In this document: one piece after another, positions 1 through 64,000 of the stretch
Position numbering within the stretch: position 1 is the first letter of the stretch
Layout of the letters: each line of letters opens with the position of its first letter
Origin: an uncultured Acidobacteriota bacterium
GTDB lineage: Bacteria; Acidobacteriota; Thermoanaerobaculia; Multivoradales; SZUA-115
Length of the DNA: 64,000 nt
NCBI GenBank assembly: GCA_963805975.1
Contig: CAWDVR010000001.1
Coordinates: 1,120,001 to 1,184,000, forward strand
Direction: 5' to 3'
Program-made: the position numbers and the translations under genes
The notes under the pieces: model-generated
Databases searched by the model: none
What the model saw: only the letters and a program-made list of their open reading frames with translations
Told to the model about the DNA's origin: nothing

Positions 1-1205
1 ATCGAACAGCGCCCGGTCGTAGATCCACAGGCCGCGCAGCCCGTCGCCCTCCGGCCAGACGTGGAGCTCGAGGTCGAACCGCGTCCAGCGCACCTCAGGG
101 ACCACCCGCGAGATCGCCACCTCCGCCGCCGGCAGCGTCGGGCTGGGCGGCATCTGGTACGCGAACACCACCTGGAAGAACGGGTTGCGGGAGAGGCTGC
201 GAGCCGGGGCCAGCTCCTCGACCAGCTTGTCGAAGCCGAGATCCTGGTGGGCGTAGGCGCCGAGGGCGGCGGACTTCACCCGCTCGATGAGTCGGCTGAA
301 CGTGGGCTCACCGGTGAGATCGCCCACCATCACCAGGCTGTTGACGAAGAGACCGATCAGGTCCTCGATCTCGAGCCGGTCGCGCCCCGCGACCGGCGAA
401 CCGACCGCCACTCGCTCCTGCCCGCCGGCCCGCGCCAGCCAGGCGAGGAAGGCCGCGAGGAGGGTCATCGCCGGCGTCGCGCCGGCGCGCCGCCCGAGGG
501 CGCGGAGGGGGCCGAAGAGGTCCGGCGGCAGATCGGCGTCACAGCTCGCGCCCTGGTACGCGGGATGCGTCGGCCGCGCCCGGTCGGTCGCGAGACCGAG
601 CGGCGGCAGCTCGCCGAGCGCCTGGCGCCAGAACTCGAGGTGGGGAGCGATCGCCTCCCCGTGCTGCCATTGCCGCTGCCAGACCGCGTAGTCGGCATAG
701 CGGGCCGGCAGCTCGGCGAGACGCGGCGGACGGCCTTCGCAGCCCGCGGCGTAGAGCTCCGCGATCTCGCGGTGCAGGATGGCGAGAGAGGTGCCGTCCG
801 AGACGATGTGGTGGTGGGTGAGGAGGAGATGATGCTCGCTCGCCCCGAGGCGGAGCAGCCACGGCCGGAAGAGGGGGCCTCGCACAAGGTCGAAAGACCG
901 CTCCGCCTCCTGACGGGCGAGCTGGCGCGCCGCTGCCAGGCGCTTGCCCCCAGCGAGCCCGGCGAGATCGACGACCGGCAGGTCCAGGTGGCCGGGCGAC
1001 TGCACCACTTGGGCGGGCCGGCCGCCGGGGGCCGGGAAGACCGTGCGCAGGACATCGTGGCGGCGGACGATCTCCCGCAGAGCCAGGCCGAGCCCCCGCG
1101 GATCCAGCTCGCCCTGCAGCTCGAGGGCGAACGGGGTGTTGTAGAACGGGTTGTCCGGCACCAGCTGCTGCAGGAACCACAGGCGCTGCTGGGCGAACGA
1201 AAGGG
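1..1205 (-). other. NRPS module 4 condensation domain (LCL-type), continues out of window
   Basis: PLSFAQQRLWFLQQLVPDNPFYN..RHDVLRT..THHHIVSDGTS..IGLFVNSLVM..NPFFQV. Confidence 0.85.
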
Positions 1206-4200
1206 GGGCCGCGGCACCATGGCTCGCCGGACCGGCGAGGCCAGCCACCAGCGGTGGCGGCGGTGATCCATGATCGCGGGCGAGGGCCGCCTGGAGGCAG
1301 CGGGCGACCCCGGCGACCGTCGGCGCCGCGAACACGTCGGCGAGCGGCAGCTCGACCTGGAAGACGTCGCGCAAGCGGGCGAGGGCGCGGGCGAAGAGCA
1401 GCGAATGGGCCCCGAGGTCGAAGAAGTCGTCGGCGACGCCGAGCCGGGAGACGCCGAGGGTCTCGCTCCAGATCTCGACCAGGATCTCCTCGAGGCCGCT
1501 CCTGGGAGCGAGGAGGCCGGCCGCCGGCCGCTCAGCGGCGTCTTGCCGCGCGGAGCTGCCGGCGCGGAACACCTCTGCGGTCCGCAGCGCCAGGGCGGTG
1601 CGGTCCACCTTGCCGTGGCGGGTGAGCGGCAGAGCGTCGAGGAAGACGAAGAACGAAGGCACCAGGTGGGCGGGCAGCAGGCGTCCGAGGCGCCGGCGGA
1701 GGAGGGCGGCGTCGAGCTCGTCCTCCGAGCCCGGCGCGCGCACCACATAGGCCACGAGATGGCGGTCCTCGTCCGCCATCTCGTGCACCACCACTGCCGC
1801 TTGCGCGACACCCGGCTGGGCCGCCAGGGTCACCTCGACCTCGCCCGGCTCGACGCGGAAGCCGCGGACCTTCACCTGCTGGTCGAGCCGGCCGAGGAAC
1901 TCCAAGGTGCCGTCGGCGCGGAAGCGGGCGCGGTCGCCGCTGCGATAGAGCCGGCCGGGACCCAGAGGGTCGGGCACGAAACGCTCCGCCGTCCAGCCGG
2001 GCCGGGCGAAGTAGCCGCGGGCGAGGCCGCTTCCGCCGATGCACAGCTCGCCGGGAACGCCGATCGGCACCGGGCGGCCACGGCGGTCGAGCAGCACGAC
2101 GCGGGTATCGCCGATCGGCCGGCCGATCGGGATGGGCTGGTCGGGGTCGCCCCCGCCCGGTCCCGTCATCGCGTGACAGGCGGCGAAGGTGGTGCTCTCG
2201 GTCGGGCCGTAGCCGTTGACCAGCCGGGTGCCCGGCAGAGCCGCGAGGGCGGCTCGCACGTGCGCGGGCGAAAGCACGTCGCCGCCCGCCAGAAGCTCCT
2301 CGACGCCCGCCAGGGCCGGCAGCTCCGAGTCGACCATCTGGTGAAAGAGCCCCGCGGTCAGCCACAGGCGGTTGACCCGGTGCCGCACGATCGCCGCCCC
2401 GATCTCGGCGAGGGACAGCCGGCCGGCCGGCGGCAGCACCAGCCGGCCGCCTTGCAGCAAGGTACCCCAGATCTCCAGGGTGGCGGCGTCGAAGGCGGTC
2501 GGCGCGAGCTGCAGGAAGACGGCCCGGGAGGAGAGCGTCATGAACCCGCCGTGCCGCACCAGCCGCACCACGCCGCGATGGGGCACGGCGACCCCCTTGG
2601 GCTCGCCGGTCGAGCCGGATGTGAACATCACGTAGGCGAGGTGATCCTCCGTCGTCGCCGTGACCGGCGGCGTGCCGGGCTGCCTGGCGAGGAGCGGATC
2701 GTCGAGGTCGACGTGCGGGCCGTGATCCGCGATGGCCAGGTCCGCGCCGGCAGTCAGACGCGCGGACCTCTCGCCGAGCACGAGCCCGCCCGGCGGTACG
2801 ACGAGGCGGAGCATGCGAGCGAGGCGCTCCGGCGGGGAGGCGGGATCGAGGGGCACGTAGGCGCCACCCGCCGCGACGACGCCGAGGAAAGCGGTGATCG
2901 CGGCGGGCGATCGCTCGCGGCAGACCGCGACCGGCGTGTCCGGGCCGACGCCGAGCTGCCGCAGGCGGTGGGCGAGCCGGTGGGCGCGTAGCGCGAGGCC
3001 CTGGTAGCTCAGCAGCTCGCCTTCGCCGTCCACGGCGATGGCTTCCGGCCGTGCCGCCGCCTGCTCGGCAAACAGCTCGTGGAGGGTGCCCGCGACGGGC
3101 TGGGAGGGGGCCTTGTCGCTCCACTCGAGGGTCAGCTGCTGGCGCTCGGCGGCCGACAAGGGCAGGAGACGATCGGGCTCGGCGAGCGGCCGGGACACCA
3201 TCTCGGCCAGGGCCGCGACGTGGTAGCCCAGCCAGCGGGCGATCGCCGTCGCCTCGAACCGGCCGGCGTCGTAGCGCAGGTCGAGGACGATCTCGCCGCT
3301 CGTCGGGTCGAGGTGGACGTTGACGATCAGCGGCAGGTCGGTCGCTTCGTGGAACACCCCGCCGCGGATCCCGATGCCGCTGCCGGCAAGCTCCCGGTAG
3401 ACGTGGAAGTGGACGAAGTTGAACGCCACGCCGAACAGCGGGCGGCCACGGAGGCGGCGCAGTTCGGCGAGCGGGAAGCGGCGATGCGGGTGCTGCTCGC
3501 GCTCGGCTGCGGCGCAGCGCCGGACGAGGTCCAGCCAGGTGTCTCGCCCGGCCTCGAGGTGGAGCGAGGTCTCGACCTGGAACGGCAGGGTGTTGAGGAA
3601 GAGGCCGAGGACGCGGTCGCCGTCCGTGGTCTCCTGCCGGCCGTTCCACACCAGACCGGTGGTCGGACGGGAGGTGCCGCAGAGGGTGGCGAGGGCCTGC
3701 AGGTGGGCTGCCAGGAGGACGCTCTTGACCGGCGCTCCGGCCCGGGCGGCGACTGCCGGCACACCTGCCGCGACCGTCGCGGGGAGCGACCGGCGCAGCT
3801 GGCGCACGGCGGGTGGCCGCGACCGCTCCCGCGCGGCGAGCCCCCACGCGGTGAGACTGGGCAGCTCGGCCGGCTCGTCGGCGGTCGCGGCCAGCCAGAA
3901 GCGCCGGCTCGCGGTGGCGGCGAGGCTGCGGCCCTCGAGAGCGACGTAATCGCGGAAAGTGGCTCGCGGCGGTGCCGGCGCCAGCGAGCTCGCCCCGGTC
4001 GCCAGGGCCGACCAGGTGGCGAGCAGCTCGGTGAGCAGCGAGGCGACGCTCCAGCCGTCGAGGATCACGTGATGGAAGCTCAAGGCGAGCTGGAGGCAGG
4101 TAGCGCTGCGCAAGTGGACGTGGCAGCGCAGGAGCGGCGGCCGGCCGAGATCGAAGGGGCGCGCCTTCTCTCGCTCCACCCAGGCCAGGACGGCGGCCGT

Positions 4201-7200
4201 CTGGTCCGCAGGAGCGAGCCGCCGGAGGTCGGTCACCGCGAACGGCATGCGCGCCCGGCTGTGCACCCGTTGCAGCGGCTCGGCGAAGCGCGCGAGGTCG
4301 AACGAGCTGCGCAGCACCGCGTGGCGCTCGACGATCCGCTCCCAGGCCAGCACCAGCGCCGCGAGGGAGAGGCCTTCGACCGCGATCTCGTAGCTGAAGA
4401 CGTCGTGGTAGAGGCCGAGCCCGGGCGCGTCACCCGCCTTCGCCACCATTCCCCACTGCAAGCGAGTCAGGGGATAGGCGTCCTCGACGTCGCCTGGCAG
4501 GACGCGGCGCTCGGCGGCGCTCAGCAGAGCGAAGGGCAGACTGGGCTCCTCCTCGTGGGTGCCCCCGCCGGCCAGGCGCGCCAGCTCGCGCACGACGGGA
4601 TGCCGGAAGAGGTCTGCGACGGTGAAGGAGAGGCCGCGAGCCGCGGCGCGGGAACGTACCTGCAGGCTGTGGATCGAGTCCCCACCGAGGTCGAAGAAGC
4701 TGTCGCCAGCGCTCACCCGAGCCCGGCCCAGCACTTCGCCGAAGATCGCCGCGAGAGTTTCCTCGGCCTCGTTCGCGGCCGGCACGAAGGGCCGCTCGGC
4801 GGGCAGCTCTGATATGAGGGCGGGAGCCTGGCGGACGAGCGCTGCGCGATCGACCTTGCCGTGCAGGGTGAGGGGCAGGGCTGCGACCGCCAGGTAGGCG
4901 GCCGGCAGCATGGCCTCCGGCAGCAGGCGGCGCAGCGCCGCCCGCAGCTCGCTGGCCGGCGCTGCCGGGCCCGGCGCCTGGGGCACCACGAAGGCGATGA
5001 GCTGACTGCCGCTCTCCGCATGCGGGAGAGCGATCACCACCGCCTCGCCCACTCCCGGCTGCCGGCGCAGGGCGGCTTCGATCTCGCCGAGCTCGATGCG
5101 GTGGCCTCGAACCTTGACCTGGTTGTCACGCCGGCCGAGGTAGAGGAGGCTGCCGTCCGGGCGGTGGCGGGCGAGGTCGCCGCTGCGGTAGAGCCGCTCT
5201 CCGGGCAGGCCGGCGTGGCCATGGGGACGGAAGCGTGCGGCCGTCTCGGCGGGCCGGCCCCAATAACCGCGGGCGAGCCCGGCGCCACCGACCCAGATCT
5301 CCCCCGGTGTCCCGATCGGCACCGGCTCGCCCCGGCCGTCGAGGAGGTGGACCTCGAGGTCGGCGAGCGGGCGGCCGATCGGGCTGCCGCCGCCCGCGTG
5401 GAGCGGCTCGAGGGTCACGTGGACGGTGGTCTCGGTGATCCCATAGAGATTGAGCAGCCGGGGACGGGCGGTGCCGAAGCGGTCGAACCAGCTCGCCAGC
5501 GATCCGGCATCGAGCGCCTCGCCGCCGAAGATCACCCGCCGCAGCCGCCCGCTGCCCGCCGCCGCCGCGACGGCTACCTCCTGCAGGCCGCGGAAGGCGG
5601 AGGGCGTCTGGTTGAGCACCGTCACGCCCTCGCGCAGCAGCAAGCCGTGCAGCTCGTCCGGCACCCGGCCGACCGCCGGGGGCACCAAGACCAGCCGCCC
5701 GCCGTGGGCGAGCGGCCCCCAGATCTCCCACACCGAGAAGTCGAAAGTGTGGGCGTGGAACAGGCACCAGACGTCGTCCGGCCCGAACCCCACACCGTCG
5801 CGGGTGACGGCGAAGAGGCGCAGCAGATTGTGGTGGGAGACCGCCACCGCCTTCGGCCGGCCGGTCGAGCCCGAGGTGAAGATCACGTAGGCGATCTGCT
5901 CGCCGAGGATCGGCGGCGCCGCGAGCGCCTCCCCTGTCGTGCCCGCTGGGTCGTAGCCGTCGAGATCGATCGGCTCGACTCCCGGCGGTGGCTCGAGCGG
6001 CGAGGAGCCGTGGACGAGGAGGAGCGTGGCGCCCACCTCGCGCAGCATGCGGTGGGAGCGCTCCGGCGGGTGGGCCGGGTCGAGGGGAAGGTAGAAGCCG
6101 CCAGCCTCGAGGACGGCGAGGATCGCGACGATCAGAGCGGGCGAGCGCTCGAGCCCGAGGCCGACGGGCGTCTCCGTGGTCACCCCCAGCGCGCGGAGCC
6201 GGCGGGCGAGGTGGCTCGCCCGGCGTCGCAGCTCGCCGTAGGAGATCTGCTCGGCCCCGCCACCCAGCGCGCCGCCGACCAGGGCTACGGCATCCGGCTG
6301 CCGCTCCGCCACCCGGGCGAAGAGCTGGTGGATCGCCGTCACCGAGTCCGCGTCCCGAGCGCGCACCGCCGGGTTCCACTCGTGGAGGACCTGCTGCCGT
6401 TCGGCCGCGCTCCAGGGTAGGAAGCGCTCGTGCCTGGCCGCCGGGTCCGCCGCCATCGCCGCCAGGGTCCGCCGGTAGCACGCCGACCAGCGCTCGATCT
6501 CCGTGTCGTCGAACCGGCGGCGATCGTGAGCGAGGAAGAGCCCCGCCTGCCGGCCGTCGGGCTCGAGATGGAAGTTGAGCAGCAGGGGTAGATCAGTCGC
6601 CTCGACGAAACGACTGTCCAGGATCGCCAGCTCGCCCTCGTGCCGCGCGAGGTCGCGGTAGACGTAGTAGTGGAAGAAGTTGAACGCAGTGTCGAAGAGC
6701 GGCTGGCCGTCCCGCAGGCGGCGTATCTCGGCCATCGGATAGCGGCGGTGGGGCAGCACCTCGCGCTCGTGCGCGAGGGTTCGCCGGACGAGGTCCACCC
6801 AGCTGCCGGCCGAGAGGGACAACCGGAAAGGGACCGTGTTGAGGAAGAGGCCGAGAATGCGGTCGCCGTCCTCCTCCTCCGGACGGCCGTGAAGCACCAA
6901 CCCGGTGGTCACCCGCCCAGCGCCGCAGAGCCGGCCGAGGACCGCGAGGTGGGCGGCGAGGAGGACACTCTTGAGAGGCGCCTCCGCCTGGGCGGCGAGG
7001 CGGCGCAGGCCGGCGGTGATCTCCGGCGAGAAGGCGAGCGAACGCTGCTCGACCTCGCGTGGAGCGGCCGCTACCGGCGCAGTCCCGCCGGCCAGCCAGG
7101 GCGGAGCCTCGTCGGTCTCTCCCTGCCAGAAGACGCGGTGCTCCCCGGCGGCCAGAACCGCCTGCTCGAGGGCGACGAAATCCCGAAAGTGACCCTGCGG

Positions 7201-10200
7201 CGCGGCCGGCAGGGCTGCTAGCTCGTCCTGCCGGGCAAGATAGGTGGCGAGAAGCTCGGTGACCAGGGACGCCAGGCTCCAGCCGTCGAGGATGGCGTGA
7301 TGGAAGCTCAGAGTGAGCTGGAAACGGCCGTCTCCCCGCGGGTGCGCCTGGCAGCGCAGGAGGGGCGGCCGCGCGAGGTCGAACGGCCGTCGTTTCTCGC
7401 TCGCGATGGCAGCCGCGATCGCACTTTCCTGGGCGATGGCCGGCAGGCCACGCAGGTCGGTCACCGCCAGGGGCACCACGGCACGCCAGTGCACCCGTTG
7501 CAGCGGCTCGCCGAAGCTCCCGAGGTCGAAGGAGGTCCGCAGGGTCGGATGCCGGCGGACGACGACTTCGAGGCTCCGTCGCAGCCGCCGGGCATCGAAG
7601 TCGCCGCGCAGATGGTAGGTGAAGACGTCGTGGTAGAGGCCGGCCTCGCCCTCCGCCTCGCCGTGAAAGAGCATGCCGGCCTGGAGCCGGGTCAGGGGAT
7701 AGGCGTCCTCGACATCGGCCGGAAGTCGTTGCCGGACCTCGGCCGGGACGAGCGCGAAGGGCCTCGGGCGAGGGACGGTACCGCCAGGAACCGCCTCGCC
7801 CGCCAGCTGGGCGAGATCCGCGATCACCGGATGGCGGAAGATCTGCTCCAGGGTGAGCGCGAGCCCGACCGCCGCGGCGCGCGCGCGGATCTGCAGGCCG
7901 CGGATCGAGTCCCCACCGAGATCGAAGAAGCTGTCGAGGACGCCCACCTCCCGGTGCCCCAGGACCGCCGCGAAGATCTCCGCCAGCCGCTTCTCGGCCG
8001 GCGTTTCCGGCGCCTGGTACGGCCGGCCCCGGCGGGCTGCCGCATGAGCCTCGCCGCCACGGAGCGCATGGTGGGCGAGGGCGGCACGGTCGAGCTTGCC
8101 ATTCACCGTCAGCGGCATGGCGGCCAGCACCACGAAGCTCGCCGGGATCATCGACGGCGGCAGGATCGCGGCGAGGTGGCGGCGCAGGGCCGGAGCGCTG
8201 AGGGCCGGATTCAAGATGCCGGAGGACGCTCCGGACGCCGGGTCCGCCGGTGTCACGACCGCGACGAGCCGGGCCGGCTCGTCGCGGTCCCGGTGGACCA
8301 GGACGGCGGCTTCCCCGACCGCCGGGCAGCGGGCGAGGGCGGCCTCGACCTCGCCGGTCTCGATGCGGAAGCCGCGGATCTTCACCTGCTGGTCGGTGCG
8401 GCCGAGGTACTCCAGACGGCCATCCGCCCGGCGGCGGGCGAGGTCGCCGCTGCGGTAGAGCCGGGCGCCGGCGTCCCGACTCCAGGGATGGGGCAGGAAG
8501 CGGCTGGCGGACTCGGCGGGCCGCTGCCAATAGCCACGGGCGAGCCCGGCGCCCCCGACGTGGATCTCCCCGGTGACCCCCAACCCTACCGGCTCGCCGC
8601 GGCGATCGAGGAGGTAGGTCTCCCAGGCCGGCAGGGGCCGGCCGATCGGACTCGCCGGGGAGCAGCTCTCTATCTCCGGGCGGCCGATCCGCTGGCAGGT
8701 CACGTGGACCGTGGTCTCGGTGATGCCGTAGAGATTGAAGAGCCGCGGCTCACGATCGCCGAAGCGCTCGATCCATGGCCGCAGGCTTTCTGGCGTCAGG
8801 GCCTCGCCGCCGAAGACGATCTGCCGGAGCGGCGGCTGGGCCGGAGCCGTGAGGGCCACGTCTTGGTAGCTGCGAAACGCCGACGGGGTCTGGCTGAGCA
8901 CCGTCACTCTTTCGCGCGTGAGCAGCCCGTGGAGCTCCTCCGGCTCGCGGCTCACCCAATAGGGGACCACGACGAGCCGGCCCCCCTGCGCGAGCGCTCC
9001 CCAGAGCTCCCACACCGAGAAGTCGAAGCTCATCGCATGGAAGAAGCTCCAGACGTCGTCGCGACCGAAGCCCACGTGGGCCTGGGACTCCGCCAAGAGG
9101 CGGACGACGCTCGCGTGGGTGACCGCGACGCCCTTGGGCCAGCCCGTCGAGCCCGAGGTGTAGAGCAGGTAGGCGAGTCGCTGCGGCAGCTCCGGCGTCA
9201 GGTCCCAGGGCTGGGCCGCGGTGGCGATCACCGGTTCGCGGCCCAGCTCCGGCGCCAGGTCCATGGGGAAGGAGCCGTCCGTCACCAGCGCGACCGGCGC
9301 GGCGTCGGCGAGCACCCACGCCAGGCGCTCGCGGGGCAGCTCGGGGTCGAGAGGCACGTAGAAACCGCCAGCGGCGAGGATGCCGAGGATCCCCGCCACC
9401 ATCTCTTCGCCGCGGCCAGCGCAGAGGGCAACCGCTTTCTCCTCCGCCACGCCTGCAGCGCGGAGCCGGCCGGCGAGGTTCCAGGCCTGCCGTGCGAGCT
9501 CGCCGTAGCTCAGCTGGCGGCCGTCGCAGACGACGGCCACGGCATCCGGTCGCTCGCTCACCCGGGCCGCGAAAAGCGCATCGAGAGTCCCTCCCGCGGT
9601 GGAGCTGCCCGGCTCGTGCTCCTCGTGGATGAGCTGGTGCCGCTCGGCGCGCGCCATGAGCGGCAGGCTCCCCACGGCCTGGCTCGGGTCCGCCACCACG
9701 CCCGCGAGGAGCCTCTCGAGCTGTCGCGCCCAGCGCTCGATCGTGGTGTGGTCGAAGAGGTCGCTGCGATACTCGAAGACCAAGCGGAGACCGTCCCCGA
9801 TCCGCGCCGTCTGCACGACGAGATCGAAGGGGCTGTGGTCGCGCGGCAGGATGTCCCCCTCCATGCGCACCTCGCCGTCCGCACCAGGACGCAGGAGGCG
9901 ATGCTGCACCATCACCACAGAGTAGAGGTTGGCGAGGGCCGAGATCCCTGGGCGGGCAATCAGCCCGCCGACCAGCTCGTTGGGAAAGTCCTGATGCCGG
10001 GCGAGGGCCGCGACGGCCGTGCTCAGTCGCCCGAGACTGTCCAGGAAGGGCTGGCCGGCGGACCAGTGAGTCGGCAGAGGCAGCGTGTTGGCGAAGTAGC
10101 CCAAGACGCGCTCGTGGAGCCCCTCGGGATGGGAGCGGCCGTGGAAAGGCACTCCGAGAATTACTTCGCGCTCGCCTGAAACACGGTGGAGAAACGCCGC

Positions 10201-11025
10201 GAAAGAGGCCAGCAGGACCCGAAAGAGACTCGTCTCGCTCTGCCGCTTCAGCTCTTCGAGGCCAGCCACCAGCGTCGGTCGCAGCTGCCACTCGACATCT
10301 GCCGCCGCACCGACCGGGGTTGCCGGGCGAGCTCGGTCCGTCGGCAGCGCGAGCTGCGTGGGCGATGAGCCCAGGGTCTCGCGGAAGAACCGGGCATGGG
10401 CCTCATAGGTGTCGCTGCCGATCGCGAGCCGCTCCCGTTGCCAGGCGGTGAAGCTCGGGTAGGGGAGCCCAGGCTCGAGCTCACCGCCGTGATAAATCGC
10501 CGACAGATCCTCCACGAAGATCTGGGCCGCCGTGGCATCCATGACGAGATGGTGGGCGAGCAGCAGCAGGCGGTGCTCCAGTGCGGAGAGCCGGAGCAGG
10601 AGGAAGCGGTAAAGCGGCCCGGCTTCGAGGTCGAACGGCTGGCGCAAGGGAGCCAAGAGGCAGGCGGAGATGGCCCGAGAGCCTGGCGACCGAGGAAGGC
10701 AGGAGAAGTCGACACAGGGGCAGCGAAGCGGGGGCGTGGCTTCGACCCGCTGGACCGGATCGCCCGCGATCGGCTCGAAAACGAGGCGGAGGGCCTCGTG
10801 GTGCTGGACGAGCCGGCGAAGCGCCTGGATCAACCGGCCCGGAGCGAGCGGACCGCTCAGCCGGATGCTGTAGCCGAGGTTGTAGAGGGACGTCCCCGGC
10901 GCGAGCTGCTCCATGGCCCAGAGAGCTGTCTGGCCATAGGAGAGAGAGACGGCCTCACGCCTGGACGACGTCCCCATCGTTCCATTCCGTGCACCGCGAG
11001 CCCCAGGCTTCCCGCGCGCTCCCAT
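1..11025 (-). CDS. Multimodular non-ribosomal peptide synthetase, 3'-partial (>3,675 aa): C-A-T-C-A-T-C-A-T-C...
   Basis: ATG at 11025 (alternative 10977). Absent from the ORF track, consistent with no in-frame stop before base 1; the long + strand shadow ORFs all sit in one antisense frame. Manual translation gives C motifs HHLVMDA (~10545), HHAILDG (~7295), HHVILDG (~4065), HHIVSDG (~805); A3 motifs YLLYTSGSTGWPKG, YVIFTSGSTGRPKA, YVMFTSGSTGEPKG; PCP motifs FFDLGGDSI (~7915, ~4685) and FFDLGAHSL (~1410). Confidence 0.95.
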   Translation of the reverse strand, partial: MGARGKPGARGARNGTMGTSSRREAVSLSYGQTALWAMEQLAPGTSLYNLGYSIRLSGPLAPGRLIQALRRLVQHHEALRLVFEPIAGDPVQRVEATPPLRCPCVDFSCLPRSPGSRAISACLLAPLRQPFDLEAGPLYRFLLLRLSALEHRLLLLAHHLVMDATAAQIFVEDLSAIYHGGELEPGLPYPSFTAWQRERLAIGSDTYEAHARFFRETLGSSPTQLALPTDRARPATPVGAAADVEWQLRPTLVAGLEELKRQSETSLFRVLLASFAAFLHRVSGEREVILGVPFHGRSHPEGLHERVLGYFANTLPLPTHWSAGQPFLDSLGRLSTAVAALARHQDFPNELVGGLIARPGISALANLYSVVMVQHRLLRPGADGEVRMEGDILPRDHSPFDLVVQTARIGDGLRLVFEYRSDLFDHTTIERWARQLERLLAGVVADPSQAVGSLPLMARAERHQLIHEEHEPGSSTAGGTLDALFAARVSERPDAVAVVCDGRQLSYGELARQAWNLAGRLRAAGVAEEKAVALCAGRGEEMVAGILGILAAGGFYVPLDPELPRERLAWVLADAAPVALVTDGSFPMDLAPELGREPVIATAAQPWDLTPELPQRLAYLLYTSGSTGWPKGVAVTHASVVRLLAESQAHVGFGRDDVWSFFHAMSFDFSVWELWGALAQGGRLVVVPYWVSREPEELHGLLTRERVTVLSQTPSAFRSYQDVALTAPAQPPLRQIVFGGEALTPESLRPWIERFGDREPRLFNLYGITETTVHVTCQRIGRPEIESCSPASPIGRPLPAWETYLLDRRGEPVGLGVTGEIHVGGAGLARGYWQRPAESASRFLPHPWSRDAGARLYRSGDLARRRADGRLEYLGRTDQQVKIRGFRIETGEVEAALARCPAVGEAAVLVHRDRDEPARLVAVVTPADPASGASSGILNPALSAPALRRHLAAILPPSMIPASFVVLAAMPLTVNGKLDRAALAHHALRGGEAHAAARRGRPYQAPETPAEKRLAEIFAAVLGHREVGVLDSFFDLGGDSIRGLQIRARAAAVGLALTLEQIFRHPVIADLAQLAGEAVPGGTVPRPRPFALVPAEVRQRLPADVEDAYPLTRLQAGMLFHGEAEGEAGLYHDVFTYHLRGDFDARRLRRSLEVVVRRHPTLRTSFDLGSFGEPLQRVHWRAVVPLAVTDLRGLPAIAQESAIAAAIASEKRRPFDLARPPLLRCQAHPRGDGRFQLTLSFHHAILDGWSLASLVTELLATYLARQDELAALPAAPQGHFRDFVALEQAVLAAGEHRVFWQGETDEAPPWLAGGTAPVAAAPREVEQRSLAFSPEITAGLRRLAAQAEAPLKSVLLAAHLAVLGRLCGAGRVTTGLVLHGRPEEEDGDRILGLFLNTVPFRLSLSAGSWVDLVRRTLAHEREVLPHRRYPMAEIRRLRDGQPLFDTAFNFFHYYVYRDLARHEGELAILDSRFVEATDLPLLLNFHLEPDGRQAGLFLAHDRRRFDDTEIERWSACYRRTLAAMAADPAARHERFLPWSAAERQQVLHEWNPAVRARDADSVTAIHQLFARVAERQPDAVALVGGALGGGAEQISYGELRRRASHLARRLRALGVTTETPVGLGLERSPALIVAILAVLEAGGFYLPLDPAHPPERSHRMLREVGATLLLVHGSSPLEPPPGVEPIDLDGYDPAGTTGEALAAPPILGEQIAYVIFTSGSTGRPKAVAVSHHNLLRLFAVTRDGVGFGPDDVWCLFHAHTFDFSVWEIWGPLAHGGRLVLVPPAVGRVPDELHGLLLREGVTVLNQTPSAFRGLQEVAVAAAAGSGRLRRVIFGGEALDAGSLASWFDRFGTARPRLLNLYGITETTVHVTLEPLHAGGGSPIGRPLADLEVHLLDGRGEPVPIGTPGEIWVGGAGLARGYWGRPAETAARFRPHGHAGLPGERLYRSGDLARHRPDGSLLYLGRRDNQVKVRGHRIELGEIEAALRRQPGVGEAVVIALPHAESGSQLIAFVVPQAPGPAAPASELRAALRRLLPEAMLPAAYLAVAALPLTLHGKVDRAALVRQAPALISELPAERPFVPAANEAEETLAAIFGEVLGRARVSAGDSFFDLGGDSIHSLQVRSRAAARGLSFTVADLFRHPVVRELARLAGGGTHEEEPSLPFALLSAAERRVLPGDVEDAYPLTRLQWGMVAKAGDAPGLGLYHDVFSYEIAVEGLSLAALVLAWERIVERHAVLRSSFDLARFAEPLQRVHSRARMPFAVTDLRRLAPADQTAAVLAWVEREKARPFDLGRPPLLRCHVHLRSATCLQLALSFHHVILDGWSVASLLTELLATWSALATGASSLAPAPPRATFRDYVALEGRSLAATASRRFWLAATADEPAELPSLTAWGLAARERSRPPAVRQLRRSLPATVAAGVPAVAARAGAPVKSVLLAAHLQALATLCGTSRPTTGLVWNGRQETTDGDRVLGLFLNTLPFQVETSLHLEAGRDTWLDLVRRCAAAEREQHPHRRFPLAELRRLRGRPLFGVAFNFVHFHVYRELAGSGIGIRGGVFHEATDLPLIVNVHLDPTSGEIVLDLRYDAGRFEATAIARWLGYHVAALAEMVSRPLAEPDRLLPLSAAERQQLTLEWSDKAPSQPVAGTLHELFAEQAAARPEAIAVDGEGELLSYQGLALRAHRLAHRLRQLGVGPDTPVAVCRERSPAAITAFLGVVAAGGAYVPLDPASPPERLARMLRLVVPPGGLVLGERSARLTAGADLAIADHGPHVDLDDPLLARQPGTPPVTATTEDHLAYVMFTSGSTGEPKGVAVPHRGVVRLVRHGGFMTLSSRAVFLQLAPTAFDAATLEIWGTLLQGGRLVLPPAGRLSLAEIGAAIVRHRVNRLWLTAGLFHQMVDSELPALAGVEELLAGGDVLSPAHVRAALAALPGTRLVNGYGPTESTTFAACHAMTGPGGGDPDQPIPIGRPIGDTRVVLLDRRGRPVPIGVPGELCIGGSGLARGYFARPGWTAERFVPDPLGPGRLYRSGDRARFRADGTLEFLGRLDQQVKVRGFRVEPGEVEVTLAAQPGVAQAAVVVHEMADEDRHLVAYVVRAPGSEDELDAALLRRRLGRLLPAHLVPSFFVFLDALPLTRHGKVDRTALALRTAEVFRAGSSARQDAAERPAAGLLAPRSGLEEILVEIWSETLGVSRLGVADDFFDLGAHSLLFARALARLRDVFQVELPLADVFAAPTVAGVARCLQAALARDHGSPPPPLVAGLAGPASHGAAAPLSFAQQRLWFLQQLVPDNPFYNTPFALELQGELDPRGLGLALREIVRRHDVLRTVFPAPGGRPAQVVQSPGHLDLPVVDLAGLAGGKRLAAARQLARQEAERSFDLVRGPLFRPWLLRLGASEHHLLLTHHHIVSDGTSLAILHREIAELYAAGCEGRPPRLAELPARYADYAVWQRQWQHGEAIAPHLEFWRQALGELPPLGLATDRARPTHPAYQGASCDADLPPDLFGPLRALGRRAGATPAMTLLAAFLAWLARAGGQERVAVGSPVAGRDRLEIEDLIGLFVNSLVMVGDLTGEPTFSRLIERVKSAALGAYAHQDLGFDKLVEELAPARSLSRNPFFQVVFAYQMPPSPTLPAAEVAISRVVPEVRWTRFDLELHVWPEGDGLRGLWIYDRALFD
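1290..4490 (-). other. NRPS module 3: modAA-like C, Val-type A domain, PCP (GAHSL)
   Basis: DAYPLTRLQWGMV..YHDVF..EPLQRVH..SFHHVILDGWS..FNFVHFHVY. A core FDAATLE/LWLTAG/LLAGGD/NGYGPTESTTFA gives code DALWLGGTFK (Val/aliphatic). Confidence 0.8.
4580..7710 (-). other. NRPS module 2: modAA-like (dehydrating) C, Thr-type A domain, PCP (GGDSI)
   Basis: DAYPLTRLQAGMLFH..YHDVF..EPLQRVH..SFHHAILDGWS..FNFFHYYVY; A code DFWNIGLVHK. Boundaries approximate. Confidence 0.8.
7800..10950 (-). other. NRPS module 1: N-terminal (starter-position) C, Thr-type A domain, PCP (GGDSI)
   Basis: LSYGQTALW..YNL, HHLVMDA. A-domain core FDFSVWE/LSQTPS/IVFGGE/NLYGITETTVHVT gives specificity code DFWSVGLVHK, close to the Thr code DFWNIGMVHK. 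Boundaries approximate. Confidence 0.8.
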
Positions 11026-11040
11026 CCCCTGGCTTCGAGC

Positions 11041-12105
11041 CTACTTCGAGGCCCTGCGGGCCCGCTTGGGCGGGGCTTTCACTTCGGGCTCGAACCAGCC
11101 CACCGAGTCAAGCCAGGCCAGGGTGCCAGTCAACCAGGGTGGATTACCGGTTCCGCCGCCGGTGGCGATCGTCCGCAGCCGCTCCTTGATCACCTTGCCT
11201 GTGCCTTCCGGCGGCATCGTGCTGTCCTCGAGGTCGAAATCGAGCAACTCGCCGCCAAGCTTCATCGGCGGGTTCAGCCGCATGAAGTTCTCGCCGAGGA
11301 TCGACTTGCATTGGAAGTCGACCGCCATCATTCCGGACTCGAAGAAGGCTTCCACCAGGGCGAACGGCCGGCGCAGATCGAGCAACCACTGTTTCCATCC
11401 CCAGGGTGCGTTCTCCACGTTGAGACCTGAGCCCGTGAGGCCTGTGCCGACGGAGAGCAGCCGGATCTCGGTCGGTCTCATCGGCTCTCCCTTGCCTCCA
11501 AGCGGGGTGCTCAATGCCTGGGCGAGCGCGCACATGCTCGGGTTGTTGGCGTAGAGCCCGCCGTCGACGAAGCCCTGGTAGATCGGGAAGAAAATCGGTC
11601 CGGCGCTCGTCCGCAAGGCGACGTCGAGGGCCGACTGGCCGAGGTCGGGCTCCCCCTTGCCGCCGAAGTTGTTGAACACTTTCGGCTTCCAGGTCGGCAC
11701 GCCACCCTTCGCCTCGCCCATCAGATCGAAGGTCGGGATCACTACGTACTGCCCTTGCGCAGCCAGGCTGCCGAGGGTGTTCGTGCCCAGCAGGGGAGTG
11801 AGGCTGTCCTTCAGGTAAGCATTGCTGCTGATCGAGAACCAGCCGCTGATCGTCGCGAAGAGCGAGCGCAGGGGCCTTCCGGCGCTCGGGCTCTGCGACC
11901 ACAACGAGATCGACTGCTGCAGGCCGGACGCCCGGTCGGCTGCCGTCATCATAAGCAACGCGTTGATCCCGCCGGCGGAGGTGCCGGCAAAGGCGTCCAC
12001 TTGGGCTAGGAACTCGGGCCTCTTGCGCTGGATCTGCTCGATCGCGTAGAGGGAAAAGAGTGAAAGGATTCCTCCGCCGTCCATTGCCAGGATGTTGAAG
12101 GCCAT
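11041..12105 (-). CDS. Patatin-like phospholipase/acyl hydrolase
   Basis: MDGGG glycine block, GTSAG nucleophile elbow, SAGPIFF, VDGGLYANNP catalytic Asp motif. RBS AAAGGGAG. Stop lies about 15 bp before the NRPS ATG. Confidence 0.9.
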   Translation of the reverse strand: MAFNILAMDGGGILSLFSLYAIEQIQRKRPEFLAQVDAFAGTSAGGINALLMMTAADRASGLQQSISLWSQSPSAGRPLRSLFATISGWFSISSNAYLKDSLTPLLGTNTLGSLAAQGQYVVIPTFDLMGEAKGGVPTWKPKVFNNFGGKGEPDLGQSALDVALRTSAGPIFFPIYQGFVDGGLYANNPSMCALAQALSTPLGGKGEPMRPTEIRLLSVGTGLTGSGLNVENAPWGWKQWLLDLRRPFALVEAFFESGMMAVDFQCKSILGENFMRLNPPMKLGGELLDFDLEDSTMPPEGTGKVIKERLRTIATGGGTGNPPWLTGTLAWLDSVGWFEPEVKAPPKRARRASK

Positions 12106-12220
12106 GGTCTGGTTCTCCCTTTCTGCCGGTGAAAAACCTTCGCCGTGAACACAATTTCCCTGACCGAGCCTGCGAAGGGGCTCGTAAGCTCGAGCTCACA
12201 CGGTCCCTTGCACAAGCTTC

Positions 12221-12463
12221 CTACTCGACCTTGACCTTCTTTGAAGCCGGCTGCGGCTTCGCCTCCGCCGCCAGGTTGTCGATCGCGGCCTGGACGACCG
12301 AGGTATAGCCCTGGAGGATCGTGAGCCCCGCCTGCAGATAGGCGGCACGCAAGGTCTTGCTGGCGCTCGTTAAATCCGCGGTCTGCGGGGCGAGCTTGGA
12401 GAGCTCGGCGATCTGCTGCATCACGGTGCCAAGAATGTCGCTCGGACCACCCACCTGGCTCAT
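12221..12463 (-). CDS. 80-aa amphipathic helical protein with C-terminal KKVKVE tail
   Basis: Strong RBS GAGGAGGAG, 12 bp after the arsA-like stop; GC3-biased codons; periodic hydrophobic pattern with no TM segment. Confidence 0.8.
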   Translation of the reverse strand: MSQVGGPSDILGTVMQQIAELSKLAPQTADLTSASKTLRAAYLQAGLTILQGYTSVVQAAIDNLAAEAKPQPASKKVKVE

Positions 12464-12475
12464 GGTGCTCCTCCT

Positions 12476-13651
12476 CTACTTGAAGTCGATGCTCAGCTCG
12501 TTGCCTTCCATCCGGGCCTGCGTCGTCTTGAATTGGGCCAGGGAGCGCGGCAGGGCAACGTGGCGCTTGAAGCTGGAGATACGGACAATCAGCTCGTGCT
12601 CGTTACGCGTTAGGACAATCTCGTCCTTTTCGACGAAAGGCAGGACCATTTTCAGCCGGTAGATGCCATCCGCCTTTTCGAAACTGAACGGCGGAGCGTC
12701 GACCTGCCGTGCCGCCGGATCCTGGTCGCCGAACAGGACTCGTCCGACCTCGGCCAAGCGATCGATGCCCACCACCTCGTCGCCGAACAGAGGCACCCTG
12801 GAGACCGGGATCGGGTCGAAGTACTTCTCGATCTGAGCGGCGTAGTTCGCGTGGGTGCCCACCCAGCCCGCGAGGTATCCCTCGGCCGAGCTGATCAAGC
12901 GATTGATGATCACGCCGTCCGTATTCATACCGTACATGCAGAAGTACGTGTAGGCTCTCTGTGTCTCACGGACAACCATCTTCTCGGCGTTGGTCACCAG
13001 GCGCACCGAGGTGACCTCCGGGTCCTTCAGCAGCTCGTCGATCCCTTCGAGCCGCCCGAAGGCGTTCTTCAGCGAGTCGAAGTAGCTGTCCTGTGGCAAG
13101 GGATAGTCGATGAGCTTGCTGGCGATCGGACGCGCCACCTTCAGAATCGCGCGATCCGTCTTGAATCGCTTGCGAACATACCAGTCAATCGATGTCATCA
13201 GATTGACGAAGCGCAACGATTCGCTAGTCGGTGGACAATCGACGACGATCAAGTCGTAAGTATCTTCGCGGTAATGCTGATTGATCGCCATCAACGCGAT
13301 CAGATCCTCCATACCGGGCATGATGGCCACTTCCTCGGCTACGATGCCACTCATCCCCATGGAGGAGAAAAAAGCCCCGATGTAGTGATAGAGGTCTCCC
13401 CATTGCCGCTCGATCTGCTCTTGAACGTCGACCTCCTGAAGGTCGAGGTTTTCCGCCATGCGCAACGGAAGGCCCCCATGCTGATCGAACAGGCTGCAAT
13501 CGAGGTTGAAGGAATCCGAGAGACTGTGAGCGAGATCGAAAGAAAGGACGAGGGTTCGATGGCCCCTTCGGGCCGCAGCAACGGCTGTCGCCGCAGCGAT
13601 CGTGGTCTTGCCGACACCCCCCTTGCCGGAGACGAGGATCACGCGCTTCAC
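12476..13651 (-). CDS. ArsA/TRC40/Get3-family ATPase with C-terminal HSP20-like (alpha-crystallin) domain, Get3d-like
   Basis: Deviant Walker A GKGGVGKTT, DLAHSLSDS, PGMED, DCPPT (DTAPT equivalent), EKMVVRET. Single ATPase domain plus beta-rich tail YRLKMVLPFVEKDEIVLTRNEHELIVRISSFKRHVALP..ARMEGNELSIDF. Confidence 0.9.
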   Translation of the reverse strand: MKRVILVSGKGGVGKTTIAAATAVAAARRGHRTLVLSFDLAHSLSDSFNLDCSLFDQHGGLPLRMAENLDLQEVDVQEQIERQWGDLYHYIGAFFSSMGMSGIVAEEVAIMPGMEDLIALMAINQHYREDTYDLIVVDCPPTSESLRFVNLMTSIDWYVRKRFKTDRAILKVARPIASKLIDYPLPQDSYFDSLKNAFGRLEGIDELLKDPEVTSVRLVTNAEKMVVRETQRAYTYFCMYGMNTDGVIINRLISSAEGYLAGWVGTHANYAAQIEKYFDPIPVSRVPLFGDEVVGIDRLAEVGRVLFGDQDPAARQVDAPPFSFEKADGIYRLKMVLPFVEKDEIVLTRNEHELIVRISSFKRHVALPRSLAQFKTTQARMEGNELSIDFK

Positions 13652-14047
13652 GACAACTCGCTCTGCATAGCTTTACCTCGTGCGCAAAGATCTCTAGAGG
13701 GCCAGCAAGATACGCCTCAGCCGAAGCTTCCACGGATTGCAACTTGCTCGACTGCGAGTATAGAGGGATGTCGTCAGCGTGCGCAAGAGTAAATCTACCT
13801 CTCAAGCCTTGTGCAGACACTGCTTACGACTTCTGGACATCGCTCTCGGAGACGTGTACAATTCTTGCCTGCGTATTTCGGCAAGACGTAGTAATGCACA
13901 GAGGCGTCGATGCCATACAACCGTCGGCCCTGACGGCGCTACTCTACGCCGCTCGCATAGCCTTCTCGCGGCATCGCCAAGTGCGCAGGGATGCATAAGA
14001 GGTGGGATCGATCCAATCTGTGCCAAATTAGCAACGGAGGCGAGGCC
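13652..14047. promoter_or_regulatory. Divergent promoter region of the island with a palindromic candidate operator
   Basis: About 400 bp, lower GC, between divergent genes. TCTTGCC-N10-GGCAAGA at 13863-13886; GTGCGCA recurs at ~13680, ~13779, ~13981. Confidence 0.4.
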
Positions 14048-14455
14048 ATGTCGCTGGAAGACCAACTCAAGGCGAAAGAAGAGGAATACTGGAAGTTGTG
14101 GGCGGATCTCGATCAGGCAGCGTTTCTCGACCTCTTCAGTGATCGCGTCCTCGCCTGGCCCAGCGGGTTGCCTTATCCGATGGGTAAAGATTGGTTCAAG
14201 CTTTGGACCAAGACGACCTTCGAGAACATCGAGCCCGGCACATTCAACTTCAAGCTCGGGCAGATGTACGTGCAGATGATCGATGACACGAGCGGGATCA
14301 TTTACTACGCATGGTCCTATGATGCCACCCTCAAAATGCCACCTGGCCCTCGTCATGCTTCCGGAACGCTCTCTCACACCTGGGTTCTGGAAGAAGACTG
14401 GGCGATCATTGGCGGGACCAGTCAGGCCAATCCGACTGTAACGAGCGCCCTGTGA
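14048..14455 (+). CDS. NTF2/SnoaL-like (DUF4440-type) small protein
   Basis: ATG 14048 after GGAGGCGAGG; alpha+beta pattern ending in HTWVLEEDWAIIGG, typical of NTF2-fold proteins. Confidence 0.7.
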   Translation: MSLEDQLKAKEEEYWKLWADLDQAAFLDLFSDRVLAWPSGLPYPMGKDWFKLWTKTTFENIEPGTFNFKLGQMYVQMIDDTSGIIYYAWSYDATLKMPPGPRHASGTLSHTWVLEEDWAIIGGTSQANPTVTSAL

Positions 14456-14523
14456 GTTTGGAGGCGAAATCTCATCAGTGCTATTTCTTGCGCTGACCGC
14501 CGAATTTGACGGAGGAGATCGAC

Positions 14524-16440
14524 ATGTACAGGATCACTCTGATCAACATGCCCTTCTCGAACCTGAGTCTGCCGAGCCTGGCTCTGACTCAGCTCAAGGC
14601 GGTCTTAGAGCGCGATCTCGATGACCAAATACGGGTGCGTATTCTTTATCTGAATCACGATTTCTCGCACTATCTCGGGCTCGATCTCTATTTCCGTATC
14701 ACGCATGCCGTCGAGTCGAACAACTCCGGGCTCGGTGACTGGTTGTTTCGTCAGGTCGCCTTTCCTCTCGCGAGCGACAACATCCAGCAATACTTCCAGC
14801 GTTACTATCCCCAGCAAGAAGGTGGTCTCGACGTTCTCAAGGGAAAGATCCTAGCCAAGCGGGTGCGTCTCGGACAGTTTCTCGATCGGCTGATCGGCAA
14901 CTATCAGCTGGATCAGGAGGATCTAGTCGGTTTTACTTCAATGTTCGCCCAGAACGTCGCAAGCTTGGCTATGGCGCGGAAGATCAAGGACCGGAATCCA
15001 CGATGCGTCACCGTTATGGGTGGCGCCAATTGCGAAGCACCGATGGGAGCCGAGCTCGCGGCTCACGTCGAAGCGATGGACTTCATCTTCTCCGGACCCG
15101 CGCTGGTGAGTTTTCCGCAATTCGTCCGTTATCAGATCCGTGGCGAAGTCGAGGCTTGTCGAACTCTGCAGGGTGTTTTTTGTGGCGCGAACCTCGGCTC
15201 CAAACACCTCGAGGGATCTGGGGCTATCGGGGCCGAGCTGCCGATGAACATCCCGGTGCCGCTCGACTATGACGAGTTTCTGGCGCTGTTTGAGAAGAAC
15301 TTTCCTGGTGGCGACCTTCGACCCTGTCTCACCTTCGAGACCTCGCGAGGTTGCTGGTGGGGAGAGCGTTCGCATTGTACGTTCTGTGGTCTCAACGGTG
15401 GCACGATGGCTTTCCGCCGGATGCCCGCCGACGACGCAGTGGAGCTGCTGAATGGGCTCTTCTTACGTTACGGAGATCGCTGTCCTCGCTACGAAGCAGT
15501 GGACAACATCATGCCGATCGATTACATCAAGGACGTTTTTCCTCGCCTGAAGCCACCCCCGGAAGCCACGATCTTTTACGAGATCAAAGCCAACATGAAA
15601 GAGGAAGAGCTGGAGATCCTGAAGCGGGGTGGAGTCAACGAGGTCCAGCCCGGCATCGAGTCTCTTTCGACTTCCACCTTGAAGCTTATGCGGAAGGGCA
15701 CCACGAGCTTCCAGAACATTCGTTTCCTGAAAGGTTGCCTATCCGCCAACGTACGGCCGATCTGGAATCTTTTGATCGGTTTTCCCGGGGAGGAAGCTGG
15801 TGTATACGAGAAGTATCTAGCGGACCTTCCGCTACTCTTTCATCTGATGCCGCCGACCGGTGCCTTTCCCGTTCGTTTCGATCGCTATAGCCCATACTTC
15901 ACCCACTCGGATAGCTTCCGGCTAAAGCTCTCACCCTATGATTTCTACGAGATGGTTTACCCCTTCGGAACCGACTCGCTCTACAACCTTGCCTATTACT
16001 TCGAAGACCGGAACTACAACGCGAGATATATTGATAACCTGATCCTGTGGAAAGAGAAGCTCAACACGGTTGTCGATCAATGGCGTGCGCTGTGGAAGTC
16101 CGACAGCGTGCTTCCGAAGCCCGAGCTGTATCTCAAGCTGGCCGCTGACTCGTGCCCTGCCGTGGTCTTCGATTCACGAAACGGCCAGAGTGGAACGGAG
16201 CACGAGATCAGCGATCTAGGCCTCCGAGTCCTCGATCTGCTTCACGTCCGAGGGATGAGGCTGACGGATCTCGAGAGGTCCGTCGATGCGACTCCGGATG
16301 ACCTTGCGGGGGAGATCGACGGACTGCGTCGATCGGGGATCCTTTTCGAGGAGGATGGTCGCTGGATGAGCCTGGTTATCGACCGTGCGTCGCAGCTCGG
16401 ACGGATGGAGAGCTATCAGTCGCTGCCGACTCTGGTTTGA
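14524..16440 (+). CDS. B12-dependent radical SAM C-methyltransferase, RiPP-maturation (PoyB/PoyC-like) type
   Basis: LINMPF..PSLAL start, B12-binding GFTSMFAQ..MGGANC, Cx7Cx2C motif ETSRGCWWGERSHCTFCGLNG, QPGIES, WNLLIGFPGE, RFDRYSPY. RBS GGAGGAG before ATG 14524. Confidence 0.9.
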   Translation: MYRITLINMPFSNLSLPSLALTQLKAVLERDLDDQIRVRILYLNHDFSHYLGLDLYFRITHAVESNNSGLGDWLFRQVAFPLASDNIQQYFQRYYPQQEGGLDVLKGKILAKRVRLGQFLDRLIGNYQLDQEDLVGFTSMFAQNVASLAMARKIKDRNPRCVTVMGGANCEAPMGAELAAHVEAMDFIFSGPALVSFPQFVRYQIRGEVEACRTLQGVFCGANLGSKHLEGSGAIGAELPMNIPVPLDYDEFLALFEKNFPGGDLRPCLTFETSRGCWWGERSHCTFCGLNGGTMAFRRMPADDAVELLNGLFLRYGDRCPRYEAVDNIMPIDYIKDVFPRLKPPPEATIFYEIKANMKEEELEILKRGGVNEVQPGIESLSTSTLKLMRKGTTSFQNIRFLKGCLSANVRPIWNLLIGFPGEEAGVYEKYLADLPLLFHLMPPTGAFPVRFDRYSPYFTHSDSFRLKLSPYDFYEMVYPFGTDSLYNLAYYFEDRNYNARYIDNLILWKEKLNTVVDQWRALWKSDSVLPKPELYLKLAADSCPAVVFDSRNGQSGTEHEISDLGLRVLDLLHVRGMRLTDLERSVDATPDDLAGEIDGLRRSGILFEEDGRWMSLVIDRASQLGRMESYQSLPTLV

Positions 16441-16907
16441 GGCTCCGTTCGTCATCGCCGTGCTGCGCTCGGTTCCCCAGGCCCTCGAACCGCTTCACGG
16501 CCCAACTCGCAGCACTCGAGCGAAGCAAAGAGCGCTTGATCGAGGTGTACGTCTTCCAGCAGGTCATCGACGAAGGGACCTTCCGCTCCCACCTCGTAAG
16601 CTGAATGAGGACATAGCTTTAGCCAAGGCTCATGCTGCAGAGATCGAGACCGAGCCGACTGATCTCGAATCGCTCTGGGAGTTTGGTGAGCATGTAGCGA
16701 CTCACGCCGGCAGCCTCTGGCAGGAGGCTCCGCTCGAACAGAAAACTGAGCCTCCAAAGGTTGATTTCCTGACAGGACATTACGTACGGCACGGAGGGAT
16801 TTCAAACAGCGCCAACCAGCCTAATTTTCAACGACTTACGTGGGCCGAAGGACGTAAAAACGGCGATGGTATCCCCAACGGGATTCGAACCCGTGTTATC
16901 GCCTTGA
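16441..16907 (+). pseudogene. C-terminal remnant of a large serine recombinase/integrase overlapping the tRNA 3' half
   Basis: Joined frames read RFTAQLAALERSKERLIEVYVFQQVIDEGTFRSHL/KLNEDIALAK..DLESLWEFGEHVATHAGSLWQEAPLEQK/LSLQRLIS*QDITYGTEGFQTAPTSLIFNDL..MVSPTGFEPVLSP*. Frameshifts at ~16596 and ~16745, TGA at 16770. Family assigned from recalled similarity. Confidence 0.7.
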
Positions 16908-16942
16908 AAGGGCGGTGTCCTAGGCCTCTAGACGATGGGGAC
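16867..16942 (-). tRNA. tRNA-Glu (anticodon TTC)
   Basis: GTCCCCATCGTCTAGAGGCCTAGGACACCGCCCTTTCAAGGCGATAACACGGGTTCGAATCCCGTTGGGGATACCA: 76 nt, cloverleaf, GTTCGAATC T-loop, encoded CCA. Confidence 0.97.
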
Positions 16943-17025
16943 GAACCGTACGCTCGCGAGCGCGATCGCGGCGAAAGAGTAGCATACGATCGAGGGGCGC
17001 GGCGGCTGCCCCGAGAGGGGATGGG

Positions 17026-18417
17026 ATGGAGGAGAGGGTCAGCGCGGCGGTCGCACCATCCGCGGAGCGTGCGGGCTTGGCGCGCCGGCTGGGCCTGTTC
17101 GACGCCACCATGATCGTCATGGGCGGCATCGTCGGTTCCGGCATCTTCATGAACCCCTACGTGGTGGCGCGCCAGGTGGGCACGCCGTTCCTGATCCTCT
17201 CCGCGTGGGCCCTCGGCGGGCTGATCGCGCTCACCGGCGCCTTCATCTACGCCGAGCTCGCGGCCCGGCGGCCCAGCGTCGGCGGCCAGTACGCCTACAT
17301 CCGCGAAGCGTTCCACCCGCTGCCGGCGTTCATCTACGCCTGGAGCCTGCTTTTAGTGATCCAGACCGGCGGCATGGCTGCCGTGGCGCTCACTTTCGCG
17401 CGCTATTTTCTCGAGCTGGTGCCGCTGTCGCTCTCCGACTGGGCCGTGGCGGCGCTGGCGCTCGGCGCCTTGACGCTGGTCAACTGCCTCGGGGTCAAGG
17501 CGGGAAGCGCGGCGCAGAACGTGCTCATGGTGGCGAAGATCGTTGCCATCCTGGTGCTGATCGGCGCCGGCCTCTTCGCGGCTCCGGCGAGCCCGGTCGG
17601 CCGCGGAACCGCGAGCCCGCTCCTCGACCGGCCGCTCTCCTTCGACCTCCTGACGGCGATGGGTGCGGCCATGGTGCCGGTGCTCTTTGCCTACGGAGGC
17701 TGGCAGACCTCCTGCTTCGTTGCCGGTGAGATCCGCGAGCCGCGAAAGAACCTGCCTCGCGGCCTGCTCCTGGGCGTCACCGGCGTGGTGGTGCTCTATC
17801 TCCTGGTCAATTTCGTCTGCCTTCGGGTGCTGGGCACGGCCGGCCTGGCGGCGACCACGACCCCGGCCTCGGACGTGATGCACGTGGCCCTGGGTGCAAC
17901 CGGCGGCCGGCTCATCGCCGCCGGCATCGCGATCTCGACGCTCGGGTTCCTGAGCCAGAGCATGCTCACCGGGCCGCGTGTCTACTACGCCATGGCGGCC
18001 GACGGCCTGTTCTTCGAGCAGGTGGCCTGGCTCCACCCGCGCACCCAGGTGCCGGTGGTGGCGATCCTGCTGCAGGGCACGCTGGCACTCCTGATCGCGC
18101 TCTCCGGCCAGTACGAGAGGATCCTCAACTACGTGGTATCGGTGGACTGGATCTTTTTCGGCCTGACCGCGCTCTGTGTCTTCCGGCTGCGCCGACAGGA
18201 CAGGGAGAGCGGCACGCCGCGGGAAGTCCTGCAACGTATTCCCGGCCACCCGCTGACCACCGGGCTCTTCGTGCTGGCGAGCGTGCTGGTGGTGGCCAAC
18301 ACGCTCTATCAGTACCCGGTCGACAGCGCCGTCGGCTTGGCCATCCTCGCCGCGGGAGTGCCGGTCTATGGCTTCTGGCGGTGGAAAGGAGCGAGATGGG
18401 CTCGTCGGACTCTTTGA
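17026..18417 (+). CDS. APC-superfamily amino acid permease
   Basis: IVGSGIF, YAEL..P..GGQYAY, FAYGGW, EIREPRKNLP; about 12 hydrophobic segments. Confidence 0.93.
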   Translation: MEERVSAAVAPSAERAGLARRLGLFDATMIVMGGIVGSGIFMNPYVVARQVGTPFLILSAWALGGLIALTGAFIYAELAARRPSVGGQYAYIREAFHPLPAFIYAWSLLLVIQTGGMAAVALTFARYFLELVPLSLSDWAVAALALGALTLVNCLGVKAGSAAQNVLMVAKIVAILVLIGAGLFAAPASPVGRGTASPLLDRPLSFDLLTAMGAAMVPVLFAYGGWQTSCFVAGEIREPRKNLPRGLLLGVTGVVVLYLLVNFVCLRVLGTAGLAATTTPASDVMHVALGATGGRLIAAGIAISTLGFLSQSMLTGPRVYYAMAADGLFFEQVAWLHPRTQVPVVAILLQGTLALLIALSGQYERILNYVVSVDWIFFGLTALCVFRLRRQDRESGTPREVLQRIPGHPLTTGLFVLASVLVVANTLYQYPVDSAVGLAILAAGVPVYGFWRWKGARWARRTL

Positions 18418-19532
18418 AGGGGGATCTCCTGAGGGGGGAGCCCCCCTTCCGCTCGCAGTACATGGCGTGGGCCAAGACCCAGTCGCAGGCGCGCTTCGGC
18501 CTGGCGGCCAGCAACATGGCCCCGTTCCCGCTCGCCGAGCTGGACGCGACGATCGACAACCTCGAGATCAACGGCCCCACCACCTACGGCTACCCGCCCC
18601 TGCAGGCCGCGCTGGCCGCCAAGTGCGAGGTGGCCGAGGACTCCGTGCTCACCGCCATCGGCACTACCCAGGCCAATCACTTGGTGATGGCGGCGCTGCT
18701 CTCGCCCGGCGACCATCTGCTGATCGAGCACCCGGTCTACGAGCCGATGGTGGCCCTCGCCCGGCAGGTGGGGGCCGAGGTCGACTTCTTCACCCGGCGC
18801 GCCGAGACAGGCTTCGGCGTCGACCCGGAGGAGGTGGAGAGGAAGGTCACACCGAGGACGCGCCTGATCGCGATCACCGACCTCCACAACCCGAGCAGCG
18901 CGCGGCTGGACGAGCCCACGCTGGCGGCTCTCGCGGGCGTCGCGCGCCGGGCCGGTGCGCGCCTGCTGGTGGACGAGGTCTATCTCGAGATGGCATGGGT
19001 GGAGGGCGATCGCTCGCGCCCCGGCGTGGCCTCGGCCTTCCACCTCGGCCCCGAGGTCGTGGCCACCAGCAGCTTGACCAAGGCCTATGGGCTGTCGGGG
19101 CTGCGCTGCGGCTGGGTGTTGGCCGAACCTTCCCTGGTCTGCCGGATGTGGGAGCTCGCCGACCTCTTCGTGGGCACCCCGGCCCACCCCGCCGAGCTGT
19201 TGAGCGTCCTCGCCCTCGCAAGGCTGGGGAAGATCGCGGACCGGGCACAGGAGATCCTCGTTGCCAACCGCGCGCTGGTAGGGACTTTTCTCGACGGTCG
19301 CGACGACCTCGAGATCGCCCGGCCGCGCTTCGGCAGCGTGCTCTTCCCGCGCTGGGCGGGCGGCGATGTCGAGCCGCTCTGCCGCCTGCTGCGCGAGAAG
19401 CACGAGACCGCGGTCGTGCCCGGCCGCTTCTTCGGCGCACCGGAGCACTTCCGCTTCGGCATCGGCGGCTCGACCGAGGTTCTGCGAGCCGGGCTCGAGA
19501 GGCTGGGAGCGGCGCTCGACGAATTGAGGTGA
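18396..19532 (+). CDS. PLP-dependent aminotransferase class I/II
   Basis: HNPSS, VDEVY, SSLTKAYGLSGLRCGW (PLP lysine). RBS AAGGAG; overlaps the permease end. Confidence 0.92.
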   Translation: MGSSDSLKGDLLRGEPPFRSQYMAWAKTQSQARFGLAASNMAPFPLAELDATIDNLEINGPTTYGYPPLQAALAAKCEVAEDSVLTAIGTTQANHLVMAALLSPGDHLLIEHPVYEPMVALARQVGAEVDFFTRRAETGFGVDPEEVERKVTPRTRLIAITDLHNPSSARLDEPTLAALAGVARRAGARLLVDEVYLEMAWVEGDRSRPGVASAFHLGPEVVATSSLTKAYGLSGLRCGWVLAEPSLVCRMWELADLFVGTPAHPAELLSVLALARLGKIADRAQEILVANRALVGTFLDGRDDLEIARPRFGSVLFPRWAGGDVEPLCRLLREKHETAVVPGRFFGAPEHFRFGIGGSTEVLRAGLERLGAALDELR

Positions 19533-19541
19533 GACCGGTGC

Positions 19542-20240
19542 TCAGGCCGCCGCCGGCCGTTTGCCGAGCGCCTCGGCCGCGTACAGCACCAGCGAGCAAC
19601 CGACCGGGAAGACCACCTCGTTGATGGCACGCGGCAGCACCGCCGCGAAGGTGGCGGGCGCCGGTGCGGCCCGGGTGATCACGGTGACGATCACGATGCC
19701 GAAGGTGAGGCCGGCGGCAGCGCCCATGCCGAGATAGGCGCCGAGCCCGCGGCCCTGGCGGCTCATCTTTCCGAGCACGAAGCCCAGCACCGCGTACTCG
19801 ACGGCTTTGAGAGCGGCGATCAACAGGGGAGATGCGCCGCCGGTGGCGCCCGCGAGCCCCAGTGCCTGGCCGACCGCCTTGTGGGTGGACTTGGCGGTGG
19901 TGAAGGCGACCGGTGCCGAGATCAGGCCGAGCACGCCCATCACGGCCGGCCGGCTCTTGGCCGCGGCAGTGCCGAAAGCGATGCCGACGCAGACCAGGAA
20001 CGACCAGGAGACTTTTTGCACCAGGTCCGCCACGATCGCCGCGGCCTTGAACGAGCCCGCGGTGGCGAGAAGCCCGAGCAGCAGCAGGATCTCGATCGCG
20101 ATGCCGAGCAGGATCGACATCCACGCCACCGTCATCAGCTTGCGCCACATGTCCGGCGGCTGCTCTTGCGTGGCGATGGCGGGGGAGCCTGCCGTCGCCA
20201 GACGTTCGCTCGCGAGATCCAGATCTGTCGTCATCGCCAT
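19542..20240 (-). CDS. Hypothetical multi-pass membrane protein
   Basis: About 6 hydrophobic helices; RBS GGAGGG. Confidence 0.75.
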   Translation of the reverse strand: MAMTTDLDLASERLATAGSPAIATQEQPPDMWRKLMTVAWMSILLGIAIEILLLLGLLATAGSFKAAAIVADLVQKVSWSFLVCVGIAFGTAAAKSRPAVMGVLGLISAPVAFTTAKSTHKAVGQALGLAGATGGASPLLIAALKAVEYAVLGFVLGKMSRQGRGLGAYLGMGAAAGLTFGIVIVTVITRAAPAPATFAAVLPRAINEVVFPVGCSLVLYAAEALGKRPAAA

Positions 20241-20348
20241 CCCTCCGTCAGGCCTTCAAGGTTGCGCCGGACCCTAACGGCCGCCTGGCCGCGGTTCCAC
20301 CGGCTTGGGTCAGGGAGCAGACCTGTCGAAAGGAAGGAAGGCCCCGGC

Positions 20349-20723
20349 TCAAGGCTCGTCCTCGGAGACCTCCTCCAGCCAGATGGTGTCGAGGTCGATG
20401 TTGACGGCCAGGTGCGCCATCCCGGCGCCGGGCGTGGCGCCGTGCCAGTGCTTCTCGCCGGCCGGGACGTAGACCGTCTCGCCGGGGCCGGCCTCCATCA
20501 GTGGCCCACCCCAATGCCGGTAGCGGCAGCGACCCTCCACCACGAACAGCAACTGCACGCCGCTGTGGGTGTGCCAGTGGGTGCGGGCGCCTGGCGCGAA
20601 CTCCACCCGGTAGAGCTTCACGCCCCCCAGGTCTTCCGGCGCTGGCTCGAGGGTCACCTCGCCGGTGAAGTACGAGGGATCACCCGGCTTGCCTGCCAGG
20701 CGACCGAGATCGAGCGTGTGCAT
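20349..20723 (-). CDS. Cupin domain protein
   Basis: FAPGARTHWHTHSGVQLL..G..PGETVYVPAGEKHWHGA cupin motifs; RBS GGAGG. Confidence 0.9.
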   Translation of the reverse strand: MHTLDLGRLAGKPGDPSYFTGEVTLEPAPEDLGGVKLYRVEFAPGARTHWHTHSGVQLLFVVEGRCRYRHWGGPLMEAGPGETVYVPAGEKHWHGATPGAGMAHLAVNIDLDTIWLEEVSEDEP

Positions 20724-20932
20724 TTCACGTTCCTCCGAGGTCTCGCGGTTGGCGCGAGGAATGGCCTGCCATGGGGCGACGAGAGCGTACCATTGCGGTG
20801 ATCCGTCCTACGCAAACCGTAGGAGATCGTTGTATACTGCGCGGACCACAAACGCAGAGGGGCTGATCTGCGGTCCAAAATCGAGTCTACTGTCCGCAGC
20901 TACACTCTCCGCATCGCATGAGGTGCCCTTTG

Positions 20933-23569
20933 ATGAGACGAACTTGCACGCTCGTTGTCTGGTGCGCTCTCGTCGCTCTCGCCACCGCCCTACCGGCGGC
21001 GGCCCAGAGCTACGAGGTCAAGCTGCTCACCGGCAAGCTCAACCCCCCGGCCGGCCTCTCCACCGGAGAGCGGCAGCGGATCGCCGACCAGGGCGCTGCC
21101 CTGGCGGCAGCCGGCGAAGACCGTATGCACGTGCTGGTGCAGTTCAAGGCGATTCCGGACGCGGCCCAGCAGGAGGCCTTGCGCCGTGACGGCATCGACC
21201 TCGGGGCGTACCTGCCCGACAACGCCTGGGTCGCCTCGGTGCCGGCGCGCCAGGCTGCGGACGTCCTGGCGCGGTCCGAGGTGCGTTGGGCCACGGCCTG
21301 GGGCACCTCGCAGAAGCTTCATCCGCGGGTCGTGGCGGGCGATTTCGGCTCCTGGACGCGCGACCCCTCCCGGCCGGAGTGGGTGATGCTCTTCGTGCTC
21401 CTTCACCATGATGTGGACATCGCCCGCGGCGCCGAGATCGCGGCCGCCCGCGGTGGTGTTGCCATGGACCCGGTGCTCGGCCTGCACGGCATGACGGTGT
21501 GGATGCCGCAGAGCCGCATCGCCGAGCTGGCCCGCGAGGAGCAGGTGATGTGGGTCGAGGAAGGCCCCAAGCCGCTCTCCGAGACCAACGACGGCGTGCG
21601 GGCGCTGATGAACGCCAATCCGATCAAGACCGCGCCCTATAACCTCGACGGCACGGGCGTGCGCGTCTTCGTGTTCGACGGCGGCCAGGTGCGCGCCACG
21701 CACAACTTCTTCAACCCCGGCACGGTGATCATCACCACTGCCGACACCATCTCCGACCACTCGACCCACGTCGCGGGCACCGCGGTGGGCGACGGTGATG
21801 GCGGGCGCGGCGAAGGCTTGGCCGACAACGCGGACCTCCTTTCGACCGGCTACGATCAGACCGGCGGCACGATGCTCTTCTGGGACAACGCGGGCGACAT
21901 CGAGAGTGAGTACACGCTGGCCCGCAACACCCACAACCTCGACCTGGCCAACAACTCGATCGGCAGCAACACGGCCGCCAACGGCTTCCCTTGCGCCACC
22001 GAGGGTGACTACGGCGTGACCTCGAGCCTGCTCGACCAGATCGTGCGCGACGACAACCCGTCGGTGAACGGCGCCGTGACCCTCGCCTGGGCGAACGGCA
22101 ACGAACGCAGCGGCGGCTCGCCACGCGGCCGTTGCGGCTCGAACTTCCTGACCACCGCCGAGCCTTCCTGCGCCAAGAACCCGATCCACGTCGGCGCCCT
22201 CAACTCGGACGGCGGCTCGATGACCACCTTCAGCTCCTGGGGCCCTTGCGACGACGGCCGGATGAAGCCGATCGTGTCGGCAGCCGGCTGCGAGACCGGT
22301 CGGGTGAGCGGCGAGACCGGTGTCTTCTCCTCGTTCGGTACCAGTGACTCTGCCACCAACGGCACCTTCTGCGGTACCTCGATGGCGACGCCGGCAGTGT
22401 CCGGGCTGATCGCTCTGCTCACTCAGGACTGGCGTGCCCTCGGCTTCGGCGGCGCCAACGACCGGCCGCTCCCGGCGCTGGTCAAGGCGATGCTGATCCA
22501 GACCACGAGCGACATGGGCAACGACGGGCCGGACTACCGCTTCGGCTATGGCAACGTCAACGGCCAGGCGCTGATCGACCTGCTGCGCGACGGCGATCCG
22601 ATCGGCACCGGTGGTCCCTCGACCGACCGCTGGGGCACCGACTCGATCACCAACGGCGGGACCGACAACTACAGCTTCACGGTGCCCGCCGGCACCGGCG
22701 TGCTCAAGGCCAGCCTGGCCTGGGACGACGCCTCGGCGGCCGCCTTCAGCGCCGACCCGCTGGTGAACGACCTCGACCTGGTGCTGGTCGAGCCCGATGG
22801 CGTCACGCTCCACCGCGCCTTCGTGCTCAACCCGGCGAGCCCGGACGCCGCGGCCACCACCGGCACCAACACCCTCGACAACCAGGAGCAGGTGATCGTC
22901 GAAGGCCCGGCGGCCGGCGTGTGGACGGTGCGGGTCTCCGGCACGGTCGTGCCCACCGCCCCGCAGACCTACGGCCTGGCCTACAGCGCCATCCCGGAGG
23001 TGAGCATCTCGGGCGGTTGCTCGAACGCGGTGACCAACGGTGGCTTCGAGACCGACACCACCGGCTGGACGCTCTCCGGTGGAGCGACCCGTACGGCTGC
23101 TCCGGCCGCCGGCCACGGCAGCTTCTCACTCCGGTTCGGCAGCACCAACAGCGCCGTGGCGGAGGCCTTTACCGAGGTCGCCATCCCGGCCGATGCGACG
23201 CGCGCGCAGTGGAACTACTTCTTCCACCAGACCACGGACGAGGGTAGCTCCGGCTTCGGCTGGGACTTCTTCATCGCCGAGGTCCGCAGCACCGCTGGTG
23301 CCGTGCTCGCCGTCCACGATCTGCGCAGCGACGGCTTCCTGGAGAACGTCTGGTCCGGCGCTCGCAATATCGACCTGCTGCCCTTCGCCGGCCAGACGGT
23401 GCGAGTGACCTTCCGGGCGACCACGGACAGCACGCTCCCCACCACCTTCTGGGCGGACGACGTGGAGCTGGACATCTGCCTCGGGGTGTCGCCGGACATC
23501 TTCGCGGACGGCTTCGAGACCGGTGACGTCAGCCAGTGGACGCAGTGCGTGGGCACCTGCCCTCCGTGA
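20933..23569 (+). CDS. Secreted subtilisin-like (S8) serine protease with C-terminal beta-sandwich domains and IFADGFE tail
   Basis: Signal peptide; triad VFDGG, DHSTHVAGT, GTSMATP; ANGNE oxyanion; LAWDD..VNDLDL; DIFADGFETGD. Confidence 0.93.
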   Translation: MRRTCTLVVWCALVALATALPAAAQSYEVKLLTGKLNPPAGLSTGERQRIADQGAALAAAGEDRMHVLVQFKAIPDAAQQEALRRDGIDLGAYLPDNAWVASVPARQAADVLARSEVRWATAWGTSQKLHPRVVAGDFGSWTRDPSRPEWVMLFVLLHHDVDIARGAEIAAARGGVAMDPVLGLHGMTVWMPQSRIAELAREEQVMWVEEGPKPLSETNDGVRALMNANPIKTAPYNLDGTGVRVFVFDGGQVRATHNFFNPGTVIITTADTISDHSTHVAGTAVGDGDGGRGEGLADNADLLSTGYDQTGGTMLFWDNAGDIESEYTLARNTHNLDLANNSIGSNTAANGFPCATEGDYGVTSSLLDQIVRDDNPSVNGAVTLAWANGNERSGGSPRGRCGSNFLTTAEPSCAKNPIHVGALNSDGGSMTTFSSWGPCDDGRMKPIVSAAGCETGRVSGETGVFSSFGTSDSATNGTFCGTSMATPAVSGLIALLTQDWRALGFGGANDRPLPALVKAMLIQTTSDMGNDGPDYRFGYGNVNGQALIDLLRDGDPIGTGGPSTDRWGTDSITNGGTDNYSFTVPAGTGVLKASLAWDDASAAAFSADPLVNDLDLVLVEPDGVTLHRAFVLNPASPDAAATTGTNTLDNQEQVIVEGPAAGVWTVRVSGTVVPTAPQTYGLAYSAIPEVSISGGCSNAVTNGGFETDTTGWTLSGGATRTAAPAAGHGSFSLRFGSTNSAVAEAFTEVAIPADATRAQWNYFFHQTTDEGSSGFGWDFFIAEVRSTAGAVLAVHDLRSDGFLENVWSGARNIDLLPFAGQTVRVTFRATTDSTLPTTFWADDVELDICLGVSPDIFADGFETGDVSQWTQCVGTCPP

Positions 23570-23601
23570 CAGCCTTTACTCTCTGATCTGCTTCGAACGA
23601 T

Positions 23602-23633
23602 GGGGCCGTGCGCGAGCACGGCCCCTTTTCTTT
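23602..23633 (+). terminator. Rho-independent terminator of the S8 protease gene
   Basis: GGGGCCGTGC-GCGA-GCACGGCCCC followed by TTTTCTTT. Confidence 0.88.
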
Positions 23634-23639
23634 GTGTGC

Positions 23640-23956
23640 GGCCCAGCTCGCCGCGAGCAGCTCGACGTGATCCACTTCCAGCACCAGCCCACTCCGTGGT
23701 CCAGCCGGGGTGGCCTCGCGGTGGCCGGCTCCGTGCTCGTCGACACGAACGGCGATGGCCGCACGGACACCCGGCTGGCAGGCACCACCAACGTCTTCCC
23801 TGGCTGGGTGTCCCAACTGATGGCACCACGGTAGCTGCCCTGCCGAGCTGCCACTGTGATCCCAGCCAGACCTTCCTTCCCCAAGGTGTTGGCGGAGGTG
23901 GGACGCAGAGCACCTGCGTCCACTGGCACTGCCCGGCTGGTGTGAACCCCGACTAG
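23640..23956 (+). pseudogene. Probable 3' gene fragment of a secreted protein
   Basis: Coding-like LVDTNGDGRTDTRLAG, then in another frame LPWLGVPTDGTTVAALPSCHCDP..CVHWHCPAGVNPD*; no credible start after the terminator. Confidence 0.4.
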
Positions 23957-23976
23957 TCGGAGCGGTTGCTGCGAGT

Positions 23977-24012
23977 CTCCTGGGTCCGATCGCCGCCGAT
24001 CGGACCCAGGAG
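23977..24012. repeat. Perfect 16-bp inverted repeat between convergent units (terminator or REP-like)
   Basis: CTCCTGGGTCCGATCG-CCGC-CGATCGGACCCAGGAG. Confidence 0.75.
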
Positions 24013-24054
24013 GTGGACTGAGCTGTCCGAGAGAATCGAGCGCGGAGGACCGGT

Positions 24055-24804
24055 CTACTTGCCGACGTACTGGATTGTCGCCTGAGTCTTGCCGTCCACT
24101 TCGGCGACCGAGAGCGTGACCTGGCGCGCGGGGTCATCGTGGCTGGCAACCAGGATCTTGCCCTGGCCGGTGATATTGGTGACCTGAATCTGGAAGCCGG
24201 CGCTTTCGAGGGTGCTCCGGTAGTGCTCGTAGACCGTGTCGACACTGTCGCTGGTGGTCAACGAGAAGGAGCCTCCGGAGCCCTGGTCGGCGGTTGCAAC
24301 GTAGGTGGCCGTGACCTCGGAGCCGGGATAGACCGGGATCCAGCTCGGTAGGTCCTCCTCCGAGCCGGCGCCGGCCTGGAACACGGTCTTGCCCGTTTCG
24401 TCGGTCATGGTCAAGGCGCCGTCGGCGCCCCCTTGAGCATCGAACCTCACCTCACCCTCGTCGGTCTTGAAGGTGATCTTGCCGTCCTTGACGTCGTCGG
24501 CGTCGATGGTCAAGGTCTCGCCGGTCTTGACGTTGCGAAGCGTGATCTCGCGGCTGGTCTCGTCGGCGGAGACGAACTCGACCTCCGGATTGAGCGCCGC
24601 GTAGGTCTTGCCGGCCATCGCGACCGGGTTCTTCTCGAAGTCGTTGGCAAACTGCTTGGCCTTGCTCACCCCGTAGCCCACGACGACGGTGAGCACGATG
24701 CCGACCACCAAGACCAATCCACCGCAACCGATCAAGATCCAGGCGAGCGGCGACAGGCCTTTCTTTTTCTGCTCCGGGGCTCCCGGCGGGGAAGCTACGG
24801 TCAT
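24055..24804 (-). CDS. Single-TM membrane-anchored periplasmic hypothetical protein
   Basis: KKKGLSPLAWILIGCGG + TM; LPSWIPVYPGS and YRSTLESAGF motifs; RBS AAGGAG. Confidence 0.8.
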   Translation of the reverse strand: MTVASPPGAPEQKKKGLSPLAWILIGCGGLVLVVGIVLTVVVGYGVSKAKQFANDFEKNPVAMAGKTYAALNPEVEFVSADETSREITLRNVKTGETLTIDADDVKDGKITFKTDEGEVRFDAQGGADGALTMTDETGKTVFQAGAGSEEDLPSWIPVYPGSEVTATYVATADQGSGGSFSLTTSDSVDTVYEHYRSTLESAGFQIQVTNITGQGKILVASHDDPARQVTLSVAEVDGKTQATIQYVGK

Positions 24805-24872
24805 CGTTTTTCTCCTTGGGAGAGGTCTGTTCTAGAAGCGGTCAAGATAGCACGGAGGTCCGGGCCCGAAGC

Positions 24873-24949
24873 CGAGGGAGGGGTCTCTCGCGAGCAGCGC
24901 AGGTCGCCCGAAGGGAGCTCGAGCAGCGCAGCGAGAGATCTCTCCCTCG
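24873..24949. repeat. Structured intergenic element (REP/MITE-like)
   Basis: 19-bp imperfect inverted arms CGAGGGAGGGGTCTCTCGC / GCGAGAGATCTCTCCCTCG enclosing two copies of CGAGCAGCGCAG. Confidence 0.65.
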
Positions 24950-24965
24950 ACTCGGTGTTGCCTGC

Positions 24966-26285
24966 CTACTGGTGCCGCCGGGGCGGCTCGACGATGCCGG
25001 CCTGGGCCCGCAGCCAGGCAGAGAAGCCCGCCTCGAGCTCTTTCTCCGAGGTGCCGAGAGCCGCGAGCAGGGTGCGGCCATCACTGGCTCCGCCCGCGGC
25101 CACGGCTTGCAGGAAGGTGCGGAACGCGGGTGCAGAACGCCTGCCGGATCCCTGAGGTCCAGGTCCATCGAACCCCGATCCATCGAGCAAATAGCGGACG
25201 AGGAAGCCGCTCGCCGGGTAGAGAAGGGACCGGCTCTCCGGGTCCGCGAACTCGCTCCAGCCGAGGTCGAGGATCTCGAGCACGGGCGGCCGATCCGGTT
25301 CGGACCACCGGGCGATGAGATCCAGCAGGAGCGCTCTGGGCCCGAGGGTGGTGATCTGGAACGAGTCTCCCGCGAGCTTGCCCAAGGAGCCACCGACAGA
25401 ATTCGTGGATCGGGTGCGGCCGGCGAGAGAGCCCAGGCGCAGGCGGCCCGAGGAGTCCACCTGCGAGTAGGCGAGGTCTTCCGCCAGGCCCTCGTCGAGC
25501 CAGGGAGCGAGGTCCACCGCCAGCCCCAGCGCCCGCCGGTTGAGCAGGTGAACGAGCTCGTGGACGAGCAGGGCTTCCGCCTCGTCCCGTTCGGCGACGG
25601 CCAGGGCCGCGATGCCGTTGCCGGCGTGGCCGGACGGTTCGAGCTGCGCGAGACCGGGCTCCGCATCGGTAAAGGCGCGGTAGCTCTCGGCCCTGGCGAA
25701 CAGCAGAACCGTCTCCTCGCCCGGTTCGGGGGAAGACAGGCCATAGCGCTCGGCATAGGACGCCGGGAGGGAGCGGGCGATGGCCGCGAGCGAGTTGAGG
25801 AGCTTACCAGGCTCGACGTCGGTCAACAGTCGGTACGGGCCCAGAGTCTCGAGCCGGGCTCCGGCTCCGAGAAAGGCATTGGCGCGGGTCAGCGCTTCGC
25901 GATCGACCCAGGCGTTGGCGGAGGACCAGGCCCGGCTTTCCCCGGCGGCGGGCTTCGCCGTTCGGAGCTCCTGACTGCGCGACAGCATCCAGCCGCGCAG
26001 ATCGCCGTACGCCACCCGTACCCAGGGCGGCTGCCGCTCGACGATCGGGAGCTCGAGCGGCTCGTCGATGAACTGGATCTCGGGGGCCCGCAGGTCGGGC
26101 CGCTCGCGCAGCCGTGTGCCGGCTTCCACGGTGATCGTCTCTGCAGGGCTGCCCGAGAGATCGAAACCGGCGCGGGTGCCGAGCACGGCCTCTTCCGCGC
26201 GCGCCGCGAGCCTCGGCGGTGCGCTGGCGAGAAGCGAGACCAGCGTGGATACCAGGGCGAGGCCGGCGGCTCTCGAACCACGCAT
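24966..26285 (-). CDS. Secreted SH3-like plus gluzincin (peptidase MA-like) protein
   Basis: Signal peptide MRGSRAAGLALV..; LRERPD..WVRVAYGDLRGW (SH3b-like); HELVH and PWLDEGLAE zinc motif. Confidence 0.75.
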   Translation of the reverse strand: MRGSRAAGLALVSTLVSLLASAPPRLAARAEEAVLGTRAGFDLSGSPAETITVEAGTRLRERPDLRAPEIQFIDEPLELPIVERQPPWVRVAYGDLRGWMLSRSQELRTAKPAAGESRAWSSANAWVDREALTRANAFLGAGARLETLGPYRLLTDVEPGKLLNSLAAIARSLPASYAERYGLSSPEPGEETVLLFARAESYRAFTDAEPGLAQLEPSGHAGNGIAALAVAERDEAEALLVHELVHLLNRRALGLAVDLAPWLDEGLAEDLAYSQVDSSGRLRLGSLAGRTRSTNSVGGSLGKLAGDSFQITTLGPRALLLDLIARWSEPDRPPVLEILDLGWSEFADPESRSLLYPASGFLVRYLLDGSGFDGPGPQGSGRRSAPAFRTFLQAVAAGGASDGRTLLAALGTSEKELEAGFSAWLRAQAGIVEPPRRHQ

Positions 26286-26287
26286 CC

Positions 26288-27640
26288 CTAGCGCGCCAGC
26301 TCGATGGGCGCCCCCGGGGAGACGGCGATCTCTTGCGGCAGGTACGAGCCTCGCAGCCAGACCACGACCTGGCGGTCGAGCATCTTGAACAGATCCTGAA
26401 CCGCGGTGTCGAGCTTGCCGGCGCTCGAGATATCGGTGACCTCGCCCCAAGGCCCGCGGGAGGCGCCACGGCGCGGATCGAGAGCCCAGACGCGGAAAGG
26501 CACCTGGAGAGTCTCCAGGTAGCGCCGCGACTCGGACGCCGGCACCTGGCTCTCGTCCGCCGGGTCCCGGCCGAGAACCAGCACCACGGCTCGGCGCCGG
26601 CCGGTGCCCGCCGCCGACATGCCGGCCACGGCCACGGCATCGGCTAGGCGCTGCGGCGTCTTGAAGGCGCGCTGGGGGCGAGCCCGCGCCAGCAGCCAGA
26701 AGACCCCCGCGTCGCGCGAGCTGAAGTCGGGCGAGGAAGGGAAGAGCGCGTAGCTGAGGCTGGTGCCCTTCTGAGCCTCGGCAAACGGGGTGAGGAATCG
26801 CAGGCGTTGGTCGGGGCGCAGGGGCATGGCGCTGCGGGCCACCTGGGCGCTCTCGGAGAGAGCGGCATTCCCGCCGGAGACGCTGCTCAGGTTGCCGAGG
26901 ATGCCGCGCATGGTGTGCGCCAGATCGCGCTGCAAGCCGTCGAAGGCCTCGAGAGAACCCTCGTCGCGGACCACCACGATCTCTGCCCGGCCGCGCTCGA
27001 TGGCCGCGATCTCCACGGGTTTGCCATTCTCGATCAGCCAGCCCTGCATGGCCTCGACCGTGGGCAGGGCGGTGCCGCGCGTGAGGAGCATAGGAAGGGC
27101 GGTGAGCTCGGCGGTCACCTCCTCGGCATAGGTGCCGCCGAACACGCGCTCGACGACCGTGCTCACCGCTTCGGAGAACTCGAGCTCGACGCGGAGATAG
27201 TGCAGGCGGTCGGGATCGAGGGGCGGCAGCTCGATCGAGTGGGGATCGCCCACCGCGAGCGGCCGGCCGTCCACGAAGGCGCGGACAGAGCGGGGCGCGG
27301 ACCCCACCAGGCTCTCCCAGGCGAGCCGCGCCCGCGCCGGCGTCCCGGAGCGCTCTCCTTCGAGGACGACACCGACCTCGGCCTCGGCCCGCGGGATATT
27401 GAGGAACTGGCGGACCTCGGCCAGCGGGTTGCCATCCTGGCCGAAGGCGATGGCCACCAGCTTGCGTGGCCGGAGCTCGGAGCCGAAGTCGTACGGGAGG
27501 CTCCAGGCGGGAGGCCGGAGCAGGCCGATGCGCTCTCCGTCGAGCCGCAGCTCCACGTGAGCGACCGCCGGGTCGACGGCTACCTCGATGGTCTGGTAGC
27601 CGAGCACCAGCCCGATGAAGAGAGATACGAAGCTGACCAA
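26288..27640 (-). CDS. Hypothetical protein (Ig-like N-terminus, VWA-like C-terminus)
   Basis: TTG start after GGGAGG; VAHVELRLDGE Ig-like segment; RLADAVAVAG..RRRAVVLVL VWA-like segment. Confidence 0.7.
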   Translation of the reverse strand: MVSFVSLFIGLVLGYQTIEVAVDPAVAHVELRLDGERIGLLRPPAWSLPYDFGSELRPRKLVAIAFGQDGNPLAEVRQFLNIPRAEAEVGVVLEGERSGTPARARLAWESLVGSAPRSVRAFVDGRPLAVGDPHSIELPPLDPDRLHYLRVELEFSEAVSTVVERVFGGTYAEEVTAELTALPMLLTRGTALPTVEAMQGWLIENGKPVEIAAIERGRAEIVVVRDEGSLEAFDGLQRDLAHTMRGILGNLSSVSGGNAALSESAQVARSAMPLRPDQRLRFLTPFAEAQKGTSLSYALFPSSPDFSSRDAGVFWLLARARPQRAFKTPQRLADAVAVAGMSAAGTGRRRAVVLVLGRDPADESQVPASESRRYLETLQVPFRVWALDPRRGASRGPWGEVTDISSAGKLDTAVQDLFKMLDRQVVVWLRGSYLPQEIAVSPGAPIELAR

Positions 27641-27706
27641 TCGCGCCTCCCGAGAGCTAGGTTACCAGGTCTCGGGAGACGCAACGCAGCAAGTTTCCTG
27701 CCGGGC

Positions 27707-29032
27707 TCAGTCGGTGGTGGCGAGGCCTTGGCTGAGCCCGCGATCCCGGCCCGCAGCGACGAAGCGCTGCACGGAGATCCCCTGCTCTTCTCCCAGGTAG
27801 CCCTCCCAGGCACCGGCGAAGTGGCCCTCGCCATTGCCGGTCACGGAGCACTGGAACTGCGCGCCCACCTGACGGTTGCTGAGCTTCACCTCGGCACCGG
27901 TGGCGGCGCCGTCGGCATCGAGCTCGCGAGCGAAGAAACCGATGGGGAAGATCGAGTCGCTGTGATCGAGCCAGACCGCGAGGTAGCCGCCGTCGGGCGT
28001 CGAAGCGAGCGCCGGCGCGATCTGCGCGTTGCCGCCCTGCTCGCCGGTCGAGATCTGCGTCTCGCCGCCCGCCAGGCCGCCCTCGCGGTCGACGAGCTGA
28101 GCGTAGATCCGAGAATCCCACACCGTCTCGAAGCGGCCCTGGAAGGCGACCAGGAAGCGGTTGTCGGTGCCCGCGGCCACGGCCGGGCGCCGCTGCGCGC
28201 CGGCCGCCGTGGTGTTGACCCGGAACGAGGGCGCCAGCGGCTGGCCGTTGGCATCGAGCAGCCGGGCGACCACGGTCTTGTCGCCGTCGGTGCAACAGTC
28301 CTCCCAGGCCACCAGGTAGCGGCCCTCGGAGTTGGCGGCGAGCGCCGCGCGGACGGCGGTAGCTCCCGCGAGGTCGTTCAGGCGGACGGCGGCGCCCAGG
28401 GGGTTGGCGGCCACGTCGAAGCGGCGGGCGAAGATGCCGGAGCGCGACGAGAGCGCGTCCTCGCCGTGCTTCGCCTGCCAGGCGACGAGCACCTGGCGCC
28501 GGCTGCGGGTCAGGGCCGGCCGGTCGTGCAGCGCCCCGCTGTCGGTCGAGACGGCGAACCGCGCGCCCACGGGCTGGGCGTTCTCGTCGAAGCGCTGGCC
28601 CACGATCTGGCGCTGCTGCACTTCCCGCCACTCCTGGAAGGCATCGAGGTGGAGGATCGCTTTCTCCTCGGCCCACACCAGCATGAAGCCGCCACCCGGC
28701 AGCGCCACGGCCGCCGGCTGCGAGTGGTAGGTCACGGGGCCGACGGCGGGGAGCGTGGGCAGGCGCTGATTGCCGATCAGGGTGCGCTCGGGGCCCTGGG
28801 CGACGCCGGCGGTGGAGAAGCGGCGCGCCCGCAGGCCGAGCTGATCGTTTTCCCAAATGGCGGTGATACTGCCGTCATTGTGGAAGACGGAGAGCGGTTG
28901 CCGTTGTTTGAAGGATTCGTCGGAGTTGCCGCGCAGCTCGGTGCCGAGCGGCTGGATCTCGGCTAATGCGGCGGGGGCGAGGGCGAGGGCAAAGCAAACG
29001 GAGCTCAGGATCCGGCGGCTGCAAGGTCTCAT
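27707..29032 (-). CDS. Secreted repeat (probable beta-propeller) protein
   Basis: Signal peptide; about 7 repeats of F.VAW..I.ARRFD..G.P.G..F.V; RBS AGGAGGAG. Confidence 0.8.
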   Translation of the reverse strand: MRPCSRRILSSVCFALALAPAALAEIQPLGTELRGNSDESFKQRQPLSVFHNDGSITAIWENDQLGLRARRFSTAGVAQGPERTLIGNQRLPTLPAVGPVTYHSQPAAVALPGGGFMLVWAEEKAILHLDAFQEWREVQQRQIVGQRFDENAQPVGARFAVSTDSGALHDRPALTRSRRQVLVAWQAKHGEDALSSRSGIFARRFDVAANPLGAAVRLNDLAGATAVRAALAANSEGRYLVAWEDCCTDGDKTVVARLLDANGQPLAPSFRVNTTAAGAQRRPAVAAGTDNRFLVAFQGRFETVWDSRIYAQLVDREGGLAGGETQISTGEQGGNAQIAPALASTPDGGYLAVWLDHSDSIFPIGFFARELDADGAATGAEVKLSNRQVGAQFQCSVTGNGEGHFAGAWEGYLGEEQGISVQRFVAAGRDRGLSQGLATTD

Positions 29033-29105
29033 GACAGTCTCCTCCTAGGACGTCCGGGAAGTGTATGGCGCTCTGACATGAAAGGCAAGGTTGGCAGCGG
29101 ATGTC

Positions 29106-29134
29106 TTGAGCATCTCGGGCACGAGCGCTAAAAT
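29106..29134 (+). promoter_or_regulatory. Candidate sigma70-type promoter for htpG
   Basis: TTGAGC-N17-TAAAAT. Confidence 0.5.
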
Positions 29135-29251
29135 TCGCCCACCCGTGGCGCCCGGCAGGGCGAGCCGCGGGTTCCCAAACCGAAGAGACGCCTCGCCGAG
29201 GCCTGCCTGCCCGGTGACCGAGGCGTTTGCGACACAGCGAGGAGCCGATCT

Positions 29252-31195
29252 ATGTCCACCGTCGAGACCCATCCCTTCCAGGCCGAGACGCGCAAGCTCC
29301 TCGACCTGATGATCCATTCGCTCTACACCAACAAGGAGATCTTCCTGCGGGAGCTGATCTCGAACGCTTCGGACGCGCTCGACCGCCGGCGCTTCGAGGC
29401 CCTGACCCGGCCCGAGCTCCTGGCCGACACCGATCGCCTCGAGGTCCGCATCGAGGCCGACGCGGAGGCGCGCACCCTCACCCTCCACGACAACGGCATC
29501 GGCATGAGCCGCCAGGAGGTGATCGACAACATCGGCACCATCGCCAAGTCGGGCACCCGGGAGCTGATGGACCGCCTGCGGCAGGCGGACAGCAAGGAAG
29601 GCACTGCCGAGCTGATCGGCCAGTTCGGGGTCGGCTTCTACTCCTGCTTCATGGTGGCCGATCACGTCACCCTTCTCACCCGGCGGGCCGGCGAGGAGGG
29701 CGCCACGCTCTGGCGCTCCGCCGGAGACGGCACCTTCACCATCACCGAGGCCGAGAAGGCCACGGCGGGCACCTCGATCACGCTCCGCCTCAAGGAGGTC
29801 AACAAGGAAGACGGCGTCGACGACTTCACGGACGAGTGGGTGATCTCGCGCGTCGTCAAGCGGTACTCGGACTTCGTCGCCTATCCCATCGTGGTCAAGG
29901 TGCGGCGCGAGAAGCCGCTCGAAGGTGCCACCGGGGAATCCGGCGAGAGCCCGACCGAGACCGTGCTCGAGGACAAGACGCTCAACTCCATGAAGCCGCT
30001 CTGGACCCGGCCGCAGTCCGAGGTCAGCCAGACCGAGCTCAACCAGTTCTACAAGCACATCTCGCACGACTGGACCGACCCGCTGCGCTCCCTCTGGCTC
30101 AAGGCGGAGGGGCGTTTCGAGTACCAGGCGCTGCTCTTCGTGCCGGCCAAGGCACCCTACGACCTCTTCTACCTCGCCTCCCGCCCGGGCTTGCAGCTCT
30201 ACGTCAAGAAGGTGCTGATCATGGAGAGCTGCGAGGATCTGATGCCGCGTTACCTGCGTTTCATGCGCGGCGTGGTGGACGCGCCGGACCTGCCGCTCAA
30301 CGTGTCGCGCGAGATGCTGCAGCAAGACCGCCACATCCTCCAGATGCGCCGCTGGCTGACCCGCAAGATCCTCGAGAGCCTGCGGGACATGCAGCAGAAC
30401 GAGCCCGAAAAGTACCTGGAGCTGTGGGGCGAGTTCGGCCGGGCGATCAAGGAGGGCGTCGCCGAGGACTTCGACAACCGCGACCGTCTGCTCGAGCTGC
30501 TGCAGTTCCAGTCCTCGAACGACCCGCAGAAGCTCACCACCTTCAAGGACTACGTGGGCCGGATGAAGGAGGAGCAGAAGGAGATCTTCTACCTGACCGG
30601 CGAGTCGCGGGTGCAGGTCGAGAGCTCGCCCCACCTCGAGGCCTTCCACCAGAAGGGCTACGAGGTGCTCTATCTCGTGGATCCGGTGGACGAGCTGCTC
30701 ATGCAGTCGCTGCCCGAGGTCGAGGGCAAGCGCTTGAAGTCAGTGGGCAAGGGCACCGTCGAGCTGGGCACGGCCGAGGAGCGCGAGAAGGCGTCCGAGG
30801 ATCTGAAGGCCAAGGAAGCGAAGCTCGGCTCGCTGCTCGAGGCCATGCAGAAGAAGCTCGACCCGCACGTCAAGCAGGTGCGCCTCTCCAACCGGCTGAC
30901 CTCCTCGCCGGTCTGCCTGGTGGGAGCCGAGCACGACTACAGCCCGCAGCTCGAGCGCCTGCTGCAGAAGGGCAAGGGCGGTGGCCCGGCCCAGCGGCGG
31001 ATCATGGAGGTCAACCCTGATCATCCGGTGCTTGCCAAGCTGGGCGAACGCTTCGAGCGCGACCCGGAGGACGGGCTGGTGGGCGACTATGCCGAGCTGC
31101 TGCTGGGCTACGGCCTCCTCGCCGAGGGAGCCGAGCTGCCCGACCCGGCCCGCTTCAACCGGCTGGTGGCGGAGCTGATGGCGCGGTCGGCGTAG
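29252..31195 (+). CDS. htpG: Molecular chaperone HtpG (Hsp90)
   Basis: YTNKEIFLRELISNASDALD, DNGIGM, IGQFGVGFYS, DLPLNVSRE. Confidence 0.97.
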   Translation: MSTVETHPFQAETRKLLDLMIHSLYTNKEIFLRELISNASDALDRRRFEALTRPELLADTDRLEVRIEADAEARTLTLHDNGIGMSRQEVIDNIGTIAKSGTRELMDRLRQADSKEGTAELIGQFGVGFYSCFMVADHVTLLTRRAGEEGATLWRSAGDGTFTITEAEKATAGTSITLRLKEVNKEDGVDDFTDEWVISRVVKRYSDFVAYPIVVKVRREKPLEGATGESGESPTETVLEDKTLNSMKPLWTRPQSEVSQTELNQFYKHISHDWTDPLRSLWLKAEGRFEYQALLFVPAKAPYDLFYLASRPGLQLYVKKVLIMESCEDLMPRYLRFMRGVVDAPDLPLNVSREMLQQDRHILQMRRWLTRKILESLRDMQQNEPEKYLELWGEFGRAIKEGVAEDFDNRDRLLELLQFQSSNDPQKLTTFKDYVGRMKEEQKEIFYLTGESRVQVESSPHLEAFHQKGYEVLYLVDPVDELLMQSLPEVEGKRLKSVGKGTVELGTAEEREKASEDLKAKEAKLGSLLEAMQKKLDPHVKQVRLSNRLTSSPVCLVGAEHDYSPQLERLLQKGKGGGPAQRRIMEVNPDHPVLAKLGERFERDPEDGLVGDYAELLLGYGLLAEGAELPDPARFNRLVAELMARSA

Positions 31196-31198
31196 GAG

Positions 31199-31272
31199 CC
31201 CCTCACCCTAGCCCTCTCCCCGCAAGCGGGGCGAGGGGACCGGAATCGTAGGGGCGACCGGCGGTCGCCCCT
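31199..31272. repeat. Two abutting REP-type palindromes between convergent genes
   Basis: CCCCTCACCCTAGCCCTCTCCCCGCAAGCGGGGCGAGGGG, then GTAG-type GTAGGGGCGACCGGCGGTCGCCCCT (31248-31272). Confidence 0.75.
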
Positions 31273-33032
31273 CACACGGGCGCCAGGCGGAAGCGGTAGG
31301 GCTCCGCCTGGCCCGGTCTGGCAGGCAGGATGATCTTCAGGACATAGAGATTGAAGTTCTCCTCGGTCCACCACATCGGATGGCGGGCCGAAGGTTTCTC
31401 GAGCACGACCTCGAAAGAGGCGAAACCGGTCGGGGCCAGCGTGGTCTCGCCCAGGGTGCCGCCCCGGACCTCGATCGCGCTCGGGCCGCCGGCGGCAAAG
31501 GTGAGATCGATCTTGCCGAGCGGGCGCTCGCGGCCGATCACGAGCTCGGCGGTGGTGCCTGGCGGAGCCAGGAGCCAGCTCCCTTTCTCTTCCGCGCGAA
31601 CCCCCGGGGTGAGGATCTTGATCCAGATGCCGCTCTGGATCACGTCCTCCTGCCCGGCCGGCTTGAGCTGCTCCTGGGTGGTCTCGTGGGGCAGCAGCCG
31701 CCGGGCGAGCGGGGTGACGTAGCGAAAGCCCCCTTCGGGTGCCAGCGGATAGGCGCGAGGCGCGGTCCACAGCGTCCACAGGAAGGGCGCGGCGCAGGCG
31801 GTGGCAGCCAGCGGCAGCACCACGCTCGTGGGCCGCGCCGCCAGGAACCAGAGGGCGGGGTACACAGGCAGGAAGTAGCGGTTGGCGATGGCCGCGCCGC
31901 CGCCGTAGAAGTTCATCGGCCGTACGAAGAAAAAGCCGGCCATGGCGAGCGCCACGGCCAACAGCAGGGCCCAGCGGCCGTTCTCCGGCCGGTAGGCGGC
32001 GAGGCCCAGGAGCAGCGGCAGAAAATAGGGCAGCACGCCGACATTCCTGCCGAGTAGGAAATAGAGAGAGTTCCAGGCCGTGAGGCGGGGCTCGAAGTCG
32101 TAGGGCAGGAGCTTCTCCCGCGCCACCCAGGAGCCGTTGCCGCGCTTGGTCACCTGGGCGCTCCAATCGTCACCCGCCAGGTCGACCCGTGGAAAACCCG
32201 TATAGGAGTAGAAGCCCAACCGCTCGCCGCCGTAGCTGGTGAAGGTGCCGTGGACTGCGGCGGAGAGCAGCACGGCCAAGAGCGCCACCGCCACGCCGCC
32301 TCCCAGGCAGGCGAGGATGCCGGCGCCGCGGCGGCGCGCCGGCACAGCCAGGAGCGCCGGCAGGAAGAGGGCGAGGTAGAAAGGCCGCGAGGCGCCGACC
32401 ACGGCGAGACAGGCACCCACCGCGATCCAGCGCAGGGCGTAGCTCCGGAGCGCCTCGGTGGTCTCGTCCTCGAAGATCTGGCGCAGCCTCTCGGGGCGGG
32501 TCTGGCGGCCGGCGTAGGCAAGGGCCAGGCCGATCGCAGTGAGCGACATCAGGAACAGATCGGCGTGAGCCCAGGTGACGTAGGCAAAGGTCACCGAGCC
32601 GAAGAGAAAAGCCGCCACCCAGAGCGGTGCCGCGTCGCCGATCGCCTGGCGCAGAGTGCGCGCCGCGAGCATCGCGGCGACGGCGAGCAGCAGGGCGTTG
32701 GCCACCGAGGCGCCGCGCGTGGGCGAGGCGCGCACGAAGGGCGCGATGGCCAGCGAGTAGAAGATCGGCTTGCCGTAGGTCAGGGATTGGCCGTGGTCGC
32801 TGCTCTGCAGGATGAGGCCCTCGGGCTTCATCCCCCAGTGGGCGACGAAGCGGTCGTAGTCGGCCCTCTCGTAGGTGAGGTCGAGGTCGAAGGCCAGGCT
32901 CTCGGCCTGCATCAGATAGGTGGCCTCGTCGCCGACCAGCGTCGGCCACTGCCGGCGGTCGTAGGTCGCGGCCCCGACCAGCGCCGCGGTCAACAGCAGG
33001 CCGAGGACCGCCCAGCTCGAAACGAGTTTCAT
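31272..33032 (-). CDS. Polytopic membrane protein, probable GT-C-fold glycosyltransferase
   Basis: GDEATY after first TM, many TMs, GGG..IANRYFLP motif, periplasmic C-terminal domain. Confidence 0.65.
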   Translation of the reverse strand: MKLVSSWAVLGLLLTAALVGAATYDRRQWPTLVGDEATYLMQAESLAFDLDLTYERADYDRFVAHWGMKPEGLILQSSDHGQSLTYGKPIFYSLAIAPFVRASPTRGASVANALLLAVAAMLAARTLRQAIGDAAPLWVAAFLFGSVTFAYVTWAHADLFLMSLTAIGLALAYAGRQTRPERLRQIFEDETTEALRSYALRWIAVGACLAVVGASRPFYLALFLPALLAVPARRRGAGILACLGGGVAVALLAVLLSAAVHGTFTSYGGERLGFYSYTGFPRVDLAGDDWSAQVTKRGNGSWVAREKLLPYDFEPRLTAWNSLYFLLGRNVGVLPYFLPLLLGLAAYRPENGRWALLLAVALAMAGFFFVRPMNFYGGGAAIANRYFLPVYPALWFLAARPTSVVLPLAATACAAPFLWTLWTAPRAYPLAPEGGFRYVTPLARRLLPHETTQEQLKPAGQEDVIQSGIWIKILTPGVRAEEKGSWLLAPPGTTAELVIGRERPLGKIDLTFAAGGPSAIEVRGGTLGETTLAPTGFASFEVVLEKPSARHPMWWTEENFNLYVLKIILPARPGQAEPYRFRLAPV

Positions 33033-33101
33033 TTCCGGGATTGTAGCCCGCCTCCGCGGACGTCATGGCCCGTGCGTACGATCCTTGCTACAAAGGCCTC
33101 C

Positions 33102-34043
33102 ATGCGCTCGCTCCTGCTCTTCCTCGCCTTGCTGTTCACGCTGCAATCCGCCCTCGTCGCCGCACCGGGGCTCTCCGGCTTCGTGGTCTGGGAGTCGAAC
33201 CGCACCGGCGAGTGGCGGATCTGGACCCAGCGCCTGGATGGCACAGGCCTGCGTCAGCTCACGCCAGACGAGCCAGGACGGCAGCACTGCTGTGCCCACA
33301 TCTCGCCGGACGGCCAGCGGCTCGTGTACCTCGCGCGGGTGGGGGGGCGCGACGCCTACCTGGCCGAGGAGGTGGCCGGAGAGCTGCGCCTCCTGGAACA
33401 CACCGGCGGCCAGCAGCGGGTGGTGGCTCCGCGGGCGCGGACCTATGGCTGGGGCAACCGCAGCGCGGTATGGAGAAGCGACAGCGAGCTGATCCACGTG
33501 GGAGGCGACGGCCGTACGTTCCTGCTCCCGCTCGCCGGTGGGGCCTCACGACCGCTGACCGACGAGCCGCGCCACGAGCTGGGGTGGCTGATCGACGCCA
33601 CCCTTTCGCATGCCACGAACGCGGCACCGAGCTTCGCGCCCTACGACCGCGCGGCGCGCGCGGTGCGCCCCGTGCCCGAGATGCGGGGCTGCGAGCCCTA
33701 CTTCACGGCCGACGGCGAGTGGGGCTACTGGGTGCATCGCGGCGGCGGGCCGCTGCGCCGCATGCGCCTTTCGGACCGCGAGCCCGTCAACTGGATCGAG
33801 CGCGAGGACCCGCGCCTGCCGGCCGACCAGCGGTACATCTACTTTCCGATGCTGTCGCGCGACCGGCGGGCCCTGGCCTACGGCGCCTCGCGCTCGCGGC
33901 GCGACCACGACCACTTCCGCTCGGACTACGACATCTTCTGGCTGCCGGTCGATCCCCAGACCTTCGAGCTGCGGGGTCCGCCGGTGCGGGTGACGAAGCA
34001 CCCGGCGTCGGACCGCTACCCGGACATCTATCTGCATCCTTGA
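33102..34043 (+). CDS. Secreted TolB/PD40-like beta-propeller protein
   Basis: Signal peptide MRSLLLFLALL; WESNRTGEWRIW, HISPDGQRLVY, RVTKHPASDRYPDI. Confidence 0.8.
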   Translation: MRSLLLFLALLFTLQSALVAAPGLSGFVVWESNRTGEWRIWTQRLDGTGLRQLTPDEPGRQHCCAHISPDGQRLVYLARVGGRDAYLAEEVAGELRLLEHTGGQQRVVAPRARTYGWGNRSAVWRSDSELIHVGGDGRTFLLPLAGGASRPLTDEPRHELGWLIDATLSHATNAAPSFAPYDRAARAVRPVPEMRGCEPYFTADGEWGYWVHRGGGPLRRMRLSDREPVNWIEREDPRLPADQRYIYFPMLSRDRRALAYGASRSRRDHDHFRSDYDIFWLPVDPQTFELRGPPVRVTKHPASDRYPDIYLHP

Positions 34044-34120
34044 GTCTCGATCCCTGGGCGCGCGGGCCGCTCGGGTATGATCCGCGCGCTCCGCCGGCAA
34101 CGCGGCAGAGGTTCCCTCGC

Positions 34121-34861
34121 GTGGAGATCAGCCCCCGATTCAAGGCCGTCGCGAAGCGGCTGCTCGAGCTCAGCGCGGCGGCGACCGGAGTCACCGTGCG
34201 CGTGGCGACGCGCGAGAAGGTGGCCGCGTTGACTTTCGACGACGGCCCGGACCCCGGATGGACGCCGCGCCTGCTCGAGGTGCTGGAACGTCACGGCGCG
34301 CGCGGTACCTTCTTCATGGTCGGCAAGTCGGCCGCCCGCTGGCCCGAGCTGGTGGCACGCGTGGCCGCCGCCGGCCACGCGGTCGGCAACCACACCTGGG
34401 ACCACCCCTCGCTGCCCACCCTCCAGGCCCGCTATCGCCGCCAGCAGATCCAGTGGTGCGGGGAAGCCCTGGCTCCGCACGGCGTAAAGCTCTTCCGGCC
34501 TCCCTATGGGCACTTGACACCGGCCACCCAGCTCGACGCCTGCCGGCTCGGGTACCGGGTGGTGACCTGGAGCGCCGTGGCCGAGGATTGGCTGGACGAC
34601 CCGCCGGAGACGCTGGTGGCGCGCGTCGAGCGGCGCTTGGAGCCGGGTGCGATCGTCCTCTTCCACGACCGTCTCTACACCACGGTCGATCCCCGCTACT
34701 CGGACCGCGGGCCGACCCTGGCCGCGGTCGACATGCTGCTCGAGCGCTGGGCCGGCCGGCTGCGGTTCGTCACCGTGCCCGAGCTCCTGGCACTCGGCCG
34801 TCCGCGCAACCGGCACGACTACCACCGCCCCGACCTCGCATGGCTGCGGCGGTTGCAGTGA
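34121..34861 (+). CDS. Polysaccharide deacetylase (CE4/NodB)
   Basis: LTFDDGP, NHTWDH, FRPPYG, VLFHD; GTG start inferred. Confidence 0.92.
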   Translation: MEISPRFKAVAKRLLELSAAATGVTVRVATREKVAALTFDDGPDPGWTPRLLEVLERHGARGTFFMVGKSAARWPELVARVAAAGHAVGNHTWDHPSLPTLQARYRRQQIQWCGEALAPHGVKLFRPPYGHLTPATQLDACRLGYRVVTWSAVAEDWLDDPPETLVARVERRLEPGAIVLFHDRLYTTVDPRYSDRGPTLAAVDMLLERWAGRLRFVTVPELLALGRPRNRHDYHRPDLAWLRRLQ

Positions 34862-35751
34862 CCGGCGAGAGCGCGGCGCCGCGAGAGGTCGCGCTCTCGG
34901 TCGTCATCCCCTGCCGCAACGTCGCCGCCACTCTCGGCCTGCAGCTCGCCGCCGTAGCCGCCCAGGAGTGGGCGGGGGAGTGGGAGGTGATCGTCGCGGA
35001 CAACGCTTCGAGCGATGGCTCGCGCGAGGTCGCCGAGAGCTTCCGGGAGCGACTCCCGGCACTCACCGTGGTGGATGCAACGGGCCACCAGGGCCCCGGC
35101 GGCTCTAGGAACGCGGGCGCCGCCGTGGCGCGCGGCGGGATGCTCGTGTTCTGTGACGCGGATGATGAGGTGGCCCCCGGCTGGCTCGCGGCCATGGCGC
35201 GGGCCCTCTGCGAGCACTCGCTGGTGGCGGCGCGCTACGACGCGCGTAAGCTCAACCCGGCGTGGATCGTCGAGGCGCGCGGCGAGCACCAGCACCAGGG
35301 CCTCAACCCCTACACCTACCCGCCGTTTCTGCCGCACGCCGGCGGTGGTGGCCTGGGAGTGCGCCGGCGTCTCCACGAGGCCATCGACGGCTTCGACGAG
35401 TCACTGCCGGCGCTCGAGGACACGGACTACTGCTGGCGCCTAGAGCTCGCCGGCCACGAGCTCGCCTTCGTGCCGGACGCGGTGGTGCACATCCGCTACC
35501 GGCAGGACCTTGCCGGGATGTTCGCGCAAACCGCGCGTTTCGGGGAGTACAACGTGCTGCTCTACGAGCGCTACCGGGCGCAGGGCATGCCCCGCCTCGC
35601 ACCCTGGGCCGGTCTCGCCCGCTGGATCAAGCTCCTGCTCTCGACGCCCCAGATTCTCACACGCCGCGGCCGTGCACGCTGGACCGCGCAGCTCGCCTGG
35701 CGGTGGGGGAGGGTCGTCGGGTGTGTGAAGTACAGAGTGTGGGCGCCGTAG
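34858..35751 (+). CDS. Glycosyltransferase family 2
   Basis: SVVIPCRN, VADNASSDGS, FCDADD, GFDE..EDTD; GTGA overlap with the upstream stop. Confidence 0.92.
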   Translation: MTGESAAPREVALSVVIPCRNVAATLGLQLAAVAAQEWAGEWEVIVADNASSDGSREVAESFRERLPALTVVDATGHQGPGGSRNAGAAVARGGMLVFCDADDEVAPGWLAAMARALCEHSLVAARYDARKLNPAWIVEARGEHQHQGLNPYTYPPFLPHAGGGGLGVRRRLHEAIDGFDESLPALEDTDYCWRLELAGHELAFVPDAVVHIRYRQDLAGMFAQTARFGEYNVLLYERYRAQGMPRLAPWAGLARWIKLLLSTPQILTRRGRARWTAQLAWRWGRVVGCVKYRVWAP

Positions 35752-35774
35752 GAGGCGCACAGCCAAGATCCGTC

Positions 35775-36182
35775 TCACCCAAACGGGTCGACGATCTCGA
35801 GCCCGGCCTGCTCGAAATCGCGCCGGTTCCGGGTTGCGATCGGAAGGCCGTGAACGAGCGCTGTCGCCGCGATCAGGCTGTCCTTGATCGGCATGGCTCG
35901 GCCGCTGGTGCGCAGCTCGGCGAGTAGTCGGGCCCAGCGCAACCCCGTGGCCGCCTCCCAGGGCAGGCAGTGGATGCGCTCGACTCCGTCCTGGAACCAA
36001 CGCTCCAACCGCGCGCGGCGTTTCCCGACGGGCAGGAGAAGTATCCCGAAACGGATCTCACCGAGGATGATGGGATCGACGACGATGTCCCGTTCGTGAC
36101 GCGCCAGCCAATCCAGAACCCCGGAGTGGGGTTTGGGGTTGGTCGCTTCACTGAGAACGTTGGCGTCCACCAGGACGGTCAT
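35775..36182 (-). CDS. vapC: VapC PIN-domain toxin
   Basis: LVDANVLSE, GEIRFGI, DSLIAATA..ATRNRRDF; ATGA overlap with the antitoxin. Confidence 0.93.
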   Translation of the reverse strand: MTVLVDANVLSEATNPKPHSGVLDWLARHERDIVVDPIILGEIRFGILLLPVGKRRARLERWFQDGVERIHCLPWEAATGLRWARLLAELRTSGRAMPIKDSLIAATALVHGLPIATRNRRDFEQAGLEIVDPFG

Positions 36183-36409
36183 AGCGTGTCGGTGGACTCG
36201 GACTCGATGGGGACGAAGAAACCCTTCTCGGGACAGGCCAGGAGCCAATCGAGAAGACCTTGGTTCCTCGGCGGAGAAAGGCGTACGAGCCGATACTCCC
36301 CGCGGTCGATGCGCTCGATCTCGAACTCCTCACCGGGCTCGATGCCATCTTGCCGGCGAATTTCAGCGGGGAGGACGATCTGGCCTTTGGTGGAAACAGC
36401 GGTACGCAT
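36179..36409 (-). CDS. vapB: AbrB/MazE/SpoVT-fold antitoxin (VapB)
   Basis: VSTKGQIVLPAEIRRQDGIEPGEEF. Confidence 0.9.
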   Translation of the reverse strand: MRTAVSTKGQIVLPAEIRRQDGIEPGEEFEIERIDRGEYRLVRLSPPRNQGLLDWLLACPEKGFFVPIESESTDTL

Positions 36410-36445
36410 GAAGAGTAAGATACTGTCTTACTGCGACCGCGTCAA
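36410..36445 (-). promoter_or_regulatory. vapBC promoter (probably leaderless) with overlapping palindromic operator
   Basis: Minus strand TTGACG-N17-TATCTT-N7-ATG, no SD. Inverted repeat AGTAAGA-N5-TCTTACT at 36414-36432 spans the -10. Confidence 0.75.
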
Positions 36446-36559
36446 GAGACGGAATGGAGTGAGTCTCTCCCGCTATCATGGGGCTTTGCTGAGAGTTCTT
36501 CGCGCCGCCAATCTGCTATCCTGCCGGCCGTTCGCCCGGCTTTTCCCGCCACCGTCACC

Positions 36560-37606
36560 ATGCGTGTCCTCCTCACCGGTCATCAGGGATATCTCGGCAC
36601 CGTCATGGCGTCTTGGTTGCGCGAGGCCGGCCACGAGGTGGTAGGCCTCGACTCGGGCTTCTTCGAGGGTTGTTTCCTTCCCGGCGAGCCCATGTCAGTC
36701 GAGGTCGAGACGCTGAAGAGAGACCTGCGCGACGTGACGGCCGCCGACTTCGCGGGCTTCGACGCGGTGCTGCATCTGGCCGGCCTCTCGAACGACCCGC
36801 TCGGCAACCTCGATGCGGACCTGACCTACGACATCAACGACTCCGGCTCGGTGCGCCTCGCGCGGCTCGCCAAAGAAGCCGGCGTCGAGCGCTTCCTCTT
36901 CTCCTCCTCGTGCAGCACCTACGGCGCGGCGGGCGACGACTTCCTCGACGAGACCGCGGCTTTCAACCCGGTGACCCCGTACGGCCACTCCAAGGTACGC
37001 ATGGAGCAGGCCCTGGGCGAGCTGGCGGACGACGACTTCAGCCCCGCCTACCTGCGCAACGCCACCGCCTACGGCGTGTCTCCGCGTCTGCGGCTGGACC
37101 TCGTGCTCAACAACCTCGTCGCCTACGCCGTGACCACCGGCCGGATCCACATGCTTTCGGACGGCACCCCCTGGCGGCCCATCGTCCACGTCGAGGACAT
37201 CAGCCGCGCCTTCCTCGCCGCGCTCGAGGCGCCCCGCGAGAGCATTCACGACCAGGCTTTCAACGTCGGCCGCACGGGCGAGAACTACCGCATCCGCGAG
37301 CTGGCCGAGATCGTGGCCGAGGCGGTGCCCGGTTGCGCCATCACCTATGCCGAGGGCGCTGGCCCGGACAAACGCTGCTACCGCGTGGACTGCGAGAAGA
37401 TCCGCCGCGTGCTGCCCGGCTTCGAGCCGCGGTGGGACGCACGGCGCGGCGCTCGCCAGCTTCGTGACGCCTATCGGCTGGCCGGCCTCACCGCCGAGGA
37501 GCTCGCGGGGAGCCGGTTCATCCGCCTCGGTCGGATCGAGGAGCTGCTCAAGAGCGGCGCCGTGTCGAGCGACCTGCGGTGGAACGAGCAGCCCACCGCA
37601 CCCTGA
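36560..37606 (+). CDS. NAD-dependent epimerase/dehydratase (extended SDR)
   Basis: [28 protein letters not shown]. Confidence 0.92.
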
Positions 37607-37619
37607 GCCGCGCCGGCCC

Positions 37620-38669
37620 GTGAGCGAGCCCCAACTCTCCCTGGCGGTGGTCGGCTGCGGTGCCGTCGCCGCCAACCACTACCTGCCGTCGATCGCGGCT
37701 TCCAGGCGCTTCGCGGCCACGATGCTGATCGACGCCGATCTGGGTCGGGCGCGTTCTCTCGCCGATCGCTGGCACGTTCTGCATGCCGGCATCGACTACC
37801 GCGAGGTTCCCGGCCGCGCCGAGGCCGCGGTCCTGGCCTTGCCCAACCACCTCCACGCCCCGGTGGCGTGCGAGCTGTTGCGCCAGGGAGTCCATGTCCT
37901 GGTCGAGAAGCCGATGGCCACCTCGGCCGCCGAGTGCGATGCCATGCTGGCGGCGGCGGAAGAAGGGAGGGCTGCGCTCTCCGTGGGGCTCCAGTTCCGA
38001 TTTTTCGACTCGAGCCGCTGGGTTGCGGACGTGTTGGCAGCCGGCCGCGAGGGCGGCGGCCCTCTCGGCCGCGTCCTCGGCTTCGACCTGCGGCTCGGCG
38101 TCATCTCTCGGTGGCCCTTTGCCAGCGACTTCCTCCTGCGCAAGGAGACCGCCGGCGGTGGGGTGCTCACAGACTACGGGGTCCATGTCTTGGACCTCCT
38201 GCTCTACTGGCTGGGAAACTGGGAGACGCTGCGCTATCGGCACGATGCCGAGGGTGGGATCGAGTCCGATTGCGAGCTGGAGATCGCGATGGAGGGCGGG
38301 CTCGCCGGCTTCGTCGAGATCAGCCGTTCCCGCAACCTGCGCAACACCTGCCTGCTGACAGGGGAGCGGGGAAGCCTCGAGGTCGGGATCTGGCACCCGG
38401 ACCCGCCGATCTCGCTCCGTCACGGCCCTCGCGAGCTGGCTCTCGACGGACACGCTCGCACGGCCGGCGCCACGGGCCTCGATTTCAACGGCGCCTTCCT
38501 GCGCTCCCTGGACGACTTCGCCACGGCGATCCAAAGCGGCCGTGAGCCCTGGGTCTCCGGCCGCGAAGGCCGCCGCTCCGTGGCCCTGATCGAGGCCTGC
38601 TATGCACAGGCGACGAGGCTCGAGCTGCCCTGGAGCGCCTCGCCTCCCTCCGCCAGGCAGAGCCCATGA
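37620..38669 (+). CDS. Gfo/Idh/MocA family oxidoreductase
   Basis: VVGCGAVA, PNHLH, HVLVEKPMA, GGGVLTDYGVHVLD. Confidence 0.92.
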   Translation: MSEPQLSLAVVGCGAVAANHYLPSIAASRRFAATMLIDADLGRARSLADRWHVLHAGIDYREVPGRAEAAVLALPNHLHAPVACELLRQGVHVLVEKPMATSAAECDAMLAAAEEGRAALSVGLQFRFFDSSRWVADVLAAGREGGGPLGRVLGFDLRLGVISRWPFASDFLLRKETAGGGVLTDYGVHVLDLLLYWLGNWETLRYRHDAEGGIESDCELEIAMEGGLAGFVEISRSRNLRNTCLLTGERGSLEVGIWHPDPPISLRHGPRELALDGHARTAGATGLDFNGAFLRSLDDFATAIQSGREPWVSGREGRRSVALIEACYAQATRLELPWSASPPSARQSP

Positions 38670-38685
38670 AGCCTGACGAGGCCCC

Positions 38686-39891
38686 ATGAAACTTGCCGAG
38701 GCGAACGAGCAGCTCGCCGGGCGCCGGGTACTGGTGACCGGCGGCAGCGGCTTCATCGGCGGCCGGCTGGTCGAGCGGCTGGTGGTCGAAGCCGGTGCCG
38801 AGGTCCGGGTCCTGGTGCGCAACTTCGCTTCCGCCGCCCGCCTCGCTCGTTTCCCGCTCGATTTCGCGCGTGGCGACGTGCTCGACGAGGCGGCGCTCGA
38901 GGCGGCGGCCCGTGGCTGCGCGGTGGTCTTCCATTGCGCCTACGGCACCTCGGGCAGCCAGGGGCATCGCGCGCGCGTCAATCGCGAGGGCACCCGCCGG
39001 GTGCTCGAGGCCGCGGCGAAGGCCGGGGTGGCGCGGGTCGTCCACCTCTCGACGCTGATGGTCTATGGCCGTACGGCCGACGGCGACCTCGACGAGACCG
39101 CGCCGCGCCGCCGCTTCGGCAACGCCTACTCGGACAGCAAGCTCGAGGCCGAGCGGCTGGTGCTCGACGCCGCGCGCGCCGGCCGCGTGCCTGCCACCGT
39201 GCTCCAGCCGACAGCGGTCTACGGCCCGTTCGGCGGCGTGTGGACCGAGCAGGTGCTCGGCAGCCTGAAGACGGGCCGCGCGATCCTGATCGACGGCGGG
39301 CGGGGCCTCGCCAACCACGTCTACGTCGACGACCTGGTGAGCGCCATGCTGCTGGCGGCGGTGGAAGAGAAGGCGGTGGGGGAGGCGTTTCTGGTTTCCG
39401 CCGAGGAACCGGCGACCTGGCGCGAGATGTACGCCGCCTTCGAAGCGATGCTCGGCGCCAGCCGCACGGTCTCGATGACCGCCGCGGAGGCGCGGGCTCA
39501 CTGGCAGCTCAGCCAACGCGCCCGCCCACGCCTTCTCCCGGCCCTCCTCGCCGGCCTGCGCGGCGATCGCGCGCTGCGCGAGAGCCTGCTCGCGACCCGG
39601 GAGGTGCTGGTCCTGCGCGAGCTCGCGAGCACCGTGCTGTCCGAGCGCTGGCAGGAGCGGATCAAGCGCCAGGTCGGCATGGGCTCCGCCGCACAGGTCC
39701 CGGCCTCTCCCGAGATCGAGCCGGAGCTGCCGATCCATCCCCTGAGCCCGTCGATGATCGACTTCTTCTCGGCCCGGACCCGCGTGCGGATCGCCAAGGC
39801 GAAGCGCCTGCTCGGATATCAGCCAGACTTCGACCTCGGGTCCGGAATGAGACTCACGGAGCAGTGGGCCCGCTGGGCCAACCTGCTCTGA
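38686..39891 (+). CDS. NAD-dependent epimerase/dehydratase
   Basis: VTGGSGFIG, VFHCA, YSDSK, VYGP, VYVDDL. Confidence 0.9.
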   Translation: MKLAEANEQLAGRRVLVTGGSGFIGGRLVERLVVEAGAEVRVLVRNFASAARLARFPLDFARGDVLDEAALEAAARGCAVVFHCAYGTSGSQGHRARVNREGTRRVLEAAAKAGVARVVHLSTLMVYGRTADGDLDETAPRRRFGNAYSDSKLEAERLVLDAARAGRVPATVLQPTAVYGPFGGVWTEQVLGSLKTGRAILIDGGRGLANHVYVDDLVSAMLLAAVEEKAVGEAFLVSAEEPATWREMYAAFEAMLGASRTVSMTAAEARAHWQLSQRARPRLLPALLAGLRGDRALRESLLATREVLVLRELASTVLSERWQERIKRQVGMGSAAQVPASPEIEPELPIHPLSPSMIDFFSARTRVRIAKAKRLLGYQPDFDLGSGMRLTEQWARWANLL

Positions 39892-39896
39892 CCGCG

Positions 39897-40592
39897 CTAC
39901 TCCGGCCGGCGGAAAGCCGCGATGGCCCATGCCCCCTTGCGGCCGGTGACCCGCACCCGGTCCACCAGCTCCAGATCCCCTTCGAGCGCACGCAGGATGG
40001 CGGCGGTGCGCGCCGAGTGGAACATCGACACCAGCAGCAGGCCACCGGGCCGCACGAAGCCCAGGTAGCGCCGGGCCTGGCCACGCGGGTCGTCGAGGTA
40101 GTAGAGGCTCTCGTTCAGGACCACGGCGTCGAAGGTACCGGCTGGCACGAAGGTCGCGGCGTCGGCTACCTCGAACCGGTCCGCCGCGGAGGCGCGCCGG
40201 CGCGCCGTCTCGACGGCCACGGTCGAGAGGTCGATGCCCTCGTAGGCAGAGTAGCGTCCGGGACCGAGGAGGTCGCGCAGGATGCCCTCGCCGCAACCCA
40301 CGTCGAGGATCGAGCGCGCCGCTGCCAGATGCTCGAGGAAACCGATGATCACGCTGTAGCGCGCGATCTCGTCCGCGCTGCGGAGCGTGGCCCACCGGCC
40401 CTCACGGTACTGCTCGTCCCAGGCCTCGCGGGCGACCGGCACGTCGCCGCGCGTGCCCACGTCTTCGAGCGTTCGCACCCAGCGCTCGAGGCCCGGCGTG
40501 CGGGGGAGGCGTCGGCCATAGAGCGCCGAGTAGTAGGCCCACACCACGGGCCGTGAGACTTTCCTGAGCACCTTGCGCAGCAGGCCGGGCAT
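39897..40592 (-). CDS. Class I SAM-dependent methyltransferase
   Basis: ILDVGCGEG, GIDLS, FDAVVLNESLYY, VRPGG. Confidence 0.88.
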   Translation of the reverse strand: MPGLLRKVLRKVSRPVVWAYYSALYGRRLPRTPGLERWVRTLEDVGTRGDVPVAREAWDEQYREGRWATLRSADEIARYSVIIGFLEHLAAARSILDVGCGEGILRDLLGPGRYSAYEGIDLSTVAVETARRRASAADRFEVADAATFVPAGTFDAVVLNESLYYLDDPRGQARRYLGFVRPGGLLLVSMFHSARTAAILRALEGDLELVDRVRVTGRKGAWAIAAFRRPE

Positions 40593-40708
40593 GGGAGATT
40601 TCCGCGGAGCGGAGAGTTGCGGCAGGTTAGCACAGGGCACCGGCACGGGCCGGGCTTGGTAAGCTCCCGCGCACCGTCTCGACCGGCCGGCTGCCACCCT
40701 TCTCCAGC

Positions 40709-42136
40709 ATGAGCGAACCCACCCTCCTGCCTTCGACGCCCGAACGGTTCCTGCGCTCGACGGTGGCGAGCTACTGGAGCCTGGGCGTGCGTCTGTTGAT
40801 CACCCTGGCATCGCGGATGGCGCTCGCCCGCTTCCTGCTGCCGGACGACTACGGCGCCTACGACTTGGCGCTGCGCGTCGTCACCGTGGCGTCCGCCCTG
40901 CGTGACCTGGGGCTGCCCTACCAGCTCATGCGCGACGAGCGCCGGCCCTACGGCACGGTGCTCGCGTTCGGCCTGGTGTCGAGCGTCCTGCTCACCCTGG
41001 CGCTCGTGCTCGGAGCGCCGCTCGCCGCTCCGTTCGCGCCCGAGCTGCCGGCGGTGCTCCAGGTGTTCGCCCTCTGGGTGCTGCTGGACGGTCTGGTGAG
41101 CGTGCCGCGGACGTTCTTCGAGCGCGAGCTCACGATCGGCCGGCTGGTGCTGCCCGAGGTGGCACGCGGAGCGTTGATGGCAGTGATCTCAGTGGCGCTC
41201 GCCGCCGCCGGCTGGGGAGTGTGGAGCCTGGTGATCGGCGACCTGGCCGCGGCGGCGCTCTTCGCGGCGCTGGTCTGGTGGCGGGCGTGGGGCAGGATGC
41301 CGCTCGCCGTGGACTGGGGGATGGTGCCCGACCTGCTACGCCGGAGCGCGCTCCTGTGCGTGATCTGGATCGTCTTCTACCTGGTGAGCTACCTGGACTC
41401 GTTCATCGTGCGGGCGTACGACGATGCCGAGGCGGTGGGCTACTACGGGCGCGCCTACTTCCTCGCCTTTCTCACCCGCCAGATCGTCTTTCCCCGGGCG
41501 CTGCTACCGGTACTGGTCGAGTACCAGCAAGACGCCGTGCGCTTCGCAGAGGCCTTCCGCGTGGGATCGATCTTCCTCTTGTTCTTCGAGGTCACGGCGG
41601 GCTTCTTCCTGTTCTTCAATGCCCAGAAGGTGGTGGAGGTCTTTCTCGGTCCGCAATGGGCGCCGGCCGTCGGCCTGCTTTCCATCCTTTGCTTCGTGCC
41701 CTTCCTGGACATTTTCTCGGAGCTCGGGGGCGAGGTGCTCAAGGTGCGGCACGAGGACCGCCTGTGGCTCCTCATCCTGCTGCTCAACCTGGCTTCACTG
41801 GTCGCCTTCGGCGTGCTGTTCACGCGCCGCTGGGGCGCCGCCGGCATGGCCGCGGCCAACTTTCTGTTGCTCGGCAACGTGCTGATGGCCTGGCGGATGG
41901 CGCAGATCTTCGGCCGCGAGTTCCGCCGCCTGCTGGAGGACATGGCGTGGCTCTACTTGGTGCCGCTGGCGCTCTTCGGGGGCGTGGCCCTGCTGCTGCC
42001 CACGGCAAGCTGGGGCCGGTTCCTGGCCTCGATCGCCGCCGGCCTCGCTACCGCCGGTATTCTCGGCCACCGCTTCCGGCCGCTCTTCCAGCGCTTCCTG
42101 GCCGAACGCTCGGCCGAGCCGGCTGCACAAGGCTGA
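40709..42136 (+). CDS. Wzx-like oligosaccharide flippase
   Basis: LARFLLPDDYG, GWGVWSLV, VGYYGRA; 12-14 TMs. Confidence 0.88.
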   Translation: MSEPTLLPSTPERFLRSTVASYWSLGVRLLITLASRMALARFLLPDDYGAYDLALRVVTVASALRDLGLPYQLMRDERRPYGTVLAFGLVSSVLLTLALVLGAPLAAPFAPELPAVLQVFALWVLLDGLVSVPRTFFERELTIGRLVLPEVARGALMAVISVALAAAGWGVWSLVIGDLAAAALFAALVWWRAWGRMPLAVDWGMVPDLLRRSALLCVIWIVFYLVSYLDSFIVRAYDDAEAVGYYGRAYFLAFLTRQIVFPRALLPVLVEYQQDAVRFAEAFRVGSIFLLFFEVTAGFFLFFNAQKVVEVFLGPQWAPAVGLLSILCFVPFLDIFSELGGEVLKVRHEDRLWLLILLLNLASLVAFGVLFTRRWGAAGMAAANFLLLGNVLMAWRMAQIFGREFRRLLEDMAWLYLVPLALFGGVALLLPTASWGRFLASIAAGLATAGILGHRFRPLFQRFLAERSAEPAAQG

Positions 42137-42165
42137 GAAAAAGGCCAGCGCCGGAGCGCTGGCCT
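42137..42165 (-). terminator. Intrinsic terminator for the minus-strand secreted protein gene
   Basis: AGGCCAGCGC-CGGA-GCGCTGGCCT hairpin with a T-run on the minus strand. Confidence 0.75.
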
Positions 42166-42192
42166 CTCGATCGAAAGCGTTGGGGCGGAAAT

Positions 42193-43551
42193 CTACTCGG
42201 GCCAGATTTGGAGAGTCAGGTTCTTGTAGTTCCAGCCGTAGGTGGGCGGTTCGTTCGGGTTATCGCCGTGCCAACTGAAGTCCGCCGTAAAATCCTCGTT
42301 GTTTCCGACTTCGATGTGGCGGACATTGGTGCGGTCGGTAGTGTGCAACAGCACGTTGCCGCCGGTGTCGAGGATCTTGTACTCCAGCTCGCGGTTGGCT
42401 GCGTCATAGGTGAACTCGTTGATGTAGGTCTGGCCGATCACCATGGTGAACGGGAGGTTGTACCTCGGCTTCGCAGTGGCTTCGATGTTCATGCCGTGAC
42501 GGAAGAGGACGTTGTGGGCCCCCGGCCCGCGGGCAGCGGCGAAGCCGAGCAACCGGAAGTGGCGGTTGATGGCCAGCCACCAGAGCATATGGATGCCGGT
42601 GGTCGGCTGCCTCCACCCGTTGTTGACGACCTCGACGCGCAAGTAGGCCTTGGAGTACGAGCCGTTAGGGGTCGGGAACGTCTCGCGGCGGTAGGGTTCG
42701 CCCCCGGTCGGCGTGAAGAAAGTGCCGCGCCGCTCGAAGCAGATGGCGCCCGTTGGGCAGCCCTCCGGATCCGGATCGGGGTCGTTACCACCCGGGATGA
42801 CCAGCGTCGAGGTCAGCAGCTCCGAGGGCTGGAGCACGTTGACGGCGCCGCTCGACGAATCGAAGGTCACCCCGTAGGCATAGAACGTACGGTTGCAGCT
42901 CACCGTGAGGCGGACGCCGGTGACGTTCGCCTGGCCGAGGAGGTTCAGCACGTCGGAGTAGCGGTTGAGCGACAGGGCCGGCATCGTCACCTGAGCGGTA
43001 GAGCCGATCGGCGAGCCGTTGGCCGCGAAGGCGGACACGCTGCAAGACGCCTGCTGCTGGGAGATGTTCACCAACAAGAAGTCCGAGATCTGCTGACTGT
43101 TCCTGGACAGGGCGAGCAGATGGGCCGTGCTTCCCGCGGCGAGCAGGTTGTCCGACGAGATCACCGGCAGGTTGGCTCCCACGCGTCCCAGGAAGTTGCC
43201 CACCGGTACGAGCTGGGCGCTGATCAGTAGCTGCGGAGCGCCCGAGATCTCGAGCATGCCCACTTGGTTGGGCCCGGCGACTCCCTGCACCAGTACCGAG
43301 GAGCCCGGCAGTACTCCCACAGAAGATAGAGCGGCGCCATCCCGATCCGTCCCATTCACACCCGCGCCAATGAAAAAGGTCGATAAACGCCGATTCTCGG
43401 AACCACGGTTCGAGGCCCAGACTTGCGTCTTGTAGCGGACCCCACCCACGGTTACGTCTGCCGCGTACGGCACGTACACGGCACCACCGAAAGCCGGAGC
43501 TGCGGCGGCGAGGCAGGTGATCGATGCAACGGCGACGATCAAACGTCTCAT
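42193..43551 (-). CDS. Secreted hypothetical protein (long paralogue, 452 aa)
   Basis: RBS GGAGG, signal peptide MRRLIVAVASITCLAAAAPAFG, beta-rich region, DPDPDP linker, extra C-terminal domain. Confidence 0.8.
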   Translation of the reverse strand: MRRLIVAVASITCLAAAAPAFGGAVYVPYAADVTVGGVRYKTQVWASNRGSENRRLSTFFIGAGVNGTDRDGAALSSVGVLPGSSVLVQGVAGPNQVGMLEISGAPQLLISAQLVPVGNFLGRVGANLPVISSDNLLAAGSTAHLLALSRNSQQISDFLLVNISQQQASCSVSAFAANGSPIGSTAQVTMPALSLNRYSDVLNLLGQANVTGVRLTVSCNRTFYAYGVTFDSSSGAVNVLQPSELLTSTLVIPGGNDPDPDPEGCPTGAICFERRGTFFTPTGGEPYRRETFPTPNGSYSKAYLRVEVVNNGWRQPTTGIHMLWWLAINRHFRLLGFAAARGPGAHNVLFRHGMNIEATAKPRYNLPFTMVIGQTYINEFTYDAANRELEYKILDTGGNVLLHTTDRTNVRHIEVGNNEDFTADFSWHGDNPNEPPTYGWNYKNLTLQIWPE

Positions 43552-43655
43552 GCTGAGACCTCCAAAAATGGAGTGAAGATGGACTGTTGTCCTGGCATGG
43601 CTCAACAGGTCGAGTGGGCTCTGGATCCGATGGTAAAGACCTCCCTGGTCTGGCG

Positions 43656-44408
43656 CTAGAGAGTCGAGGTCAAGGAAGCGGAAGGCTCGATGACCTTGAT
43701 GTCCGCGTTGACCGAGTCGAAGGTCAGCGCAAAGGCAGAGAAGCGCTTGTTGCAGCTCACTACCGTGCGCACCCCGCTCACCTGCGACGGGTTGAGGGTA
43801 GCGAGCACGTCGGAATAGCGGTTGATGGAGAGCGGCGCGATCGTGACCTGGGCCGTGGTGCCGAGCTGCGCGCCGTTCGCCCCGATGGTCGAGACGCTGC
43901 ACGAAGCCTGCGAGTGATCGACGTTGGCGAGCACGAGGTCGGTGACCTTCTGGCCGTCGCGGGCCAGGCCCTGGAGATGGACCGTGGTCCCGGCCGGGAT
44001 CAGGCTCTCCGAGGAGATCACCGGCAGCGTGGCGCCCAGAGCGCCGGCCTGCGCACCGACCGGAACGATCCGCGCGCTGATCGCGAGCTGAGGAGCGCCG
44101 GCGACCTCGAGCATGCCGAGCTGGTTGGGGGTGGCCAGATCCTGGACCAGCAACGTGCTGCCGGTGAGCACCGTACGGACCGTGGGAACGACTCCCTGGC
44201 GGTTGGTGCCGTCGGACCCGGCGTTGATCAGGACGGTCGAGAAGCGGCGATCTTCCGAGCCGCGGTTGGTGGCCGAGATCTGTGTCTCGTAGCGGATGCT
44301 CCCGACGGTGATGTCAGCAGTGTAGGGGACATAGACGGCACCCCCGAACGCCGGGACTGTGACGGCCAAGAGCGCGAGCGACAAGCTTGTGACGAGCGAA
44401 CGTCTCAT
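43656..44408 (-). CDS. Secreted hypothetical protein (short paralogue, 250 aa)
   Basis: Collinear with 42193-43551 (PAFGGAVYVPY, NRGSE.RR, GMLE..GAPQL, LPVISS, SCSVS, NRYSDVL, VSCN, LTSTL*). Confidence 0.8.
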   Translation of the reverse strand: MRRSLVTSLSLALLAVTVPAFGGAVYVPYTADITVGSIRYETQISATNRGSEDRRFSTVLINAGSDGTNRQGVVPTVRTVLTGSTLLVQDLATPNQLGMLEVAGAPQLAISARIVPVGAQAGALGATLPVISSESLIPAGTTVHLQGLARDGQKVTDLVLANVDHSQASCSVSTIGANGAQLGTTAQVTIAPLSINRYSDVLATLNPSQVSGVRTVVSCNKRFSAFALTFDSVNADIKVIEPSASLTSTL

Positions 44409-44601
44409 CCGGAGACCTCCCAGTTGTGGTTCGTGATGTAGCCGTACCGGTTTTGAGCCGAAGTACTGTAGGACTATACGGCATATTTCGTCGTGAAAGC
44501 AACCCCCGGCTGCACAAGATTTTGTGCAGGTGGTCGCCGCTCGAAAGATGCGATCCGTGCCTTTACCCTTGTACACTTCTATACTCTCCCGCCTGGCCTC
44601 G

Positions 44602-45750
44602 ATGACTCCTTTTCGTGTACCGACGGCTGTCACCCTGGCACCGGGCTGCCTGGCCCGGGCGGCGGAGCTCGCCCGTTCCTTCGGCCGCCGTGCCGTCCTC
44701 GCCCTGGACCGCGGCCTCGAGAGCACTCCCTGGCCGGGCCGTCTGCTCGCCGACCTCACCGCCGCCGGCTTCGAGGTGGAGGTCTTCGACGAGATCGAGC
44801 CCAACCCGCGGGCGGCCACGGTGGAGCGGCTGGCGACGCGCCTGCGCAAGAGCCGGGCGGAGGTGGTGATCGGGCTCGGCGGCGGCAGCGTGCTCGACGC
44901 CGCCAAGGCGGCGGCCATGCTGGCCACCAACGTCGGCTCCTGCGTCGCCTACGAGGGCCGCAACCGTTTCGCGGAGCGGCCACTGCCTTTCATCGCCGTG
45001 CCCACCACCTGCGGCACCGGCTCGGAGGTCACCTGGGTCTCGGTCGTGAGCGTGCCGGAACGGCGCGCCAAGATCAGTGTCAAGGGCGACGGCATGTTTC
45101 CCCGTCACGCTCTGGTAGACGCCGACCTGCTCATCACCCTGCCCCCGCACCTCGTGGCCTGGACCGCCCTCGACGCGCTCACGCACGCGCTCGAGGCCAC
45201 CACCGGCGCCCTGGCCAACCCGGCTTCCGACGCCCTGGCCGAGCGGTCGATCGAGCTCGTCTTTCGCTTCCTGCGGCGTGCGGCGCGCGACATCGAGGGT
45301 GACGCCGAGGCCAGACAGCAGGTGATGGCGGCCTCCACCCTCGCCGGCCTCGCCTTCGGCAACGCCGACGTGGCCGCCGTCCATTGTCTGTCCGAGACGC
45401 TGGGCGGCCTCTACGACGTGCCGCACGGTCTTGCCAATGCCGTGCTGTTGGGCCCCGTGCTGCGGGCTCACGGCGCGAGCGTCGAGGCCCGGCTGGCGAG
45501 CCTCGAGCGCGCGGTCACCGGCGGCCCGGGAGAGGCGGGGCCCGCCACCGCCGCCGCGCGGGTGCTCGACGCCGTCGATCGGCTCACCGCCGACCTCGGT
45601 ACACCGGTCTTCGCCGATCTCGGTGTGGCGCCGGCAGATTTTACCGAGATCGCCCGCCGCGCCGTGGCCAACGGCTCGAACGGCTCGAACCCCCGGCCGA
45701 TGGGGGAGCGGGAGTACCTCGAGATTCTCGAGCGCCTGGCCGCTCCGTAG
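44602..45750 (+). CDS. Iron-containing alcohol dehydrogenase
   Basis: EPNP, GLGGGSVLDAAK, PTTCGTGSEVT, DALTHALE, VHCLS..HGLANA; start uncertain. Confidence 0.92.
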   Translation: MTPFRVPTAVTLAPGCLARAAELARSFGRRAVLALDRGLESTPWPGRLLADLTAAGFEVEVFDEIEPNPRAATVERLATRLRKSRAEVVIGLGGGSVLDAAKAAAMLATNVGSCVAYEGRNRFAERPLPFIAVPTTCGTGSEVTWVSVVSVPERRAKISVKGDGMFPRHALVDADLLITLPPHLVAWTALDALTHALEATTGALANPASDALAERSIELVFRFLRRAARDIEGDAEARQQVMAASTLAGLAFGNADVAAVHCLSETLGGLYDVPHGLANAVLLGPVLRAHGASVEARLASLERAVTGGPGEAGPATAAARVLDAVDRLTADLGTPVFADLGVAPADFTEIARRAVANGSNGSNPRPMGEREYLEILERLAAP

Positions 45751-45757
45751 AGCTCTC

Positions 45758-47434
45758 TCAGGGCTGCCGCTCGGGCCGGGGCCCGACCTCGATCTCGTGG
45801 GTGATGATCGACATCACCGTCGACAGGTCGTCCCGCACGCCGATCGCCACGCGCTGCCTGCCCTCGGGCATCAGGAGGCCGATCTCGTAGCCGAAGAGCT
45901 GTTCCCTGGCGGCCTCGAGCTCCCCGGCCGGGATCTGCACCGGCACCACGGACGAGGAGATCGCCGAGCGGCTGCCGGTCTCGTCGCGCGAGGTGACGAA
46001 GAGGGTGAAGCGACCCTCGTACCCCGTGTCGCCGGGCTGCAAGGTGAGGTTGCCGAGCGGGATCCCGATGCGCAGCGGCACGCGCCTCCCGCCGTCCATC
46101 GCCACCGCCTCGCCGGCCGGTTCCATGCGCACGCCCAGCGTGTTCGAGCCCTCTCCGACCCACAGCGCCGCCAGGAGCTGGTCGTTCAACCGCTCCTCGG
46201 GCGTGCGGTCGAGGTAGCCGTGGCGGTAGCGCACCTGGGCGCCCTTGCGTTTGACCTTGACCTCCAACCGGCGGAGGTCGCCGCTGCCTGCCGCCGGCGC
46301 CTCGTAGCCCAGCGAGTAGAAGCTGCCGAGGTCGGTCCACAGCGGCTTCATCGCGGTGGGCAGGTCGATGGCGTTCAAGAGCGCCTTGCCGCCGGTGTCG
46401 GCGGCAAGGAAATTCAGTGAGTCGTGCAGGTTGGCGCGCTGATCGAGCTGCGAGGCGCCGTCGCGCCGCACCGCCTGCGGCGCCTGCCTGCCACCTGCGG
46501 CGTCGAGCGGGTAGAGCGTGACGCGGGCCGAGTTGGCGGCCGACGACAGCTTCTGGAGGCCGGAGCCGATATCGTAGCTCTCGGCACGGATGCTTGCCGA
46601 GGCGTCGCCGCAGATCCCGGCCATGCGCTTCACGATGTGGCTGCCGGGCCGCAGCTCGAGGCCGTCCGAGATGTAGAGCATCGCCTTGCGTCCCGGCACT
46701 CCCGCCATCGAGCCGAGAAGATCCCTGATCGCCTCGACCGTGGTCAGCACCCGGTGGGTCACGGTGTAGGTGTAGCGGCTGACCGCCTGGTCGATGATGC
46801 CGCTGCAGCCGCCGCTCCCGCTCTCGCCCTCGATCGCGTAGGAGATGAACTCCCAGACGACGTCCAGCTCGTTGTCGAGCTCCAGGCCGTAGTTCGGGGT
46901 GGACTCGAGACGGGCCAGGCCGGCGGCGATCGCCGTCGGGTCGCTGGTCCAGGTCTGGTGCACGTGGATCGCTTTGTCGTAGCTCACCAGAATCACCCGG
47001 TCGCGGGCTCCGAGGCCGGCGAGCACGCTCCGTAGCTGACCCAGCATGTGTGCGCGGTTCTGGGGCCGGGTGTTGACGTTGTCGAGCAGCACGATGAGCT
47101 GGAGGGGCTCGGCGGCGGCGATCCCGGTGGCCACGCCAGTGGCGGAGCCGTCGAGCCGCGGCTCGCTCACCGCTGCGAAGTTGGAGACCTCCACTCGGGC
47201 ACCTTCGTCGTAGAGCTCGAAGTCCTCGACGCCCAGGCCGGTGATCAGCTTGCCGGAACGGTCGGTGACCACCACGTCCACGTTGACCACGTTGACCTCC
47301 ACCCGCTCTCCGAAAGTGGGTGGGGAGGCGGTTCGGGGCTCGCTCTCGCCGGTGGCCTCCGGAAGGGCCCGCGAGGGCCAGAGGCCGACCAGGAGGACGA
47401 GACCGGCGGCGATGAACGGGCGGGCCTTGAACAT
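45758..47434 (-). CDS. Acidobacterial VWA-domain secreted protein
   Basis: FGERVEVNVVNVDVVVTDRSG, PGRKAMLYISDG, LAADTGG, YSLGY, VRYRHGY. Confidence 0.88.
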   Translation of the reverse strand: MFKARPFIAAGLVLLVGLWPSRALPEATGESEPRTASPPTFGERVEVNVVNVDVVVTDRSGKLITGLGVEDFELYDEGARVEVSNFAAVSEPRLDGSATGVATGIAAAEPLQLIVLLDNVNTRPQNRAHMLGQLRSVLAGLGARDRVILVSYDKAIHVHQTWTSDPTAIAAGLARLESTPNYGLELDNELDVVWEFISYAIEGESGSGGCSGIIDQAVSRYTYTVTHRVLTTVEAIRDLLGSMAGVPGRKAMLYISDGLELRPGSHIVKRMAGICGDASASIRAESYDIGSGLQKLSSAANSARVTLYPLDAAGGRQAPQAVRRDGASQLDQRANLHDSLNFLAADTGGKALLNAIDLPTAMKPLWTDLGSFYSLGYEAPAAGSGDLRRLEVKVKRKGAQVRYRHGYLDRTPEERLNDQLLAALWVGEGSNTLGVRMEPAGEAVAMDGGRRVPLRIGIPLGNLTLQPGDTGYEGRFTLFVTSRDETGSRSAISSSVVPVQIPAGELEAAREQLFGYEIGLLMPEGRQRVAIGVRDDLSTVMSIITHEIEVGPRPERQP

Positions 47435-47547
47435 GGCGGAAACCTCCTCGGGAAAAGAGCCTGCTCAGTATACGCACCCGAGGCGTGCCGGGGGCACCGC
47501 GGCCGACCCTCGCGTCCGCTACAATCGGGCCACTGTCGAGGCCTGCC

Positions 47548-48843
47548 ATGAACCGACGCCAGATGCTCGCCGCCTTGGGCGGCACCGCGACCGCTGCTTT
47601 CGCCGCCGCCCTGCGCTCCGACCGCGCGTTCGCGCTTTCCGAAAAGCTGGCGCGCCATCCGGGAGCGGCCCACGCCGTGGCGGCGGACGAGGACTTCTGG
47701 TTCGAGGTTCAGGCGGCCTTCACCGTCGACCGGACCCTGGTCAATCTCAACAACGGCGGTGTCAGCCCGTCCCCCGGTCCGGTGCAGGACGCCATGCGCC
47801 GCTATCTCGAGTACTCCAACATGGCGCCCGCCTACACCATGTGGCAGATCCTGGAGCCACAGCGGGAGACGGTGCGCAAGCGGCTGGCCGCGGCGTTCGG
47901 CTCTGATGCCGAAGAGATGGCCCTGACGCGCAACGCCTCCGAGGGCTTGCAGATCTGCCAGCTCGGTTTCGACCTCAAGGCCGGCGACGAGGTGCTGACC
48001 ACCACCCAGGACTATGGCCGCATGATCACCACCTTCGAGCAGCGGCAGCGGCGCGACGGCATCGTGCTCAAGCAGTTTCAGATCCCGGTGCCGGCCGAGG
48101 ACCCCGCCGCGGTGGTCGAGCTGTTCGAGAAGAACCTCACGCCGCGCACCAAGCTGATCCTGATGTGCCACATGATCAATCTGACCGGCCAGATCCTGCC
48201 GGTCGCCGAGGTGGTGGCGATGGCGCGCGAGCGCGGCGTCCCGGTGGTGGTGGACGGCGCCCACGCCTTCGCGCACTTCGACTTCAGGCTCGCCGACCTG
48301 GGCTGCGACTACTACGCCACCAGCCTGCACAAATGGTTGTTCGCGCCGCACGGCACCGGCTTCCTCTTCGTGCGCCGCGAGAAGATCGCCGGGCTCTGGC
48401 CGCTGATGGCGGCGCCGCAGGCTCTGGAAGGCGACATCCGGAAGTTCGAGGAGATCGGCACCCACCCCGCGGCCAACTACCTCGCGATCGGCGACGCCCT
48501 GACCTTCCACGACGGCCTCGGGGCGGCCCGCAAGGAGGCCCGGCTCACCTACCTTCGAGACCGCTGGGCACGGCGCCTGGCCACCCATCCGCGGGTGCGC
48601 CTCCACACCAGCTTGAAGCCCGGCCTGGCCTGCGGCCTGGCAACGGTCGAGTGCCTCGACCTCGACACCGCGGCCCTCGCCGACGCGCTGTGGGAAAAGC
48701 ACCGCATCTTCACCGTGGCGATCCAGCACCCCGAGTTCACGGGCCTGCGGGTGACGCCGAGCGTCTACACCACGGTCGAGGAGGTGGACCGTTTCGCGGG
48801 CGTGATGGAGCGCATCCTGGAGAAGGGGTTGGAGGCGGCATGA
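47548..48843 (+). CDS. Tat-exported class V PLP enzyme (isopenicillin-N-epimerase-like)
   Basis: MNRRQMLAAL twin-arginine leader; LNNGGVSP, TRNASE, VDGAH, SLHKW. Confidence 0.9.
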   Translation: MNRRQMLAALGGTATAAFAAALRSDRAFALSEKLARHPGAAHAVAADEDFWFEVQAAFTVDRTLVNLNNGGVSPSPGPVQDAMRRYLEYSNMAPAYTMWQILEPQRETVRKRLAAAFGSDAEEMALTRNASEGLQICQLGFDLKAGDEVLTTTQDYGRMITTFEQRQRRDGIVLKQFQIPVPAEDPAAVVELFEKNLTPRTKLILMCHMINLTGQILPVAEVVAMARERGVPVVVDGAHAFAHFDFRLADLGCDYYATSLHKWLFAPHGTGFLFVRREKIAGLWPLMAAPQALEGDIRKFEEIGTHPAANYLAIGDALTFHDGLGAARKEARLTYLRDRWARRLATHPRVRLHTSLKPGLACGLATVECLDLDTAALADALWEKHRIFTVAIQHPEFTGLRVTPSVYTTVEEVDRFAGVMERILEKGLEAA

Positions 48844-49316
48844 AGAAGAGCCATCGCCGGTTGCTGTCCGTTCTCGCCGCCGGGTGCCCGGCCCTCCTCG
48901 CGGCCTGCGCGAGTGCGCCGGAGGCAACGCTGCCAGTACGGCGGGTGATCGCGACAGCCAACGCACCGGCCGCCATCGGCCCCTACTCGCAGGCCATCCA
49001 GGCCGGGGATTTCCTCTACGTCGCGGGGCAGCTCGGCACCGATCCGGCCACCGGCCAGTTGGTTCCCGGTGGCGTCGAGCCCGAGGCCCGTCGCGCCTTG
49101 GACAACGTCAAGGCGATCGTCGAAGCCGCCGGCTTCAGCCTCGCCGACGTGGTCCAGTGCCAGGTCTTCCTGGCCGACATCGCCGATTACGCCGCCTTCA
49201 ACGCCATCTACGCCACCTACTTCCCCAAAGACCCCCCGGCCCGAGCTCTCGTCCAACCGGCAGCCCTGCCGCGGGGCGGGAGGGTGGAGGTGCTGGTGGT
49301 GGCGGTGCGGCGGTGA
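48840..49316 (+). CDS. ridA: RidA/YjgF family enamine deaminase with lipoprotein signal
   Basis: APAAIGPYSQA, AGQLG, FNAIYATYF..PPARA, LPRGGRVE; N-terminus MKKSHRR..LLAAC; ATGA overlap. Confidence 0.85.
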   Translation: MKKSHRRLLSVLAAGCPALLAACASAPEATLPVRRVIATANAPAAIGPYSQAIQAGDFLYVAGQLGTDPATGQLVPGGVEPEARRALDNVKAIVEAAGFSLADVVQCQVFLADIADYAAFNAIYATYFPKDPPARALVQPAALPRGGRVEVLVVAVRR

Positions 49317-49350
49317 AAGCGGCATCTCGGTGTCTGGTCTCGATCCAGCC

Positions 49351-49822
49351 ATGCCACGACCCAAACGATTCCTGGCCGCCCTGGCACCGCTGATTCTCCA
49401 GATCGCCGCCTGCACCGCGGGCACTCCGAACCCGGCGCCTGCATCCACCGCACCACCCGACCCGGTCACCCACGTCTACCGGGAGGTGGACGGCAGGGAG
49501 CTGCGAGCCTTCGTGTTCCAACCGCCTCAGGCAGACCGCTCACCGGCGCCGGAACGCGGGGCGCCTGGGGGTCGATGCCTCGCGAGTTGCAGGGCACGGG
49601 GTCTCCGCCGGCGGGCAACTGGTTTCCGCTGCCGCTACCAAGGGGTGTGGAGGCTCGGAAGGAAGCTTCGGCAACGGCGGGCCGGATGGAGTCGGGCACT
49701 TGTTGACCCGGAACCTCGAGGATCAGGAGGACGGCTACGATCCGGATCCCGATGCCCGCGCCGACGGGATCGCGCAGCAGGAGCGATTCCTCCGCGAGAT
49801 CTGGTTGCGGCCGAGAAACTGA
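49351..49822 (+). pseudogene. Alpha/beta-hydrolase (esterase) lipoprotein pseudogene with two internal deletions
   Basis: Frame 1: signal + VYREVDGRELRAFVFQP. From 49550 in frame 2: RNAGRLGVDASRVAGHGVSAGGQL..GGPD|GVGHLLTRNL..DPDPDARADG..RN*. HGGG region and catalytic-Asp region missing. Confidence 0.75.
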
Positions 49823-49860
49823 CCGGCGAGCCGCCGGCCCGAGCTGCTAGCATCCTCCGG

Positions 49861-51228
49861 ATGCTCGCCCGTCCCCGCCCCGTGCCGGCGCCCTGGGCAC
49901 CCGATTCCTGGCGCGCCCAGCCCACTGCGCAGCAGCCGCCGTATCCCGACGCCGCGGCGGTCGACGAGGTCATGGACCGCATCGCGCGCCTGCCGCCGAT
50001 CGTCACTTCCTGGGAGGTCGAAGCACTCAAGGCCCAGCTCGGCGAGGCCGCGGCGGGCAAGGCGTTCCTGCTCCAGGGCGGGGACTGTGCCGAGAGCTTC
50101 GACGACTGCCAGCCGTCGGTGATCGCCGACAAGCTGAAGATCCTGCTGCAGATGAGCCTGGTGCTGGTCTTCGGCGGCCGCAAGCGGGTGATCCGCGTGG
50201 GGCGCATCGCCGGCCAGTACGCCAAGCCGCGCTCGGCGGACTACGAGACCAGGGACGGTGTGACGCTGCCGGCCTACCGGGGCGACCTGGTGAACCGCGT
50301 CGGTTTCACCCAGGCGGAGCGCACCCCCGACCCGGAGCTGATGCTGCGCGGCTACGAGCGCGCCGCCCTGACCCTGAACTTCATCCGCGGCCTGACGGAC
50401 GGCGGCTTCGCCGACCTCCATCACCCGGAATACTGGGACCTGGGCTTCCTCGACCACTCGCCGCTCGCCGGCGAGTACCGGCGCATCGTCGAGCGGATGA
50501 GCGAATCGATCCGCTTCATGGAGACCCTGACGCAGCTCGATGCCGAAGAGCTGTCGCGGGTGGATTTCTACACCGCGCACGAGGGCCTGCACCTGCCGTA
50601 CGAGCAGGCGCAGACCCGGCGCGTGCCGCACCGCTCGGGCTGGTACAACCTCGCGACCCACATGCCGTGGATCGGCATGCGCACCAACGACCCGGCGGGC
50701 GCGCACGTGGAGTATTTCCGGGGCATCGAGAACCCGGTCGGCGTCAAGGTCGGCCCGGCCACGCCGCGCGACAAGCTGCTGCGCCTGATCGACCTGCTGC
50801 TGCCCGAGGAGCAGCCCGGGCGGCTCACGCTGATCCACCGCTTCGGCGCCGGGGCGATCGCCGCCGAGCTGCCCCGGCTGGTCGAGATCGTGCGCGAGGC
50901 CGGGCGCACGGTGGTCTTCTGCTGCGACCCCATGCACGGCAACACCGAGACCACGGAGTCCGGGTACAAGACGCGGCGCTTCGACTTCATCCTCTCCGAG
51001 CTCGAGCAGGCGCTCGACCTCCACGCCCGGCTGGGGAGCCACCTGGGCGGCGTTCACTTCGAGCTCACGGGCGAAAACGTGACCGAGTGCGTGGGGGGCG
51101 CGCGCGGTCTCCAGGAGGTGGACCTGAAACGGGCCTACCGCTCGCAGGTCGACCCGCGGCTGAACGACGAGCAGGCGCTCGAGATGGCGATCTCGATCGC
51201 CCGCCGCATGGCGGGTTCCCCGGCCTGA
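49861..51228 (+). CDS. Class II DAHP synthase (3-deoxy-7-phosphoheptulonate synthase)
   Basis: LLQGGDCAESF, GRIAGQYAKPRS, WIGMRT, CDPMHGNT, GGVHFELTGENVTEC, DPRLN. Confidence 0.95.
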   Translation: MLARPRPVPAPWAPDSWRAQPTAQQPPYPDAAAVDEVMDRIARLPPIVTSWEVEALKAQLGEAAAGKAFLLQGGDCAESFDDCQPSVIADKLKILLQMSLVLVFGGRKRVIRVGRIAGQYAKPRSADYETRDGVTLPAYRGDLVNRVGFTQAERTPDPELMLRGYERAALTLNFIRGLTDGGFADLHHPEYWDLGFLDHSPLAGEYRRIVERMSESIRFMETLTQLDAEELSRVDFYTAHEGLHLPYEQAQTRRVPHRSGWYNLATHMPWIGMRTNDPAGAHVEYFRGIENPVGVKVGPATPRDKLLRLIDLLLPEEQPGRLTLIHRFGAGAIAAELPRLVEIVREAGRTVVFCCDPMHGNTETTESGYKTRRFDFILSELEQALDLHARLGSHLGGVHFELTGENVTECVGGARGLQEVDLKRAYRSQVDPRLNDEQALEMAISIARRMAGSPA

Positions 51229-51238
51229 GCCTCCCGCA

Positions 51239-52585
51239 ATGAGCGCCGCGGACACCACCGTGCGCGCCGATGCGCCGCGCTGGAGCCTCGCGCAGCGGGT
51301 GGCGTTCCGGTTCGTCTTCTCCTACGCCGCGCTCTACTTCGTTACCGCCAAGCCTTTCAACCTGATCCCAGGGAGTCACTTCCTGGTGGAGAAGTACGTG
51401 GCGTGCTGGTACGCCGCGGTGGTCTGGGTGGGCAAGAACGTCCTCCGCACCAGCTACGACATCTATCTGCTCGACAGCGGGAGTGGTATCGGCAACACCG
51501 CTTTCGGCTCGATCCTGTTCCTGTGCTACCTGGTGGCCGCCGTCGTCGCCACGGTGGTGTGGTCGATGCTCGATCGCCGGAGGCCCCACTACCAGCGGCT
51601 TCACCAGGGCCTCCGACTGGTGGTCCGCTGCTCGCTGGCTCTGACCATGATCCACTACGGCGCGCTCAAGGTGATCCCCGTCCAGATGATCTCGCCGCCC
51701 CCGCTGGGGGTGCTCACGCAGCGGGTGGGAGACCTCACCCGGATGCGCCTGCTGTGGCTCTTCATGGGCGCCTCGCCGCAGTACGAGAGCCTCACCGGCC
51801 TGGCCGAGCTGCTGGGCGGCGTGCTGCTCCTGGTTCCCCGGACGACGCTCCTAGGAGCGCTGCTCTGCGCCGGCAACCTGGCGATGGTCTTCACGCTCAA
51901 CATGTGCTTCGACGTGCAGGTCAAGCTCTATTCGCTCCACCTCTTCTTCATGTCTCTGGTGCTGATCGCCCCGGATGCTGGGCGGCTGGCCAACTTGCTG
52001 CTCTTGAACCGCCGGGCGGAGCCCGCGCCCACCCCACGGCTCTTTGCCAGGCGGTGGCTCGACCTGGCGCCGCACGTCCTGATCTTTCTGCTCGGCGCCT
52101 ACGCGATCGTGGGGGACTTCCGCGAGGCCTGGAGGCGCTACCAGGAGTTCCACCCGCCCAGGCCGCCGCTCTACGGGGTCTGGAAGGTCGAAAAGCACTC
52201 GGTGGGCGGCGAGGAGGTCCCCGAGGCGGGGGACGCGAAGCGCTGGCAATACGTGTTCTTCAGGAACCCGGGGGCAATGTCGGTCGAGCACCAGGCCGGG
52301 ACCTGGGAAGGCTACGGGCTCGATCTCGATCTCGCGGCCCGGACCATGGCCCTGCGCAAGCTCCGACGCGACGCGCAGGGGCAGTTGATACGGAAGGCGG
52401 ACGGGACGTTCGAGAGCGATGCGACCGTGCAGGGAGCGCTCTCCTTCGAGCAACCCGACCCCGACGTCCTGGTCCTGAGCGGCAGCCTGGACGGAGCGCC
52501 GGTCGAGGTGCAGACGCGCAAGATGGCGCTCCTCGCCACGGGCTTCCACTGGATCTTCGATCCGGGACGGGACAGCGAGCCGTAG
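51239..52585 (+). CDS. DoxX-like membrane protein
   Basis: FRFVFSY, YGALKVIPVQM, LLWLFMGAS, E..GGVLLL..RT..LGAL, NMCFDVQVKLYS. Confidence 0.8.
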   Translation: MSAADTTVRADAPRWSLAQRVAFRFVFSYAALYFVTAKPFNLIPGSHFLVEKYVACWYAAVVWVGKNVLRTSYDIYLLDSGSGIGNTAFGSILFLCYLVAAVVATVVWSMLDRRRPHYQRLHQGLRLVVRCSLALTMIHYGALKVIPVQMISPPPLGVLTQRVGDLTRMRLLWLFMGASPQYESLTGLAELLGGVLLLVPRTTLLGALLCAGNLAMVFTLNMCFDVQVKLYSLHLFFMSLVLIAPDAGRLANLLLLNRRAEPAPTPRLFARRWLDLAPHVLIFLLGAYAIVGDFREAWRRYQEFHPPRPPLYGVWKVEKHSVGGEEVPEAGDAKRWQYVFFRNPGAMSVEHQAGTWEGYGLDLDLAARTMALRKLRRDAQGQLIRKADGTFESDATVQGALSFEQPDPDVLVLSGSLDGAPVEVQTRKMALLATGFHWIFDPGRDSEP

Positions 52586-52679
52586 GAGGCCGCGTTCTCG
52601 GAGGCCGAGACGCGTTGCTCCTTGGCGCGGGGCCGCCCCCTCTGGCGCGAGGCCCCGAGTTGCGACACAATCCCGCGCG

Positions 52680-52979
52680 ATGAACCCCGAAACCAGGAGT
52701 CAGGACAGGCCGCTGCACTACACGCGGATCGAGCTCGAGAGCTACCTGCCGAGCGGCTGGAACCTCGACCCCGAACGGCCGGAGGGCGCCTTCGACCCCA
52801 AGAAGCGGCTCTGGCGCACCACGGTGTACGACGGGCTCGACCTTTCCTGGCCGCTGGACGTGAAAGCGGAGGACGCCAGCCGGAGCGGTCGTCTGCCGGC
52901 CCTGGCCGCGGCGATGGATCGGGTGTTCCGCCACCGGCTGGGCAAGCCGACGCGGGGCCTGGGATTGGGTGGCGCGTGA
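52680..52979 (+). CDS. Hypothetical protein (99 aa)
   Basis: GC3-biased ORF in operon orientation. Confidence 0.65.
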   Translation: MNPETRSQDRPLHYTRIELESYLPSGWNLDPERPEGAFDPKKRLWRTTVYDGLDLSWPLDVKAEDASRSGRLPALAAAMDRVFRHRLGKPTRGLGLGGA

Positions 52980-52995
52980 GAAGGAAAGGCCGGCG

Positions 52996-54142
<1,147 letters not shown>

Positions 54143-54155
54143 GGGATGGCGCCCT

Positions 54156-54182
54156 CGTCATCCTGAGCGCAGCGAAGGATCT
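54156..54182. repeat. CGTC-type REP element
   Basis: CGTCATCCTGAGCGCAGCGAAGGATCT between the two ACAD genes. Confidence 0.7.
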
Positions 54183-54188
54183 GAGCCC

Positions 54189-55364
54189 GTGACAGCCTCC
54201 GGCAGCACCTCAGGCCCAGGCCCGGACTTCGGCCTCTCCGAAGATCAGGAGCTGCTGCGCGACACGGTGCGCCGCTTCGCCGAGGAGCGTATCCGCCCCG
54301 GCACCCGCGAGCGCGACCTGAAGCACGAGCTGCCGGCCGGCATCCTCGAGGAGATGGCGGAGCTGGGGCTCCTGGGCATGATGGTGCCCGAGGAGCACGG
54401 CGGCGGCGGGGTCGACGCCTTGACCTACGCGCTGGCGATCGAGGAGGTGGCCCGGGTCTGCCCCTCGACGGCGGTCACCATGAGCGTCACCAACTCGGTG
54501 GCCTGCTGGCCGATCGCCCGCTTCGGCAGCGACTATTTGAAGCAGGGGCCGCTCACCGAGCTCGCCTCGGGCCGCACGCTCGGCGGCTTCGGCCTCACCG
54601 AGCCGACGGCAGGGAGCGATCCCGCCTCGATGCGCACCACCGCCCGCCGCGACGGAGACGCCTGGGTGCTCGACGGCGAGAAGGCGTGGATCACCAACGC
54701 CGGCGTCGCCGGCTACTACGTGGTGCTGGCGCGGACCGATCCCCAGGCCGTCAAGCGGGGCATCAGCGCGTTCGTCGTGCCGGCCGACGCCCCGGGCTTC
54801 TCAGTCGGCGCGCCGGAGGAGAAGCTGGGCCTGCGCGCCTCGATCACCCGCGCCATCTTCTTCAACGGCTGCCGCATCCCGGCCAGGAACCTGCTGGGCG
54901 AGGAGGGCCAGGGCCTGAGGATCGCCTTCGCCACGCTCTCGCACTCGCGGCTCGGCATCGCGGCGCAGGCGGTGGGCATGCACCAGCGCGCGCTGGAGCT
55001 CGCCGTGGCCTACGCCCGCGAGCGGGTGCAGTTCGGCGTTCCCATCGCCCAGCACCAGGCGATCCAGTTCAAGATCGCGAGCATCGCGACCGAGCTCGCG
55101 GCCGCCCGCGCCCTCACCTGGCGCGGCGCCGCCGAGGAGCACTCGCGGGCCGCTCCGCGCTACGCCGCGGAGGCCAAGCTCTACGCCTCCGAGGCCGCCA
55201 ACCGCGCGGTCTGGGAGTCGCTCCAGATCCACGGCGGCAACGGCTTCTCCGAGGAGTACGAGATCGCCCGCCTCTACCGCGACGTGCGGGTGACGGCGAT
55301 CTACGAAGGCTCGAGCGAGATGCAGCGGCTGGTGATCGCGCGCTCGCTGCTCGGCGGCTCCTAG
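54189..55364 (+). CDS. Acyl-CoA dehydrogenase
   Basis: FGLTEPTAGSD, GEKAWITN, RVQFG..HQAIQF, IHGGNG, IYEGSSEMQ. Confidence 0.93.
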   Translation: MTASGSTSGPGPDFGLSEDQELLRDTVRRFAEERIRPGTRERDLKHELPAGILEEMAELGLLGMMVPEEHGGGGVDALTYALAIEEVARVCPSTAVTMSVTNSVACWPIARFGSDYLKQGPLTELASGRTLGGFGLTEPTAGSDPASMRTTARRDGDAWVLDGEKAWITNAGVAGYYVVLARTDPQAVKRGISAFVVPADAPGFSVGAPEEKLGLRASITRAIFFNGCRIPARNLLGEEGQGLRIAFATLSHSRLGIAAQAVGMHQRALELAVAYARERVQFGVPIAQHQAIQFKIASIATELAAARALTWRGAAEEHSRAAPRYAAEAKLYASEAANRAVWESLQIHGGNGFSEEYEIARLYRDVRVTAIYEGSSEMQRLVIARSLLGGS

Positions 55365-55603
55365 CCGCCGAGCCTCCCGATCTCCTCGTCCAGGAAAGCG
55401 AGCGCCTGCTCGAGGGCGGTGCGCCGGAGCGCGGAGCGGGTGGTGGCGATCTCCTGCACGACGCGCCGGCGCGACAGCTCGAGGCCTTCCCGCTTGCGCC
55501 GGAGCTCGCGCTCCTCAGGGGTCAGGTCCACGCCTCGGTCCGCGCTCCGGTCCGCGCTTTCGATCTGTGACTCGACGGACTTGCTCTCCCAGCCGCGCGC
55601 CAT
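55361..55603 (-). CDS. Small coiled-coil hypothetical protein
   Basis: MARGWESKSVESQIE..LELSRRRV; good codon bias. Confidence 0.75.
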   Translation of the reverse strand: MARGWESKSVESQIESADRSADRGVDLTPEERELRRKREGLELSRRRVVQEIATTRSALRRTALEQALAFLDEEIGRLGG

Positions 55604-55636
55604 TCCCCGAGGTTAGCACTCGTGGCCCGCGCCACC

Positions 55637-58219
55637 TCAGGGCAGGGCTTCGCGGTCGAGGTAGGAGAAGTCGCTGTCGATCGGCTTCTCGAGGCTGCGG
55701 CTCTTTTCGACGAACACCTGCAGCGAATGGTCGTCGGTGAAGGCCAGGCGCTCGCCGAGCTCCGGTGAGTAGGGGAACTGCGCCTGGCCGCGGCGCCAGG
55801 CGACTCGCGCCTTGTCCGGCTCGCCGTTCTTGGCGTAGGCGTCGCCCAGGGCCACGTGGGTGGCGAGGAAATAGGCAGGCGGCTGGCGGCGGCCTCCGGC
55901 CCGGGCGAGCTGGCGCTCCTGGAGCGCCACCGCGCTTTCGAGCGCCGCCGCGGCGTCGTCCGAGTGGCGCAGCGCGCGCGGCCAGTGCAGGTGGTTGACG
56001 CCGAGGCAGTAGTAGCCCACCCAAGAGTCCGGGTCGGCGGCCACCAGGGCGATGAACTGGTCGAGGGCGCGGCGCGCCAGCTTGCCCTTGCAGATCACGG
56101 CCGCCACGCCACCGCAGGCCGGGATCCGGTCCACGTAGGCCGAGCCGAGCTCGATCTTGAGGCTCGAGGAGTCGGGATAGCGGGCCACCATCTCTTCGAA
56201 GAAGGCGATGGCGCGGTCCTGGCGGCCGTTGGCGGCGGCGAGCGCGCGGTAGGAGCTGGCGAGGGCCCAGCCCGGCGGCCGGCCGCGGAGCTTCTGCTCG
56301 AGGCTCGTGAGCCGGCTCTCCAAGTCGGCGGGGGGCGGCGCCTTCGCCTGGACCACGGGCGCAGGCGCGGGGGCCGTGCGCCGGGAGGCTGCCGGCTCCC
56401 GCCGGGCGTAGCGGCTCGGCTGCTGGCGGATCTCGAGCCAGCGGTCCACGGCCACGTCGCGCAGCTCCTCGATGCCGCCGTCCGGCCAGCGCACGGTGAG
56501 CTTCGTGATGCGGGAATCCTTGCCGAGGCCGAAATGCAGGCGCGGATCGCTCTGACCGGCGAAGCCGTTGCCGCCGTCGCGCTCGCGCATCTGCTTGCCG
56601 CTCGCGGTCTCGATGGTGACCCGGGCACCGATGGCGTCGCGCGTGATGCCCGTCGCCGGGTCGGCCACCAGGCGCACGCCGAGCCAGTGGTGGCCCCGCG
56701 TGCCCTGGTTCTTGAAGAGCTGCGCGGGCTGGCCCTGGTTGGCGAGCAGCACGTCGAGGTCGCCGTCGTCGTCATAGTCGAGGATCACCATGCCGCGGGC
56801 GTCCCGATCGCTGGCGAGGCCCGCCTCGGTGGCCCGCTCGCTGAAGGTGGCGCCGTCCTCGTTGATCCAGAAGCGCTTCTTCTCGAAGCCGGAGAAAGAG
56901 CGGTCGCCGATCGTCGGCCAGTTCTTGGCCTCGGCCGGGTCCTGATCGAGCACCGTCCACGAGGCGAGGTCGTACCAGTAGTTGCCGGGGCCGTTGCTGA
57001 TGAAGCCGTTGGCGGCGTAGAGGTCGAGGTCGCCGTCGTTGTCGGCGTCGAAGAACTTCGCTCCCCACCCCCAGCCGCCGTCGGCGGTGCCGGTCTCGGC
57101 CGCCACGTCGCTGAAGGAAACGTGGCCGGCGCCGTCCACGCCGAGGTTGAGCCACAGCATGTTGCCTTCCCACAGGTACTCGCGGGTGGTGATGTTGGTG
57201 ACGTAGATGTCCAGCCAGCCGTCGTTGTTGAAGTCACCGAAGTCGGCGTTCATGCCCTTCTTGGTGTCGACGCCCAGCGCCTCGGCGCTGGTGTTGGCAA
57301 AGGTGCCGTCGCGGCGGTTGATGAACAGCTGGTCGGTGCCGAAGTCGTTGGCGGAGTAGAGGTCGGGCCAGCCGTCGTTGTCGAGGTCCCCCGCCGCCAC
57401 CGCCAGGGTCCAGCCGCTGTCGTCCACCCCCGCCTGCTTGGCCACCTCGACGAAGCGGCCGTCCGGCTGCTGGTGGAAGAGCTGGTTGCGACCGCCGTTC
57501 CTGGCGGTCTCGAAGCTGTCGTGCATGACACGGGTGGTGTTCAAGTGCCAGAGATCGAAGTCGGCGAAGTAGTTGGCCACGTAGAGGTCGAGGCGGCCGT
57601 CGAGGTCGTAGTCGAAGAAGACCGCGCCGTTGCCGTTCTTCCAGTCCGTGCCGGGGGTGCCGTCCGCGCGCCGGAAGAGCCGGGCGGTCACGTCCTCGAA
57701 GGTGCCGTTGCCGCGGTTGCGGAACAGTATGTTCCGCCCCCAGCGGACCACGAAGAGGTCGCTCCAACCGTCGTTGTCCACGTCTCCCCACACCGCGTGC
57801 ATGCCCACGCCCTGGTCATTGTTCCAGGCTGCGACGCCCGCCTGGCGCCCCACCTCCTGGAAGGTGCCGTTACCGAGGTTCCGGTAGAGGAAGTTGGGCG
57901 CACCCTTGGCCGAGTTGGTGAGGAAGAAGTCGACCTTGCCGTCGCGGTCGTAGTCCGCGGCGGCGGCGGCGGCACCGACGCTCGTCACCCAGGACATGAC
58001 GTTGTCGAGCTTGCGGTCGAGAACCGGCTTCTGGTGGCGGTGCTGGATGCCGGCAGCGGCGGCGACCTCCTGGAAGCGCGGCACGCCCTGGGCGCTGCGC
58101 CCAGGTTGGGCCCACAGCAGCATCCCGCCGCCCGGGGCGGCGGTGAACAGGAGAATGAGCATCCCGAAGGCCTGTCGCCGAGTGCGACGAAGTGCTTCCA
58201 GCTCGCGAGGCACAGGCAT
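55637..58219 (-). CDS. CRTAC1-like protein: FG-GAP repeats, ASPIC/UnbV domain and TPR-like C-terminus
   Basis: Repeated DYDRDG/DVDNDG/DYDLDG/DLDNDG/DFNNDG/DADNDG; AIGARV..GNGFAGQSDPRLHFGLG..VRWPDG; helical C-terminus. Confidence 0.9.
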   Translation of the reverse strand: MPVPRELEALRRTRRQAFGMLILLFTAAPGGGMLLWAQPGRSAQGVPRFQEVAAAAGIQHRHQKPVLDRKLDNVMSWVTSVGAAAAAADYDRDGKVDFFLTNSAKGAPNFLYRNLGNGTFQEVGRQAGVAAWNNDQGVGMHAVWGDVDNDGWSDLFVVRWGRNILFRNRGNGTFEDVTARLFRRADGTPGTDWKNGNGAVFFDYDLDGRLDLYVANYFADFDLWHLNTTRVMHDSFETARNGGRNQLFHQQPDGRFVEVAKQAGVDDSGWTLAVAAGDLDNDGWPDLYSANDFGTDQLFINRRDGTFANTSAEALGVDTKKGMNADFGDFNNDGWLDIYVTNITTREYLWEGNMLWLNLGVDGAGHVSFSDVAAETGTADGGWGWGAKFFDADNDGDLDLYAANGFISNGPGNYWYDLASWTVLDQDPAEAKNWPTIGDRSFSGFEKKRFWINEDGATFSERATEAGLASDRDARGMVILDYDDDGDLDVLLANQGQPAQLFKNQGTRGHHWLGVRLVADPATGITRDAIGARVTIETASGKQMRERDGGNGFAGQSDPRLHFGLGKDSRITKLTVRWPDGGIEELRDVAVDRWLEIRQQPSRYARREPAASRRTAPAPAPVVQAKAPPPADLESRLTSLEQKLRGRPPGWALASSYRALAAANGRQDRAIAFFEEMVARYPDSSSLKIELGSAYVDRIPACGGVAAVICKGKLARRALDQFIALVAADPDSWVGYYCLGVNHLHWPRALRHSDDAAAALESAVALQERQLARAGGRRQPPAYFLATHVALGDAYAKNGEPDKARVAWRRGQAQFPYSPELGERLAFTDDHSLQVFVEKSRSLEKPIDSDFSYLDREALP

Positions 58220-58278
58220 CAGTCGGACCCCCCTCAGCTCTTCGAGTGCCGCCCCCGGCCCGCGCCGGGACAGCGCTG

Positions 58279-59190
58279 CTACCGCCGCAGCCGAATCCAA
58301 GCGGCCGCGACCAGCGCTGCGGCCAGCGCCGCCAGGCCCCAGCCACCCAGGGCCGGCACTTCGGTGGCCCCGAGGCCGCTCGCAACCCCCTCGATCACGA
58401 ACGGCAGCCCCTGTGGCGCCTCGCTGCCGCTGTCGCCGATCTCGTCGTAGGTGACGCCGTTGTCGTTGGACTGCAAGGCATCGCCGGTCTCCGTCTGGCC
58501 GTTCAAAGTGATGGGCGGGTTCCAGGGCCCGTTCAGGAGCGTGGCATCGGCCTGCCAGTCGAGCCAGTAGGTGCCCGGCAGCAGCAGGAAGCCACCGCTC
58601 GCCGTGAGCGCCATCACCGGCCGGTCGGTCACCAGGCCGGACTCGTTCTCGCGCACCCGGTAGATGCCGCTCCAGGCCGAGGAGAGCAGGCGGTTGGTGG
58701 CCGTGTCGCCGAACACCACGGCGGTGGTCTCCGCGCCGGGCTGGCCGTCGAGCACCCGATAGTTGAGCTGGGTGAAGGTGGAGGCAGTCGTCGAGCCGAC
58801 CTGATAGCCGAAGAAAGTGAGGCGCTCGACCTGCCAGTACTCGCCTTCGGGCACGGTGAACTGATCGGCGAGCCGGGCCCCGAAGCGGAGCTGGTTGCCG
58901 AAACCCAGAGTGGTCATCTGCAGATCGGTGAACTGGAGGCGGCTCTCGTCGGCCCCGCCCACGCCGGTGCCCGGGCTGTTGACCAGCGGGCCGTTGTCGT
59001 GAAGCGGAGAGACCGCGCCGCGCCAGACGACTTCACCGGGCGCCTGGGTGGACGGCGAGCCCGGGTTGCGGATGCCATCGTCGCGCAGCCGGCCGGTGAG
59101 CGCCTCCCCAGGCGTCCCGAAAGCCGTGACAGAGAAGCCGCCCGTCGGGAAGAGGGCGAGAGCGAGGAGAATGGCGGCGCGGGGAGGCAT
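58279..59190 (-). CDS. Secreted protein with IPTL-CTERM-like sorting signal
   Basis: Signal peptide; RLADQFTVP..PGTYWL; C-terminus EVPALGGWGLAALAAALVAAAWIRLRR. Confidence 0.85.
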   Translation of the reverse strand: MPPRAAILLALALFPTGGFSVTAFGTPGEALTGRLRDDGIRNPGSPSTQAPGEVVWRGAVSPLHDNGPLVNSPGTGVGGADESRLQFTDLQMTTLGFGNQLRFGARLADQFTVPEGEYWQVERLTFFGYQVGSTTASTFTQLNYRVLDGQPGAETTAVVFGDTATNRLLSSAWSGIYRVRENESGLVTDRPVMALTASGGFLLLPGTYWLDWQADATLLNGPWNPPITLNGQTETGDALQSNDNGVTYDEIGDSGSEAPQGLPFVIEGVASGLGATEVPALGGWGLAALAAALVAAAWIRLRR

Positions 59191-59335
59191 CTCGATCGGC
59201 TGGCAGGGCCTGGCGGAACCGGGCCTTCGGCTATACTCGAAAGCGTAGCATGTCCAAGCTCTTAGGTCGGTCGCGAGCCTCCGTGTCCACCCCCGCGCGC
59301 CCGGTCCGCATTTTGGGGGCGAGGAGGATTGCGCC

Positions 59336-61108
<1,773 letters not shown>

Positions 61109-61182
61109 GATCCCTGCCCGCGGATGGCCAGCTCCGCGGGCCCGACCCTTTGCTAGAATCCCTGGTTTCGAGCCCTTCACTC

Positions 61183-61587
61183 ATGAGTGACGCCCAGAAG
61201 CACCGCATCCTGATCGCCAAGCCGGGGCTGGACGGCCACGACCGCGGCGCCAAGGTGGTGGCCCGGGCCCTGCGCGACGCGGGCTTCGAGGTCATCTACA
61301 CCGGTCTGCGGCAGACGCCGGAGCAGATCGCGGCGGCGGCCGTGCAGGAGGACGTCGACGCCGTGGGGCTGTCGATCCTCTCCGGCGCCCACAACGTGCT
61401 GCTGCCCGAGATCACCCGCCTGCTGCGGGCGGAGGAGGCCGGGGACATCCTGGTCTTCGCCGGCGGCATCATTCCCGAGCAGGACATCTCGCCGCTCAAA
61501 GAGGCCGGGATCGACGCCATCTTCCTGCCCGGCACCACCACCACGACCATTGTCGAGTACCTCCGCCACCGGCTGGCGGCCGCCTGA
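61183..61587 (+). CDS. Cobalamin-binding small subunit of the acyl-CoA mutase
   Basis: [12 protein letters not shown] (DxHxxG), [15 protein letters not shown]. Confidence 0.93.
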
Positions 61588-61605
61588 GGCCCTAGAATCG
61601 GAGAA

Positions 61606-62658
61606 ATGATGAGCCGCCGCATCCTGCTTGCCGACGACAGCGTCACCATTCAAAAGGTCATCGAGCTCACGTTCGCGGAGCAGGACTACGAGATCGTCTC
61701 GGTCTCCGACGGCACCTCGGCGATCACCGCCCTCACCGAGTCCCGTCCGGACCTGGTGGTGGCGGACGTCCACATGCCGGGCGCTTCCGGCTTCGAGGTG
61801 TGCCGCCTGGCCAAGGAGCTGCACCCCGGCTTGCCGGTGGTGCTGATGGTCGGCACCTTCGAGCCTTTCGAGGAAGCGGACGCCAGCGCCGCCGGGGCCG
61901 ACACCTTCCTGAAGAAACCCTTCGACTCCCAGGAGCTCGTGCGCGTGGTCGGCGACCTGATCTCCAGGAACGCCTCCGGGGCTGCCGCGGCGCCGGCCTG
62001 GGAGGAGGCCTGGCCGGCCGCCGAGCCGGCACCCACGGCGTGGAGCGCTCCGCCGGCGGTCGAGGACTTGCCACCGGCCATGGCTTTCACCGCCGAGGCG
62101 GAAGAAGAGGTGGACCTCGAGAGCTGGGACAAGCTCGAGATCGCGGCCGCCGAGGGCGACGATGACGACGCCGGCGAGCCGGTGTGGGGCAATTTCGATG
62201 CTTCGCTGGACGCCGTCTCGCTCGAAGACGAGCCGCTCGAGGACCTGCCGGCGGCCGAGCCGTCGAGCGCCTATTCTGCGCCGGCAGCTTCCGCCGCTCA
62301 GACCACGGAGCCCTTCGCCATCGGCTTGGGGGACAGCTTCTTCTCCGCCGAGCTCGAGACGACCTTCGAGGCGCCCTCTGCGCCTCCCGCGGGCGATCTT
62401 TTCGAGGTTCCCGCCGCCCGGCTGGCCAGCCACTCTTCGACCCCCGCGGTGGCCGTCGCCCCGCCGGTGGCGCCGGCCGCCTCGCTCAATGGTCTGTCGG
62501 ACGAGGACGTGGACCGCGTGGCGCGCCGGATGGTGGAGCTGCTCTCCGACAAGGTGGTGCGGGACATCGCCTGGGAAGTCATCCCCGACGTCGCCGAGCT
62601 GGTCATCAAGGACCGCATCCGCGAGCTCGAGGCCCAGGTCGACGGCGCCGAGCCGTAG
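61606..62658 (+). CDS. RomR-like response regulator (REC, acidic/Pro-Ala linker, helical C-terminus)
   Basis: ILLADDSVTIQKVIELTF, ADVHMP, VGTFEPF, KKPF; C-terminus VVRDIAWEVIPDVAELVIKDRI. Confidence 0.85.
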   Translation: MMSRRILLADDSVTIQKVIELTFAEQDYEIVSVSDGTSAITALTESRPDLVVADVHMPGASGFEVCRLAKELHPGLPVVLMVGTFEPFEEADASAAGADTFLKKPFDSQELVRVVGDLISRNASGAAAAPAWEEAWPAAEPAPTAWSAPPAVEDLPPAMAFTAEAEEEVDLESWDKLEIAAAEGDDDDAGEPVWGNFDASLDAVSLEDEPLEDLPAAEPSSAYSAPAASAAQTTEPFAIGLGDSFFSAELETTFEAPSAPPAGDLFEVPAARLASHSSTPAVAVAPPVAPAASLNGLSDEDVDRVARRMVELLSDKVVRDIAWEVIPDVAELVIKDRIRELEAQVDGAEP

Positions 62659-62796
62659 ACGCCGCGGCCCCACCGGCTCGGGCCTGGCTGTCGGGCGCCG
62701 GGCCGGGCCGGCCCTTCGTCCTGTTTTCCAATCCTTTGCGCAGGCCGGCGTGGGAGCTCGCTCCCCGCGGCCGCCGGTCTTCCGAGAGGTGGGTAC

Positions 62797-64000
62797 GTGA
62801 GCGAAGCGATGGACAAGACCTTCGACCCCAAGAGCTACGAGCAGGCGTGGCAGCGCCGCTGGACCGAGATGGGTGTCTTCCGGGCCCCGGCGGGCGATCC
62901 CAGGCCCTCGTACTGCATCATGATCCCGCCGCCCAACGTCACCGGCAAGCTGCACATGGGGCATGCGCTCCAGACCTCGCTGCAGGATCTGCTGACGCGT
63001 TGGAAGCGGATGTCCGGCTACAACGCCCTCTGGCTGCCGGGTACCGACCACGCCGGCATCGCCACCCAGATGATGGTGGAGAAGGCCCTCGCCGAAGAAG
63101 GCCAGAGCCGCGAGCAGCTCGGCCGCGAGCGCTTCCTCGAGCGCATGTGGGAGTGGAAGCGCCAGTACCACGGCAACATCCGCCAGCAGCTCGACCTGAT
63201 GGGAGCGAGCTGCGACTGGAGCCGCGAGCGCTTCACCCTCGACGAGGGGCTGTCCGAGGCGGTGCGCGAGGCCTTCGTGCGCCTCCACGGCGCCGGCCTC
63301 GTCACCCGCGGCGAGTACATGGTGAACTGGTCGCCGGCGCTCCACACCGCGATCTCGGACCTCGAGGTCGAGATGAAGACCGTGGCGGGGAAGCTCTACC
63401 ACGTGGCCTACGCGGTCGAAGGCAGCGAGCGCAAGATCGTGGTCGCCACCACGCGGCCCGAGACCATGCTCGGCGACACCGCCGTGGCCTTCCATCCGGA
63501 CGACGAGCGCTACCGCGACCTCGCCGGCAAGGCTGCCCTGCTGCCGATCGTGGGGCGGCGCCTGCCGTTCATCGCCGACCTCGCGGTCGACCCGGCCTTC
63601 GGCACCGGCCTGGTCAAGGTGACGCCGTTCCACGACCCCGCGGACTTCGAGATGGGACGGCGCCACAACCTGCCGGGCATCCAGGTGATCGACAAGCAGG
63701 GGCGGATGACCGAGGCCGCGGGCGAGGACTTTGCCGGACTCGACCGCTTCGCGGCGCGCGCCAAGGTGGTCGAGCGCCTGCGCGACGAGGGTGCGCTGGT
63801 GAAGGTGGAGGACCACGTCCACAACGTCGGGCACAGCGACCGCACCGGCGAGCCCATCGAGCCGCTGGTCTCGACGCAGTGGTTCTGCGACATGAGCGGC
63901 ATGGCCGCCAAAGCGCTTGCGGCGGTCGAGGACGGCCACCTCGCCCTGGTGCCGGACTCCTGGGGCAAGACCTGGCAGCACTGGCTCGAGAACATCAAGC
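62797..64000 (+). CDS. valS: Valine--tRNA ligase, 5' part (runs off window)
   Basis: Manual translation: MDKTFDPK..PPPNVTGKLHMGHA (HIGH), PGTDHAGIATQ, DWSRERFTLD, ISDLEV, ATTRPETMLGD, FGTGLVKVTP.HDP.D, STQWF. Confidence 0.96.
   Translation, partial: MSEAMDKTFDPKSYEQAWQRRWTEMGVFRAPAGDPRPSYCIMIPPPNVTGKLHMGHALQTSLQDLLTRWKRMSGYNALWLPGTDHAGIATQMMVEKALAEEGQSREQLGRERFLERMWEWKRQYHGNIRQQLDLMGASCDWSRERFTLDEGLSEAVREAFVRLHGAGLVTRGEYMVNWSPALHTAISDLEVEMKTVAGKLYHVAYAVEGSERKIVVATTRPETMLGDTAVAFHPDDERYRDLAGKAALLPIVGRRLPFIADLAVDPAFGTGLVKVTPFHDPADFEMGRRHNLPGIQVIDKQGRMTEAAGEDFAGLDRFAARAKVVERLRDEGALVKVEDHVHNVGHSDRTGEPIEPLVSTQWFCDMSGMAAKALAAVEDGHLALVPDSWGKTWQHWLENIK

What the first reader, a model, noticed from the sequence alone, without database searches (positions are those of the whole stretch)
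3190..9570. Two consecutive Thr modules each followed by a modAA-like dehydrating C domain: predicted X-Dhb-Dhb-Val start
Seen: Thr-type codes DFWSVGLVHK and DFWNIGLVHK; both PCPs are GGDSI type (normally before E or modifying domains) yet no E domain follows. The next C domains carry YPL..LQ.GM, YHDVF, EPLQ.VH, SFHH.ILDGWS and FNF.H..VY. Known: modAA-clade C domains (microcystin/nodularin, AmbE, albopeptide AlbB) dehydrate upstream Ser/Thr. Inference: tandem dehydrobutyrines, an uncommon and electrophilic motif. C2 has HYYVY where C3 has HFHVY, so the two may differ in activity.
Basis: partly seen in the sequence, partly recalled or inferred. Interest (0 to 1): 0.7.

Follow-up and report, generated by a model that had tools for sequence, protein, structure and literature searches.

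The report
Twin threonine-dehydrating peptide synthetase modules
A giant bacterial peptide-building enzyme opens with two modules predicted to load threonine, each followed by a domain of the known water-removing family, so it likely makes a peptide that starts with two dehydrobutyrines, a start already known from other bacterial peptides.

Summary
Observation confirmed. The region is modules 1-3 of one intact 14,225-codon NRPS-PKS gene (minus strand, running 31.6 kb past the window). A1 and A2 carry Thr codes, T1 and T2 are GGDSI, and no E domain follows. C2 and C3, plus C9 outside the window, match McyA-C and AmbE-CmodAA best and group with McyA-type domains, apart from DCL and dual E/C. Likely start: X-Dhb-Dhb-Val (about 0.65). 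It is not new: octanoyl-Dhb-Dhb lipopeptides (haereogladins), scabimycins and AlbB's two successive dehydrating C domains are published, and Thr-modAA-Thr-modAA recurs in 4 of 150 top hits. Caveats: 60 of 294 labelled modAA-like domains follow residues outside the Ser/Thr/Asx groups, so clade does not prove dehydration. C2 has Tyr at a His kept in 104 of 109 Thr-following domains; contigs of related strains show the same codon, so X-Thr-Dhb-Val is a real rival (about 0.2). X is unknown. Side lead: a Get3/ArsA ATPase plus small protein, with or without patatin, directly precedes an NRPS/PKS gene in 3 of 3 close homologues. The scan's notes showed no earlier report of this feature on other DNA.

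The parts
1..11025 (-). 5' part (3,675 codons) of a 14,225-codon NRPS-PKS gene, G000:C1:1088363-1131040: C1-A-T, C2-A-T, C3-A-T, C4-T (no A), C5-A-T-E, C6-A-T to C12-A-T, KS-AT-ACP-TE
9655..10965 (-). C1, divergent LCL-like N-terminal C domain (HHLVMDA); donor X unknown
   Evidence: best PDB match Txo2 C1 177 bits, RzmA starter C 86, McyA-C 46; base of the LCL branch
8071..9558 (-). A1, code DFWSVGLVHK, predicted Thr (bounds approximate)
7807..8013 (-). T1, GGDSI (Ser codon 7906-7908)
6427..7734 (-). C2, modAA-clade C domain, HHAILDG intact; Tyr at 6664-6666 replaces a conserved His
4831..6321 (-). A2, code DFWNIGLVHK, predicted Thr; 53% identical to A1 (bounds approximate)
4576..4782 (-). T2, GGDSI (Ser codon 4675-4677)
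3172..4509 (-). C3, modAA-clade C domain, HHVILDG and HFHV intact
1591..3093 (-). A3, code DALWLGGTFK, predicted Val (bounds approximate)
1300..1509 (-). T3, GAHSL (ordinary type), before LCL domain C4
1..1224 (-). C4 (LCL), running just past the window edge and followed directly by T4 with no A domain
11041..12105 (-). patatin-like phospholipase gene ending 16 bases before the first Met of the NRPS frame; probably co-transcribed (inferred)
   Evidence: PF01734
12221..12463 (-). 80-aa protein with no family match
12476..13651 (-). Get3/ArsA-family ATPase with C-terminal HSP20-like domain
   Evidence: PF02374, PF17886, TIGR00345

Best explanation
C2 and C3 belong to the modAA (dehydrating) condensation clade and each follows a predicted threonine module with a GGDSI carrier, so they likely remove water from the carrier-bound Thr before forming the next peptide bond, giving a predicted X-Dhb-Dhb-Val start. 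Steps: (1) C1 would join an unknown donor X, probably an acyl group, to Thr on T1 (inferred). (2) C2 would abstract the alpha-proton with the second His of HHxxxDG, eliminate water, then condense X-Dhb with Thr on T2 (by analogy to AlbB-C2, LgnD-C2, AzeB-C2). (3) C3 would do the same to Thr2 and add Val. C9 would make a third Dhb before a Val. Predicted whole product, from recalled codes: X-Dhb-Dhb-Val-(module 4, no A)-D-Leu-Val-Leu-Dhb-Val-(Pro-like?)-Val-(Ala-like)-malonate extension, released by the TE. Shown: domain order, motifs, clade. Inferred: substrates, dehydration, X, Dhb geometry, expression.
For: Best PDB matches by sequence are McyA-C (374 and 321 bits) and AmbE-CmodAA (241 and 210), far above the rest; the C2 model (pLDDT 87, built from an alignment that included McyA-type rows) ranks the same two first. 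Trees: C2/C3/C9 form a clade (99) inside a 23-row clade (100) sister to DCL (99) among 111 domains; with 4 McyA-type C2 domains they form one side of a branch (98), apart from 13 dual E/C and 15 true DCL domains. Catalytic His and Asp are kept in all three; the positions of AmbE R1605 and D1726 hold Lys and Glu in all three (AmbE residues). Of the 30 nearest modAA-like domains to C2, 23 follow Thr, Ser or Thr-like A domains. GGDS[ILMV] precedes 328 of 343 surveyed modAA-like domains with a readable T motif. C3 departs from 1 and C9 from 0 of 41 columns conserved after Ser/Thr. In vitro precedent and a collinear Thr-CmodAA-Dhb case in marinocyclin. No other dehydratase among the neighbouring genes scanned.
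Against: No product or transcript seen. 60 of 294 modAA-like domains with a labelled upstream A follow residues outside the Ser/Thr/Asx groups, among them Gly, Ala and Val, including 25 in the 120-tip subclade that holds McyA and these domains, so clade membership does not force dehydration. C2 departs from 3 of 41 conserved columns, two of them adjacent (Phe358Tyr, His359Tyr); His359 is kept in 68 of 68 other Ser/Thr-following domains of its subclade. LgnD-C2 can condense undehydrated Thr, and dapalide B keeps Thr at the position where dapalide A has Dhb.
Confidence: 0.65

Rival explanations
1. Only C3 (and C9) dehydrate. C2, with Tyr for the conserved His, mostly condenses intact Thr, giving X-Thr-Dhb-Val or a mixture; the Thr1 hydroxyl would then be the only side-chain nucleophile among the predicted residues and could close a macrolactone.
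For: His359 is kept in 104 of 109 Thr-following and 62 of 64 Ser-following domains. The Tyr codon is real: contigs from 4 runs of 2 studies cover it with no listed difference. No other hydroxyl residue is predicted for the TE. Leaky precedents.
Against: In its subclade the His is also kept in 24 of 25 domains after other residues, so it looks like a clade feature rather than a dehydration-specific one (p=0.27; the wider p=1e-5 is confounded by kinship). 38 of 173 Ser/Thr-following domains depart from 3 or more of the 41 columns, as C2 does. The AmbE equivalent (His1705 by my count) is not among the residues the review lists as essential. T1 is still GGDSI.
Confidence: 0.2
2. Neither domain leaves a double bond: they epimerise Thr to D-allo-Thr or act as plain condensation domains, as modAA-like domains after Gly, Ala or Val presumably do.
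For: 60 of 294 labelled modAA-like domains follow other residues. GGDSI carriers also precede E and DCL domains.
Against: They are outside the dual E/C and DCL clades and lack the N-terminal HH..GD motif seen in the 13 dual domains (motif recalled). Every characterised clade member after Ser/Thr that I read about dehydrates.
Confidence: 0.07
3. Dhb forms but does not persist as Dhb-Dhb: if C1 has no donor, a free N-terminal Dhb would hydrolyse to a 2-oxobutyryl cap, or a Dhb is consumed by cyclisation or addition; or the gene is silent or stalls at module 4, which lacks an A domain.
For: C1 is not a classical starter C. No acyl ligase or ACP gene among the neighbours scanned; the genome's FAAL-type domains lie in other loci. 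Transient dehydro residues are known in this clade. Module 4 is C-T only.
Against: C1 keeps HHxxxD. The 42.7-kb frame is unbroken, and related strains at roughly 90% identity hold pieces across window 1-11100. C-T modules without A occur elsewhere in this genome and in relatives.
Confidence: 0.08

Closest known systems
AlbB of albopeptide (Streptomyces albofaciens), Val-Dha-(E)-Dhb
   Same: Two successive modAA-clade C domains, each after a Ser/Thr module; shown in vitro to dehydrate before condensing (PMC10880069 section 3.3).
   Different: Ser then Thr, tripeptide, C3 releases by hydrolysis; here Thr-Thr at the start of a 12-module NRPS-PKS with a third unit. AlbB itself was not aligned here.
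Haereogladins, haereoglumins, haereogladiodins, haereoplantins (Burkholderia HgdA, HgmC, HgddC, HptC)
   Same: Octanoyl-Dhb-Dhb N-terminus from (C-A-PCP)n NRPSs (PMC9581180 passages).
   Different: 5-6 residues with PABA; no antimicrobial activity found for those tested. Whether their C domains are modAA-clade was not tested here.
McyA C domain (microcystin synthetase, PDB 8JBR) and AmbE-CmodAA (PDB 7R9X)
   Same: Closest solved structures by sequence and fold; McyA-type loci share a clade with C2/C3/C9.
   Different: One modAA domain each. McyA follows an N-methyl-Ser module; AmbE acts on a hydroxy-methoxy-Glu and the alkene shifts. C2 has Tyr where both have His.
LgnD-C2 (legonmycin), AzeB-C2 (azetidomonamide), marinocyclin module 3
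   Same: Acyl-Thr or acyl-Ser on a carrier dehydrated by the next C domain.
   Different: Single events; in Lgn and Aze the dehydro residue is consumed by ring formation.
Scabimycins A-C (Streptomyces acidiscabies)
   Same: Linear peptides with Dhb-Dhb and Dhb-Dhb-Dhb (PMC8513078 passages).
   Different: Gene cluster not identified; route unknown.

Membership tests
CmodAA / dehydrating C domains | Falls in the modAA clade with characterised members | tested here: met
   Best PDB hits McyA-C and AmbE-CmodAA; clade with 4 McyA-type domains, support 98. AlbB, LgnD and NdaA were not in the tree; NaPDoS2 was not available.
CmodAA / dehydrating C domains | Intact HHxxxDG with the second His | tested here: met
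   HHAILDG (C2), HHVILDG (C3), HHAILDG (C9)
CmodAA / dehydrating C domains | Donor carrier of the GGDS[I/V] type with no E domain | tested here: met
   T1, T2, T8 GGDSI, 68-70 residues to the next C; criterion
CmodAA / dehydrating C domains | Upstream module supplies a beta-hydroxy amino acid | tested here: met
   Thr-type codes; label recalled, not assayed
CmodAA / dehydrating C domains | Columns conserved in Ser/Thr-following clade members | tested here: inconclusive
   C3 40 of 41, C9 41 of 41, C2 38 of 41 including His359Tyr; my own empirical set, not a published definition
CmodAA / dehydrating C domains | Catalyses alpha,beta-dehydration on the carrier-bound peptide | not testable with these tools
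   needs an in vitro assay or the product
DCL domains | Groups with C domains that follow E domains | tested here: not met
   C6 and McyB-type C1 fall in DCL; C2/C3/C9 do not
Dual E/C domains | Dual clade and N-terminal HH[I/L]xxxxGD-type motif (recalled) | tested here: not met
   13 motif-bearing domains lie in a separate clade (100); the motif is absent from C2/C3/C9
Starter (lipoinitiating) C domains, for C1 | Closest to RzmA/CDA-type starter C | tested here: not met
   C1 scores 177 bits to LCL Txo2-C1, 86 to RzmA-Cs, 76 to CDA-C1; it may still accept an acyl donor
Haereo-type lipopeptide NRPS | 5-6 modules with PABA, octanoyl starter | tested here: not met
   12 modules plus PKS; only the Dhb-Dhb start is shared

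The most novel reading that the evidence does not exclude
The unknown starter X is supplied by the cassette just upstream (Get3/ArsA ATPase, an 80-aa partner and a patatin acyl hydrolase/transacylase), which would be an undescribed way of priming NRPS and PKS lines that begin with a C or KS domain and have no loading module; and the natural His-to-Tyr change in C2 switches its dehydration or Dhb geometry relative to its paralogues C3 and C9.
Probability: 0.1. Interest if true: 0.7.

Novelty: new member of a known kind. Interest (0 to 1): 0.3.

Why it matters
More useful to specialists: three paralogous modAA domains (51-54% identical), all after Thr, in one protein, one with a natural change at a nearly fixed His. 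[quoted passage not shown]

Tried and rejected
Frameshifted or split gene: rejected; the short ORFs are off-frame and the real frame is one 14,225-codon ORF. His-to-Tyr as an assembly error: rejected. Recent duplication of modules 1 and 2: rejected, A1/A2 53% and C2/C3 53% identical, whereas A6/A9 are 99%. His359 as a dehydration-specific residue: not supported within the subclade. The primary papers on AmbE-CmodAA (Patteson 2022) and on NocB-C5 evolution (Wheadon 2021) were not held, so their residue sets and supplements were not seen and may bear on the His. No RNA holder was listed; this says nothing about expression. The A-less module 4 junction was not checked against independent contigs (it lies outside the stretches laid). 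The patatin scan of metagenomes gave 80 loci, mostly short and distant; only the best one showed the cassette. The Atlas search of the 80-aa protein gave only hits under 0.9, and it did not align with the G008 small protein. Cluster names for the two His-to-Tyr relatives after Thr (Massilia; one unnamed) gave no characterised product. Notes searches by words found nothing. PMC13252402 passages held nothing on C-domain class. The host taxon was not determined; several named close NRPS hits are Thermoanaerobaculia, others cyanobacteria, which is only a hint.
Full report
What is there. The stretch 3190-9570 lies on the minus strand inside one open frame that starts near window 11025 and runs off the left edge. 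In the laid genome this frame is 14,225 codons, G000:C1:1088363-1131040. Motif and profile parsing gives C1-A1-T1, C2-A2-T2, C3-A3-T3, C4-T4, C5-A5-T5-E, then C6 to C12 each with A-T, and KS-AT-ACP-TE. Motif-anchored codes are DFWSVGLVHK (A1), DFWNIGLVHK (A2), DALWLGGTFK (A3) and a third Thr-type code at A8; reading these as Thr, Thr, Val, Thr rests on recalled code tables. Four carriers are GGDSI: T5 before the one E domain, and T1, T2 and T8, each 68-70 residues before a C domain.

Class of C2 and C3. Against PDB sequences C2 scores 374 bits to McyA-C (8JBR), 241 to AmbE-CmodAA (7R9X) and at most 144 to anything else among 43 matches; C3 scores 321, 210 and at most 130. An AlphaFold model of C2 (pLDDT 87, from a 21-row alignment that included McyA-type rows) ranks the same two structures first. 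In a tree of 111 C and E domains from this genome and relatives, C2, C3 and C9 form a clade (SH-aLRT 99) inside a 23-row clade (100); 22 of those 23 follow a GGDS[IL] carrier within their frame and one starts its frame. The sister clade (99) holds C6 and the other DCL domains. Group labels there came from best hits to this protein's own domains, so outside references were added: loci from Microcystis, Nostoc and other cyanobacteria with McyA/McyB architecture (7 of the 9 loci; 4 McyA-type and 2 McyB-type domains used) and 13 domains with the dual E/C motif. In that 63-row FastTree, C2/C3/C9 join the McyA-type domains (98), the dual domains lie in a separate clade (100) and C6 falls with DCL (rows other than the dual set and the references were random subsamples). 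C1 is LCL-like rather than a classical starter.

Does clade mean dehydration? I parsed 262 proteins: the 120 listed of 1,666 hits and the best 150 of 52,347, 8 shared. They hold 403 full-length modAA-like domains. The upstream A code was Thr in 109, Ser in 64, Thr-like or Ser-like in 31, Asx-like in 30, other in 60 and unreadable or absent in 109. So 204 of 294 labelled cases fit Ser/Thr dehydration, but 60 follow Gly, Ala, Val and others. The sample is biased towards proteins with several such domains and my code parser is crude. The nearest 30 to C2 follow Thr (15), Ser (6), Thr-like (2), other (4) or unknown (3). Published in vitro work shows AlbB-C2/C3, LgnD-C2 and AzeB-C2 dehydrating carrier-bound Ser/Thr before condensation (PMC10880069, section 3.3 read whole; bioRxiv 10.64898/2026.07.17.738954, whole text; PMC8748450 passages), and marinocyclin has E-Dhb collinear with a CmodAA (PMC13676389 passages). 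Leaks are known: LgnD-C2 can condense intact Thr and dapalide B keeps Thr where dapalide A has the dehydro residue (PMC12481561 passages). Nobilamide Dhb arises without such a domain (PMC11766569 passages).

The C2 difference. C2 has Tyr at its position 359 (window 6664-6666) where 17 of 18 rows of alignment A2 have His. His is kept in 104 of 109 Thr-following and 62 of 64 Ser-following domains; Tyr occurs in 2 and 1 of them. Contigs from four public runs of two studies, with 2 to 8 other letters over this stretch, cover the codon with no listed difference, so it is not an assembly error. Against a catalytic role: within the 120-tip subclade with McyA the His is kept after Ser/Thr (68 of 68) and after other residues (24 of 25) alike; and C2's 3 departures from 41 conserved columns are matched or exceeded by 38 of 173 Ser/Thr-following domains. 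By my count on the alignment the AmbE equivalent is His1705, which is not among the residues the review lists as essential (H1497, R1605, D1726, D1734, Q1747). Of those, C2, C3 and C9 keep His, have Lys and Glu at the next two, Asn at the fourth like McyA, and C2 does not keep the last. McyA passages name other residues for the acceptor tunnel (bioRxiv 10.1101/2023.11.13.566838 passages). The primary AmbE paper was not held. I put C3 dehydration near 0.9 and C2 near 0.7.

How common. Thr-modAA-Thr-modAA occurs in 4 of the 150 representatives (three at the N-terminus; one Thr-Thr-Val in a Desulfopila NRPS, one in Actinoplanes), any Ser/Thr pair in 10, and any two successive modAA modules in 58. 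13 of 41 genomes searched (G000 and 40 relatives) have a C2-like domain at E<=1e-60, and three relatives have two in successive modules of one frame. In print, haereogladins, haereoglumins, haereogladiodins and haereoplantins begin octanoyl-Dhb-Dhb (PMC9581180 passages), scabimycins hold two or three Dhb in a row (PMC8513078 passages), and albopeptide has contiguous Dha-Dhb. PMC10510592, PMC10212144 and PMC13252402 were seen as passages only. I did not search the literature for this particular product, so I make no claim that it is unpublished. Dhb is a weaker Michael acceptor than Dha (own knowledge), and the haereogladins tested were inactive against microbes, so 'electrophilic' should not be stressed.

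X and the surroundings. No acyl ligase, ACP or dehydratase was found among the twelve neighbouring ORFs scanned; two FAAL-type domains over the Pfam cut-off lie in other NRPS frames and a third, under it, elsewhere. Directly upstream on the same strand are a patatin, an 80-aa ORF and a Get3/ArsA ATPase. The ATPase-small ORF pair precedes a C- or KS-starting megasynthase gene in all 3 other genomes with a strong match among 300 of the order, with a patatin between in 2, and in 0 of 23 distant homologue loci (flanks about 1.5 kb). One four-term search found no paper holding all terms. Four related genomes do not show function; this is a lead.

Verdict. X-Dhb-Dhb-Val is the most likely start (0.65); X-Thr-Dhb-Val is the main rival (0.2). 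It is a new member of a known kind: both the enzyme class and tandem Dhb are established. Interest 0.3, carried by the natural three-paralogue comparison and the upstream cassette.

Noticed in passing
window 11041-13651 (-); L036:7982-15561; L123:8320-14975 (same region as L038); L122:4063-6202: A Get3/ArsA-HSP20 ATPase plus a 76-87-aa ORF sits directly upstream of a megasynthase gene in all 3 other genomes, of 300 searched in the order, with a match at E<=1e-90 (59-67% identity): G008 and G410 with a patatin then a PKS beginning with KS, G398 with a C domain 44% like C1 and no patatin. None of 23 more distant homologue loci from the phylum (36-46%) showed patatin, C, A or KS matches within about 1.5 kb. 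A four-term search (patatin, biosynthetic gene cluster, NRPS, ArsA) found 0 papers. Role unknown: starter supply, product storage or export.
   Followed up: partly
window 1-1224 and G000:C1:1119506-1119760: Module 4 is C-T with no A domain; only about 50 residues separate C4 and T4, and T4 has a short insertion before its Ser motif. It may be skipped, loaded in trans or reloaded by A3. C-T modules also occur at C2:224317-231798 and in G020.
   Followed up: partly
G000:C1:1088363-1092400 (L001:4363-8400, -): The line ends in KS-AT-ACP-TE with no KR after an Ala-like module, which would give a beta-keto extension and possibly a tetramic acid/pyrrolinone or methyl ketone end (inferred from recalled precedents). 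The AT has GYSLG and LAAH instead of the usual motifs.
   Followed up: no
window 14506-16440 (+): B12-type radical SAM C-methyltransferase (TIGR03975, 516 bits against a cut-off of 282), divergent from the cluster in a low-GC stretch (0.55-0.59 at 12-16 kb).
   Followed up: partly
L013:2419-20000, L014, L016, L018 (G009, G020, G037): Three relatives share a cluster with Asn-T(GGDSI)-modAA-Asn-T(GGDSI)-modAA-Asn, next to Ser-modAA and, in two, Thr-modAA modules. modAA after Asn also occurs in G000 (C5:218578-227565) and G001. Could be dehydro-Asn via hydroxylation, or bleomycin-like addition chemistry (recalled).
   Followed up: no
proteins P0009, P0011, P0025, P0087, P0116, P0121-P0133: Many modAA-like domains follow Gly, Ala, Val/Ile or other non-hydroxy codes, and some NRPSs have 3-6 in a row after mixed residues. 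What these do (epimerise, plain condensation) was not explained in the papers read here.
   Followed up: partly
G000:C1:1112327-1112995 and 1102787-1103455: A6 and A9 are 99% identical and C7/C10 are sister tips: a recent internal duplication or gene conversion of a Val-A-T-C unit.
   Followed up: no
G000 C1:1019109-1062020, C2 and C5 NRPS loci: Other NRPS clusters of this genome break into overlapping frames, as long-read indel errors would cause; this gene does not. One divergent long-branch C domain lies at the end of C1:1056003-1062020.
   Followed up: no

Follow-up and report, generated by a model that had tools for sequence, protein, structure and literature searches.

ATPases of the Get3/ArsA fold that end in an alpha-crystallin domain have been described as bacterial 'Group 6' Get3 (Farkas et al. 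2019, PMC6593721) and as Get3d (Barlow et al. 2023, PMC10248533), and, going by the portions of both accounts consulted, the ATPase studied here shares with them the single Get3 domain, the alpha-crystallin tail, the same overall fold, intact P-loop and switch motifs, and the absence of a CxxC motif. Those portions mention neither a downstream partner, nor a patatin, nor a link to biosynthetic gene clusters (BGCs). AtGet3d co-purifies with lipid-sized molecules inside its hydrophobic chamber; the authors consider lipid binding an improbable main function for Get3d (PMC10248533).

A comparable set of genes is listed in the thiamyxin cluster of Myxococcaceae MCy9487, whose table holds a 396-aa Get3/ArsA ATPase (Orf4), an adjacent 107-aa hypothetical protein and a patatin, with no function assigned there to Orf3, Orf4 or Orf6 (PMC10100342, in part). 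The initial annotation of our locus knew of no NRPS cluster described as having these three genes together, a statement that the thiamyxin table overturns. Orf4 (P0058) is 55% identical to the ATPase described here, belongs to the same ATPase clade and likewise sits in an NRPS–PKS hybrid cluster; however, the thiamyxin genes do not form a contiguous head but are placed inside the cluster and at its end, six genes apart, and Orf3 and Orf6 are likened to the partner and the patatin by their descriptions (PMC10100342, cluster table). For the thiamyxin product a glycerol ester is reported, the same is stated for tubulysin, and the authors put the thiamyxin ester down to thioesterase promiscuity (PMC10100342, same portion).

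Gene order and the megasynthase

The window (the whole stretch of 64,000 nucleotides that was analysed, from source genome G000) contains four genes on the minus strand: an ATPase gene (12476..13651; 391 aa, GTG start), a small gene (12221..12463; 80 aa, ending in KKVKVE and preceded by AGGAGG), a patatin gene (11041..12105; 354 aa) and the 5′ part of an NRPS/PKS gene (1..11025) that runs off the window. Re-reading of the open reading frames upheld the co-oriented order and short gaps (12, 115 and 15 bp) given previously. Because no terminator-like site was found by consensus scan on the minus strand between 10500 and 17100, co-transcription of the four genes as a single operon is plausible from the sequence.

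The complete NRPS/PKS hybrid comprises 14,220 aa (G000:C1:1088363-1131025). As first annotated, and as Pfam bears out, it begins with a C domain (HHLVMD), without a loading module; it ends in KS-AT-T-TE. The first C domain has an intact HHxxxD motif and, in a comparison confined to this protein, most resembles its internal C domains, being 31–35% identical to one group of these and 26–29% identical to the other. The lipopeptide product suggested in the initial annotation is thus hypothetical. Divergently oriented on the plus strand (13991..16440) are a DUF4440/SnoaL-like gene and a B12-type radical SAM C-methyltransferase gene (TIGR03975), which have a low GC content (0.56) and probably serve this cluster in tailoring. 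Synteny with the same-genus genome G439 (93% complete), in which the cassette (that is, ATPase, small partner and patatin) was not found, ends at position 16485, and a tRNA-Glu gene (16867..16942, minus strand) lies beside the edge of the low-GC block; a search for a duplicated tRNA-Glu end (att site) found none.

ATPase, small partner and patatin

The ATPase matches ArsA_ATPase (PF02374, 1.7e-82) and, over residues 328–390 (12482..12670, minus strand), ArsA_HSP20 (PF17886, 1.7e-18), the latter region forming seven strands in the model; these matches agree with the ArsA fold and alpha-crystallin-like tail originally noted. It scores 211.9 bits against TIGR00345 (cut-off 135), and its model matches NosGet3d (8egk) over the full length (TM 0.61–0.63). 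GKGGVGKT, D39, H42 and S43 are invariant across 32 aligned homologues, and cysteines occur only at positions 52, 139 and 238, leaving no CxxC. Over the helical region, which is of low confidence in the model, the protein aligns continuously with archaeal Get3 (3zq6/3ug6), and this alignment places the hydrophobic groove (TRC40 insert) of Group 6 Get3 in the ATPase. With its single Get3 domain, C-terminal alpha-crystallin domain and nucleotide site, the protein is a Get3/ArsA-fold ATPase of the bacterial Group 6 (alpha-crystallin) type. It is not Get3d in the strict sense (NosAFP equivalog NF050088, 121.8 bits against a cut-off of 325), being 22–24% identical to NosGet3d and encoded by a non-photosynthetic host. 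An arsenical pump ATPase, already doubted in the initial annotation, is rejected: the fold and Walker A motif are common to both, but the protein here is a single domain of 391 aa with a crystallin tail, scores 64.7 bits against an ArsA cut-off of 650 and has no ars genes nearby. No client is known to us for any bacterial Get3 homologue that carries a crystallin domain.

The 80-aa protein matched no Pfam or NCBIfam family, its Atlas matches were all under 0.9, and a single-sequence search returned nothing beyond itself. A profile built from four syntenic copies (the other three in G020, G511 and G523), by contrast, recovered 24 proteins (E ≤ 0.001) from a set of 1.84 billion, one of them an 894-aa repeat protein; the other 23 are of like size (75–100 aa) and have the same tail, and the gene is thus a real one. 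The earlier description of the protein as amphipathic holds for the family profile (best angle 96–97 degrees, p about 0.015) but not for the single sequence, the helical periodicity of which was equalled in 163 of 1,000 shuffles and is not significant. Two amphipathic helices are predicted and no transmembrane segment was detected (maximum 19-residue hydropathy 1.02), a combination that is necessary but not sufficient for a phasin or lipid-body coat protein; homology to phasin families was not found in Pfam, NCBIfam or Atlas. The C-terminal K-[IV]-x-[IV]-x tail (KKVKVE; 12224..12241, minus strand), in which K76 is nearly invariant and positions 77 and 79 are hydrophobic in 24 of 24 aligned sequences, resembles the IxI/V motif found in small heat-shock proteins, and the alpha-crystallin domain of the ATPase is the predicted docking site for it. 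A small partner with this tail lies beside the ATPase at 69 of 93 ATPase loci, compared with 7 of 2,630 control genes. The pair is widespread, generic and far older than the link to BGCs; most outgroup genomes have it with no BGC attached, so there is no need to assume a biochemistry peculiar to natural-product pathways.

The patatin (PF01734, 3.8e-19; model pLDDT 86.8, patatin/CapV fold) retains GTSAG (Ser43) and DGG (Asp181), both residues being invariant in an alignment of 27, and so has the GxSxG serine, DGG aspartate and fold of a patatin-like hydrolase. The glycine loop reads DGGGILS (12061..12081, minus strand) in place of the arginine-bearing DGGGxRG of patatin-like phospholipases, the arginine of which has a role at the oxyanion/phosphate site. 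This arginine is absent from all 36 readable members of a well-supported clade (39 members, support 1.0) and present in 76 of 84 readable sequences outside it. On its sequence, the gene encodes a patatin-like acyl hydrolase of this Arg-less clade. Its C-terminal tail is basic, and several clade patatins bear Lys/Ala/Pro-rich tails.

Linkage to natural-product clusters

The ATPase falls in a clade of 129 members (support 0.999), for all but about 115 of which the gene context was read. Among 300 genomes of the order, this clade is present in four, spanning three families, and in each of the four the partner follows the ATPase and a co-oriented megasynthase starts 0.4–1.6 kb further on (NRPS in G000 and G511, PKS in G020 and G523), with a patatin in between in three. 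The 47 outgroup ATPase loci (8–21 kb each) contained no patatin, no C domain and a single stand-alone KS about 7 kb away, and only 9 of 3,503 genes of the source genome have a comparable NRPS/PKS neighbour. The resulting Fisher p of 4e-6 overstates the linkage because the four genomes are kin. With NRPS/PKS genes at four of four clade loci and none of the 47 outgroup loci, the enrichment proposed for the trio was recovered, and a trio lying mostly away from BGCs is not borne out in the genomes read. The patatin shows the same pattern: of six matches in the 300 genomes, the five Arg-less ones all abut NRPS/PKS genes and the one with the arginine does not.

ATPase, partner and patatin do not always travel together, as G511, G289, G308 and thiamyxin illustrate. 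In G511 (84% complete) the locus lacks a patatin, and a genome-wide search at E ≤ 1e-25 gave none either; in G289 and G308 the patatin occurs without a clade ATPase and follows the terminal thioesterase. Beyond the phylum, the accession numbers of ATPase and patatin are consecutive in two Corallococcus strains and differ by two in Niveispirillum; in all five ATPase/patatin pairs looked up, both genes come from contigs of equal length, presumably one and the same contig. Scans of genomes, metagenomes and viral contigs returned almost only outgroup ATPases, and a plasmid tblastn gave four distant ATPases and no patatin; further clade ATPases with context numbered 0 of 15, and none of 76 matches in 401 genomes exceeded about 50% identity. 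The cassette is two nested things, a widespread ATPase–partner pair and, within it, one ATPase clade tied to biosynthetic clusters.

One clade ATPase (ADH04677.1) originates from the tubulysin producer Cystobacter SBCb004. We take tubulysin orf18 to be an anion-transporting ATPase, orf17 a small hypothetical protein and orf2 patatin-like. Probably, then, the tubulysin cluster also lists an ATPase, a small ORF and a patatin, the names orf17, orf18 and orf2 being those in the portion of PMC4495716 consulted. No ATPase or patatin was found in the argyrin paper, and a literature search whose reach did not extend to the primary tubulysin cluster studies and some supplements returned nothing tying ArsA and patatin to phasins or NRPS BGCs, and nothing relevant on a patatin in tubulysin or on tubulysin accessions.

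Possible roles of the cassette

Lipid-phase handling is, we infer, the most likely role of these genes, and our leading, if tentative, reading is that NRPS/PKS clusters repeatedly carry them as an accessory cassette whose likely place of action is a lipid surface. Here the ATPase would hold its small partner, with the tail in the crystallin domain and the amphipathic helix in the client chamber as predicted, and would transfer it to a membrane or a body of neutral lipid; there, the Arg-less patatin may cut or swap acyl esters, whereby an oily product could be parked and released. WS/DGAT is encoded in all four cassette genomes, at other loci, a count that covers the cassette genomes alone. The source genome also has a second Get3-like pair beside a patatin gene, with neighbours that are presumably PhaR-like and phasin-like; a polyhydroxyalkanoate (PHA) reading of the cassette is rejected, as PhaC_N (class I/II synthases only) is absent from all four cassette genomes. 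In a bolder and quite improbable form of the proposal, the cassette would be a glyceride depot for toxic natural products, in which the finished peptide/polyketide is esterified to a glycerolipid and kept in a lipid body coated with the partner, the ATPase loading this coat by way of the crystallin domain, until the Arg-less patatin sets the product free, such that the glycerol esters of thiamyxin and tubulysin would be leftovers of this cycle rather than thioesterase errors.

Somewhat unlikely, in our estimate, is that the ATPase–partner pair serves as a protein chaperone for the giant synthetase (for folding, solubility or membrane tethering) while the patatin independently proofreads by clearing stalled acyl groups. 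An alpha-crystallin domain and a client chamber of the Get3 type are features of chaperones, the megasynthases that follow the pair are unrelated, and ATPase and patatin are found apart in G511, G289 and G308; yet most of the 21 megasynthases of the source genome are without such a cassette, and a chaperone would not require the same patatin clade to accompany it again and again in three phyla. We regard as rather unlikely a supply of the starter acyl chain, in which the patatin would pass a fatty acyl group from lipid to the condensing domain that opens the assembly line, with help from the ATPase–partner pair. All four megasynthases behind the cassette do start with C or KS without a loading module, and no acyl-ligase gene was seen among the scanned neighbours in the source genome, but the patatin position after the thioesterase in G289 and G308 and the N-terminal C domain without an adjacent patatin in G511 speak against a starter role, as do the GNAT module with which thiamyxin begins (PMC10100342, in part) and the methyl-pipecolate start of tubulysin. 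A release function for the patatin is also disfavoured because G000, G289 and G308 already have a thioesterase at the end of their assembly lines and ThiJ is present in the thiamyxin cluster.

The patchy distribution, absence from G439, lower GC and adjoining tRNA would suit genes that ride on mobile BGC islands as passengers, or as aids to self-protection or export, and take no part in product synthesis or storage; the spacing to the starts of differing NRPS and PKS genes is, however, tight, and this, the intact catalytic residues and the clade-specific active-site change point to selection on the link, so that we consider such passengers improbable. A role in phage defence, in which the ATPase would switch a CapV-like phospholipase effector, is very improbable. 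CBASS lipases are what the patatin matches best in both structure and sequence, and CapV/CapE and plant patatin share its fold and Ser-Asp dyad; however, identity is 21–23%, the score of 103.4 bits falls below the CapV equivalog cut-off of 200, no cyclase lies among the scanned neighbours, and the patatin here lacks the glycine-loop arginine and is tied to megasynthases, so that a CBASS CapV effector is rejected.

Accessory genes of drug-relevant myxobacterial clusters (thiamyxin and probably tubulysin) have so far had no assigned role, and the ATPase clade, its conserved partner and the patatin clade with a changed active site provide three marker families for cluster finding. If the cassette stores or releases oily products, including it may affect the yields obtained from heterologous hosts, and it would tie lipid-body biology to secondary metabolism.

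The four-gene locus and its surroundings

As the initial annotation had placed them, four genes follow one another on the minus strand, 12, 115 and 15 bp apart: a crystallin-type Get3/ArsA ATPase (Pfam ArsA_ATPase and ArsA_HSP20), an 80-aa protein (no Pfam family match), a patatin (Pfam Patatin) and an NRPS of C-A-T modules (Pfam). We refer to the first three as the cassette. The NRPS (window 1–11025; G000:C1:1088363–1131025) is complete in the source genome (G000), where it is 14,220 aa long, contains 11 A-domain motifs and finishes in KS-AT-T-TE. In one module a C domain at residue 3405 is followed by T at 3797 and the next C at 4001, with no A domain present, and C6602/C9782 and A6020/A9200 are near-identical internal repeats. 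Three A domains carry FDFSVWE, and behind each comes a divergent type of C domain that has no epimerase motif, a combination that we take to suggest Thr activation and dehydration. From the patatin to a radical SAM gene transcribed divergently from the cassette, GC content is 56–64% (genome, 70%); this block ends near a tRNA-Glu, and synteny with the same-genus genome G439, in which no cassette-type ATPase was found, appears only past window 16485. This gene (window 14506–16440) encodes a radical SAM methyltransferase of TIGR03975 (‘RiPP maturation’) that probably tailors the NRPS product, and its region has a 67% DNA match in G511, a genome of the same order. Converging on the NRPS end is a gene (locus L001, 6476–8320) for a protein that looks secreted, has two Ig repeats of the NBR1 type and ends in a Cys-rich tail.

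An ATPase clade linked to biosynthetic clusters

A FastTree phylogeny of 207 ATPases, built after removal of 22 near-redundant loci, groups the query with its 119 best database matches, six cluster members and three genome copies in a clade of 129 (support 0.999), separate from the widespread acidobacterial ATPase type. Among 300 genomes of the order, only four mutually related ones (G000, G020, G511 and G523) carry a clade ATPase. ATPase, partner and patatin precede a PKS in G523 and a PKS (KS-AT-KR-ACP) plus luciferase-like monooxygenase in G020; in G511, ATPase and partner precede an NRPS C domain. Because the downstream enzymes differ despite this relatedness, the link has outlived exchange of the megasynthase. 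The linkage is read from clade ATPases with legible context, which about 115 of the 129 lack. Around other crystallin-type ATPases (47 outgroup loci of 8–21 kb), no patatin or C domain was found and one locus has a stand-alone KS; the background rate of comparable neighbours in G000 is 9 in 3,503 genes.

The initial annotation knew of no described NRPS cluster with this trio, a claim contradicted by the thiamyxin supplement, which lists Orf3 (107 aa), Orf4 (a 396-aa Get3/ArsA ATPase) and Orf6 (a patatin), none given a function there (PMC10100342). Orf4 is P0058 (UYH37515.1, strain MCy9487) and belongs to the clade, as does ADH04677.1 (Cystobacter SBCb004); a review shows the tubulysin core flanked by tubZ, orf2, orf1, orf17 and orf18 (PMC4495716). 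By accession number, ATPase and patatin are neighbours in two strains of Corallococcus and have one gene between them in Niveispirillum; in five further pairs the two proteins come from contigs of equal length, presumably one and the same contig. Given such pairs in described clusters and other bacteria, the set therefore covers at least three phyla. Among the tubulysin accessory orfs, orf2 presumably encodes a patatin, orf17 the small protein and orf18 the ATPase.

The patatin and the small partner

The patatin, with a predicted fold like patatin/CapV, retains Ser43 and Asp181, and its glycine loop reads DGGGILS. It belongs to a clade of 39 of the 125 patatins in the tree (support 1.0) in which the loop arginine, which in patatins serves the oxyanion/phosphate site, is absent from all 36 legible members, compared with its presence in 76 of 84 legible patatins outside. 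This loss suggests either that ordinary phospholipid is not the substrate or that activity is low. Six patatin matches occur in the order: all five Arg-less ones adjoin NRPS/PKS genes (two directly behind a terminal thioesterase, with the ATPase absent), and the single Arg-bearing one does not. In G289 (locus L308, 55–11320), a PKS, a flavin halogenase and an NRPS-TE precede an Arg-less patatin that overlaps the NRPS stop.

Downstream of 93 distinct crystallin-type ATPase loci (at least 500 bp available, one duplicate dropped, many of them kin), an ORF of 45–220 aa has a loose [IVL]x[IVL] end in 73 and the strict tail in 69; the same procedure on 2,630 G000 genes gave 146 and 7. Within its closer family (23 representatives), the 80-aa protein has a conserved amphipathic helix, a K-[IV]-x-[IVL] end and no transmembrane segment. 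This tail resembles the IxI/V motif, which docks on crystallin domains, and we infer that the partner binds the ATPase. Barlow et al. do not settle what the Get3d crystallin domain does, and ‘IXI’ is absent from the available text (PMC10248533). ATPase residue 139 (window about 13235–13237) is the Cys of DCPPT, which all 32 of the homologues aligned share; Get3 reads DTAPT at this point. Crystallin-type ATPases paired in tandem, without an intervening partner, occur at L076 (10001–12350), L077 (2943–5270) and L105; throughout one family (27 of 27 genomes; L008, L057–L063), an outgroup ATPase lies behind lepA-lepB-S4/Hsp15-like genes and its partner has a CxxxxC motif.

Possible roles of the cassette

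Of the roles considered we favour action at a lipid phase, which we regard as quite possible, if short of probable. The Get3d client chamber can accommodate lipid-sized molecules (PMC10248533). A putatively helical, non-membrane partner and an esterase with an apparently altered substrate site would fit, Arg-less patatins often carry a basic Lys/Ala/Pro tail, and cassette hosts encode WS/DGAT (in G000 at C6:82441). We also count in favour a second Get3-like pair in G000 that adjoins phasin-like and patatin genes. At that locus (G000:C6:199443–203965; L010, L011, L021, L022), both ATPases are crystallin-less, the patatin is apparently split over two frames, and a PhaR-like regulator lies alongside the phasin-like protein; no PhaC_N was found in the G000 genome. 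Against a lipid-phase role, however, the cassette genes are also found apart, the ATPase–partner pair works without biosynthetic clusters elsewhere, and the roughly 115 clade members without legible context weigh on the same side. A narrower proposal, that the product is esterified to a glycerolipid, kept in a partner-coated lipid body and freed by the patatin, is drawn from the coincidence of glycerol esters in thiamyxin and tubulysin; both are noted in the thiamyxin paper, whose authors attribute them to the thioesterase (PMC10100342), and we regard this proposal as quite improbable.

Among the alternatives, ATPase and partner may form a megasynthase chaperone beside a patatin that is an independent editing esterase, which is unlikely but deserves weight. 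Supply of a starter acyl group, which we think rather unlikely, would suit the C or KS domain that begins all four downstream enzymes, but thiamyxin and tubulysin use other starters. A passenger or protective role seems improbable, and an anti-phage system very improbable indeed. Literature searches found no paper treating the ATPase–partner–patatin set as a recurring unit. Whichever role applies, the cassette is real and conserved, and in it known families stand, without an assigned role, in a recurring arrangement.

Follow-up and report, generated by a model that had tools for sequence, protein, structure and literature searches.

A gene for an 80-aa protein that ends in KKVKVE adjoins a gene for an ATPase that has an alpha-crystallin domain (aCD), raising the question of whether the tail of the first protein is an address tag read by the crystallin domain of the second. 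IXI tails of small heat-shock proteins bind the β4–β8 groove of the aCD (PMC4823740, PMC6212398), and the groove also binds an IXI motif in trans, as provided by BAG3 (PMC6212398, PMC8047445). In Get3d, the aCD occupies the Get4 site and is dispensable for capture of tail-anchored proteins, and the role of the aCD and the natural partners of Get3d-type ATPases are stated to be open questions (PMC10248533); the term 'IxI' has 0 occurrences in the main text of that paper. Here, we address the question using the window, meaning the whole 64,000-nt stretch of DNA that was analysed, and related loci.

The 80-aa protein is encoded by a real gene and has a tail beyond chance

12221..12463, (−) strand: predicted 80-aa partner protein, with helices at residues 7–23 and 33–68, a Pro/Ala spacer, and C-terminal KKVKVE
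12221..12241, (−) strand: codons of the K-K-V-K-V-E tail (putative IxI/V-type tag) and stop
12470..12475, (−) strand: Shine-Dalgarno sequence AGGAGG, directly after the ATPase stop codon

Translation of 12221–12463 on the (−) strand yields the protein described in the original prediction, with both of the helical segments quoted there, the Pro/Ala spacer AEAKPQPAS, and the terminus KKVKVE. The gene starts 12 nt past the ATPase stop, has a GC content of 0.62/0.44/0.86 by codon position, and has the best coding score among ORFs downstream of the ATPase. In a contig ~90% identical over 11900–13790, all 8 listed indel sites fall outside the 80-aa ORF and the ATPase ORF. The Shine-Dalgarno sequence, start position, codon-position GC, coding score, and indel sites establish that the ORF is a real gene, and the position of AGGAGG right behind the ATPase stop suggests that the ATPase and 80-aa genes are translationally coupled.

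An AlphaFold2 model of the 80-aa protein comprises helices at residues 7–23 and 33–68 and an extended, free tail. Both helices had been predicted to be amphipathic; helix 1 is amphipathic beyond shuffled sequences (p = 0.015), whereas helix 2, over the 27 residues quoted, does not differ significantly from shuffles (p = 0.17). The protein has no transmembrane helix (maximum 19-residue hydropathy 1.02; charged C-terminus). In AEAKPQPASKKVKVE, a basic, Pro-rich spacer leads to [IV]x[IVL] close to the C-terminus, as in the tails of 21 small heat-shock proteins. In the genome, 6 of 6499 coding-like ORFs end in [KR][IV]x[IV][EDKQS]$, and the only ones of ≤200 aa are the 80-aa protein and the single HSP20 match; by this comparison of ORF ends, the tail is beyond chance.

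Searches with the protein returned no Pfam family at E 0.1 or better, no Foldseek match of its model in the PDB, only the protein itself in a word search, and no true homologue in a phmmer search of 1.84 billion proteins. The sole other phmmer match, a Listeria-Bacteroides repeat protein, was rejected as spurious, and NCBIfam matches to AAC(2')-Ib and ATP synthase c were far under the cut-off. The 80-aa chain, being helical and having 0 Pfam matches, contains no alpha-crystallin domain; the domain is on the neighbouring gene.

The neighbouring gene encodes a Get3-fold ATPase with a C-terminal crystallin domain

12476..13651, (−) strand: 391-aa Get3/ArsA-fold ATPase with C-terminal aCD (PF02374, PF17886; TIGR00345 over cut-off)
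12482..12670, (−) strand: aCD, residues 328–390, without β6 loop and without an IxI tail of its own; K342, E344, I345, L347, A379, and M381 kept
12626..12628, (−) strand: Lys342 of the ATPase, candidate reader of the free C-terminus of the tag, from co-variation

The predicted crystallin-domain ATPase is borne out by Pfam matches to ArsA_ATPase (residues 3–306) and ArsA_HSP20 (residues 328–390) and by a TIGR00345 score of 211.9, over the cut-off of 135. Walker A, in its deviant form GKGGVGKTT, and switch I are intact, and the sequence contains no CXXC. As in Get3d (NosGet3d 8egk/3igf and AtGet3d 8elf; PMC10248533) and in aCD-bearing bacterial Get3 homologues of the Group 6 type (PMC6593721), a Get3 fold is followed by a C-terminal aCD that lacks β6. 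The monomer model matches NosGet3d 8egk_A in Foldseek with a TMq of 0.70 and ~22% identity, and the score with the NosAFP model NF050088 is 121.8 bits, below the curated cut-off of 325. The ATPase is thus not Get3d in the strict sense, and its originally proposed membership in the Get3d family holds only in the wide sense of a Get3/ArsA domain with a C-terminal aCD. No tagged partner is described, for Get3d or for Group 6-type Get3, in the parts of PMC10248533 and PMC6593721 drawn on here. The window ATPase subclade has SFDLAHSLSD and DCPPTSESLR at residues 37–46 and 138–147, which places Leu and Ser at sites that Get3/ArsA proteins usually fill with Pro and Gly.

The tail recurs beside crystallin-domain ATPases

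Loci were obtained from genomes, metagenomes, plasmid-database records, and viral contigs. After removal of duplicates, fragments, and the broken locus L098, and with 5 loci having <320 nt downstream and one unpublished genome also left out, 136 aCD-ATPase ORFs were kept; each member of a tandem has its own count, and related loci are not independent. The tail motif was fixed after L001–L117 had been seen, in a strict form ([IV]x[IVL] plus one residue) and a loose form (1–4 trailing residues).

The strict tail is present on a coding-like neighbour of 110 of the 136 aCD-ATPases (81%; L049 is a false positive and L195 a false negative), and specifically on the top-scoring downstream ORF of 102/136; the loose tail is present near 117/136. 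At 19/136 aCD-ATPases, the script detected no near-terminal motif nearby, implying that an aCD can persist without an adjacent partner. Beside 25 aCD-less ArsA-type ORFs, which as controls are far more distant ATPases, the strict tail is found 0 times and the looser form once. In sets fetched after the motif had been fixed, 29 of 32 Actinomycetota ATPases (2 of them seen earlier) and 22 of 23 in family f15 are tagged, the one miss in f15, L195, having a tail on inspection. Across 88 partner tails, from rows chosen for the pattern, position −4 is I (61) or V (27), position −2 is V (41), I (41), or L (6), and position −3 varies freely. The C-terminal motif is therefore kept beside aCD-ATPases, as the original prediction would have it, even as the small protein otherwise falls to ~20% identity. 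Its presence beside most related ATPases, and even on unrelated gene regulators (below), makes it likely that the tail is an address tag for the crystallin domain of the ATPase.

Loci L019, L020, L120, L048, L051, and L052 contain aCD-ATPases without a tagged neighbour. The viral contigs yielded one full-length aCD-ATPase locus (L232), at which no tag was found. The apparent tagged neighbour at L049, which we take to be an adenylylsulfate-kinase-like ORF, was rejected as a false positive, yet is counted as tagged in the 118/18 split used in the next section.

The groove is kept, and position 342 tracks C-terminal tails

When aligned with 21 small heat-shock proteins drawn from the same genome and phylum (L211, L212–L231), the ATPase aCD keeps the β4 and β8 groove positions and lacks the β6 loop, which corresponds to a 20-column gap. 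All 21 heat-shock proteins have the tail in cis. No tail follows β9 in any of the 9 ATPase aCDs in the alignment, and the strict motif occurs at the ATPase's own C-terminus in 1 of 120 close ATPases.

Two aCD positions, picked after scanning 74, vary with the presence of a tagged neighbour: Ala379 is kept in 118/118 ATPases with a tagged neighbour vs 12/18 without, and K/R342 is kept in 115/118 vs 5/18, with neither association significant after tree correction (10 independent pairs; median p = 0.0625 for K342 and p = 0.25 for A379). The position equivalent to 379 is Ala in 21/21 heat-shock proteins. The equivalent of position 342, a lysine before β4, is Lys in 5/5 heat-shock proteins with ≤2 residues after IxI, in 4/7 with 3 residues, and in 0/9 with ≥4 residues, in what is a small, related sample. 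Position 342 thus tracks tails that end at the C-terminus, suggesting that Lys342 may hold the carboxyl end of the tail. At L095 and L110, the chain of the partner homologue does not stop after a V-P-L motif but continues as a basic extension, and ATPase position 342 is Glu, possibly a compensatory change. All 6 ATPases without Ala379 are in the untagged group (one in L020, both in L120, and those in L048, L051, and L052).

The same groove raises the possibility that the tail addresses free small heat-shock proteins rather than the adjoining ATPase. The genome has one HSP20 gene, ending KPRKISVQ and having the same groove residues, and such grooves are promiscuous (PMC6212398). We nevertheless hold this to be very improbable: linkage of the tagged gene is to ATPases that have an aCD rather than to those that lack one, the residues of the ATPase aCD vary with tag presence, and the ATPase groove has no competing tail in cis.

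MarR regulators upstream of crystallin-domain ATPases have the same tail

At 6 loci (L046, L050, L118, L121, L313, and L314), a MarR regulator with the tail is encoded upstream of the aCD-ATPase. The tagged MarR ORFs with an IxI-E/D tail include the following:

L121:2349-2831
L046:401-901
L050:1997-2539
L313:4267-4947, (−) strand
L314:3937-4479, (−) strand

In Bacillus thuringiensis, the ATPase gene is located between genes for a MarR protein ending KMKNIPIE and a DUF3926 protein ending LKNIIIE, and L118, L046, and L050 are alike. Among 25 of the 34 MarR-family matches in the Bacillus record, the strict tail is present only on the ATPase-adjacent one. A Fusobacterium record has the strict tail in 1 of 5 MarR ORFs, a weak match that is not beside ATPases. 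In a search of 401 Actinomycetota genomes with MarR alone, the 2 matches both have the order MarR (tagged), ATPase, small partner (tagged), ATPase. The MarR proteins have a C-terminal helix at the same place before the tail as the conserved helix of the partner. With the same tail present on MarR proteins upstream of aCD-ATPases, the tag is portable. In the Fusobacterium tandem ATPase pair, which is of the same lineage, there is no tagged neighbour, and Ala379 and Lys342 are both lost.

These counts bear on the reading that chance or composition accounts for the tail, which would then play no part in docking. The loose motif ends 382 of 3027 background genome ORFs (12.6%), and the 80-aa protein has no detectable homologue, as this reading would allow. 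The strict form, in contrast, ends 43/3027 (1.4%) of the background ORFs vs 81% beside aCD-ATPases, and it ends 119 of the best 120 of 341 MarR homologues, which were retrieved with a query profile that contained the tail and were counted as proteins irrespective of gene context. The counts contradict a chance origin, to which we assign next to no probability.

The 80-aa protein belongs to the partner group by position and architecture

The partners share ~20% column identity and an HxxxAxxE helix core. The 80-aa protein has the plan of the group, being a small gene product adjoining the ATPase with one long helix, a spacer, and a terminal tag, and has Ala41 and Thr48 at the two near-invariant columns of the core (His and Glu). 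In a search of the 55,260 ORFs of the genome with a profile of the other partners, one row of which is from the unpublished genome G535, it comes 3rd, with E = 0.4. Given the missing His and Glu and this rank, we regard it as a positional and architectural member of the group, with likely homology to the other partners.

Two families of small proteins occur at the partner position: DUF3926 (PF13080), after the Bacillus ATPase, and DUF5304 (PF17230), matched by 6 of 61 partners. The 80-aa protein matches neither model. In the Atlas, a DUF3926 cluster is listed for it at 0.77, a lead only, with all scores <0.9.

In the Actinomycetota loci L122–L151, many partners have a CxxCP cluster ahead of the helix, and a conserved ~145-aa gene, presumably SRPBCC-like, is usually found upstream of the ATPase. 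We presume a possible link to mycobacterial Rv2183c/Rv2184c.

Proposed mechanism

The best explanation, to which we assign a probability of roughly 55%, is that the 80-aa protein is the ATPase's dedicated partner, with its tail docked on the aCD and helix 2 as a chamber placeholder. Specifically, the C-terminal K-V-K-V-E is predicted to dock in trans in the β4–β8 groove of the ATPase aCD, where the two valines would fill the groove pockets, the preceding lysine would, in the presumed geometry, meet acidic residue 344, and Lys342 would hold the free carboxyl end of the tag. Helix 2, long, weakly polar, and tethered in this manner, would sit in the presumed hydrophobic chamber of the ATPase dimer, an occupancy suggested by architecture; the placeholder would set the state of the ATPase and would be exchanged in the ATP cycle. 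The aCD site would also be contested by other tagged proteins, for example by the MarR regulator that shares the operon in other lineages. The original prediction had cast the 80-aa protein as a client, a status that finds no support, as the protein has no tail anchor, and an adaptor or regulator fits as well.

The tail might instead dock on the aCD with the helices outside the chamber, making the 80-aa protein a self-associating clamp of two aCDs, a dimer linker, or a client or lipid adaptor. The tail and groove evidence fits this arrangement equally. The tail of small heat-shock proteins links dimers into oligomers (PMC4823740), the aCD at the Get4 site could regulate the dimer (PMC10248533), and charged helices and Cys clusters, features that set them apart from membrane-type clients, are found in many of the partners. 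The conserved helix, however, is located a short spacer before the tail, as is the MarR helix, which suggests that a helix is presented to the ATPase, and we judge the outside arrangement rather unlikely. Summed over the placeholder and clamp or adaptor arrangements, docking of the tail on the ATPase aCD is probable.

More tentatively, and with less than even odds, crystallin-domain Get3 ATPases as a class could be tag-directed remodellers, a split-small-heat-shock-protein address-tag system that includes MarR feedback. In such a system, the aCD would read a free C-terminal K/R-I-x-I-E on unrelated proteins through a dedicated lysine, the helix before the tag would be fed into the ATPase chamber, and the small protein would set the load; the operon's MarR repressor would in some lineages be a tagged substrate, giving a chaperone-titration feedback loop.

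The predicted system resembles the IXI/V anchor of small heat-shock proteins (AgsA, MjHSP16.5, and Hsp27; PMC4823740, PMC6212398) in having a basic residue and then [IV]-x-[IV] after a Lys/Pro-rich spacer, and in that the ATPase aCD retains the groove residues that would receive the tail. It differs in that two genes supply tail and domain, the domain forms part of an ATPase and has no β6 loop, and the tail stops at the C-terminus or next to it. BAG3 and other IPV/IxI partners of human small heat-shock proteins (PMC6212398, PMC8047445) likewise present a non-crystallin IxI/V motif that is read in trans; the readers there are free heat-shock proteins in animals, whereas here the predicted reader is ATPase-fused and bacterial, and the motif is terminal. 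The IXI anchor, BAG3-type reading in trans, and aCD-bearing Get3 (PMC6593721) are thus already known. What is new, at the level of sequence comparison, is the tag on MarR proteins upstream of aCD-ATPases and the tracking of C-terminal tails by Lys342 in ATPases and heat-shock proteins; we found no published description of the tag or partner in the open-access literature searched.

Get3d-type ATPases range from bacteria to chloroplasts. A tag would name both a ligand and its site and would allow point mutations in either partner, and would thereby make the question of aCD function testable with two small proteins. A tag common to the small partner and the MarR regulator would also make substrates predictable from genome sequence alone.

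Genomic neighbourhood and origin

11041..12105, (−) strand: patatin-family hydrolase, third gene of the unit, without tag; a lineage-specific neighbour
1..11025, (−) strand: large NRPS running beyond the window edge, on the same strand immediately downstream; neighbouring context that may or may not belong to the system
16867..16942, (−) strand: tRNA-Glu, at the edge of the low-GC stretch (~11–17 kb) that holds the unit

The low-GC stretch extends from ~11000 to 16942, where it ends at the tRNA-Glu, and has a GC content of 0.54–0.66 vs ~0.70. The ATPase was found in 2 of 61 related genomes, the window's own counted, and in none of 7 further genomes from the same family, suggesting horizontal gain. 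In a FastTree tree, the ATPases of the window and of the second genome, G008, cluster with database entries that bear the names of Entotheonella, myxobacteria, and Azospirillum. In G008, the ATPase gene is followed by a 76-aa gene ending KINVS, a gene for a patatin 41% identical to that of the window, and then a PKS. On the basis of these two loci, the unit could possibly have a role in natural-product clusters.

The recurring order of ATPase, partner, and patatin in G008 is compatible with the 80-aa protein being genuine cargo: an amphipathic coat protein, akin to phasins or Csm proteins, that the ATPase would deliver to the lipid or polymer surface on which the patatin works. Helix 1 is amphipathic, helix 2 is less charged than in most partners, and lipid-like density co-purified with AtGet3d (PMC10248533). 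The kinship with phasins and Csm proteins raised in the original prediction, however, finds no counterpart in Pfam, where the 80-aa protein has 0 families at E 0.1, and the 96% complete genome has 0 matches to PHA synthase class I or III (TIGR01838, TIGR01836). Moreover, patatin linkage is established in just 2 genomes, with different neighbours elsewhere, and a MarR regulator is no coat protein. We consider delivery of a coat protein improbable.

In G008 (L152:12513-19809), the ATPase, partner, and patatin genes are followed by the PKS and a luciferase-like monooxygenase, at the place where the window has the large NRPS. The low-GC stretch of the window also contains a DUF4440-like gene (13991–14455) and a gene for a B12 radical SAM C-methyltransferase (14506–16440, TIGR03975), which is transcribed away from the ATPase.

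Follow-up and report, generated by a model that had tools for sequence, protein, structure and literature searches.

PoyB and PoyC of polytheonamide biosynthesis and BotRMT1-3 of bottromycin biosynthesis are class B radical SAM methyltransferases that C-methylate valine and other unactivated carbons, and the available text of PMC11285071 describes them as acting on ribosomal precursors. The same source assigns a Cx7Cx2C motif to PoyC, credits it also with polytheonamide’s tert-butyl group at the N terminus, and treats the class B steps as established, namely SAM cleavage, hydrogen abstraction, methyl transfer from methylcobalamin and recharging of the cobalamin by a second SAM. In 2025, a cobalamin-dependent radical SAM enzyme linked to an NRPS was published: DscE, from the discodermin cluster of the sponge symbiont ‘Ca. 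Entotheonella monilis’, which, according to the available parts of that report (PMC12858407), methylates V5 in vitro and acts on discodermin D, a finished peptide. CysS of the cystobactamid pathway is a B12 radical SAM methylase that makes tert-butyl groups for an NRPS product; it acts on the methoxy group of a pantetheine-linked aryl block and may use a carrier-bound intermediate (PMC8950095, available text).

We analysed a 64,000-nucleotide stretch (the window) of the genome of an uncultured Acidobacteriota bacterium, in which a putative enzyme of class B layout, belonging to family TIGR03975, is encoded at 14524-16440 (+), 3.5 kb from a giant NRPS-PKS gene. PoyB/PoyC and BotRMT1-3 share this layout but act on ribosomal precursors, whereas none was found at the present locus; the enzyme also lies on a branch separate from the sampled non-NRPS members of its family, in a tree built without PoyB/PoyC. 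With DscE it has the NRPS cluster setting in common. The closest database homologue of DscE is a ‘RiPP maturation radical SAM C-methyltransferase’, which is the TIGR03975 name, and discodermin modules A4 and A5 carry the code DAFWLGGTFK, identical to that of modules 6 and 9 here (PMC12858407, available text). DscE (693 aa, against 638 aa here) is likened by description, homologue name and module codes, not by sequence. The two systems differ in that discodermin is made by four NRPS genes, whereas here a single NRPS-PKS with dehydrating-type C domains is found, and in that the activity of DscE has been demonstrated, whereas the present enzyme is known from its sequence and predicted fold. With CysS the fold is shared to a TM of ~0.45 (PDB 9N1B), at ~13% identity over the structural alignment. 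An NRPS with Val-type modules is encoded beside the enzyme, as would be expected for tailoring of the DscE kind. Since that principle was shown in 2025 for DscE, the enzyme would add another case and is not a first.

The gene forms one uninterrupted frame of 638 aa, preceded by a GGAG ribosome-binding site. The original prediction read its product as a RiPP-type B12 radical SAM methyltransferase from a Cx7Cx2C motif and a B12-binding domain, and suggested a match to rSAM_ocin_1 as a check. The motif is indeed present: C277, C285 and C288 (15352-15387, +) are kept in 119/119 aligned homologues and lie inside the radical SAM domain (PF04055, over cut-off, residues 272-424), the arrangement of class B radical SAM methyltransferases; no CxxxCxxC motif occurs in the sequence. 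The rSAM_ocin_1 profile, TIGR03975, agrees as well, matching at 516.5 bits against a cut-off of 281.85 and over model positions 1-606, its full length. As for the B12-binding domain, the Pfam model PF02310 gave no match in a profile search, so the cobalamin domain is assigned from the predicted fold, which does resemble cobalamin enzymes. An AlphaFold model computed from a 119-row alignment (pLDDT 91.9, pTM 0.90; single-sequence folding reached a pLDDT of 33 and was discarded) has as its top PDB structural matches OxsB, TokK, TsrM, MgmA and CysS, all of which we take, from record titles or established knowledge, to be cobalamin-dependent. A profile search picks up OxsB and TokK, and phmmer against PDB sequences returned no match. 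From the model, the enzyme is predicted to be a cobalamin-dependent radical SAM protein. Cobalamin use is plausible in this host, because six other B12-binding matches over cut-off are found elsewhere in its genome. The predicted domains are an N-terminal Rossmann-like domain, a radical SAM core and a C-terminal domain at residues ~535-616, in which, by predicted secondary structure, three strands, three helices and a hairpin follow one another in what appears to be an RRE-like order. The frame is intact and all invariant residues are present.

The setting of the family was surveyed in 108 enzyme sequences, drawn from the 80 top-ranking loci among 139 confirmed in GTDB and from 24 regions that take in each of the 27 family matches over cut-off in 60 relatives; the closest homologue is ~60% identical to the enzyme. 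A C or KS domain occurs in the flank (~10 kb) of 60/71 relatives at ≥41% identity (58/69 after removing the duplicates L119 = L003 and L114 = L028; 51/55 of those with ≥8 kb of flank) and in 0/37 under 41% (0/31 with ≥8 kb of flank), although the threshold was chosen after the gap was seen in the data and the kin are not independent, six being near-copies from Nonomuraea. Any assembly-line domain is found for 63 of the 69; no such domain shows up in L014, L025, L041, L117 and L123, and L010 is limited to a C fragment where its contig ends. In many loci (L001, L005, L024, L053, L057, L060, L120) the enzyme gene sits between or directly after NRPS genes. The relatives at ≥41% form one branch with the query nested inside (SH 100 in a FastTree tree of 102 rows, from which six short or duplicate rows and L027 were left out), and the same branch is recovered at 100/100 in a midpoint-rooted IQ-TREE tree of 50 chosen rows. 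It spans five phyla (Acidobacteriota, Actinomycetota, Pseudomonadota, Myxococcota and Planctomycetota) and includes the named isolates Nonomuraea, Streptomyces canus, Catenulispora and Polyangium. One distant family member has a clear NHLP beside it, and among the 30 listed of 57 plasmid records all are ≤38% identical to the enzyme.

We therefore regard the enzyme as well supported as NRPS-linked, the close homologues being linked as the original prediction needed them to be. Its idea that a RiPP-type methyltransferase had been recruited to a non-ribosomal peptide is supported in substance, but not as a one-off at this locus: the branch is old and widespread across five phyla, with DscE as a precedent. 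We found no description of the whole NRPS/PKS-linked branch in the literature searched, which held few subscription papers. We are less sure of the target residue than of the non-ribosomal link, since Val/Ile-type A domains make up 14/109 of those near branch members (14/49 loci, 10-kb views); for the same reason valine is not the universal target of the branch. No enrichment of A-less modules near branch members is apparent, and no locus combining a similar synthetase with this enzyme was found among the relatives. The branch enzyme also recurs in two conserved actinomycete cluster families, one in Nonomuraea/Acrocarpospora (L034, L037, L039, L042, L044, L047, L049) and one in Streptomyces canus/Embleya (L052, L054, L055), the latter with the Val-like code DTLFIGGVFK.

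The synthetase is encoded by one gene of 14,220 aa (C1:1088363-1131025), the 5′ quarter of which occupies 1..11025 (−) of the window. Its modules run C-A-T ×3, C-T without an A domain (module 4), C-A-T-E, C-A-T ×7 and KS-AT-T-TE. The A-domain codes were taken from the alignment and called against Supplementary Table 7 of PMC12858407: DFWSVGLVHK and DFWNIGLVHK for modules 1 and 2 (Thr-like), DALWLGGTFK for modules 3 and 11 (Val), DAWFLGHVVK for modules 5 and 7 (Leu; module 5 is the C-A-T-E), DAFWLGGTFK for modules 6 and 9 (Val), DFWNIGMVHK for module 8 (Thr), and DVYVITQVVK and DVFSCGLTYK for modules 10 and 12, which agree at 6/10 with Pro and Ala codes, respectively. The codes of modules 1, 2, 10 and 12 were not found in the literature searched, with its few subscription papers. 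Within the window, modules 1 and 2 are Thr-type and module 3 is Val-type; the latter call had been made correctly beforehand, except that the full synthetase holds four Val-type modules, not one. At least four other NRPS or NRPS-PKS clusters lie elsewhere (C1:1018000-1064000, C2:205000-242000, C2:955000-970000 and C5:183000-285000), and one of them ends 25 kb from the island described below.

It had also been proposed that Leu in place of Met at code position 7 of both Thr-type A domains in the window could reflect a modified Thr. The Leu7 variant is real, Met being present in 5/5 other Thr-type domains seen (positions are presumed to follow the GrsA numbering), and it does not require methylation as its explanation. 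For the C domains that follow modules 1 and 2, the best structural-database matches, by a wide margin, are those of McyA and AmbE (371/241 and 316/208 bits, with the next structures at ≤145 and 124), which we take to be dehydrating (PDB 8JBR, 7R9X). The C domain that follows module 8, the third of Thr type, shares 50–54% identity with these two and 28–36% with the rest. Because each of the three Thr modules, even the one with the Met code, is followed by a dehydrating-type C domain, dehydrobutyrine (Dhb) is favoured over methylated Thr and would be the simplest outcome for all three residues, leaving the modified-Thr reading weak. The present protein differs from McyA/AmbE in combining three dehydrating-type C domains, two of them in tandem at its start. 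The product would approximate to Dhb-Dhb-Val-X-D-Leu-Val-Leu-Dhb-Val-(Pro-like)-Val-(Ala-like), extended by a single unreduced ketide unit. The synthetase has some oddities (window about 9646-10953 (−) and 1-1270 (−)): its first C domain resembles the elongation (LCL) type, with no upstream donor found in the island, and its fourth module is A-less. The KS-AT-T-TE end has no ketoreductase and shows atypical AT motifs (GYSLG, LAAH).

Around the enzyme, the genes fall into two divergent groups. On the plus strand two genes are paired, with that of the enzyme second; the first encodes a 135-aa DUF4440/SnoaL-like protein (14048..14455, +; profile below cut-off, E 4e-4) that ends 68 bp upstream and for which 80 related loci contain no homologue. 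On the minus strand the synthetase comes fourth in a run, after the genes for a Get3/ArsA-family ATPase with an HSP20-like tail (12476..13651, −), an 80-aa helical protein (12221..12463, −) and, directly ahead of the synthetase, a patatin-like protein (11041..12105, −). The suggestion of a promoter region shared with the NRPS operon is matched by the divergent layout only: the intergenic region (13652..14047) holds one sigma70-like site (13834-13862, +) against 1.6 expected, no better than chance.

The right end of this neighbourhood is a tRNA-Glu(TTC) gene (16867..16942, −) that serves as an integration site. About 45 bp separate the enzyme’s stop codon from what is left of a broken serine recombinase gene, a 3′ remnant (16485..16860, +) that is 74% identical in DNA to the end of a resolvase/recombinase gene located at the same tRNA in G001, a genome of the same genus; there, that gene and other cargo occupy the tRNA with no TIGR03975 match. 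A 14-bp repeat over the tRNA 3′ end (16862..16875, +) has its only other genome copy at C1:1086284, 2 kb past the synthetase end, and the two copies, which are likely the island ends, enclose enzyme and synthetase in 50.6 kb. Of 20,000 random 14-mers of the same GC, 50 landed within the 59-kb stretch. The left flank gene lies 1.3–12 kb from a tRNA-Glu match in four of the five family relatives searched (G002, G003, G004, G006), versus 59 kb here; in G001 they fall on separate contigs. Given the repeat pair and these short distances in relatives, a single 50.6-kb island at tRNA-Glu likely carried both enzyme and synthetase. Just inside the left end, a gene for an Nbr1-type Ig-domain protein with a cysteine-rich C-terminus (L081:12476-14320 (+), C1:1086476-1088320) converges on the synthetase. 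The composition of the island is uneven, with GC3 at 0.90 in the synthetase, 0.86 in patatin, 0.79 in arsA, 0.70 in the SnoaL-like gene and 0.68 in the enzyme; the median gap is 0.00 in 42 related loci, only L026 having one as large. Since the GC3 of the enzyme and of the SnoaL-like gene is far under that of the synthetase, this pair may have arrived late.

The original prediction saw no convincing precursor nearby and allowed that one elsewhere in the island would count against it. Neither the genome (5.36 Mb, 6 contigs, 96.35% complete) nor the island yielded one. No match to TIGR03793 (NHLP), PF07862 (Nif11), PF03412 (C39) or PF02624 (YcaO) was found genome-wide; the last three models matched in control genomes, while TIGR03793 matched in 0/14 controls and had its positive control in the relative G032, beside a distant family member. 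Outside the synthetase, an RBS-based list of the island’s short ORFs showed no leader/core-like peptide. For the modelled families, a precursor with RiPP processing genes nearby is thus not found at the enzyme locus, although a precursor-looking ORF in L108 that matches no model illustrates that profile searches miss many precursors. The 80-aa ORF, the one genuine small gene there, was considered as a precursor and is unlikely to be one, because its positional homologues (20–29% identity) follow ArsA in 3/3 close ArsA loci from 300 genomes of the order, and the fetched regions of these three loci contain no TIGR03975 enzyme. An atlas search with it gave low-scoring unnamed clusters only. Elsewhere in this genome there is a second, distant TIGR03975-like radical SAM gene (L084:10251-12227 (−), C2; 195 bits, under cut-off), whose product has a cysteine run resembling Cx2Cx2C; neither an NRPS nor a precursor was seen in its vicinity. 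In two genomes, highly repetitive ‘EV.PE’ proteins beside distant TIGR03975 genes (L101:7235-7882, L116:4949-5266) are possible repeat-type RiPP precursors.

By analogy with DscE, we propose that the enzyme C-methylates the peptide of the adjacent NRPS-PKS, most likely converting one or more of the four predicted valines to tert-leucine, a reading to which we would give about an even chance. The [4Fe-4S] cluster would cleave SAM, the resulting 5′-deoxyadenosyl radical would take a hydrogen from the side-chain carbon, and methylcobalamin would donate the methyl group before being recharged by a second SAM. Methylation would come late, on the assembled or released peptide, as with DscE on discodermin D. 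Valine is favoured as the target because Val/Ile-type A domains account for 4/11 in this synthetase versus 1/45 elsewhere in the genome (Fisher p 0.004, post hoc), and because the DAFWLGGTFK code is common to modules 6 and 9 and discodermin. The enzyme might instead serve the same cluster at another residue or stage, such as the Thr/Dhb units of modules 1-2, the residues of modules 10 and 12 with their odd codes, or, in the manner of CysS, a block bound to a carrier during assembly. The non-standard Leu7 codes, the 6/10 matches of modules 10 and 12, the predominance of other A domains near branch members, the tert-butyl group that PoyC builds at the N terminus (PMC11285071, available text) and the possible carrier-bound substrate of CysS (PMC8950095, available text) all point this way. 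However, dehydrating-type C domains after every Thr module, the standard-code one included, and the action on Val in a finished peptide of DscE, the sole characterised NRPS-linked ‘RiPP maturation’ methyltransferase in the available text, make us consider this unlikely.

What counts against any coupling is that the enzyme is divergent from the synthetase and 3.5 kb away, not embedded in it, with a GC3 of 0.68 versus 0.90. That gap, the truncated recombinase ~45 bp from its stop codon and the different cargo at the same site in G001 would also fit a SnoaL-like/enzyme pair that came late to an integration hotspot, parted from its original cluster, and is now either idle or serving another NRPS product, for which the 45 scored A domains of the genome’s other clusters leave room. 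Against this stand the intact frame with its invariant residues, the position inside the repeat-bounded island, the improbability of a chance landing by the genome’s only Val-rich synthetase, and a GC3 that declines gradually from the synthetase through patatin and arsA; we hold the idea possible, if somewhat unlikely. A full-length TIGR03975 match, the retained RRE-like C-terminal domain, the distant C2 family member, a genome that is 96% complete and profiles that miss many precursors, as with the precursor-looking L108 ORF, would suit an ordinary RiPP maturase whose precursor, the 80-aa ORF or one elsewhere in the genome, went unrecognised. Such an enzyme seems very improbable here, given the branch-wide NRPS/PKS linkage, the 80-aa homologues after ArsA in three loci without the enzyme, an island survey with no leader/core-like peptide, and a genome with no C39 or YcaO match.

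Valine methylation of the adjacent peptide remains our preferred reading, and it has a bolder extension. The 1.5-MDa NRPS-PKS and a RiPP-derived radical methylase might together rebuild polytheonamide-type chemistry without the ribosome, the tandem N-terminal Thr units being dehydrated and iteratively C-methylated to a bulky cap, several valines becoming tert-leucine, and the RRE-like domain being re-purposed to grip the assembly line. We consider this a long shot.

The genes ahead of the synthetase deserve separate mention. A Get3/ArsA ATPase and a partner of ~80 aa whose sequence ends in K-[VI]-x-[VL]-x immediately precede a PKS or NRPS gene in 3/3 close relatives among 300 genomes (L133:10320-16975, L135:2982-10558, L136:4063-6201; window 11041-13651 (−)), with patatin also in two; in nine metagenomic ArsA loci that are more distant (≤50% identity), no patatin or NRPS/PKS match was obtained. 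Patatin alone follows an NRPS thioesterase in L131 and L132, and the first C domain of the synthetase (window about 9646-10953 (−)) has a 39% homologue after the ArsA cassette in L136. No account joining patatin, ArsA and an NRPS biosynthetic gene cluster was found in the literature searched, again one with few subscription papers, and the ArsA/80-aa/patatin cassette is possibly more novel than the enzyme finding.

For the family, the ‘RiPP maturation’ database label misleads genome mining when applied to the NRPS/PKS-linked branch. What the locus adds to the single DscE example is the breadth of that branch and a further test case: here the whole synthetase is encoded in one gene and its product, rich in Val and Dhb, is predictable, so that the site choice and timing of radical methylation could be tested on it. 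The Nonomuraea/Acrocarpospora and Streptomyces canus/Embleya clusters are the more tractable test cases. Were the polytheonamide-like extension true, the five-phylum branch would be a mining handle for hypermethylated non-ribosomal peptides.
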